Shown: positions 1-32,000 of the stretch, one piece after another
Position numbering within the stretch: position 1 is the first letter of the stretch
How the letters are laid out: each line of letters starts with the position of its first letter
NCBI GenBank assembly: GCA_964640155.1
Contig: CAZXEQ010000008.1
Span: 60,001 to 92,000 of the forward strand
Direction of reading: 5' to 3'
Source: an uncultured bacterium
GTDB lineage: Bacteria; Auribacterota; JACPWU01
Length of the DNA stretch: 32,000 bases
Made by a program: the position numbers and the translations under genes
Notes under the pieces: generated by a model
What the model was told of the DNA's origin: nothing
The model's database searches: none
The model's input: only the letters and a program-made list of their open reading frames with translations

Positions 1-7
1 TCGACGC

Positions 8-3000
8 ATGCTAGGAATTCCTGTGGATAAAGTATTAAAAGTACTAAACCAGAAAGCATATACACAATTAGATCAAGAAATCTTAGAAGGTTTATTAAGA
101 GAAGCTGATGAAACCAGAATCGGAACAATCAATGAAACAGTTTCTTCTTGGATGAGAGAAAGGAGACTTGCTCCTGACTGTGATGCTCTAGAAGTAGAAC
201 GTGTAGCTCTTGCATCTGAAAGATATGCACCTGCAGAGGTTTTTTTATCATTGACCCGCTTAGATAGCAGCAGTCATTGGGAAAGAATTTTAGCTAAGCG
301 TGTTGTTCGTGAAGCTTTTGGTGGAAGCAAAAAATATGAAGGGCTTGTCTATTTAACTGAAACGATGATGAAGAAAAGCCATCAAGCAACTCAAGCAATT
401 GTAATAAAAGTCATTCGGAAAATGATGGATGAAGTTCAGATTTTTTTAAAAGAACAAAAAAAGGAAAAAGCCGAAGAAAAAGTGCTGATGGCTTTAGACC
501 TTCTTATCTATTTTCTTCAGCGCTCTAGAAGTTATTTTGTGCCTTCTTATCTTCTTAAAGAAGTTTTATTGAGAATTAAATCTGATCCAATGAAAGATTT
601 AGGCCCGGCTTGTTTTGAAAAAATAGCGCCCATGATTGTAGAGATGGAGAGATATTTGCCGAGTGCGTTTTGGATGAGAGAAGCAGTTTGGATGAATCAC
701 ATTGAACTTATCAAAGCTATAATGAGGCAAGAACAAAAGGCATTGCTGGATGAGAGAGTAGCGTTGTACGAAAGGGCTGGGCTATATCTTTCTGGTTTTT
801 TAAATGAGATCAAAAAGCTTGCACAAGAGGGTCATCTCAAAGAAGCCTTAGCGCTTTTTGATCTTGTTTTTTTAGAAAATGATTTTAAAGAAGGTGACTT
901 TTTAAAAGAAATTCAAAAAGTAAAATCTTTTTTAGAAGCTAGAAAACGTTTGCCTGATTTAAGAATGCAGCTATTAGATGCTTCAAAAATTTTTAAAGAA
1001 GGATTAATGATAAAAGATTTTTCAGAAAGTACAGTTACTTTTGAAGAGGTGTTGAGTTTATATCATTCTTCTCAAGTTCTCATGAGGGAGGCTCAATTAG
1101 ATTCTTTTGAAATAAAATTAGGGAATCGTTCTTTTATTTATACTCCTGTGATGCTCGAGGATAGAATTAGCTTGCTCGAGAACTTGATCCATTTTGAAAA
1201 TGCAATTGTAAAGTGGGATGGAACTCAAGTAGAGCATTTTATAGGAGTTCTAAAGAAATGTTTTGAAAAAACGAAACTTTCAGATGAAGAACGTTTAGGA
1301 TTTGAAAGATTATATGCAGAATATCAACTCATAGCAGAGATTCGCTTGCAAATTATGCAAGGTGATCTTCCCCGGGCGATCAGTCGTATATCATCGCTTC
1401 AAAACGCTGCACAAGCGCTGCCTCTGGCGCAGTTTTTTTATGAGCACTTGTTTGTTCATTTAAAACAGAAATTAACGGATGCTGTTCAAAATTCTGAAGC
1501 TGTTGGGAAAGCATTATTAGAACTTGATGAGCTATTTGCAATCAGATTGCCGGGTCCAGTACCCGCTTCTCTTTATGCTGATATGAGCCTTTTGGAAGAA
1601 CGCTTAAAATCAATCAAGAAGGCTTATAAACTTTATCAGGAAACACTTGAATTAATTGAAAGAGAAGAATTTGAGGGAGTGGAGCAAAATGCTGAGCGGA
1701 TTTCAAGAATATCAACGATCTGGGCCAAGATACTACGTGCAAAATTGGTTGATGAAAAAAATATCTTCAATGCGAAGATTCAAGAGAGATTAGATGAGTA
1801 TTGGAAGAAGGGGGAAGAGGCTTTTAAGAGAGTTTTAACGGTAGAAACAGAGCGGAAGTTTGACAAAGAAGCTTTGCAAACAGCTTTGGAAAATTATTCT
1901 CTTTTACTAAAAGAGAACTCTAAAAATCGGTCTTTAAAAATTGAAAGATCTAAGATTGTTTTGAAGCGTAATTTGATTCAAGCGTTTTTAAAAATTGATG
2001 CAGACTATGCATCAATTAACGATACCTCTTCTTTAAATTTACAATACAAAAAAATAGCCAGTATTTTAAAAAGAATAGATATTATTTTAGATACTTCATC
2101 TCCTTATCAAGAAGTCTTAGCTGAAGTGAAGCTTCCTTTAACGGCATTTAGGCGACAAATATCCGGTGCTCTTGGGGAAAAATCCGAGAGTTTAAAATTT
2201 CAGACAGACCAAAGAACTTCGAGAGATCAATTTCATCAAGCTTTTGAATTTTTTCATATGGGTTTTACATTCACGGATGCACAAAAGAGATCAGAATATT
2301 GGAATTTGTCTCGTCTTGCTTTTAAAAAGGTTAAAAATGATTTGTTATTTTTAAATCTAACTTCAATAGACAGAAGAGGAAAGCTCTATGATGATGCGTG
2401 GTTAGTGCAAATGTTGGATTTCATAAACGCTTTGATTGAGTTTGAGGGAATATCCGAGGATGATAAAAATAAAAGAACTAAATTAGAAAAAATGAAGACA
2501 CTAATGGAAGCGTCTGCTTCTTTTGATTTACGAGATACAGAGATAAAACAGATTCAGGGTTTAATAAAAAGAAGAGAGTTTTGGATGACATTCACTGATC
2601 TGATTGAGCAAAGGGAATATGCTCGCATGAGTGAAGTTTTAAAACAAGCTGAAGCTTCTAAAGAATTGCATGATGCTCCTGAAATAAAAAAAGCTCGTCA
2701 GCTCCATTGGAAATTGGCCTTTAAACCTATTAATGACTTGTTGGATAAAACAGAAACAACTCGAGTAAGCACAAAGCTAAAAGTTGGGGAGGAAGAAGTT
2801 GAAAAAAATTTGGTAGATTTGAGATTGGAGCGTGTCGGAGAACTTTTTACCGAATTTCTTTTAGATGAGTTTCAACAAAATTTTTCTCCTGATCAGCATA
2901 GGAAATATGAGGGGCTTCAAAAACGATGGAAAGGATTAAAAGAGGCTCGCCAAATCTATATTCGTGCCGAAGAAGAGCTAAGAAAAGGGAGTTTCTCTTC

Positions 3001-6000
3001 TGTGAAAAGGAGTGTTAATAAGATTAAAAGATATTCTGAAATGTGGGCAAGCGAGCTTAAAGGAAAAGTTCTTTTTGCAGAGCAAGAAAAGCATAGTGAA
3101 ATCATGGAAACGATCACTGCTGCGGATGATTTGTTTCGATATGCTTTGGACTGTGAAAGAGATACAGATATTAAACTTTTTAAAGAAAGTTCAGATTTAT
3201 ATTCTAGTGCGATTGCTAAAATGCAGATGTGTCATGCAGAAGTTGTGTTCCCAATATCTGAGATTTTATTGAGGGCTCATTTTGCCAAACAAGTTGCTGA
3301 AGTTGACCAACAGCTAGACGAAGTTCTTTCTAAGCCTATTTCAAGTTTGGAGGAGCTAACCACTCTTAATCAAAATGTTTTGTCCTTATTGAAGACAAGA
3401 GAAGATTCAAAGCTTGATAAAACAGCAGGAGACTTGGTACAGAAAGAGGATATTCAAGAGGATATTCGCAACAAAAGAATTTGGAAGAATTTGCTACAGA
3501 GGAGGGCACAGGTATTATGGAAAATGTCTTTCTTGGAAATACAGAAAGCTGCATTTTTAGAAATAAAAGAAGATAAAGAAAAACAAATTCAAATACGTCA
3601 AGCGCTTCTTGTTAGGGCTGAAGAACCTTTAAAGGAATTAAAAAGATCGAAAGCTTTTACAGATTTGGCCGCACAAATCAATTCTGCTAGCTCAGAAAGA
3701 AACGAGACAAAACCTCTCTTAAAACCTCCTAGAGCAGCATCCCTAGAAGATCGACTCAACTTAATGAGAGAAGCGAAGACAAAAGGTCGAGAAAGTTTAA
3801 AAAGAAAGGATCAAACAAAAGATCCAACAACGATAGCATTACGATTAATAGCTGCACTTAAGCAGCTTGTTCCAGTTAAAGCAGATGATGATCTTCTGGC
3901 ACAACAAACGCAAAGAGGTCTCGTTTTAATACAACTTCGTGTGATTCACCAAGCTATGATAAATCTTTCTTTGGGTGAAGTAGATCAAAAGAATATTCTG
4001 GAATTTATATTCAAGGTTTTAAATTTAACCGACCAGGTTGAGACAATTGGGGAGCTTATAGCAAAGGAAGAAGCATGGAAAAATAAAAATGATTTATCTT
4101 TAAAAGAAGCAGAAATGCGAAGATTCCAAGACGAAACACAGAAAAAAAATGAAGCTTTGTACCGGTCTATTATTGAAAAAATAATGGAATTAAATCAGGA
4201 TTATTCTTTCGAGGTGAGTGATCAAACTAGGATCAATAATGAAACTTCCTTTCATAGACTTAAAGAAGAGGCAGAGAGTTTAACAAAGAGTTTTGTTCCC
4301 CAAGAAGAAAGCCAAACGGCTTTTCAAGCCCAAATCAAAATTCGTTTTTATTTGTCTCAGATTACGGAAGAAATTTCAAAAACTCGTAAAAGTATTCTTT
4401 TTAAAGAAAAACTTACGAGTTGGAGAAAAACTCTATCATTGATTCAGCTTTTTCGAGAAGAAAGCTTTTATGAAAAGATTTGGGATAGTGAATTACTTGA
4501 TTTGCATGGACAGATTGAAAGTTTCTTTAAAGTTCATGATTTGCTTTTTAAGCATATATATCAAGTTGAAAATATGGCAGAAGCATTAACAAAATTAGAC
4601 TTAGCTGAATCTTTATTTCCTTCAAACATTGATCGATCTGTTTTGCCATGGAGCGAGCTTAGAAAGAGGTTGGATGTTTGCAAAGAAATGAAAGCCTTTT
4701 ATAGAAATTCTTTAACAGCAATAGATGGTGCAGGAAAACCTGTAGATGCTTTATGGGTTTTAAAAGTTTCCTTGGGAATGGCTAAAGATGCTTTAAGTGC
4801 TAGGGATTATGACCTGGTGAGGCTGGGGTTGTTAGAAGTGCTTTCAGGATGTTTGCAAAAAGGTTTTGAGAATTTTGATTCACTGGTTTTTGAAGATAGG
4901 GAAAAGCTTTTGCTTGGGTTAACAGAAATGGTTAAGGAAAAATTTTTGGATGAGACTTTTCTTGAAATGATTGTAGAGAGAACTTTTGAATCTATTTCTC
5001 AATATATCAATGATTCTCAAAAGCATCTTGGTAAAAGTCAATTAAACGATATTCGTGCTTGTGTACATGCATTTCAAAGATGCATAAGAACTTTAGATGA
5101 TTTGATGGCTATGATTTCGGTATCCCAAGACGAAGTGATTGTAAAACTTCAAGACATGAAGGACCAAGTTAATTTATTTCTTTTGATTTTTTTAACCCAT
5201 GCTCAATCATTAGGAGAACTAAATAATTTAAAATCCCCCCTTGAAAGAGTCCAGAAGTTAAGAGTATTAAATGAAAATATCTTTGGGGAAGACATCATAA
5301 TACCACTTTTAAAATCGCACGAAGAAACCATTCAGCGTATTGTCCTTTATTATCGTCAGCAATGGATGCAGGCTTTATTACATTTAGCCATTACAGGAGC
5401 GCAAAATGCCGAGGAAGAAGATCATTTTTTAAATGAGCTCACTTTAGGAATTCATTTTCTTAATGAAGGGTTTGAGGAGGGGAATGCGCTTTTAGTTAGA
5501 GCAGTTCAAGAAAGAAAAATGATTGGGAACTCAAATTTGTTAAATCCTAAAAGTGATTTAATACAATTTGAAGAACTCTTAAAAATAGCGAGTACTTATG
5601 GAGGAGTGTTTTTTCAAGATCGATTATCTTCTTTGATCAATCACGCATTAAGCGAATGTCTCGTTCTTTTAAAAAAGGGACAGTTAGATTCTGTTGAAAC
5701 TTTTTTAAAGCTTGTGGATAAAAATAGGAAAATTTTGACACTCAATGAAGATCTTTTAAGACATGTAGCAGATGAAGTAACGACTTTTCTAGAATTAAGA
5801 CGACAAATCAACGAAATAAAGATCGCTTTAAAATCAGACAAATCCTCAACGCATTGGATGGCGTTAGCTGGCATTTATCAAAAATGGTTAAATCATGCTC
5901 CCTATGACGATAATATCTTTTCGGATTACACAAATCTTTTGAAAAAAGTTGTTCAGGATTTTGAAAAAGGGCTAGAAGCAGCTACTTCTCTAGAGGCTTT

Positions 6001-9000
6001 ACATGAGATTATGTCAACTTTTCAGTTTAATGAACTTTTTAGCGACGAAAGTGAAATAGCGCTTGAGAATAGTCTTAAGGATTCTGATCGTCGAAAGACT
6101 TTTTTAGAAATAAAGAAACGCTTTGTAATAATACGAAATCAAATAATGGCAAATTTGAATGGTATAAACCTTGATAAAATACAAGATTTTGAAAAACAAC
6201 TTGAACAATTTCCTTTTCTCCATGTTTTAAGTCGAGTTCTTGTTCCTGTGATGTATGCTTGGACGCAAGATTGTTATGCTGAAAGTGCTTCTTTGCAAGG
6301 AGGGACTTATAAAGAAGCTTTAAACAAATCTTTTGAGGCATTGAAGTCTGTTCACTCAATAACTTCTCTCTTAAAGAAGCGTACACGAATATTTATATCG
6401 ACTGAAAGGAGTTTGGCTGAGGAAGGTGCTCATACGCTTGGCATTTTACTTCAGGGGCTTGAAGATGCTCAAAATCCCTTACTGGAACAGCTAGGCTATG
6501 AAGTTTTATCTGAAAGACTTGTTCTCTATAACAAAAAAGTAAGCTCTCTTCCTAAATCCCATCAGAATGAGTCAGAACAAGAAAAAGTAATACAAGCATA
6601 TTTGCGAGCCTATTGCGAATCTTTGCGTATTCAATTTGAAAAAATTGAGAATAAAGCAATTAATAAGTCGCAAACAGGGGAAAATATTTATCAGAGTTAT
6701 GAAGATTTATTAAAATTAGAAGCAGCATTCGATTTGCTAAATGCCTATCAAGTCCGTTTCCCTGAAATCACTTCTGTTTTAGAAATACTTCAAAGTGATT
6801 GCGCACGTCTTAAAAGAGGAATTTGGTTGCTCAGTCTGTTTTTTCAAGAAGAATTTTCAAATCTCAAATTAAAAAAACTTTCTATGGTGGATTTAAATGA
6901 TGCTTTTAGAGTTTTAGAATATGGATTTGAAATACAGAATGTTTTTAGAACAGAAGAGCCTGTTTTGACAGAGTTGGATTTAGCTGTTGAATGGTTTAAA
7001 TATTTATGGAGTCCTTCTCTTGATTTACAAAAGAATTCTGAAGAATTAAAACTTATTTTAAAAAAAGCTATAAGTCTTTTGGCTCGTCCTGGGCCAAGAG
7101 CAAAAATCGTCGTAGAGATTATAAATTCTTTTTTGTACAGTCAGATTCATTTTTTAGAATATTTAATTCATAGTAGAAATTATACTGAAGCTCAAAGGCA
7201 TATTAACTTTTTTTTAAATCTTATTCCTCAGGAAGATGCTTATCGGGATATTCGTCAGAAATTAGAAGCGCTTTTAACAAAAGCTGTGGCGCCTTCGCAG
7301 GAAGAGTCTTCACCGATTTCGCCTGATGCCCCACACGCGAATGGTGCTGACAAAGTTCTTGAGAATGGTTCTGAGAATGGAATACATAAACCTTCGACAG
7401 GGATTATTCCTCCACGTGATACGGAAGTACTAGATCAGTGGGTAAGAAATCTTCCTGGTCATTGGACAAGAGATCTTCTTATCCCGGGTTTATCTCGTCC
7501 TCACTTTTTGGCTCTTCATGGAGGTTATATAGATGGGGGAGAAAAACCTGCTGTGACTCATGTTAAGACCAATCAGGCAATCGCTCGTGATATGGTTGCA
7601 CTAGATGCTGTTCCCATCGAGACTGTTGAGGGGATAGGCATTCTTTCAAAAGATTCTGATTTAATAAGAGCGATGCAAAGCTTTTTAAAAGGTGCTTTTT
7701 TGAATTCAAGAACAAAAAATGCCTTAAAAGGCGTAAGAGTTGTTTTGCTACCGGAACCCCAAGTTGATGAAAAGAGCGGACCAAAGCCAAATCCAAAACA
7801 AGCCTGCATTGAAGAAAATGATTTGGGATCTGTCTATGCTCATTATGGTCAAAAAGGTCAAGACCCAAAAGGCCAAACTTCTTCGATTTTCTTTAGGGCA
7901 GAGCTTGTAAAACGATTACTTGCTTTACCTGAAAAAGGACCTCAAGCGTTAGCGGCTTTAATAAAATTAGAGTCTTACCGACATGAATACCGTGAAGATC
8001 CCAAAAAGGTGGATAAGCGTTCATCTGCTGAAGTTGTAAAAGCAGCTAGGCTCAGTAGAGATGAGCTCAGAAATTTAGTCCATAGTCTCGCCGAAGTAGA
8101 GGCCGATATTCTTCTAGAAGAAAAGGATAATACTCAGGCTATTATTAATGCTGCAGAACTTCTGGAACATCCAGAAATGGCGATGCTTGATGACAATACT
8201 GTTATAGGTAAGTTGAGAGGTCCGCTATCGACTGTGTTCACTCGTAAAATCGCTGATCGCATTCGAACCACCGAAGATGATCGAGCAAAAAGATATTTGA
8301 TGCAAATACAAGCGGCCACAGAGAAAATACACAATATTCAAATTGCTAGCGAAAGCGAGCTACTCATAAGCTTTCTTAAAGACAAACTTAGAGAAATTCC
8401 AAATATACAAACTTTAGGAATCGATCTTCTTATGGGAGAAATCATCGTCACATTGGCTGATGGTAAAAAACAAAGTTTAAAACTCTCCAGTCAGGTTATA
8501 CAAGCCTTAAGTCTTATGGTTGGAAAGTTGGCTGGCTCCGTTGAAAGAATTGTTATAGATATTGCGACATCAGAGCAAAGGGGAAATTTCTTAGAAAAGG
8601 CTATAATCTTATTAATGAGTCCAGATCAAAAAACTTTAACTCCTAACGAAAGAAAAATTATAGGAGAATTAACAGCTCAAAGAATAGAAATAGAAGCTGT
8701 CGATCTTATTCATATCAGTCAAGACCTTGGAAATCTTGCTCGAATTACTCCTGATGTCATTAAAGCTTCAGAATACTTTGCTCAAAGCTTAGACCAAAGA
8801 AAACATCCTATCTTAATAGAAGCCGAACTTATAAAGCAAAAATTGGCATCACTTACAGGTGATGATAGGGAAGCCTTTCTTAAACATTGTCAAAAATATT
8901 ATGCGGTATTACGAACAGAAAAAGTAGAAGGTCTGGAAGAAGATAAAACACAAGAACATCTTTGGAAGAATTACGACGCCTTTATAGAGCTTGATCCAAA

Positions 9001-9370
9001 TTATAAAGTAGCTATTTTAAACGCAACGTCATTGCCTGCTGAAATAGAGCAGGTTATGGTTATTAAACTTAATGCTGACCAACAAAATTCCGACACAATC
9101 TTCAATGAATTAACCAATTTTGCAACCTATATTGCTGATATAGGCAAAAAAGAGGCAAGAGAAGACGGACAAGTTAGCAAAATGTTTTCCATTCTCATAC
9201 AAGCCCTGTATGAGGGAAATCCTCAAGAAGCCCAGTCAATATTAAGCAAAATGTCTTTAGAAGAAATTTTAGTAAAATCAGAAATCTTATTCCCGCCGAT
9301 TAATCAGCATTTTCAAAAAGACTTAGATGCTTTTATACGCGCCAAACGCACCATTGATGCAATGGCGTAA
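8..9370 (+). CDS. Giant (>=3,120 aa) predominantly alpha-helical, K/E/L-rich protein of unknown function; probably 5'-truncated by the window edge
   Basis: Track ORF from ATG 8 to TAA 9368-9370. The same frame is already open at bases 2-7 (CGA CGC), so the real start may lie upstream. The listed N-terminus has no signal peptide. All ORFs overlapping it in other frames are <=103 aa. I recognised no catalytic or family motif by eye. Confidence 0.9.
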   Translation: MLGIPVDKVLKVLNQKAYTQLDQEILEGLLREADETRIGTINETVSSWMRERRLAPDCDALEVERVALASERYAPAEVFLSLTRLDSSSHWERILAKRVVREAFGGSKKYEGLVYLTETMMKKSHQATQAIVIKVIRKMMDEVQIFLKEQKKEKAEEKVLMALDLLIYFLQRSRSYFVPSYLLKEVLLRIKSDPMKDLGPACFEKIAPMIVEMERYLPSAFWMREAVWMNHIELIKAIMRQEQKALLDERVALYERAGLYLSGFLNEIKKLAQEGHLKEALALFDLVFLENDFKEGDFLKEIQKVKSFLEARKRLPDLRMQLLDASKIFKEGLMIKDFSESTVTFEEVLSLYHSSQVLMREAQLDSFEIKLGNRSFIYTPVMLEDRISLLENLIHFENAIVKWDGTQVEHFIGVLKKCFEKTKLSDEERLGFERLYAEYQLIAEIRLQIMQGDLPRAISRISSLQNAAQALPLAQFFYEHLFVHLKQKLTDAVQNSEAVGKALLELDELFAIRLPGPVPASLYADMSLLEERLKSIKKAYKLYQETLELIEREEFEGVEQNAERISRISTIWAKILRAKLVDEKNIFNAKIQERLDEYWKKGEEAFKRVLTVETERKFDKEALQTALENYSLLLKENSKNRSLKIERSKIVLKRNLIQAFLKIDADYASINDTSSLNLQYKKIASILKRIDIILDTSSPYQEVLAEVKLPLTAFRRQISGALGEKSESLKFQTDQRTSRDQFHQAFEFFHMGFTFTDAQKRSEYWNLSRLAFKKVKNDLLFLNLTSIDRRGKLYDDAWLVQMLDFINALIEFEGISEDDKNKRTKLEKMKTLMEASASFDLRDTEIKQIQGLIKRREFWMTFTDLIEQREYARMSEVLKQAEASKELHDAPEIKKARQLHWKLAFKPINDLLDKTETTRVSTKLKVGEEEVEKNLVDLRLERVGELFTEFLLDEFQQNFSPDQHRKYEGLQKRWKGLKEARQIYIRAEEELRKGSFSSVKRSVNKIKRYSEMWASELKGKVLFAEQEKHSEIMETITAADDLFRYALDCERDTDIKLFKESSDLYSSAIAKMQMCHAEVVFPISEILLRAHFAKQVAEVDQQLDEVLSKPISSLEELTTLNQNVLSLLKTREDSKLDKTAGDLVQKEDIQEDIRNKRIWKNLLQRRAQVLWKMSFLEIQKAAFLEIKEDKEKQIQIRQALLVRAEEPLKELKRSKAFTDLAAQINSASSERNETKPLLKPPRAASLEDRLNLMREAKTKGRESLKRKDQTKDPTTIALRLIAALKQLVPVKADDDLLAQQTQRGLVLIQLRVIHQAMINLSLGEVDQKNILEFIFKVLNLTDQVETIGELIAKEEAWKNKNDLSLKEAEMRRFQDETQKKNEALYRSIIEKIMELNQDYSFEVSDQTRINNETSFHRLKEEAESLTKSFVPQEESQTAFQAQIKIRFYLSQITEEISKTRKSILFKEKLTSWRKTLSLIQLFREESFYEKIWDSELLDLHGQIESFFKVHDLLFKHIYQVENMAEALTKLDLAESLFPSNIDRSVLPWSELRKRLDVCKEMKAFYRNSLTAIDGAGKPVDALWVLKVSLGMAKDALSARDYDLVRLGLLEVLSGCLQKGFENFDSLVFEDREKLLLGLTEMVKEKFLDETFLEMIVERTFESISQYINDSQKHLGKSQLNDIRACVHAFQRCIRTLDDLMAMISVSQDEVIVKLQDMKDQVNLFLLIFLTHAQSLGELNNLKSPLERVQKLRVLNENIFGEDIIIPLLKSHEETIQRIVLYYRQQWMQALLHLAITGAQNAEEEDHFLNELTLGIHFLNEGFEEGNALLVRAVQERKMIGNSNLLNPKSDLIQFEELLKIASTYGGVFFQDRLSSLINHALSECLVLLKKGQLDSVETFLKLVDKNRKILTLNEDLLRHVADEVTTFLELRRQINEIKIALKSDKSSTHWMALAGIYQKWLNHAPYDDNIFSDYTNLLKKVVQDFEKGLEAATSLEALHEIMSTFQFNELFSDESEIALENSLKDSDRRKTFLEIKKRFVIIRNQIMANLNGINLDKIQDFEKQLEQFPFLHVLSRVLVPVMYAWTQDCYAESASLQGGTYKEALNKSFEALKSVHSITSLLKKRTRIFISTERSLAEEGAHTLGILLQGLEDAQNPLLEQLGYEVLSERLVLYNKKVSSLPKSHQNESEQEKVIQAYLRAYCESLRIQFEKIENKAINKSQTGENIYQSYEDLLKLEAAFDLLNAYQVRFPEITSVLEILQSDCARLKRGIWLLSLFFQEEFSNLKLKKLSMVDLNDAFRVLEYGFEIQNVFRTEEPVLTELDLAVEWFKYLWSPSLDLQKNSEELKLILKKAISLLARPGPRAKIVVEIINSFLYSQIHFLEYLIHSRNYTEAQRHINFFLNLIPQEDAYRDIRQKLEALLTKAVAPSQEESSPISPDAPHANGADKVLENGSENGIHKPSTGIIPPRDTEVLDQWVRNLPGHWTRDLLIPGLSRPHFLALHGGYIDGGEKPAVTHVKTNQAIARDMVALDAVPIETVEGIGILSKDSDLIRAMQSFLKGAFLNSRTKNALKGVRVVLLPEPQVDEKSGPKPNPKQACIEENDLGSVYAHYGQKGQDPKGQTSSIFFRAELVKRLLALPEKGPQALAALIKLESYRHEYREDPKKVDKRSSAEVVKAARLSRDELRNLVHSLAEVEADILLEEKDNTQAIINAAELLEHPEMAMLDDNTVIGKLRGPLSTVFTRKIADRIRTTEDDRAKRYLMQIQAATEKIHNIQIASESELLISFLKDKLREIPNIQTLGIDLLMGEIIVTLADGKKQSLKLSSQVIQALSLMVGKLAGSVERIVIDIATSEQRGNFLEKAIILLMSPDQKTLTPNERKIIGELTAQRIEIEAVDLIHISQDLGNLARITPDVIKASEYFAQSLDQRKHPILIEAELIKQKLASLTGDDREAFLKHCQKYYAVLRTEKVEGLEEDKTQEHLWKNYDAFIELDPNYKVAILNATSLPAEIEQVMVIKLNADQQNSDTIFNELTNFATYIADIGKKEAREDGQVSKMFSILIQALYEGNPQEAQSILSKMSLEEILVKSEILFPPINQHFQKDLDAFIRAKRTIDAMA
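7289..7420 (+). other. Pro/Ser/Gly/Asn-rich low-complexity linker inside gene 1 (about aa 2428-2471)
   Basis: The peptide APSQEESSPISPDAPHANGADKVLENGSENGIHKPSTGIIPPRD interrupts otherwise helical, K/E/L-rich sequence. It separates an N-terminal region of about 2,430 aa from a compositionally different C-terminal region of about 650 aa. Confidence 0.6.
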
Positions 9371-9458
9371 TTATTTTTCTTATCATTTGATGAAAGATTC
9401 ATTTTGAGTTAAAGCTGCCAGAGAACTTTTCCCGCAGACAATTTTTTGAATTTTCTTG

Positions 9459-9487
9459 TTGACCCCAAAGAATCTTCTCTATAGAAT
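9459..9487 (+). promoter_or_regulatory. Candidate sigma70-type promoter for gene 2 (-35 TTGACC 9459-9464, 17-nt spacer, -10 TAGAAT 9482-9487)
   Basis: Read directly from the sequence. The -35 matches consensus at 5/6, the spacer is the optimal 17 nt, and the -10 matches at 5/6. An A/T-rich tract (ATTTTTTGAATTTTC) lies just upstream. The element sits in the only substantial non-coding gap of the window, about 80 nt before the start codon. Confidence 0.35.
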
Positions 9488-9550
9488 TCCTAAAAAATTT
9501 GTTACTACATACTTTAGTTTAATTTGTTTATCAGGTTCAAAACGGTGAAT

Positions 9551-9557
9551 AAGGGGG
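9551..9557 (+). promoter_or_regulatory. Shine-Dalgarno-like AAGGGGG, 9 nt upstream of TTG 9567
   Basis: A purine-rich AGGGGG lies at canonical spacing from the only start-type codon between the in-frame TGA (9546-9548) and the hydrophobic N-terminal peptide. Confidence 0.5.
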
Positions 9558-9566
9558 CGCACCCGT

Positions 9567-9638
9567 TTGAAGAAATTTATTGCATCTTTATTAAGCATTC
9601 TTCAACTTTTCTGGTCTATTCCAGAAGATTTATTTGCT
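9567..9638 (+). other. Putative Sec signal peptide (M)KKFIASLLSILQLFWSIPEDLFA | QD
   Basis: A basic KK n-region is followed by a hydrophobic core of about 13 residues, then a small-residue site (LFA) before an acidic/polar mature N-terminus. Judged by eye only. Confidence 0.5.
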
Positions 9639-12600
9639 CAGGATTTTCAAGAGCCGTCCAATGCCGTTCCTATTGCTGAAAATCCTTCTTCTGATTCCTT
9701 CATTCCTTTGAAACAAGCTCGAGAAATTCAAGAGCATGAGCAGTATTTGCAAGACAAACAATTTCAAATGCAGGCCTTGCGGTCCAGTCATTCTTTAATT
9801 CGCTCTCCTTTTTCTAAAAATCCCAATCCCTTTATGAATGTGAATGATCCCGTTCAATCTTTTAAATCTCTAGATTTTCAAACTCAAAATATTCATCGAC
9901 AGTTGCGTTCATTGGCAGAGATGGAACTCAGGCGTATTGCGGCCTATATGGAACGTTATGTTCTGGCTTACAATAAAGATAAAAGCATCAAAAAAACCAC
10001 TTACTTTAATGCTGTTCCTATTCGAATTGAAAATGAGCGTTTGGTCGATTCTCACGGGAAGCAGACAATTCGAAACACGAGAAATATGAAGTATAACGAG
10101 AAACGCCAGTTAATTTCTTATGAAAGCGAATCTTTAGATGCTTTAGGTAACACGACAAAGACAACATGGAAAGAAGGCACTTACTATACGAAATCTGATG
10201 AACAACTGAATGCTCGTACAAAAGAAGGTTATGTAAAATCTTATACAGAAATGGTTGAACTTCCAAGCGGGGAAGTCATTACACGTCGGAGAGATAATAT
10301 TCTTTATTATAACAAAAAAGATGAAGAGCTGAATTCGCGTTTTGTTCAAGAACAAATCGCAGGCTACACGGAAACTTATGTTTCTAATCAGGCTCCCGAT
10401 GCACCGCGTCTTACGGTTTGGTCAAATGCAACGTATGTGAAACAGCCCTTTACACCAACTTCTGAGAATCCAGACCCAGCAGGTGGTTATGCAAAGAAGA
10501 AGGCTTTAAAAAATCTTAAAAAAGAGCCAGATATTCTTTTAACTTCTTTTCATGAGGAAACAACGGTACTTGGTTTAACATCTGTTCGAGATATTAACAC
10601 GATTGAATACAACGAGTATGAAGAACAGACATCCTATCATGAGAGAATTGAAAGACTAGGTCTTCTATATAACAACGAATTTCGTGGAGGTCGATATGAT
10701 GAATGGGGGCGACTCATTCAATATAATATTCGAAGCGAAGTAGGTGGAGAAGTCACTATTACAGAACGGTTGGAAACTGAATATACATCAACTGGACTTA
10801 TTTTAAGGTATGTTGAAAAAATAACCTATCCCAATGGAGTAGTTGAGGAAGTTGAATTTATAGAACCTGAATATAATGAGATAGGACAGCTTTTAGGATT
10901 TATACGTATTACCAACACAGAAGAGGGAGAAATTAGGACTACACGTAGTGATATTGAATACAATAGCTTGGGTTTAGAAACATCCTACACGGATACCATT
11001 GAAAGCGAAGGTCTCACAACGATCATTGAGATGAGTGACATTACTTATAATGAAAATGGACTCATTTATAGTTTTTTACAAACTAAAACTGAGATAGGAA
11101 GTTCGCTGGAATGGGGAGAAGTTTTTGACATTGATCGCGTGACTGTCACGGAACGTGTTTACACGCGTTACAACGGTGTAGGTCAAGAAACAGAATATTT
11201 TGAACGCGTGCAAGATCCTTTAGGTTTTACAGAAGAAACGTTGCGATCAGGCATTCTCAGAAATCAAGCGGGTAGAGTGACTGCATATCATGATGTGATT
11301 CATAGAGAAATTGCAGGTGTGATTGACGTACCACTGCGTACTGAGAGTGGAGAATATGTTTATGGTCCGGATGGACAAATTCAAACTCGCCGTGAACAAA
11401 CTGAGCAGGTGATAGAGCTAGAAAGAAATTTTGAAGGACGTTACAACTCTGGCGGAGAGTTGATTTTTAGTCGTGAGACTGAAAGAAATGAAGCTATGCC
11501 TGATTTAACCATTATTCGTACCCGTCAAGGGATGGAGTACACACGAGGTCATTTAACAAACTTCATTGAGATTCTTGAAGAAACAGGACCGGGAATCTAT
11601 CGACGAGCTCAGACCACAAGATCTGGCACTCAAATTGACCGTCGTGGGCGACCTATTCGGTATCAGGAATTTTATCAAAAAGGTGATATTGAAATTTTAA
11701 GAATTCGTGACTCGATTGTCTATTCTAATCGAAATCTTATTTTGAGTTATCGTGAAATAGAGCAGCAAGGTTCTGTTGTAACCATTCGAGATGTTATTCA
11801 AACGCAATATGATTATTTTGAACGCGAAATTTTTTCACGCTATCAGCTTCAAAGAGGAATTTTAAGAGAAGAGCATCTTGTTCGTAAAACTTACAATGCT
11901 TTGCATCAATTAAGAGGATTGGTAGAGGAAATCAGAAGTAATGCAACAGCTCTTTCGAGGGTGATGCGGCAGGGTTATTTTTTCTATAGTATTGCAGGTC
12001 AAATTTTGGGTTATCACAAAGAGGAAGAAGAAGCAGGACAATACCGTTCTTCTACTGGAAGGGAAGTGGTCATTGACCGAGAAACCGTGAGCGACCGAAC
12101 TGAAATTCAATACAATCGCCTCGGACAAGAAATTTTCAGAAAAACGCTTCATCGAGATATATATGGTTTTCAGGAAAATATTGAAGAGAGTAATATTCAA
12201 TATAATATCTCGGGTCAAGAAGCAAGTCGTAATGTTCGAATTGTACGTACGGGCACGGGTGAAGTTTCTGTTCCAGAAACGGATAGCGAAGGGAATTTTC
12301 TTGTGGATGTGAGTGGAAATTTGATTACTCGACTTGAAACCCAAACGCTTCGGGAAACTTTTGAAAAGAGAATTCATTCTCAGATTTATAATATACGCGG
12401 TGAGCTCATTTCAAGCACTGAGGAAATAAGATCTAGCGCAACTCCTGATAAAACACTTATTCGTACTTTCCAAGATGCTTTTTATAATGACAACGGTGAA
12501 CTCACAACTTATCGAGAAATTTTTAGAGAAAGAGGCATCTATCAAGTGTTAGGAATGAGTTATCCTCTCGATTCTGTGAAAGAGATTTTATGGAGCGGAA

Positions 12601-15600
12601 TCGAATATGATGACTTTGGACGAATTTTGACAAGCATGCAGACGATTGTGGAAAATTTGGGAATTGCCATCTCTCGCGTTAGAAGAAATGAACTTTTCAA
12701 CCCCATAGGACTTATCGATCATTACACCGAAACTGAACAAAGAGGGGCGAGCAGCATTAGAACCCGACGACGTATTGATAGTCAATATGATGCATGGGAT
12801 AGGGAAATCAGTAATGTCGAGACTTCTAGCAAATTAGACGAAGCACAACATTTTCAGAATTTCACTGAGTATAATTTCTTGAACCAAATTTATGAAACAC
12901 GTCAAATCATTCAAAGCAATTTAACTCCACTCATTCAAAATATTACACGCACAGGAATGATGTATGGCGGCGTGGCTGGAAATTTTCTGTTAGGCTATCG
13001 TGAAATTGAGAATACTCAAGGATCTTATACCGGAATAGATGGTGTTCTTGTCGCTATTGATCGCACAAAACTGATAGATCGATTAAACACTTCATATAAT
13101 CGTTTAGGACAGGAGATAGAACTTAGTGAGAGGCGACAGCTTCCGAATGGAGTATTAGAGAATTTTACGCGCTTCGGAATTCTCTATAATGAAAAGGGGC
13201 AGGTGATTGCAAGAGATGATGTTTTGCGTAAACGTGCTCAAGCTGTTGTGACTATTCCTACTCAAGATGGCAATGGGGAGGAAACTTCGGTTCTAGAAAC
13301 AAATACCGCCATTTTAGATCAGACAGAACTCAGTCAATGGCGACTAGGGAGTTACAACACGCAAGGTCAACTTGAAAGTTATACAGAGACCATTCAAAGT
13401 AATGCAAATGCTTTATCCCAAACTAGAATTTGGCAAAATGCAAATTATGATGAAGAAGAAAGACTGGTTTCTTATCAAGAAACGCTAAGAGATTATGGGC
13501 AATATATAGATGCCTTGGGTGTGGAACGCCGAATAGATAAAACGATCGTTCAAAATAGAAATCAAATGCGTTATAACACTCAAAATCAATTGATTTCTTA
13601 TGAAGAAGAATTAATGAATGAATATGGAGAAAGAAGTTTGAGGGAGTGGCGAAACGCCACATATGGTCCCACAGGACTCATTCAATCTTATCATGAAGAA
13701 ATTAATCAGAATATTTTAAGTATTTCCTCTTTTGACTCTCGCATGACTCGTCGTGATTGGAGTCAAGCACGGTATGATGCTTTGGATCAACTTATAGGAT
13801 ATAGAGAAGAAATTATAGATCCGTATGGTGTCTTGGAAACACGTATTCGAGAAAACACAACCTATAGCGGTTTGGGGTTTATTGAAAGTTACCGAGATCA
13901 AATGAGTCGTTTTGGAGATACCATTGACCCCTATGGAGTTAGGGTCTTACTTGATACAAGAAAAACTATTAACTGGAATGCTAGGGGCTACAATCGATAT
14001 GGAGAGTTATTGAGATATCACGAAGAAGTGCGTGATCCTGCTTTAGCACAAGTTGTCGTTACAGATCATTATGGGATGACTCGAGATCTATTGGGGCAAA
14101 TTCGTTCTTATCAAGAGAGCATCCGTGCCAATGGAAGTGCTTTAGATGCTTCATCTGGGATAACGCTCAGTCTTAATCTTCTTCAACGACGTACCGTACA
14201 GGTACCTCTTTATAATTTGCTGGGCCAAGCCCTCGAAGGACAAGAATCTGAGATTCAAATGGGAGATGGTTTTAGAACGCAAAGAGAAGTTCAAAAAAAT
14301 CGTATGGTGTATCAAGGTTCAGAGCTTGTTCAATACGAAGAAATCACAACGCGCGACTCTAGTCTTTTAACCCAACACAGAGTTCGAGAGCTGACCCTTA
14401 TTGGTTCAAAAGGACAAGTCACAGGATATAGAGAATACACCCGAGAGTACGGGACGGATTCTCATGGGATAACCTTGGACCGCACATCATTTATTGAACA
14501 ACAAAACATTTTGTATGATCCGTTGGGAAGACTTTTTAGTTATGAAGAAATGATGATGGATCCCTACAGCGTTGAGCATAGAACAGCAAGAACAGAAATG
14601 TATTACGATGATCAAGGCCGTTTGATCAGTCATAGAGAAAAGAGAGAAAGAAGTGATATTCCTGGTCAAGTAAATATCAGAAGATTTTATGGAGCTCAAT
14701 ATAACCCTTTTGCACAACTACTCAGTTATATTGAAGAGGAAGAAGGCTTTGGAACAACTGTTCAAAGAATTCGTACAGATGTGCGTTATGATCGTCAGGG
14801 GAATATCATTCATTATCTTGAAACGATTAATGACAGAGGAGTCCGTACTCAAAACATTTTCAGTAATGCCCGCTACAATGGTCTGAGGCAATTAATGGCT
14901 TATCGTCTTACAAGTGCAAGTCTTGGTCAAACACAAGTATTTGATTTTAGAAATGCTCGATATGACGGCGATCAAAGACTTGTCTATTATGAAGCTATTT
15001 TGGAACCTTATCGAGGGAGTGGGCATATTATTAATATCACATGGAGCAATGCTGTTTATGACAGTTTGGGTCGTCTTTTAAGTTCTCGAGAAGAACGAAC
15101 CAGTGGTTCTTCACTGGAAGTTATTGATACGAGCTCTATTGGTTATGACAGTGAAAATCGAGTGAGTGATTTTACCCGAACAATTCATAAAACAGACTCA
15201 GGCCTAGATTGGACACTTACTCAAGTCAGAAGCAGTATTCTATACGATGGTCGTTCAGATACAGTCATTGCGTATAGAGATGATATGAATGAAAACGGCA
15301 TTTTATGGATGCAAAATTATCAGGTAACAGCTCAAGATTCCTTAAGAAGAGTGACTGACTATCAAAGGCAAACCAATCGTAGTGGAGTGACTCAAACTTT
15401 CACGAGGCAGAACATGCTTTATGATGATGCAGGGGCATTGCTTCAAGGCGCTCTAATTGGTTACACTGATCAGGAGTTAGATAGTCGATTCCCAGGTTTG
15501 GTCGAACAAACAGAGCATCAAACGCTTGGCATTAATAGTATGGGGTTGGAAACAGATTTTCGAGAAGAGACAGCATTAAATGGTGCTCTTTTGAATAGCA

Positions 15601-18600
15601 CTGAAACCCGTGAGCGAAGCGGCATTAGCTATACTGCAGATGGCATGATGGAGTCTTGGCAGGATGTGATAACGATTGGTAGCGAACGAAGAATAGAGCA
15701 AATTTCCAATAGTCAATGGAATGACTTGGGCCTTCTCTTAAATCAGGATCGACAAATTCGTCATACCGCAACAGGGCTGGATGTGACAGAAACGGTTCGG
15801 CTTTCTTTGGGCTATGACCGGCAAGGTCGATTAACAAACCAAACAGAGGTTGTGAGAAACAGCAGCGCGCCTGACATCACAACGACAACAGTAGTAGATA
15901 ATATTATTTATGGAACAAATGAACAAAGATCTGCGTATAGAGAGCGGGTTATAACTGATGGCATTGGAATAGATCCTTGGACAGTTACAGGAACTTATAA
16001 TTCGCTTGTTTACACGGATGGGCTTTTATCTGCTTATACGCGTCAAACAATGGATAGTCGTTCTCCCGATGCATCCCGACAATCCAACTTTAGTTCACTT
16101 CGTTATAGTCCCGATGGACTTTTACTAACATTCTCTCGTGAAGATATTGAACGCTCGCCCACAATGAATGTGACAACAACCGTGGATCGTCTTCAAACTC
16201 AATATGATGCTCGAGGTAGAGAGATTGGCGCTTCCGAAAGAAGTTCCGACTCTGCGCGTTCAGGCCTTGAATTGACAACAACGGTTGCTAGAACCTATAA
16301 CTTAAATGGACAGATTTCTGTACTAACACAAGCAACTGAGGCGAGAGGCAGCGATGGGTATTCACTAACCACGACTGCGACTCGAAATGCTATTATTTAT
16401 AACACGCTCGGACTTATGACATCATGGTTGGATACCTCTACAGAATCTGCACATCCTGTTCTTACTCAAGAACAAGTCAATAACGCTAGATGGAATCATT
16501 TAGGTCAATTAACTTCATACGAAGCTGTCAATCATTCAGCAGGTCCAGGTCTAGATGTGACTGAAACAACTCAAACAACGCTTGGATATAATCGTCAATC
16601 TCAAGTCAACCGAATTGAACAAAGATCGACAAATTCTAGCAGCCCAGATCTCACAACTTCCACGACGCAGTCTAACATCAACTATGGAAGAGATGGCAAT
16701 GTAACAGATTATCGCCAGACGCAACAGTTTTCGGGCGTAGGCTTAACCCCTTGGACGTTAACAACAAACTATGCTTCTTTGAATTATCGCAATGACCAGC
16801 TTCTGTCCTACACAGCGACAACCACAGACTCTCGCTTTTCAGGCCTGCAAAATGTTTTGATGAGAAGTGCTTCAACTTATAATGATAATGGCTTTTTAAA
16901 TACCTTTGTTGAAGAAAGAATGGATTTGGGCGCTGGACTTAATGTCACTACAACAACACAGCGAATGCAAACGACATATAACACTCATGGAGAAGAAGTT
17001 GGTTCTGTGGAAAATATGAGGGCCTCCAATCGCCCAGCATTACAAGTGACTTTAACAAATACAAGAACCTACGCAGCAAATGGAAGAGTGTCTTCTTGGT
17101 CTGAAAGAAGAAATGAAAATGGAGGCCTGGATTATTCTCTAACCAGCACTTCCGTTCGAAGTGCCATCACTTATGATTTAACAGGAAACTTGACAGGATG
17201 GATAGATGTCGAAACTACCAATCGTGATCAAATTGTTTTAACGGAGCGTATTTCTGATGTCAGAACAAATCGCTTGGGACAAATGACGAGAGCTTCAAGT
17301 GAAAGCCAAAGAGCCACAGGTGTTTTATCAGAAACAGATAATATTGAAAGAAGATTTACTTATAGTCCACAAAATTTGATGACAAGTTTTAGCGAAACAA
17401 CAACTTATGATCCTATGCGTACAGCACGTGATGGTTTAGAAAGAACGATTTATACTCTTTCAGGAATGATTCGATCTGCCTCAGGTCTTTTAACATCTTA
17501 TCGTGAAAGTTGGGACCAACAAAACTCAGATCCTCTTCGAAGCACAATTGAAACGGTAAACACTTCTGGCATTACTTATGCGGCAGGACAAGTTAATTCT
17601 TTCGATACTCAATATGCCAACACTCTTAATCCTACGCTTAATTCTCAATATGAATTTTCAAATATTCAAAGAAATTTAATAGGCCAAATCACCTCTTCAG
17701 ATGTCACTGTGACCAATCTTTCTGGGAGATCTTCTTATGAGGAGACTTTGGATTATGATATTCGTGGGCGCATTGAAAGTCGCCTCGAAGTCAATCCTAG
17801 CACTTCAACGATTTTAGAAGGTTGGGATCAAATTCGATATAACGATCAAGGCCAAATCAATAGTTTTGATTATATTGATTCAACAGGGACCACACACAAT
17901 AGTGGTATTGCGTACACAGACCTGAGTTTAACTCCCGATGATAGTATGATACCTCATCCAGAAATTTTATGGCGACATGGGAGTACAGTTATAGGGAATA
18001 GTGAATTGGGGATAGTGACTAGTGCAAAAGAAACGTCATTGCGAGAAGGCGGAGCCGACGAAGCAATCTTATCTCTCCAATCTCACTTAATAAATTCTGA
18101 ACTCTCAACGCGACATGCTGATTTAAATATTTCACAATCCACAATTCACAATCCACTCATCATAAGTATTTTAGACCGTCCTGTGCTGCCAAATGTAATT
18201 CCGCTTCAACGTTTAAGCGGAACTGCTTCGACGGGGGCCCTGGTTTTTAGAGGTACAACAACGCAAATAGAAAGAAGCGGGACAACTTATAATGCTTCTG
18301 GACAAGTCACAGGCTTTGTCGAAAGAACAAGAATTTTTGGGACGATTACCAATCCCGATGGATCAGTTCAGGAAATCCAAATAGAAACTTCTGTGAATCG
18401 AGTGGCCACAGTCTATGACATCTTTGGTCAGGAAATTGGATTTGAGCAGATTGAACGTGATGCCTCAGGAGTTGAAACGCAGGTTATTCGATCGAACATC
18501 ACCCGGAATGAACTGGGAATCATTATCGGTTTCACAGAGACTCGAAAAATTATTTTAGATCCAGATCGTCCTAAGGAAGAAGAAGGTGAACTTGTTGTTA

Positions 18601-21600
18601 CTCAAATCAGAGAAATTCAGTCTTTCGATCGTTTTGGCCGAATCATTGCATTCATTGATCGTATTATCACGGATGGATATTACAACAATCCCTTGAATTA
18701 TGGAACCTCAGTGACAGGTGAACCTAGTAGACTGCGTACCGAGGAGACCACATATCGCACAAATACAGAATATGATGCGTTTGGACGAATCACACGAACT
18801 TCTGAAACCTACGTTTCCAGTGTTGAATCAGCAAAAACGATTACGATCGATAAGGCCTTCGGAGATTTTGATAGTGATGGCTATGCTACACACACCGAAC
18901 AAAAAATGCGCGAACAAGGTCGCGATGAATTTGGAAATGAAATTGATGTAACTCGTGAAATCATTCGAAGCGATATTTTGAGAAATGCATTAGGTTTGGA
19001 AATTTCTTATCATGAAGAAATTTCAGCTCTCATGGCGGGCATGACTAACTTTTTACAACAGCAAATAAGAGAGTACCGTGCTTCTCGGTACAGCATTCAT
19101 GAAGGTCGTGTTTTAGAATATAAAGAAAAAATTCAAGATTTAATTAAAAACTCCACTCAAAAAATCCATAAGCATGACATTGAATATACAGCCAGGGGCA
19201 AAGAAAAGAGCTTTATCACAGATATTACAGAAACATTACAACCGGCGACTGGTGACCGGCGACTGGTGACTACCTTAAAACGAATCGCAGGATCAAATTA
19301 TCAATATAATCTTTTAGGTCAGCTGATCAGTTCGACGCAAATCATTTCTGAACAATTACAGGGTCGTCCCATTAAAGAAACCAAAGTCCAATTTGGTCAA
19401 GCAACTTACAACCGCCTCGGACAATTGCAATCTTATAAAGAAGCAAGCACGCAACATATAGAAACAAGCGATAGCGTAAACACCCAGAAGCCTGGAGCAA
19501 CAATAAAAGATATTAGTCAGATTCAATATTCGAAATTAGGCTTGCAAGTCGCATCAATTGAGAAAGTTTACGAGAGCAATGTATTTCAATTCGAACGTCA
19601 GGTTTTGGATCAACACTATGATGTGGCAGGAAGACTTGTTGAAGATCGTACGGTGAATATACAATCCACAGGCGAGAAAATCGAATCTTCGCGCTCCAAC
19701 TTAAAATACGACAAACATGGGAATCTGACTTCTTATCAAGAAAGCGGAACATCAAACGCTACCGGTTCTTATTCTTTTTCTAGAAATCAGACCTTTAATG
19801 TATTTGGGCAACTTTCAAGCTTTAAAGAAGAGGGGACAAGATTCTCAAGCCCTCCTTATGAGGCTTCGGAAGCAAATATCGTTTATGATGATTTAGGACG
19901 AAAAGAGAGTTATCAACGACTTGAAAAGGATTTGTTTGGAACAAGACAAATCGAAAGAACTTCTACTGAATATGATTCGCTGGGACATGTTCAGTCTTAC
20001 GCTCAAAATACTCAAGAAACACTTACTAACGGCAAGCAATCCCAGATACAGGAAACTCGATCTGAAATGATTCATGATGATTTTAATCGGTTGATTTCTT
20101 CTAAGAATTATACCAAGGGGACGAGCCAAGGAAGGGCACTCGAGCAAACCGTCAGTATGAACGTGAGTAGTTTTGATGAGGTGGGTCGTACGATTGAATA
20201 TAAGGAAATCACTCAAAATCATGTTGAATCTAGAACCATGCAATCGATAGTACAGACTTCGTATAATGAAATGGGACAACTCACTTCACAGACCGAACGT
20301 CTTTATGAAGATGGTTTTCTTCAGCATGACCGCACAACAACTCATCAAGTTTATGATTCTTATGGTCGTGTTGTCTCAGATAGAACCGTTCTATCTTTAG
20401 CATCTGGAGAAATAACTCACTCTGAGCGAACAAAATTAACTTACGATGAGGTCAATAATCTTATTTCGTTTTCAGAAAAAGGATATTCAAACGCAAATGG
20501 GAACTATGAATTTTCTAGAAATCTTATCTATGATTCCATAGGCCAAATTTCACAAACAAACGAGGAAGGCAAGCGATCTTCTAATGGAAGCTATTCGCTT
20601 CTTGAATCAAAAATTGCCTACGATCAATTAGGTCGAAAAATTTCATTTTTATCTGAAGAAAAAGACGTTTATGGAAACCATTTAACAGAGCGCCAATGGA
20701 CAAGTTTTGATTCTAAAGGGCGGACCAATGCTTATCGGCAAACAACAGAAGGAAATTTAAAAAATGGCAAATCCGCTAAAGCTGAAGAAACTCGGGAAGC
20801 AATGACTTATGATAACGCCAATCGTTTAACATATTGGAAAGAGCATACCAAAGACTTAACAGACACGGGCTCTTTTGACCGTACGACTGAAACATATGTT
20901 CAAAGTTTTGATCATGCCGGTCGAAGCTCTCGCTTTGTTCAAAAAATAGACAATCACAGAGAAGGCTTAAAATCAGAAAATATCATTGATCAGTCTTACA
21001 ATGATTTAGGGCAAATCAAAAATAAAAAAGAAGCGGTCTTTTTAGAGGGCTTATTCCAACAGGAAAAAACTTCTTCAAATCAAATTTATGATGAGTCCGG
21101 ACGCATCATCTCTGATGAATCCATAACACGTTTGGCTTCAGGAGAAGTGACGCATGCAAAACGTGAAAACGTAATCTATGATGATGTAAGCAATATGGTA
21201 AGTTTTTCCGAAAGCGGTTCTTCGAATGCAAGTGGAGATTATTCTTTTTCCCGTGAGCAAGAATTTGAAAAAGGTGAGGTGGTTGCTTATCGCGAGAAGG
21301 GAACACGCTCTTCCGATGGTGCTTATACGGCTCAAGAATCTAACATTCAATACGATGAATTAGGTCGAGTAAGTTCTTTCCATCGAATTGAAACAAATTC
21401 AATGGGGACATATATTACACAAAGAACTTCAACTCATTATGATCGTTTGGGACGCATGGATGGTTATGTGCAAGACATTGAAAGCAAATTCCTAAATGGA
21501 CAATGGACCAAAGTCACAGAAACAAAAACAGATATGGTTTATGATGAAATGAATCGTCTTACGAGTTATCAGATTCAAACACAAGGAGCTAATGAAATAA

Positions 21601-24600
21601 GAAATATTGATGAAACAAAAACCGTTACCATTTCACAATTTGACCACGCAGGGCGAGCTTCAGCCCTTAACCAAATCTCTCAAGATCGCATCACTGGCCA
21701 CAAAACAGAAGTGAATATCACTCAAAAGTATAATGCTCAAGGCCAAATTTCTCAAAGTCAGGAAAAGGTATATTTAGACGATGTCTATCAGTATGAAAGA
21801 AATGTCCGACAGCAAACGTATGATGCTCAAGGAAGAGTAAATTTAGAAGTAGGAACTTTGGAGTATCCGAGCGGAGAACGTATTTCCTATCGCAAAGAAA
21901 ATATGCAGTATGACAATTATGGAAATTTAGTTTCTTATTCTGAAAAAGGAAATTCAAATGCTCACGGACAATATTCTTTCACGCGCACACAAAACTTTAA
22001 CGCATTAGGCCAAGTGATTTCTTCTCATGAAGAAGGCACTCGTGCATCAGGTGGTGACTATACAACAGATCAATCAAATGTAGTTTACGATGATTGGGGC
22101 CGTGTCATTGCTTATCATCAAGTTGAGAAGGATGCTACGGGAACACATGTTACAGATCGACTCTCTACGGATTATGATTCTCAAAATCGCGTGATTGGCT
22201 ATCACGAAAAAAGTGAAGATCAACTAGGTAATGGTGTAACAACTCACACAGAAACAGTTGAGAGTGGAATTGCTTATGACCATCTGAATCGTATAACCAG
22301 CCGCAATACACACACATGGGGTAGTAATTCTAAAGGGGACACCTTTGATAGTACGGTTGTTATTTCAGTTCTTGAATTTGATAAGGTGGGACGTTCTATA
22401 AAAACTCATGAAACGGTCACAGATCATAAAGAAGGAAAAACTCAAAGTCATGATATTAGCTATCAATATAACCGCAAAGGTCAATTAAGCGAAAAACGTT
22501 TTACGGATGAAAAAGGCGATGAAATTATTCATAGATACCAATATGACCGCACAGGTGTTCTTGAAACTCAAAAAATGGAACATCCCGACTATATTCTTGT
22601 TTTAGATCGTTTTGGTGACCAGATTGGATATGAAATTGGTTGGCGTGCTTTGGAAAGAATATTAGATTCCCAGGAAGTAGAAGAGGCCTTGCTGGATCAT
22701 GGCTTAGAGGCGAACAAAGTTGAATGGGAAGATAAAAATGATCAGATGCAGCAGGGATTTAGAGGTAGAGGTATGGGCAAGGGGACAAAGTCTCCTGAAG
22801 GTTTTGTTCAATATCCTCCATCGCTCGAATCAGTTGAAGCAGAGATAAGAAATCTCGAAGCAAGACTAGCTGATCTAGAAAGCACAAAATCTCCATGGCA
22901 AGAAGCGGAAAGAAATCTGATCAAAGCCGAGCTTACCTATGCACGGGCTCAAAGAGCCTATTTGGGAGCTCGAACTCCACAAGAAAAACAAAGAGCTCTC
23001 AGGGCCATGGAATTTGCTCACAAAGAAGTGGTAAGAGCTGAAAATGCAAATCAGGGAGGTCGATCAGGATTTAATTCAGGAAGAGTTCAACGTTATAATC
23101 CCCGCCAAATTGATGGACCTGTTCGGCAAGAGGGCGAAACTCAAACTTTAGAGGATGGGTCTAAACAGAAAAATTATATTGCCGAGGGCAAAGGATGGAT
23201 GGGAAACGTGTTTAGCATTACCATTTCTGGACGTCAGGCCTGGATTACGAATGGCCAGGGTGAAAAAGTTGCTGAGCTTCGGGTAGAAGGAAATAAACTC
23301 ATCATTGATAATTTGGTGACGGGACATCAAACAACCATGGAATATGGTCAATACGGCCTTGAAAGTTCAACAGAGCTCAGCAACATTTACGGCTTTGAAG
23401 TTAGAAATGAAAATCATACGTATACTACGGATGCTTCCGGTAGGGTCACAGAGCATCACTATACCCTTCATGATGAAAATGCAATGGGTGTACAAACCTC
23501 TGAAGGTTATAAGGCTACAGGCGGAGGCGTCTTAAATGCTTGGGGGACTACAAAGTTTAATGATCAAGGTCAGGCTGTTTTTCATGAAGAAAGTCGAACA
23601 TTATCAAATGGTAAATGGAATGTGGCATATGATTTCTATCTTCGCATCGAAGGCATTACTTATGACCGTTTGGGACAGCAAGTCTCTTTCCATCGCGAAC
23701 AAAGAGAAGGGGGATTGGGTATTCGAGGCTATAACAGCAATATTACCCGAGAAGGTACAGTCGATGAAACAGGGAAGCTAAATTATTATAAAGAAACAGA
23801 ACATACCACGATGGGGAAAAAGGTCACCATTGACCGGATTCACGAAGCTCGTCCGGAATATGATGGAGACAAAATCATCAATGAACATCGAGAAAAAACA
23901 TATGAAAAGATTGTTGTTCGAAAATCTTGGTGGGAAAAACTCTTTAGTTTTATTCTTCCCATTCTTGCCGTAGTTGCTTTTTTCATCCCAGGCATTAATG
24001 TCATTGCTGCTGCAGGAATTGCTGCTGCATGGAATTTCATCACAGGAATGGCCATGGGCCAAAGTCCTCTGCAAGCTTTCTTAGGTGCTGTGATTAGTTT
24101 TGCCACAAGCATGGTGGCCGCTGGCATCGGAGGTATTATGCAAGGCTTGACCAGTGCTGCCAAAACAGTCGCAAGCAGTGTCTCGAATGCTTTCATGCAG
24201 CAAGTGTCCGGAACGGCTGTAAGAACATTAGTCGCCCGAGTCATTTCGACAGCCATGACCACAGCTTTTGGAGATAGACTGGGCCGATGGGGCTCTTTAA
24301 TTGCTAGCGTTGGTTCTATGTTTGGCTCTAGCTTTTTTGGCAGCGGAAACAGCTTTGCAAGTGCACTTTCGACTTCGAATTTTGATTTTGGACAAATTGC
24401 AAAAGAAGCGGTTCTTACAACGGCAAAGTTTGCTGCTTCAAGTTTTCTTAGTAGTGCTCTTGGCGATTCTATTTGGATTAATTTTGCTGCATCGGCAATG
24501 GGAGCAGTTACAGATTCTATGATTGATGTAATAGGTCAAAACCTAACAGCTTATTTCTCTAAACCTGAAGGGTCTGAATTGACTCGGGATGGATTGATTC

Positions 24601-27600
24601 CTGATGGAGCAAAAAAAGATAAAGAAGATGGCTGGACTGAGCATTATCAGATACGCAACGGAGAGTTTGTTAGAGACGAGCGTGGAAATCCGGTTCCAAT
24701 TGCTCTTACTCCAACCAAGGCTGAAGTGATCAGCGTACAAGAAAAGGGATTGGATGGTTTCATTCATGAGAAAATTACTGGAGCTACATTGATAGATGAA
24801 GCTGGGAATCAAATTACTTGGGATGCTCAAGGGCAAATCACAGCAATTATTCCTGCTGAAAATCTTGCGAATACATCAACACAAAATATTTCGACACCTA
24901 AAGAAGCAATACGTAAAGATGCTGTGGATTTACCTTCCAATGAATCACTGGAATTGGCAATAGATTTACGAGGTATTGACTTAACTTCTGAAACGAATCT
25001 AAAAGTGGAAGACAAAAGTGCATGGGATAAGGCGAAAGATTTAGCTGCGTCGGGTCTATCTTCCATTTATCATCTTCTAATCCCTGAAGCAGGTGCTGCA
25101 AGTATTGAAGTATTGGGTGTTGGTGAACCTGGACATGAAATCTTGACTCAAGCTGCAGCTCAAACAACAGGTTTATTCACGGATGATGAAATTGATATCA
25201 TGATGAGTCATGTTCGAGATAATGATCTTGGCTTTGTTGAAGCAATAGATCCTCCACGATGGAAGTCCTTCTATGCAGGCGCAAGTTTGGCTAAATTAGG
25301 TGAAACCCATTACGGAAACTATCAATTTCTCCATGCGATGAAAGCGGAAGGCGAAAGTGATTTAGCCACAAGAGACAAAATGTTAAATTGGGTTCATAAT
25401 ACGAATATAGAAGTTCTTGATCTGATCAAAGAGGGTGATTGGAATAAAGCATTAGCAAAAGCCAGTTCTGTTATGCATCTCATTCAAGATAGCTATGCTT
25501 CAGGTCATGGAGTGAGAGATTCCGAATCAGGGCAAATCACAGAGTTTTATAATTATCACGTTCAACAAGAAGATTCTTCTTTGGCTGCCATGCACAAAGA
25601 AGGAGACAAAATCTGGACTCTTACAACAACCACAGTACCTGGTGAACCATGGATGTTTGAAAATCAAAGTTTAGCAGAGCCTTTAAATTATAGCCCTCTT
25701 GTCCCTGATGTCACTTTCTCGACTCCTACATTAAAAACTGAATACCAAAAAGCGGTTCAAACAACAGCAAATTATCTGAATTTATTAAAAGAAGGCGCGG
25801 ATCTAAAGAAACTAGACACTTTCTTTGAAAAAACATTTGAAATGAAGCCTGCGACTTTAGATCAAAACCAATGGCAAAATGATCTTTTTGAAGAAATACC
25901 TTTGCTCCCAGAGTTTAACAGTCCCTTATGGGAAGACGTTAGTCCCCGATATGATTTTAATTTACCATCCAATACAAATCTGATTCAGGGTGGGGAGGCT
26001 AGAGGGAATGTTGAATTTATTGAACATGCGGGAAAGAAATATACAAGTGAGAAACAAAGCGTTCATACTCCTTTTTCCGAAAAACCATTTGTTTCTCACA
26101 GTACTGGCCAACATTCATCTATTCAGTCTAATGAGTGGCCTAGTATTTCAGCGATTCAAGCCGAACCGGGTGTAGAGGGTGCAGATGAGAATGGAAGAAT
26201 GCCTCTTACAATTGAATTTCACATGCCAAAAGATTCTCTCATGCAAGAAAATTCTCAAATTTCTAATGCTCCTCAAAACACCTTGTCTAATTATGAAAAA
26301 TTTAAAGTTGGACTTGATCTTGCAGAATTCACACTTCTTCATTTTCTTGTTGGAGAAAAAGCGCCCACCGTTTACAAAGGCTTGGTGGATACCAGAGCAA
26401 AGGTACAAGATTTTGCTTGGAATCAAGCGGGATTAAAAGAGACGACCCAGTTTTTAGCTTTCACAGGTTCTTCTATTCTTCAAGATATCAATACGCTCTA
26501 CGAATTAGCAGATTCTGGTGTTACCAAACTGACAGGGGCTAATATTGATGAGTGGAGCATTGCTGCAATGCAAGCTTCTCAAGGAACCCCCATACCCTTT
26601 GACGATATACTCTCTTATGGAGGAGCTCTGATCTCAAAAGGCTTTCAAGGAGCAGGAACTCTTTCGAAATACTTAAACTCTTTTTCTAGGGCGGAGAAAT
26701 TAGCAGAAGAATCTTATGATCTAACTAAAATAGAAAGAAGAACGATTAATGTATTGAACGACAATGGAACTGTTCGAGAAATAGCTCAGCAATCTTATTC
26801 GTCAGAAGCGCTAAAAGCTTTAGATGAAGTTGGTCAAGGATCTCAAATTAAAAGGGCAGGCAGTTTTCCAAATTCAAATACAACAGATGCTCAATTTTGG
26901 TCACAAGATCACCCTTTGACCAATCCTAATTTTGCGGATGACATTGGTGCAGCAAGTTTTGACTCTTCATCCGTAGATTTTGTGATTGGAGGTAAAGCTA
27001 AAACTGAAGCAAACTTTATTACACGAGAAGCTCCATCTTATGGAAAACATACGGGGGGAAAAGTAGAAATCGTGGCAGATCCCGGTGATATAAAAGCAGA
27101 TTATTTTCATATGCCAGAGAAATCAACTGCAGATTTAGGTATTGATATAAAAATTGATTCTCAAACAGGGAAGGTTTCATATACTGAAGTTGAGAATTTA
27201 GTCACTCCTCGCCTCAACTTAACAACAAATCCTCAAGGAAATAGTAACGGACTCATGGTTTTAATGCCCATGAGCTTGAGTTTGCCTTTTACAGAAAACA
27301 CACAAAGCTTGAAAAATTCCACTGGCTCTCCTCTTAATATATCCCAGAGGACTACTTCGCTGAGAGGGGATGGGGGAGTTATCGGATTAGAAAATAATTC
27401 TAGAAACAATGAAATCTTACCTCCCAATAATGGAGGTGATTCTTGGATTTCTCAGAATGGTACCGATTGGAAGGACTCTATCCGTCAATCGAATTTCCAA
27501 TACGAAAAACAAATTACGAACATGCGCTATGACAAAAGTGGAAAACTTATTGGGGATAGCAGCATTACAAGATTATCTACTGGAGAAATTATTGAATCGA

Positions 27601-30600
27601 CCCGAAGTGATATTGAATATAACGCGCTTGGTCAAATCACTTCTTTCTCCGAAAGTGGAAATTCTAATGCAAGCGGGAGTTATTCTTTTACGCGCACACA
27701 AGAACAAGACATTCTTGGACACATCACCTCTATCAAAGAAAAGGGAACAAGGGCTAATGGTGGAGCATACACATCAGAAGAGAACAATATAACCTATGAT
27801 GACTTAGGAAAAAAACTTACCTATCAAAGAACTGAAACAGATGACATGGGTAAACACATCACCAATAGAACATCAACAAACTATGATGCTCAAGGTCGAG
27901 TGAGTGGATATGAACAAAATACCATCGATGAATTTGCTAATGGAAAACGTGCAACTGGAAAAGAAACTCGTTCCGCTATTCAATATGATGCCCAGAACAG
28001 AATAACCAGCTGGACATCTCACACCAATGGAACAGGGACAGACGGCAAAGTTTTTGATATCACAACACAAACCCAAGTCCAAGTATTTGACTTTGCTGGT
28101 CGAGCTTCTCAATATACTGAAAATATTACAGATCATCGATCTACAGAGTCATTGCGAGCACAGCGAAGCAATCTCATTCATCAAACATACAATTCATTAG
28201 GCCAACTCTCATCTAAAGAAATAAGAGAACAGGGCCAAGACAGCATCCGACAAACCTACAGCTATAACAATGGTGTGTTGAATCAAACACGCGTAGAACA
28301 TCCTGATTACATCATTACATTGGACAAATGGGGCACACAAACATCTATAGAAGAAGGTCCTCGCATTAAAGCAGCTAGAGAGCAAGCACGTAGAGCAGAA
28401 GAGCGGGCAAGAAAAGCACAAAAGGCTGCTTCAAATCTCATGGCCCGATACAAAAAACAAATAGAACAAGAACTACTGAATCAAGCGCTAAAGGCAGTGG
28501 CCATTGATAAGTTCTCAGTAGCAAGTAAATCAATAAATACTGTGTCATTGCGAGGAGCAGCAGCGACGAAGCAATCTCAAACACTTCTTGCTCAATCCCA
28601 AAAATCCATGGCTCAAGCTAAGAGCGCCTTAGCTCAAGCTGAAAACCAAATCAGAAATGCAAAGACACAAAGCGCCAGGGCCCAAGCTGAAGCAGCCAAA
28701 AAGAGCGCTGAAACACAAATAGCTATTGCTCAGAAGAAAATGGAAGAAGCAAAGAAAGCTATGATTAGTGCATCAGGGATAGCGAATCGTGGAAAAGATT
28801 TGTCATTGCGAGGAGCGCTAGCGACGAAGCAATCTCTAGACAGAGCATTAGCTTCTTCTAGGTCTATGTCATCCTCGAAAGTTTCAGTCGGGGATCCATT
28901 CTCAAAAATAGATATCAGTAAATTCAAAATTATATTCAAAGGCAACACAGCTCAAATCAAAGATGCCAATGGCAATGTCTTAGCAGAGGCCAAAACCCAA
29001 GGGAAAACAGTTAAAATTAGCAATAATGTCACAGGCTCTAAAGTAGACATGAGCTATGGAAAATTTGGATTAGCAAGCCTCAAAGAAGTAAACAGCCTAG
29101 GTAAAGAAGTTAGAACTGAAAGCTATAACTACAAGACAGATCGAACAGGAAAAGTCCAAGAACTCAATTATTTAATCAAAGACACAGAGCCCACATCTAT
29201 TCAAACATCTCAAGGCGTTAAATCTGTCATAAGTAGAAAGGCTGTCTACGAAGCCAGTGGCACCATCAAACACGATGGCAAAGGCAGAGTAACTTCAAGT
29301 GAAGAGAATAAAACCTTAAAATCTGACAAAAAGACAATCTATAGCTTCCATGAAGCCCTTACAGGGGTTCAATATGACAGACTCAACCAAATGGTTTCAT
29401 TCCAGAAGCAAACCTCAGAGAAGGGCTTAGGCATCAAGAAATACTCTACAACCATTACAAGAACAGGCGAAGTTGATAGCTCTGGAAAACTCTCTCATTA
29501 CATTGAGAACGAAAGAACCAAACAAGGCAAAGTCAAAATCTCTCGCACATTCGAGGCAACGCCCACATATCAAGGCGATACACTTATATCTGAAAACAGA
29601 ATCATGACCCATGAAAAGATCAAACAGAGCAGTGGGATCTTCCAAAGAATAGTTGGAATTGTTTTACCCATAGCCTTAGGCCTAATCCTTGCCCCTGTCA
29701 CAGCAGGAATCAGTACAGCCTTAAGTGCAAGCATTGGCTCAGTAGGATCGCAAATGGTAGCCCATGGAGTCACAGGCTTCATGAGCAACATGGTTACATC
29801 TATTGCCATGGGAGCTAAGCCTAATGAAGCATTAAAGGGAGCACTTCTTACAGGAGGCATAGCAGGTATAGGAGCAGGAGCTAACATCTTTGGAAGCAAA
29901 ATCTTTGGACTAAGCGTACAAACAGCCAAACAATCTCTTGAGTCCAGCGTAACAAGACAAATCATCACCCGCTCCATCATGAGTGCAGCAGGAGAAAAAT
30001 TAGGACCTGTGGGCTCCGCAGTGCTAGGCGGAGCATTGTCAGGCGTCATGACAGGTGATCCGACACAAATAGCACTTGGTACCATTAAAGGAGCAGCTTC
30101 AGGCTTCATAGGTCAGGCATTAGGCAGTTCCACAGGAGCCCAGCTTGCCAATGCAGCTATTGGAGGCTTTACAGACGCAGCCATTGATCGAATTGGACAA
30201 GAGATTAAAACAATTGCGTATAACGTAAAGGCCCGAGACGCATTGCCGAATAGTGCTCAAGCTTACAAAGGCCAAGATGGCCGAATCAAATGGGCGATAC
30301 AGGACGAAGAGAATGGAAGAAATACTATTTATCAATATAATAGCCAAACCAACCAATTTGAAAATCAATATACCAACGTTAGAAATAGTGAAGTACTCGG
30401 GACTGCATATCTTGCAGGAGCCAATGGAATAGCCTTCATCCCAACACTAGAAGCTAAAGGATCTGTTACACACAACAATGGCATCACTACCTATTACGAT
30501 AAACAAGCTAACTTCATAGAATCAAGACCTGATAATCAATATGCCATCAGAGATACACAAGGAAGACAAATAGGAACTCAACTGCCACTATCAATGTTTA

Positions 30601-32000: not shown

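What the first reader, a model, noticed from the sequence alone, without database searches (positions are those of the whole stretch)
22578..32000. Serial in-frame 'multi-warhead' organisation: two paralogous delivery-plus-payload cassettes in one polypeptide
After the fourth 245-aa super-repeat the protein follows a fixed order. First comes the EHPDYI boundary motif, then a coiled coil, then a beta-rich block of about 240 aa. That block ends in a conserved stretch (ITYDRLGQQVSFHREQREGGLGIRGYNSNITREGTVDETGKLNYY). Next is a Gly/Ala hydrophobic domain of about 200 aa, and finally a unique region of about 950 aa with enzyme-like motifs. At 27522 a fifth super-repeat copy restarts the pattern. The same order is repeated from 28296 (VQYDRLNQMVSFQKQTSEKGLGIKKYSTTITRTGEVDSSGKLSHY; hydrophobic domain ending AIGGFTDAAIDRIGQEI versus AMGAVTDSMIDVIGQNL), followed by a completely different C-terminal region. 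Known Rhs/YD, CDI and Tc-type polymorphic toxins carry one C-terminal toxin tip. They keep alternative tips as separate orphan cassettes with immunity genes. Here the alternatives are concatenated in frame, with no stop and no intervening gene. This resembles MARTX-style multi-effector logic built on a YD-type scaffold. The window ends inside cassette B, so more cassettes may follow.
Basis: partly seen in the sequence, partly recalled or inferred. Interest (0 to 1): 0.85.

Follow-up and report, generated by a model that had tools for sequence, protein, structure and literature searches.

The report
Chlamydial giant protein, two toxin-like cassettes
One 7,589-residue secreted repeat protein from an uncultured environmental chlamydia carries two copies of a membrane-insertion module in a row, each followed by a different tail, which looks like two toxin genes fused into one, but no enzyme or toxic activity could be shown for either tail.

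Summary
One uninterrupted ORF starts at TTG 9567 and runs past the window end. It contains two paralogous units, A (22578-27470) and B (28296 to the end). Each unit has the EHPDYI motif, a helical linker, a YD-type beta sheet, a roughly 200-aa Gly/Ala/Ser hydrophobic helical domain, a beta domain and a unique tail. A and B align with E values from 1e-59 to 1e-21.

An exhaustive profile search found the full-length protein (7,589 aa). It ends 111 aa beyond the window, so there is no third cassette. The same search found only four relatives, all in groundwater Chlamydiae MAGs. Two of them are stand-alone single cassettes with their own signal peptides. Family members are recombination mosaics with unrelated tails. 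One tail type is followed in two genomes by a conserved small membrane protein, and in one of those loci an orphan Rhs-CT cassette lies further downstream.

My best reading is a polymorphic-toxin-like family in which two units were fused in frame. B is closer to other family members than to A, so this is a fusion, not a recent tandem duplication.

Not supported:
- MARTX logic (no cysteine, no RTX repeats).
- Strict Rhs membership (no core or DPxGL motif).
- Enzyme identity of the tails (no homologues; the fold prediction failed).

The parts
9567..32000 (+). Gene for the giant protein P0001. Residues 1-7478 of 7589 lie in the window; the stop codon is 111 codons beyond the window end.
   Evidence: Stop-free frame. 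SD-like taaggggg at 9551 and TTG at 9567. Identical to database protein P0001.
9567..9641 (+). Predicted Sec signal peptide, MKKFIASLLSILQLFWSIPEDLFA|Q.
   Evidence: Read directly from the sequence. Similar N-termini occur in P0004 and P0005. No signal-peptide predictor was run.
19320..22577 (+). Super-repeats 1-4 (245 aa, 735 nt each) made of YD-like hairpins. They form the end of a roughly 4,000-aa YD-like stalk that begins near nt 10674.
   Evidence: Self-BLAST. DNA repeat family D1. RHS_repeat 21.8 bits. YD motif counts.
22578..22595 (+). Boundary motif EHPDYI, cassette A.
   Evidence: Conserved as [ES]HPDYI[ILV][TV]LD..G.Q in all five instances in the family.
22596..23171 (+).
   Evidence: 53% A/E/K/Q/R/L, 7 prolines. 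Aligns weakly with linker B. No coiled-coil predictor was run.
23172..23921 (+). Beta block A, a YD-type beta sheet ending in ITYDRLGQQVSF...GKLNYY and IINEHREKT.
   Evidence: 41% identical to beta block B. The fold is inferred from the model of B.
23922..24554 (+). Hydrophobic Gly/Ala/Ser helical domain A (211 aa), with a 75-residue stretch free of charged residues.
   Evidence: Aligns with domain B and with P0002, P0003 and P0005.
24555..24851 (+). Beta segment A after the hydrophobic domain, weakly conserved.
   Evidence: P0001 residues 4901-5096 match P0002 629-802 at E 4e-13.
24852..27470 (+). Unique tail A (873 aa), followed by a Ser/Asn/Thr/Pro-rich linker.
   Evidence: No similarity to any family member or any database. 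The AlphaFold model was unusable, pLDDT 32. It has one H-x3-D-x5-H string.
27471..28295 (+). Fifth super-repeat copy, which opens unit B.
   Evidence: E 1e-41 to 1e-48 against copies 1-4. 53-58% identical to P0004, closer than to its own copies at 41-48%.
28296..28313 (+). Boundary motif EHPDYI, cassette B.
   Evidence: The 63 residues from here on are 97% identical to P0002.
28314..28883 (+). Ala/Lys/Gln-rich helical linker B, with an internal 36-nt repeat at 28543 and 28801.
   Evidence: 63% A/E/K/Q/R/L, 1 proline. Repeat D3.
28884..29630 (+). Beta block B, a YD-type beta meander.
   Evidence: AlphaFold with a 6-sequence alignment gives strands at residues 15-248 with pLDDT about 90. Foldseek top hits are Tse5 Rhs, teneurin-3 and TcdB2-TccC3.
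29631..30221 (+). Hydrophobic Gly/Ala/Ser helical domain B (197 aa).
   Evidence: Seven predicted helices at low confidence. 61% identical to P0003.
30222..30971 (+). Beta domain B after the hydrophobic domain, conserved in P0002, P0003 and P0005.
   Evidence: pLDDT 65-83, all beta.
30972..32000 (+). Unique tail B. 343 of its 454 aa lie in the window. Contains the string IIHVGHSQDG.
   Evidence: No homologue found.

Best explanation
The region is the C-terminal 3,250 residues of a 7,589-aa, cysteine-free, Sec-signal-bearing protein of an uncultured environmental chlamydia. The protein belongs to a very small, unannotated family that behaves like a polymorphic toxin family.

Each functional unit has this order:
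1. EHPDYI motif
2. Helical linker
3. YD-type beta sheet
4. LI-x-E-[HN]-R motif
5. A roughly 200-aa Gly/Ala/Ser-zipper hydrophobic helical domain
6. A beta domain
7. A variable tail

The window's protein carries a long YD-repeat stalk followed by two such units. The second unit, together with the super-repeat in front of it, derives from an in-frame fusion or recombination with a P0004/P0002-like paralogue.

Inferred mechanism, not shown: after export, the hydrophobic domain of each unit inserts into a target membrane. There it either forms a pore itself or carries the adjacent tail across, so the single chain would deliver two different activities. Cleavage near the conserved EHPDYI boundary would release two P0002-like toxins. 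That step is speculation.
For: Shown:
- The ORF is continuous and identical to a called 7,589-aa protein.
- The A/B homology is highly significant.
- An exhaustive HMMER search of 1.84 billion representative proteins finds only five real family members: P0001-P0005, the first being the window's own protein. Those that carry a name are 'Chlamydiae bacterium' MAG proteins.
- P0002 and P0005 are stand-alone units with their own signal peptides.
- Tails are mutually unrelated, except P0003 and P0005.
- Segment-wise identities are mosaic. The beta block of B is 89% identical to P0002, while the hydrophobic domain of B is 61% identical to P0003 and only 42% to P0002.
- B is closer to other members (46-57%) than to A (33%).
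- The beta block is modelled at pLDDT about 90, and its best structural matches are the YD shells of Tse5, teneurin-3 and TcB-TcC.
- The hydrophobic domains are charge-poor and rich in small-residue zipper motifs.
- The family has 0-1 Cys per protein, while the neighbouring gene product has 15.
- The shared P0003/P0005 tail is followed in two genomes by a homologous 2-TM protein (41% identity, E 2e-36).
- In the P0005 locus (L001), an orphan ORF lying after the small membrane-protein gene hits the Rhs-associated core model above its cutoff (35.7 vs 32.5 bits).
- The P0004 and P0005 genes sit next to integrase genes.
Against: - No tail could be assigned to any enzyme or toxin family or fold.
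- The membrane-insertion role rests only on composition and a low-confidence model (pLDDT 30-43).
- A charge-free 56-75-residue segment behind a Sec signal could equally act as a stop-transfer anchor in the bacterium's own inner membrane.
- No route across the outer membrane is evident.
- No processing protease or known autoproteolytic motif is present.
- Downstream DNA, and therefore any immunity genes, could not be obtained.
- Only one of five family members has the tandem form, and it comes from one assembly.
Confidence: 0.5

Rival explanations
1. Fusion without double function. Two neighbouring paralogous genes became one ORF through loss of the stop codon, intergenic region and signal peptide, or through a MAG assembly join. 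Only the terminal unit B, or neither unit, works as a toxin, and the now-internal tail A is a passenger or decaying relic.
For: - Unit B plus the fifth super-repeat resembles P0004 and P0002 more than it resembles unit A.
- The tandem form is seen once among five family members.
- The source contig comes from an assembly that could not be retrieved for checking.
- A near-identical stretch shared with P0002 (97% over 63 aa) is the kind of sequence that can mislead assemblers.
Against: - Tail A stays open for 873 codons, where off-frame stop density is 6-8%.
- The junction between tail A and the fifth super-repeat lies in unique sequence, not in a repeat.
- No DNA repeat in the window exceeds 77% identity apart from one 36-nt pair.
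- Cassette B is only about 80% identical to P0002 beyond the first 63 aa, so it is not simply P0002 pasted in.
- No relic signal peptide is detectable at the junction.
Confidence: 0.2
2. Not a toxin. The protein is a giant envelope or surface protein (adhesin or fibre) whose two hydrophobic domains anchor it in the bacterium's own membrane. The unique regions are binding or spacer domains.
For: - A Sec signal is followed by very hydrophobic, charge-free segments that would act as stop-transfer anchors.
- No toxin, enzyme or immunity domain was identified in the window.
- YD repeats also occur in non-toxic surface proteins such as teneurins.
Against: - Family traits are typical of conflict systems: unrelated tails on a conserved, recombining module; a co-conserved small membrane partner gene; an orphan Rhs-CT cassette in the same locus; and integrase neighbours.
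- P0005 keeps only the hydrophobic domain plus tail behind a signal peptide. That architecture is hard to reconcile with an adhesin.
Confidence: 0.2
3. MARTX-like multi-effector toxin. A repeat scaffold forms a pore, and an internal protease releases several effector domains inside a eukaryotic host.
For: The protein is giant, has repeat regions, carries more than one unique region in a single chain, and comes from a lineage that lives in eukaryotic hosts.
Against: - There is no cysteine, so neither a CPD nor any thiol protease is possible.
- There are no GGxGxD or RTX repeats and no HExxH motif.
- No Pfam or NCBIfam MARTX domains were found.
- The protein has an N-terminal Sec signal rather than a C-terminal T1SS signal.
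- Each unique region has its own hydrophobic module, unlike MARTX.
Confidence: 0.05

Closest known systems
Rhs / YD-repeat polymorphic toxins (e.g. P. aeruginosa Tse5, PDB 8CP6; PMC10684867)
   Same: - Uses a YD-type beta-sheet scaffold, and Tse5 is the best Foldseek match.
- Has a conserved N-terminal part with variable C-terminal parts that recombine between paralogues.
- As in Tse5, a hydrophobic helical segment follows directly after YD sheet.
- A related locus holds a small membrane partner gene and an orphan Rhs-CT cassette.
   Different: - No Rhs-associated core or PxxxxDPxGL aspartyl-protease plug.
- No PAAR, VgrG or T6SS marker. It has a Sec signal instead.
- The 240-aa sheet of a unit is far too short for a closed cocoon.
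- The tails (454 and 873 aa, plus a 200-aa hydrophobic domain) are far larger than the roughly 15-16 kDa cargo of Rhs cages (PMC10684867).
- The hydrophobic domain is internal and is followed by more protein.
- The unit occurs twice in one chain.
Giant multi-toxin-domain polymorphic toxins (e.g. Streptomyces SACTE_5178, 13,652 aa; Zhang et al. 2012, PMC3482391)
   Same: Several putative toxin regions are concatenated in one giant secreted polypeptide.
   Different: Those proteins combine recognisable toxin and peptidase domains (ART, caspase, lethal-factor peptidase, MCF1-SHE). Here the whole module, including its own hydrophobic domain, is duplicated, and no tail is recognisable.
MARTX toxins
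   Same: Giant repeat-containing toxin with more than one payload per chain (architecture only).
   Different: - No cysteine protease domain is possible.
- No RTX or glycine-rich repeats, and no T1SS design.
- In MARTX the effectors share one translocation apparatus. Here each tail has its own hydrophobic module.
AB-type toxins with a hydrophobic translocation region (diphtheria toxin T domain, large clostridial toxin delivery domain, pore-forming colicins)
   Same: A charge-poor helical segment flanked by amphipathic helices sits next to a catalytic or variable domain. This comparison rests on my own knowledge.
   Different: No sequence or profile similarity was found (for example, no TcdA_TcdB_pore hit; Toxin_trans only E 0.11 in P0005). 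Membrane insertion was not tested.
Tc (ABC) toxins, TcB-TcC cocoon
   Same: YD-shell fold hits to 6SUQ and 6L7I. A giant gene lies immediately upstream on the same strand.
   Different: No TcA, TcB or TcC domains were found in either giant ORF. There is no autoproteolytic core motif.

Membership tests
Rhs / YD-repeat toxin | YD (RHS) repeats recognisable by profile or fold | tested here: inconclusive
   In the window, Pfam RHS_repeat scores 21.8 bits (cutoff 22, E 2.5e-4). The same model scores 26.7 bits in relative P0003. TIGR01643 is below its cutoff. The modelled beta block matches Tse5, teneurin-3 and TcB-TcC first, but with low TM-scores.
Rhs / YD-repeat toxin | Rhs-associated core (TIGR03696) with the PxxxxDPxGL aspartyl-protease plug immediately before the toxin | tested here: not met
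   There is no NCBIfam hit in any part of the protein and no PxxxxDPxG string. The only two DPYGV strings lie at aa 1418 and 1454, inside the repeats. The same model does detect an orphan cassette in related locus L001, so the test works on this lineage.
Rhs / YD-repeat toxin | Closed cocoon enclosing a small cleaved C-terminal toxin | not testable with these tools
   Only a 240-aa sheet per unit was modelled. By size, the tails (454-873 aa) exceed the roughly 32,000 cubic-angstrom cavities reported for Rhs cages (PMC10684867).
Rhs / YD-repeat toxin | Trafficking domain (PAAR, VgrG-binding, TcB-like) | tested here: not met
   There are no Pfam or NCBIfam hits over residues 1-4343. The N-terminus is a Sec-type signal.
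Polymorphic toxin system (sensu Zhang et al. 2012) | Conserved N-terminal or delivery part with unrelated C-terminal parts among paralogues, generated by recombination | tested here: met
   The module is conserved in five proteins. Tails are unrelated. Segment identities are mosaic.
Polymorphic toxin system (sensu Zhang et al. 2012) | Cognate immunity gene directly downstream | not testable with these tools
   The window ends inside the gene and the source contig could not be fetched. In relatives, the P0003/P0005 tail type is followed by a conserved 2-TM protein. This is suggestive only.
Polymorphic toxin system (sensu Zhang et al. 2012) | C-terminal domain is a recognisable toxin or enzyme | tested here: inconclusive
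   No family, homologue or fold was found for tail A or tail B.
MARTX | Cysteine protease domain that releases the effectors | tested here: not met
   There are zero cysteines in 7,589 residues.
MARTX | Glycine-rich or RTX repeats and a type I secretion design | tested here: not met
   There is no GGxGxD string and no Pfam hit. An N-terminal signal peptide is present.
CdiA / two-partner secretion toxins | TPS domain, FHA repeats, pretoxin VENN motif | tested here: not met
   There are no Pfam or NCBIfam hits over the whole protein.
Tc (ABC) toxin | TcA-like partner and TcB/TcC domains | tested here: not met
   The upstream 3,122-aa ORF and the giant protein have no Pfam, NCBIfam or PDB sequence hits.

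The most novel reading that the evidence does not exclude
The protein is a polyprotein of two self-delivering toxins. It would use a previously undescribed membrane-insertion module (EHPDYI to LINEHR, then a Gly/Ala/Ser-zipper helical domain, then a beta domain) that is paired one-to-one with each payload and can be stacked in series on a YD stalk. The conserved EHPDYI boundary would serve as the release site. This would be a new delivery principle for polymorphic toxins, found in Chlamydiae, which are otherwise known for type III secreted effectors.
Probability: 0.2. Interest if true: 0.75.

Novelty: new variant of a known kind. Interest (0 to 1): 0.5.

Why it matters
If both units are active, this would be a natural example of stacking complete delivery-plus-payload cassettes in a single chain. 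That differs from swapping a single tip, as in Rhs, CDI and Tc toxins. It also differs from sharing one translocator among effectors, as in MARTX.

It would also point to an uncharacterised membrane-insertion module, and to polymorphic-toxin warfare or host attack in environmental chlamydiae. The family is tiny (five proteins among 1.84 billion representatives) and has no annotation, so any function assigned would be new.

The practical value is limited for now, because neither tail can be linked to an activity.

Tried and rejected
Searches that found nothing:
- Pfam, NCBIfam and PADLOC scans of every segment, apart from a borderline RHS_repeat hit.
- PDB sequence searches with single sequences and with the module profile. 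Only chance PsbX hits appeared.
- Word-indexed homologue searches with module A, tail A and tail B. These did not even retrieve the window's own protein, although it is in the collection. These negatives therefore understate what exists, at least for very long proteins.
- tblastn of both tails against plasmids.
- Genome, viral and metagenome scans for the source contig. Profile scans returned only the P0004 locus and a 1.1-kb fragment.
- Exact look-ups of P0001 and P0002 for genomic context.

Structure work that failed:
- AlphaFold of tail A without an alignment gave pLDDT 32, which is unusable, so no fold search was run on it.

Ideas tested and dropped:
- hhalign of tail B against the P0002 tail, both of which carry an xHSxG-like string: no relation.
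- A relic signal peptide at the junction between tail A and the fifth super-repeat: not better than shuffled sequence.
- A weak tblastn match of the immunity-like protein inside the upstream giant ORF (E 5e-4): a short motif coincidence in a non-hydrophobic region.
- A zinc-phospholipase-C reading of the HLIQDSYASGH string. I recalled this from memory and nothing supports it, so I do not claim it.
Full report
WHAT IS THERE

The window holds two giant genes on the + strand. The first is stop-free from the left edge (nt 2) and ends with its stop codon at 9368-9370 (3,122 aa in the window). The second frame is open from 9549 to the right edge.

The second gene most likely starts at TTG 9567, behind a taaggggg Shine-Dalgarno-like site. 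It opens with a Sec-type signal peptide, MKKFIASLLSILQLFWSIPEDLFA|Q.

An exhaustive HMMER search returned a 7,589-aa protein, P0001. Its first 7,478 residues are identical to the window translation. The protein therefore ends 111 residues beyond the window. In what follows, residue n of P0001 starts at nt 9567+3(n-1).

CHECKING THE OBSERVATION

- EHPDYI occurs exactly twice, at nt 22578 and 28296.
- The 245-aa (735-nt) super-repeat has four copies before 22578 and a fifth at about 27471-28295.
- Cassette A aligns with cassette B over about 870 residues in four BLAST segments, with E values of 8e-59, 8e-40, 8e-43 and 9e-21.
- The beta block plus hydrophobic domain are 38% identical between A and B.
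- In-frame there is no stop in 3,141 codons, while the other two frames carry 5.7-8.5% stops.
- The two hydrophobic domains are the only strongly hydrophobic parts of the protein. They contain charge-free runs of 75 and 56 residues. They carry 19 and 18 small-xxx-small-xxx-small motifs, against about 1 per 200 aa in the stalk.

Three corrections are needed.
- The conserved module continues for about 100 aa (A) to 250 aa (B) past the hydrophobic domain.
- The 'enzyme-like motifs' are bare strings without any statistical or homology support (and the negative searches listed below).
- No third cassette follows.

STRUCTURE OF A UNIT

I ran AlphaFold on unit B with a six-sequence family alignment (residue 1 of the model is P0001 residue 6440).
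- Residues 10-248 form a confident (pLDDT about 90) meander of long beta hairpins.
- Residues 253-452 form seven helices at low confidence (pLDDT 30-43).
- Residues 458-663 form a moderately confident (65-83) all-beta domain.

Foldseek against the PDB ranks the following first:
- Rhs effector Tse5 (8CP6, E 1.3e-7)
- teneurin-3 (E 1.9e-6)
- TcdB2-TccC3 (E 2e-4)

TM-scores are low, as expected when a 240-aa sheet is compared with whole cocoons.

Pfam RHS_repeat sits just under its cutoff in the window's super-repeats (21.8 vs 22 bits). It is above the cutoff in relative P0003 (26.7 bits). The scaffold is therefore YD-type.

The defining Rhs core is absent, however. There is no TIGR03696 hit and no PxxxxDPxGL motif. 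The same model does detect a classical orphan Rhs-CT in a related genome, so the test works on this lineage.

THE FAMILY

The profile of modules A and B, run against 1.84 billion representative proteins, found only P0001 and four real relatives. The remaining two hits are unrelated repeat proteins. The relatives that carry names are hypothetical proteins of groundwater 'Chlamydiae bacterium' MAGs.

The architectures of the relatives are informative:
- P0002 (1,493 aa): signal peptide, then directly EHPDYI, linker, beta block, hydrophobic domain, beta domain and its own tail.
- P0004 (truncated by the contig end): signal peptide, 1.5 super-repeats, then the module.
- P0005 (1,288 aa): signal peptide, LINEHR motif, hydrophobic domain, beta domain and tail.
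- P0003 (N-terminally truncated): like P0004, with a tail related to that of P0005.

The minimal autonomous unit is therefore hydrophobic domain plus beta domain plus tail. The YD stalk, EHPDYI linker and beta block are add-ons.

The tails are unrelated to each other, except P0003 and P0005. Segment identities are mosaic:

| Segment of B | Compared with | Identity |
|---|---|---|
| Beta block | P0002 | 89% |
| Hydrophobic domain | P0003 | 61% |
| Hydrophobic domain | P0002 | 42% |
| Any segment | A | 19-41% |

The first 63 residues of unit B are 97% identical to P0002.

The fifth super-repeat is closer to P0004 (53-58%) than to copies 1-4 of its own protein (41-48%).

From this I conclude that unit B was not made by a recent tandem duplication of A. 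It is a paralogous gene-sized block joined in frame behind tail A, with later gene-conversion-like exchange among paralogues.

CONTEXT IN RELATIVES

The P0003 and P0005 genes, which lie in two different MAGs, are each followed by a homologous small two-TM protein (41% identity, E 2e-36). Their shared tail contains a further hydrophobic Gly/Ala-rich segment. A membrane-active toxin paired with a membrane immunity protein, as in Tse5/Tsi5, is a reasonable but unproven reading.

In the P0005 locus, the next ORF after the small membrane protein carries NPLNWTDPWGL and hits the Rhs-associated core model above its cutoff (35.7 vs 32.5 bits). It is an orphan Rhs-CT cassette, and an 84-aa membrane ORF follows it.

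P0004 and P0005 both lie just downstream of integrase genes. These are the hallmarks of conflict or toxin islands.

WHAT COULD NOT BE ESTABLISHED

Neither tail of the window's protein could be identified.
- Pfam, NCBIfam and PADLOC gave nothing.
- PDB sequence searches gave nothing.
- Homologue searches gave nothing.
- tblastn against plasmids gave nothing.
- AlphaFold on tail A alone gave pLDDT 32.

The H-x3-D-x5-H string in tail A occurs once, against 0.12 expected, and GHSQDG in tail B occurs once. I do not regard either as evidence of an enzyme.

The DNA downstream of the gene was not obtainable, so the presence of immunity genes is unknown.

MECHANISM

Best-supported reading (confidence about 0.5): this is a polymorphic-toxin-like, Sec-exported, cysteine-free giant protein with a YD stalk and two complete toxin units fused in series.

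The following steps are inferred. The hydrophobic, zipper-rich helical domain inserts into a target membrane. It either forms a pore or carries the following domains across. Cleavage near EHPDYI would release two P0002-like proteins.

The total lack of cysteine in the family (0-1 per protein, against 15 in the neighbouring gene product) fits proteins that act outside the cell or cross membranes unfolded. It also excludes a MARTX-type cysteine protease domain and any papain- or caspase-like processing.

Rival readings:
- A fusion or assembly join in which tail A is a passenger (0.2). Arguments against: tail A is open over 873 codons, the junction lies in unique sequence, and no long near-identical DNA repeat exists in the window.
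- A self-anchored envelope protein rather than a toxin (0.2). The charge-free segments behind a Sec signal could act as stop-transfer anchors.
- A MARTX-like toxin (0.05).

COMPARISON WITH KNOWN SYSTEMS AND NOVELTY

The protein works most like an Rhs/YD polymorphic toxin, but it fails the Rhs membership test on the core/protease motif and on trafficking domains.

Concatenating several toxin domains in one giant protein is already known (SACTE_5178; PMC3482391).

What seems new is the repeated unit itself. It contains its own internal hydrophobic domain followed by a conserved beta domain and a variable tail, is present twice in one chain, and belongs to a five-member family confined to environmental Chlamydiae.

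I rate this a new variant of a known kind. Interest is 0.5: the anatomy is solid and unusual, while the function is entirely inferred.

Noticed in passing
window 2-9367 (+): A second giant ORF lies immediately upstream. It is 3,122 aa, open to the left edge of the window and contains 15 Cys. It has no internal repeats, no hydrophobic segment, no similarity to the giant protein, and no Pfam, NCBIfam or PDB hit. Its function and any link to the downstream gene are unknown.
   Followed up: partly
window 11130-13520 and 15390-17290 (+); P0001 aa ~522-1313 and ~1941-2574: Two older repeat families occur inside the YD-like stalk, with periods of roughly 315 aa and 260 aa and 33-39% identity. They are distinct from the 245-aa super-repeats.
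   Followed up: no
whole P0001 (window 9567-32000): There is no cysteine in 7,589 residues. Relatives have 0-1 Cys each, while the upstream ORF has 15. This looks like family-wide cysteine avoidance.
   Followed up: partly
window 28543-28578 and 28801-28836: A 36-nt direct repeat (92% identical) spaced 258 nt apart lies inside helical linker B. It encodes SLRGAAATKQS and SLRGALATKQS, a small internal duplication.
   Followed up: no
window 23843-24535 (-) and 29573-30112 (-); also L001 3325-3984, L002 1236-1778, L003 9830-10429: All five hydrophobic-domain coding regions have a 180-231-codon stop-free stretch on the opposite strand, in the same relative frame. This is most likely a by-product of Gly/Ala/Ser-rich codons, but the consistency is striking.
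   Followed up: partly
L001 7130-7621 and L002 4368-5015: Homologous small two-TM proteins (41% identity, E 2e-36) lie directly after the related tails of P0005 and P0003. They are candidate immunity proteins and hit the STM3941 family weakly, below its cutoff.
   Followed up: partly
L001 7710-8255 and 8265-8519: An orphan Rhs C-terminal cassette (NPLNWTDPWGL; TIGR03696 35.7 bits, above the cutoff) is followed by an 84-aa membrane ORF, in a Chlamydiae MAG next to the P0005 gene.
   Followed up: partly
L001 1547-3220; L003 2073-6779: Integrase genes lie directly upstream of the P0005 and P0004 genes, with a primase as well in L003. This suggests these toxin-like genes ride on integrative elements.
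   Followed up: no
N-termini of P0001, P0004 and P0005: The signal peptides are unusually similar (M..I/F.SSLL..LQIFW..P), hinting at a shared, possibly dedicated export step.
   Followed up: no
tool behaviour, vs 26, 29: The word-indexed homologue search failed to return the window's own 7,589-aa protein, although that protein is in the collection. Negative results from that tool are therefore weak for giant proteins.
   Followed up: yes

Follow-up and report, generated by a model that had tools for sequence, protein, structure and literature searches.

The Rickettsia palindromic elements (RPEs) are short palindromic repeats that lie in frame within protein-coding genes and are translated into protein. 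They occur in both orientations and in many housekeeping genes of Rickettsia, an intracellular-type bacterium, and one of them, RPE-1, is more than 100 bp long. The GTAG REPs and REPINs are imperfect hairpins of 20-40 nt with an unpaired tetranucleotide tag, species-specific stems and an arrangement in inverted doublets; they are mobilised by RAYT (TnpA-REP) transposases, a process thought to involve single-stranded hairpin intermediates. MITEs (Coxiella QMITEs, Correia, RUP) are non-autonomous elements of 70-300 bp that have IS-type terminal inverted repeats, are flanked by target-site duplications, and can sit within genes, adding peptide segments. The Neisseria dRS3 repeats (ATTCCC-N8-GGGAAT) are genus-specific and lie between genes in mosaic arrays (NIMEs); they occur in clusters and are believed to favour recombination and to be used as integration sites. 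The repeats most relevant to the present locus are the CGTC-tagged REPs, divided into families CGTC-1 to -4 (Di Nocera, De Gregorio & Rocco 2013, BMC Genomics 14:522; PMC3733652). They are defined by an unpaired 5' CGTC (variants TGTC, CCTC), a stem of 8-9 bp that starts A-T, T-A, a loop of 4-5 nt that is variable in some families, and an unpaired 3' tail with the consensus CCA (PMC3733652). The superfamily includes dRS3 (CGTC-1), RPE-4 (CGTC-4) and RPE-6 (CGTC-1), and that paper lists in-frame intragenic copies, reports the repeats from 5 phyla and reports no dedicated transposase (PMC3733652).

The window, that is, the whole 32,000-nt stretch of DNA analysed here, contains exactly four copies of the motif GTCATTGCGAG-(5-13 nt)-CGAAGCAATCT, with no mismatch in either arm at any site and no fifth full copy in the rest of the sequence, as an earlier note on this DNA had claimed (Table 1). 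The element lengths given there, 28 and 35 bp, need correction: from GTC to ATCT, the copies measure 35, 27, 34 and 34 nt. The left arm occurs five times when up to one mismatch is allowed, as opposed to 0.43 occurrences expected by chance, and 0 of 100 shuffles reached that number. A generic scan for GTC, an AT-stem hairpin and C returned just the four copies (shuffles: mean 0.67, maximum 3), and these counts depart from the chance expectation for the local composition that the note had considered. Half-sites with two mismatches are no commoner than chance, and thus no decayed copies are present in the window. The GC content of the elements is 0.52-0.57 and that of the coding sequence 0.40. 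Copies 3 and 4 are identical at 33 of 36 positions, counting one flanking base per side. Copies 1 and 4 are each preceded by a 36-nt segment, and the similarity of these segments points to a module of ~75 nt that the two copies probably share.

Table 1. Coordinates of the repeat copies and associated features in the window.
Feature	Position	Strand	Length	Form and reading
Host gene	9549..32000	+	at least 7484 codons	open frame, runs off the window end
36-nt segment just 5' of copy 1	17996..18031	+	36 nt	28/36 identical to 28763..28798, ungapped, same frame; 0/500 shuffles reach the score
Copy 1	18035..18069	+	35 nt	(C)GTC-ATTGC-GA-G-AA-GGC-GGA-GCC-GA-C-GAA-GCAAT-CT; read as SLREGGADEAIL; unique linker of the giant ORF
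Copy 2	28148..28174	+	27 nt	short form GTC-ATTGC-GA-GC-ACA-GC-GAA-GCAAT-CT; read as SLRAQRSNL; super-repeat unit 5
Copy 3	28544..28577	+	34 nt	long form, tandem GA..GA around GC stem; read as SLRGAAATKQS
36-nt segment 5' of copy 4	28763..28798	+	36 nt	homologous to 17996..18031
Copy 4	28802..28835	+	34 nt	long form; read as SLRGALATKQS
'Empty' site for the extra copy of homologue P0001	29223..29249	+		window TCT GTC ATA AGT AGA AAG GCT GTC TAC (SVISRKAVY); P0001 SVIASGAKQSLY

All four copies lie in a single giant open reading frame composed of super-repeats of ~245 residues, coiled-coil segments and a hydrophobic Gly/Ala-rich stretch, which matches no Pfam family and has only two homologues, P0001 and P0002, among 5.8 billion proteins. 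The one homologue with a named source suggests that the host may be an environmental chlamydia. A profile search with the 28.2-29.7 kb region recovered the same two proteins, a scan of JGI metagenomes yielded no further homologue of that region, and the region around 18035 has neither a detected homologue nor an internal paralogue. The open frame is unbroken through the four copies, each of which joins it as TCA-TTG-CGA with TCA in codon register. The common orientation and codon entry reported earlier are thereby borne out. The claim of one codon phase holds for the left arm and fails for the right arm, which is read in all three frames across the copies (DEAI, RSN and KQS). The four copies agree at every one of the 22 arm positions, and the other SLR tripeptides of the ORF (n = 4) use the codons AGTTTGAGG, TCCTTAAGA, TCACTTCGT and TCGCTGAGA; the probability of TCA-TTG-CGA given SLR is 0.0068. 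Because the right arm is read in three frames and the other SLR tripeptides use other codons, the conservation of the motif acts on the DNA and not on the peptide.

The general form of the repeat is (C/T)GTC - ATTGC - GA - G - variable stem-loop, often flanked by tandem GA - C - GAA - GCAAT - C. The stem opens with ATT.../...AAT and comprises five perfect pairs (ATTGC/GCAAT), beyond which lie an internal loop (GA/GAA) that is conserved and a further helix that varies, closed in the window by apical loops of 3-4 nt (ACA, GGA, AGCA and GCTA). The core ranges from 3 to more than 40 nt across the listed family copies, among which the apical helix covaries, four of four variable pairs changing on both sides (0 of 500 shuffles match). 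The folding prediction proposed in the earlier note does give a hairpin at each window copy, at -7.8 to -9.7 kcal/mol; these hairpins are weak, and shuffled sequences fold just as stably (z-scores from -1.3 to +0.1). At the gathering threshold, the motif is matched by no Rfam family, either in the window or in the 18 loci scanned, and only chance-level hits appear at E up to 10. A K-turn or hammerhead-like core, considered on account of the GA-rich loops, was rejected by inspection, since the strand lengths and the absent third stem do not fit.

By its architecture, the motif fits the CGTC-tagged REP superfamily. Both have the unpaired CGTC/TGTC tag and a stem that opens with A-T and T-A, and they agree in part in the apical loop, which is short in the window, and in the short 3' tail, which is C-CA in many copies of the present motif. 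Both are found mostly as inverted dimers of one arrangement, downstream of genes and in several phyla, with now and then a copy in frame within a gene, UvrA and other repair genes being notable cases, and with no transposase found alongside. The two differ in the stem, which is continuous over 8-9 bp in the described repeats; here, five perfect pairs give way to the conserved purine-rich GA/GAA loop, and that in turn to an apical hairpin of variable sequence. Moreover, the intragenic peptides given in Additional file 3 of PMC3733652 do not include the ATTGCGAG...CGAAGCAAT type, and a look-up of the literature by motif sequence or peptide strings gave no match. The CGTC-1 repeats with variable loops described in PMC3733652 from Bradyrhizobium, a genus rich in the present repeat, may be of this sequence type. 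The copies in the window are all singletons (4/4) that end in C-TT or C-TC, a CTC/CTT tail rather than CCA, and the bases preceding the AT-stem are CGTC, AGTC, TGTC and TGTC.

The parallel with the RPEs that the earlier note had drawn is closer than it had guessed, as RPE-4 and RPE-6 belong to the superfamily whose architecture the motif shares (PMC3733652). The repeat is nonetheless distinct from both: their stems are of the ATTCCCGC and ATTCCGTGG types, their peptides are VIPAKAGI, SFPRKRES and VIPWLDHGI, and no NCBIfam family matched the peptides encoded by the present elements. The copies described here also occupy one giant gene in one orientation, as opposed to the many genes and both orientations of the RPEs. 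With dRS3 the motif has the GTCATT...AATC frame in common but not the stem. Membership in the GTAG REP or REPIN-RAYT group was rejected, given a (C/T)GTC tag, the absence of a RAYT/Y1 transposase gene beside the 120 listed loci, and a frame that is identical across phyla. The designation 'REP/MITE-like' in the note is retained for its first half only, because elements of 27-35 nt without IS-type terminal inverted repeats or target-site duplications are not MITEs.

Outside the window, genomes of more than 15 phyla yielded at least 120 loci with the motif, and viral sequences at least 120 contigs, which substantiates at the DNA level the wide distribution that the earlier note had proposed from peptides. 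Among the matches listed are Alpha-, Gamma- and Deltaproteobacteria, Bacteroidota, Chloroflexota, Cyanobacteria, Patescibacteria, Planctomycetota, Zixibacteria, Omnitrophota, Armatimonadota, Gemmatimonadota, Spirochaetota, Bacillota, Campylobacterota and others. These matches, genomic and viral, are mainly intergenic and frequently inverted dimers, and an identical 21-nt frame recurs among them in the non-coding DNA of unrelated phyla and phages. In 185 copies from the 120 loci listed, the base before GTC is C in 118, T in 59, A in 6 and G in 2 (C or T in 177/185), and AATC is followed by CAG, equivalent to C-CA, in 74 copies and by TCx in ~45. Dimers among the listed copies are arranged '+ then -' in 63 cases, with gaps mostly of 24-32 nt, compared with 6 '- then +' and 6 same-orientation pairs. 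Among the 120 listed loci, no neighbouring gene recurs apart from generic housekeeping families such as ABC ATPases, SDR, histidine kinases and EF-G, a weak test in that a lone autonomous copy in each genome would escape it. A Y1 transposase is likewise not recurrent in these loci, and the window does not encode one. The type is found in frame in other genes too, as a dimer in a UvrA gene (locus L107) and as a copy in the linker of a TrwB/HerA-NUDIX protein (L027).

Comparison with paralogous and homologous sequences indicates that the four copies are acquired and not ancestral, in line with the earlier reading. Unit 5 of the super-repeat reads ESLRAQRSNL at copy 2, and the four paralogous units lack the element and are 4 codons shorter there. 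P0001, compared as protein, has no intact copies at sites 3 and 4, and the same holds for P0002 at the window sites. Both homologues carry copies elsewhere: P0001 has one that reads VIASGAKQS, for which the window is 'empty' (Table 1), and P0002 has one of a sister type, GTCATTCTGAGCGAAGCGAAGAATC, at yet another site. TGTCAT is already present in the window at the 'empty' site. Copy 3 is located in a patch of 27 residues that differs wholly from P0001, with equal length and near-identical flanks, and copy 4 in a patch of ~22 residues that is also unlike P0001 and equal in length. A frameshift as the origin of the unalignable patches was rejected, as both alternative window frames stop at once on inspection of the sequence. 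Other filled and empty alleles differ by 3-4 codons only, for an element of 9-11 codons. Given these equal-length patches and small gains, the alleles do not look like clean insertions. No target-site duplication was detected at the flanks of the four window copies or of filled and empty phage alleles. Copies 3 and 4 are indeed 258 bp apart, but they do not bracket extra length, since the interval is conserved in both homologues. Nor is coiled coil B longer than coil A, as had been stated; from HPDY to the next module, A measures 214 residues and B 212.

These results are best accounted for, and we consider it likely, if the four motifs are acquired copies of a widespread, non-autonomous REP-type hairpin repeat that is translated in frame within the giant gene. 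Elsewhere, in most genomes and phages, the repeat lies between genes, in many cases as an inverted dimer and in many just past a stop codon; here, single sense-oriented copies would have been acquired in linkers and coiled coils of a giant repeat protein, where constraint is weak. In this orientation, none of the three frames of the repeat contains a stop codon, and the peptides encoded are short and hydrophilic (S, L, R, A, K, Q, E); these properties would allow the copies to persist. They would simply be translated, with 9-12 residues added or replaced as in RPE-4 and RPE-6, and most likely have no adaptive role for the protein. Primary acquisition probably took place by a hairpin-dependent process supplied in trans, and the ~75 nt common to copies 1 and 4 and the near-identity of copies 3 and 4 suggest that spread within the gene may have proceeded partly by the copying of longer segments. 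The in-frame translated repeat is a new example of a known oddity, comparable to the RPEs. It provides a clear case of translated REP-type repeats outside Rickettsia, in one of the largest bacterial genes, and extends the ATTGCGAG...CGAAGCAAT type, with its identical 21-nt frame, to more than 15 phyla and phage contigs, far beyond the 5 phyla given in PMC3733652 for CGTC repeats.

The equal-length patches and the additional sequence found 5' of some copies are hints, not answers, as to how such a repeat spreads without a known enzyme. One alternative, which we regard as unlikely, is that the repeats are recombination joints or portable cassettes, whereby patches of ~75-81 nt ending in the hairpin overwrite resident sequence with its length kept. 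The linkers of a polymorphic surface or toxin-like protein would then be diversified, as in the cassette exchange proposed around Neisseria dRS3. The patches that hold copies 3 and 4, both of which end at the hairpin, diverge more than any others between the window and P0001; the segment shared by copies 1 and 4 lies immediately 5' of the hairpin; filled alleles in phage relatives have 12-16 extra nt 5' of the tag and lack 4-8 nt of the empty allele; and the core of P0001 is near-identical to the window up to a C-terminus that is different. However, the family has only three members, one of them (P0001) compared as protein, and linker and coiled-coil sequence changes fast, so that compensating indels could give the same picture. 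The UvrA dimer is essentially additive, with 29 residues gained and ~2 fewer resident residues relative to E. coli UvrA, and no recombinase is encoded in the window. A related proposal, in which the hairpin marks the 3' end of a portable patch of ~50-80 nt copied over resident DNA by templated, roughly length-neutral replacement and not by cut-and-paste, appears improbable to us as well. If true, it could explain the identity of the 21-nt frame across phyla and phages without a dedicated transposase, and would make the repeats a general device for rewriting the linkers of large surface or toxin-like proteins.

We are more doubtful of a function in RNA, according to which the hairpins would act in the mRNA of more than 22 kb as exonuclease barriers, processing sites or pause sites and be kept by selection on the transcript. 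Such a role is consistent with the sense orientation of all window copies, with the placement of phage copies between a stop codon and the next ribosome-binding site, and with arms that show no decay; mRNA stabilisation by REPs has been proposed (PMC3733652). Single copies in the lower-GC loci listed lean to the sense side too (25 after a sense stop and 13 antisense; within ORFs, 11 sense and 5 antisense). This bias is equally explicable by the antisense orientation itself, which contains a stop codon and yields peptides that are hydrophobic or contain Cys. The hairpins themselves are weak, shuffles being equally stable, translating ribosomes would unwind them, and the homologues manage without hairpins at these sites. 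An ancestral coding sequence for a functional peptide (SLR...KQS), or chance recurrence, is highly implausible: the left arm invariably reads S-L-R and KQSL occurs near site 4 in both homologues, but the right arm takes all three frames across the copies, the codons agree far more than expected, the shuffle controls exclude chance, and non-coding DNA from unrelated phyla and phages contains the same 21-nt frame.

Copies of this kind will keep giving gene callers and databases spurious small 'proteins' (SLRAKRSN, VIASEAKQS, DCFASLAMT and similar), and alignments of real proteins will hold short foreign patches derived from them. The motif occurs four times in the 32 kb of the window, compared with once in 10 kb of a related contig (L121).

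The two arms of the repeat, GTCATTGCGAG on the left and CGAAGCAATCT on the right, match with 0 mismatches at only four sites in the window, in the same paired order each time, and all four copies lie within the second of the two adjacent giant open frames that fill it. With at most one mismatch, the left arm gave 5 matches against 0.43 in shuffles, and 0 of 100 shuffles reached 5. A scan of both strands for GTC, a hairpin whose stem starts with AT, and C returned copies 1-4 only (shuffle mean 0.67, maximum 3). Half-sites with two mismatches occur at chance level in the window, which therefore holds four intact copies and no decayed ones. Exact arm matches and shuffle controls thus bear out the four same-orientation copies of the earlier note, and their restriction to these sites.

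Open frames and repeat copies in the window
Feature	Positions	Strand	Remarks
ORF 1	2-9367	+	at least 3122 codons, interrupted by window start
Giant ORF	9549-32000	+	at least 7484 codons, continues past window end
Copy 1	18035-18069	+	both arms exact
Copy 2	28148-28174	+	both arms exact
Copy 3	28544-28577	+	both arms exact
Copy 4	28802-28835	+	both arms exact

The giant ORF comprises super-repeats of ~245 aa in which YD-like dipeptides occur; it also has two segments of coiled coil and a hydrophobic stretch rich in Gly/Ala. It matched no family in Pfam, and no more than two homologues were found for it in 5.8 billion proteins. The single codon phase noted earlier holds for the left arm, whose TCA lies on a codon boundary in 4/4 copies, and fails for the right arm. 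The 11 nt of the latter are identical in 4/4 copies and are read in three frames, as DEAI, RSN and KQS, because the cores differ in length (13, 5, 12 and 12 nt in copies 1-4). The four other SLR tripeptides of the giant ORF are written AGTTTGAGG, TCCTTAAGA, TCACTTCGT and TCGCTGAGA, and the probability that SLR is written TCA-TTG-CGA is 0.0068 by the gene's own codon usage. The elements have a G+C content of 52-57% vs 40% for the gene. The motif is conserved at the DNA level, not at the peptide level.

The wide distribution proposed earlier was recovered by an exact-pattern scan, which gave at least 120 loci with one genome per species, in many phyla, and at least 120 viral contigs. The genome matches listed belong to Alpha-, Gamma- and Deltaproteobacteria, Bacteroidota, Chloroflexota, Cyanobacteria, Melainabacteria, Patescibacteria, Planctomycetota, Zixibacteria, Omnitrophota, Latescibacterota, Armatimonadota, Gemmatimonadota, Ignavibacteriota, Spirochaetota, Bacillota and Campylobacterota. 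The anatomy was derived from 185 copies in genome loci among these listed matches. The base 5' of GTC is a pyrimidine in 177 of the 185; GTC is followed by a 5-bp helix (ATTGC/GCAAT) and an internal loop, GA opposite GAA, closed by a G-C pair. The apical hairpin is variable, many copies entering it via tandem GA...GA (e.g. GAGC-GAA-GCGA) and others having a perfect stem (e.g. CCGCC-AAC-GGCGG). The final C is followed by CAG in 74 and by TCx in ~45 of the 185 copies. Two size classes predominate, one of 26 nt and one of 32-34 nt. The window copies match this plan: one is short and has an ACA loop, and the other three are long and have apical stems of GC or GGC. Among sixteen distinct 32-nt copies, 4/4 variable apical pairs change on both sides, which 0/500 shuffles reach. 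In a sister type, ATTCT...AGAAT, two compensating changes preserve the outer helix.

Inverted dimers account for two thirds of the copies among the matches listed, with 63 dimers in the 'tails facing' arrangement vs 6 in the opposite one and gaps mostly of 24-32 nt. Lower-GC loci display a ~2:1 preference for the sense side by crude ORF calls, and in related phage contigs a sense-orientation hairpin is located between the stop codon and the next ribosome-binding site. Three viral contigs (L136, L157 and L124) carry 3-6 copies each, all in one orientation, most of them right after a sense-strand stop and before the next ribosome-binding site, with a C/T-rich tract 5'. Tandem arrays were seen in a viral contig (L167:2695-2818; four copies, 33-nt period) and in a Chloroflexus MAG (L007:1290-1870; ~50-nt periods, some left arms truncated). 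An Rfam search matched no family to the motif, and no gene recurs beside the repeats in the sampled loci.

The CGTC-tagged REPs were defined by Di Nocera, De Gregorio and Rocco (2013; PMC3733652). According to that paper, they carry a terminal tag (CGTC, TGTC or CCTC) and a CCA-like tail, and have a short loop and a stem whose first residues are almost always complementary A-T; they form mainly one kind of inverted dimer, are sited downstream of genes, occur in five phyla, and lack a dedicated transposase. CGTC-1 is equated there with Neisseria dRS3 and the Rickettsia palindromic element RPE-6, and CGTC-4 with RPE-4. Additional file 3 includes many in-frame intragenic copies (e.g. SFPRKRES, VIPAKAGI, DSRFRGND, VIAGLDPAI), several of them in uvrA, uvrB, uvrC and dnaE2. 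Because the tag, AT-opened stem, dimer habit and lack of a linked gene, and in many copies the tail, are common to both, the present motif is filed, by architecture, as a further sequence type of this superfamily. Unlike CGTC REPs, it has no more than five perfect pairs in the outer helix, with a conserved purine-rich loop next to them, and its peptides SLRAKRSN, VIASEAKQS and DCFASLAMT are absent from the Additional file 3 list. The Bradyrhizobium 'CGTC-1 with variable loops' of that paper may be the present type. The earlier observation is confirmed, and its interpretation is supported except for the MITE label and the proposed bracketing of extra length by copies 3 and 4. The kind of repeat is known; its sequence type is distinct, the host lineage is new and the host gene remarkable. 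The finding is moderately interesting rather than surprising, the points of note being how widely the family is spread and how unusual the alleles are in structure.

Copy 2 is situated in unit 5 of the super-repeat and has no counterpart in the aligned four paralogous units, each of which is shorter by four codons, just as first described. Copy 1 lies in a unique linker for which a search found neither paralogue nor homologue. Searches with the region around copies 3 and 4, profile search included, found no more than two homologues in 5.8 billion proteins. P0001, 78% identical over the aligned part, differs in residues at sites 3 and 4; a copy of its own, SVIASGAKQSLY, stands opposite SVISRKAVY of the window. 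P0002, from a Chlamydiae MAG (48% identity), has neither copy 3 nor 4, but at a third site it contains the sister type, GTCATTCTGAGCGAAGCGAAGAATC. The copies thus occupy six different places across three related genes, 6/6 in sense orientation. Together with the unit-5 paralogues, these differing sites support acquisition rather than ancestry. P0001 and P0002 both conserve the 258 bp that separate copies 3 and 4, and coil regions A and B measure 214 vs 212 aa; the two copies therefore do not bracket added sequence, and coil B is not the longer coil, contrary to the earlier note.

The site filled in P0001 and empty here (29225-29230) already reads TGTCAT, the tag and first stem bases, which may reflect either a target preference or chance. 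P0001 (1493 aa, signal-peptide-like N-terminus) was compared with window 28300-32000; it is near-identical to the window protein from HPDYIITLD through the hydrophobic stretch and then has a different C-terminal domain with a GxSxG-like HSMGA motif, a divergence that recalls, by analogy, the alternative C-terminal cassettes of polymorphic toxins. Immediately upstream of the P0002 gene (L121:1095-7059) are genes for two tyrosine recombinases, a DnaG-like primase/Toprim protein and an HTH regulator, so this copy of the gene appears to be carried by an element of integrative or plasmid-like type.

How the copies arrived is the least secure part of this account. Simple insertion of the element predicts 9-12 extra codons. 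The net difference is +4 codons for copy 2 against the four paralogous units, +3 for P0001's own copy against the window, and 0 both for sites 3 and 4 against P0001 and for P0002's copy against the window. At sites 3 and 4, the near-identity of the flanks to P0001 breaks off sharply at patches of 27 and ~22 aa that cannot be aligned; both patches start ~14 codons upstream of the hairpin and end at it. In this very upstream stretch, the 36 nt 5' of copies 1 (17996-18031) and 4 (28763-28798) agree at 28/36 positions (78%), with no gap and in one reading frame; their remaining flanks show no relationship, and the repeated unit of these two copies is ~75 nt. Between copies 3 and 4, 33/36 positions are identical. 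At a phage gene junction (alignment A5), one filled allele (L124:4355-4388) was compared with five empty ones (L122, L183, L157, L239 and L210); it contains the 34-nt hairpin and 12-16 nt extra 5', lacks a few bases of the empty allele, and displays no target duplication. Taken together, these data point to a transferred unit longer than the hairpin and to some contribution of copying from another site, be it by segmental duplication, gene conversion or template switching. A minority hypothesis holds that resident sequence was overwritten by a segment larger than the hairpin. The equal-length patches at sites 3 and 4 speak for such replacement, but a rapid turnover of indels in linkers could produce a similar pattern, and the case of UvrA described below looks additive. 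In L226 and L172, the same phage junction is occupied by AT-rich insertions of 113 and 157 nt unrelated to the repeat, which mark it as an insertion hot spot.

Most likely, the copies do nothing useful for the host protein. The sense orientation has no stop in any frame and encodes hydrophilic residues fitting linkers and coiled coils, whereas the antisense has TGA in one frame and yields Cys-containing or hydrophobic peptides from the other two; this difference can account for the 6:0 sense bias. Action of the hairpins at the RNA level, inside a translated 22-kb message, is possible but unsupported, as the sense-strand folding energies (-7.8 to -9.7 kcal/mol) are weak and no better than those of shuffles. 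A conserved peptide motif as the cause is ruled out by the three-frame right arm, the SLR codon identity and the element G+C.

Two clear in-frame cases were found among the sampled loci, so the window is not alone in tolerating this sequence type in frame. An ATPase of the TrwB/HerA type with a fused NUDIX domain has a single copy in a proline-rich linker, and the UvrA gene of an uncultured gammaproteobacterium (L107:1761-4490, - strand) has an in-frame inverted dimer, VIASKAKQSHSTGSANNGIATSPLAPRND, between ATPase modules. The UvrA gene has ATTCT-type copies at its annotated 5' end as well, and its dimer echoes the published excess of REPs in uvr genes.
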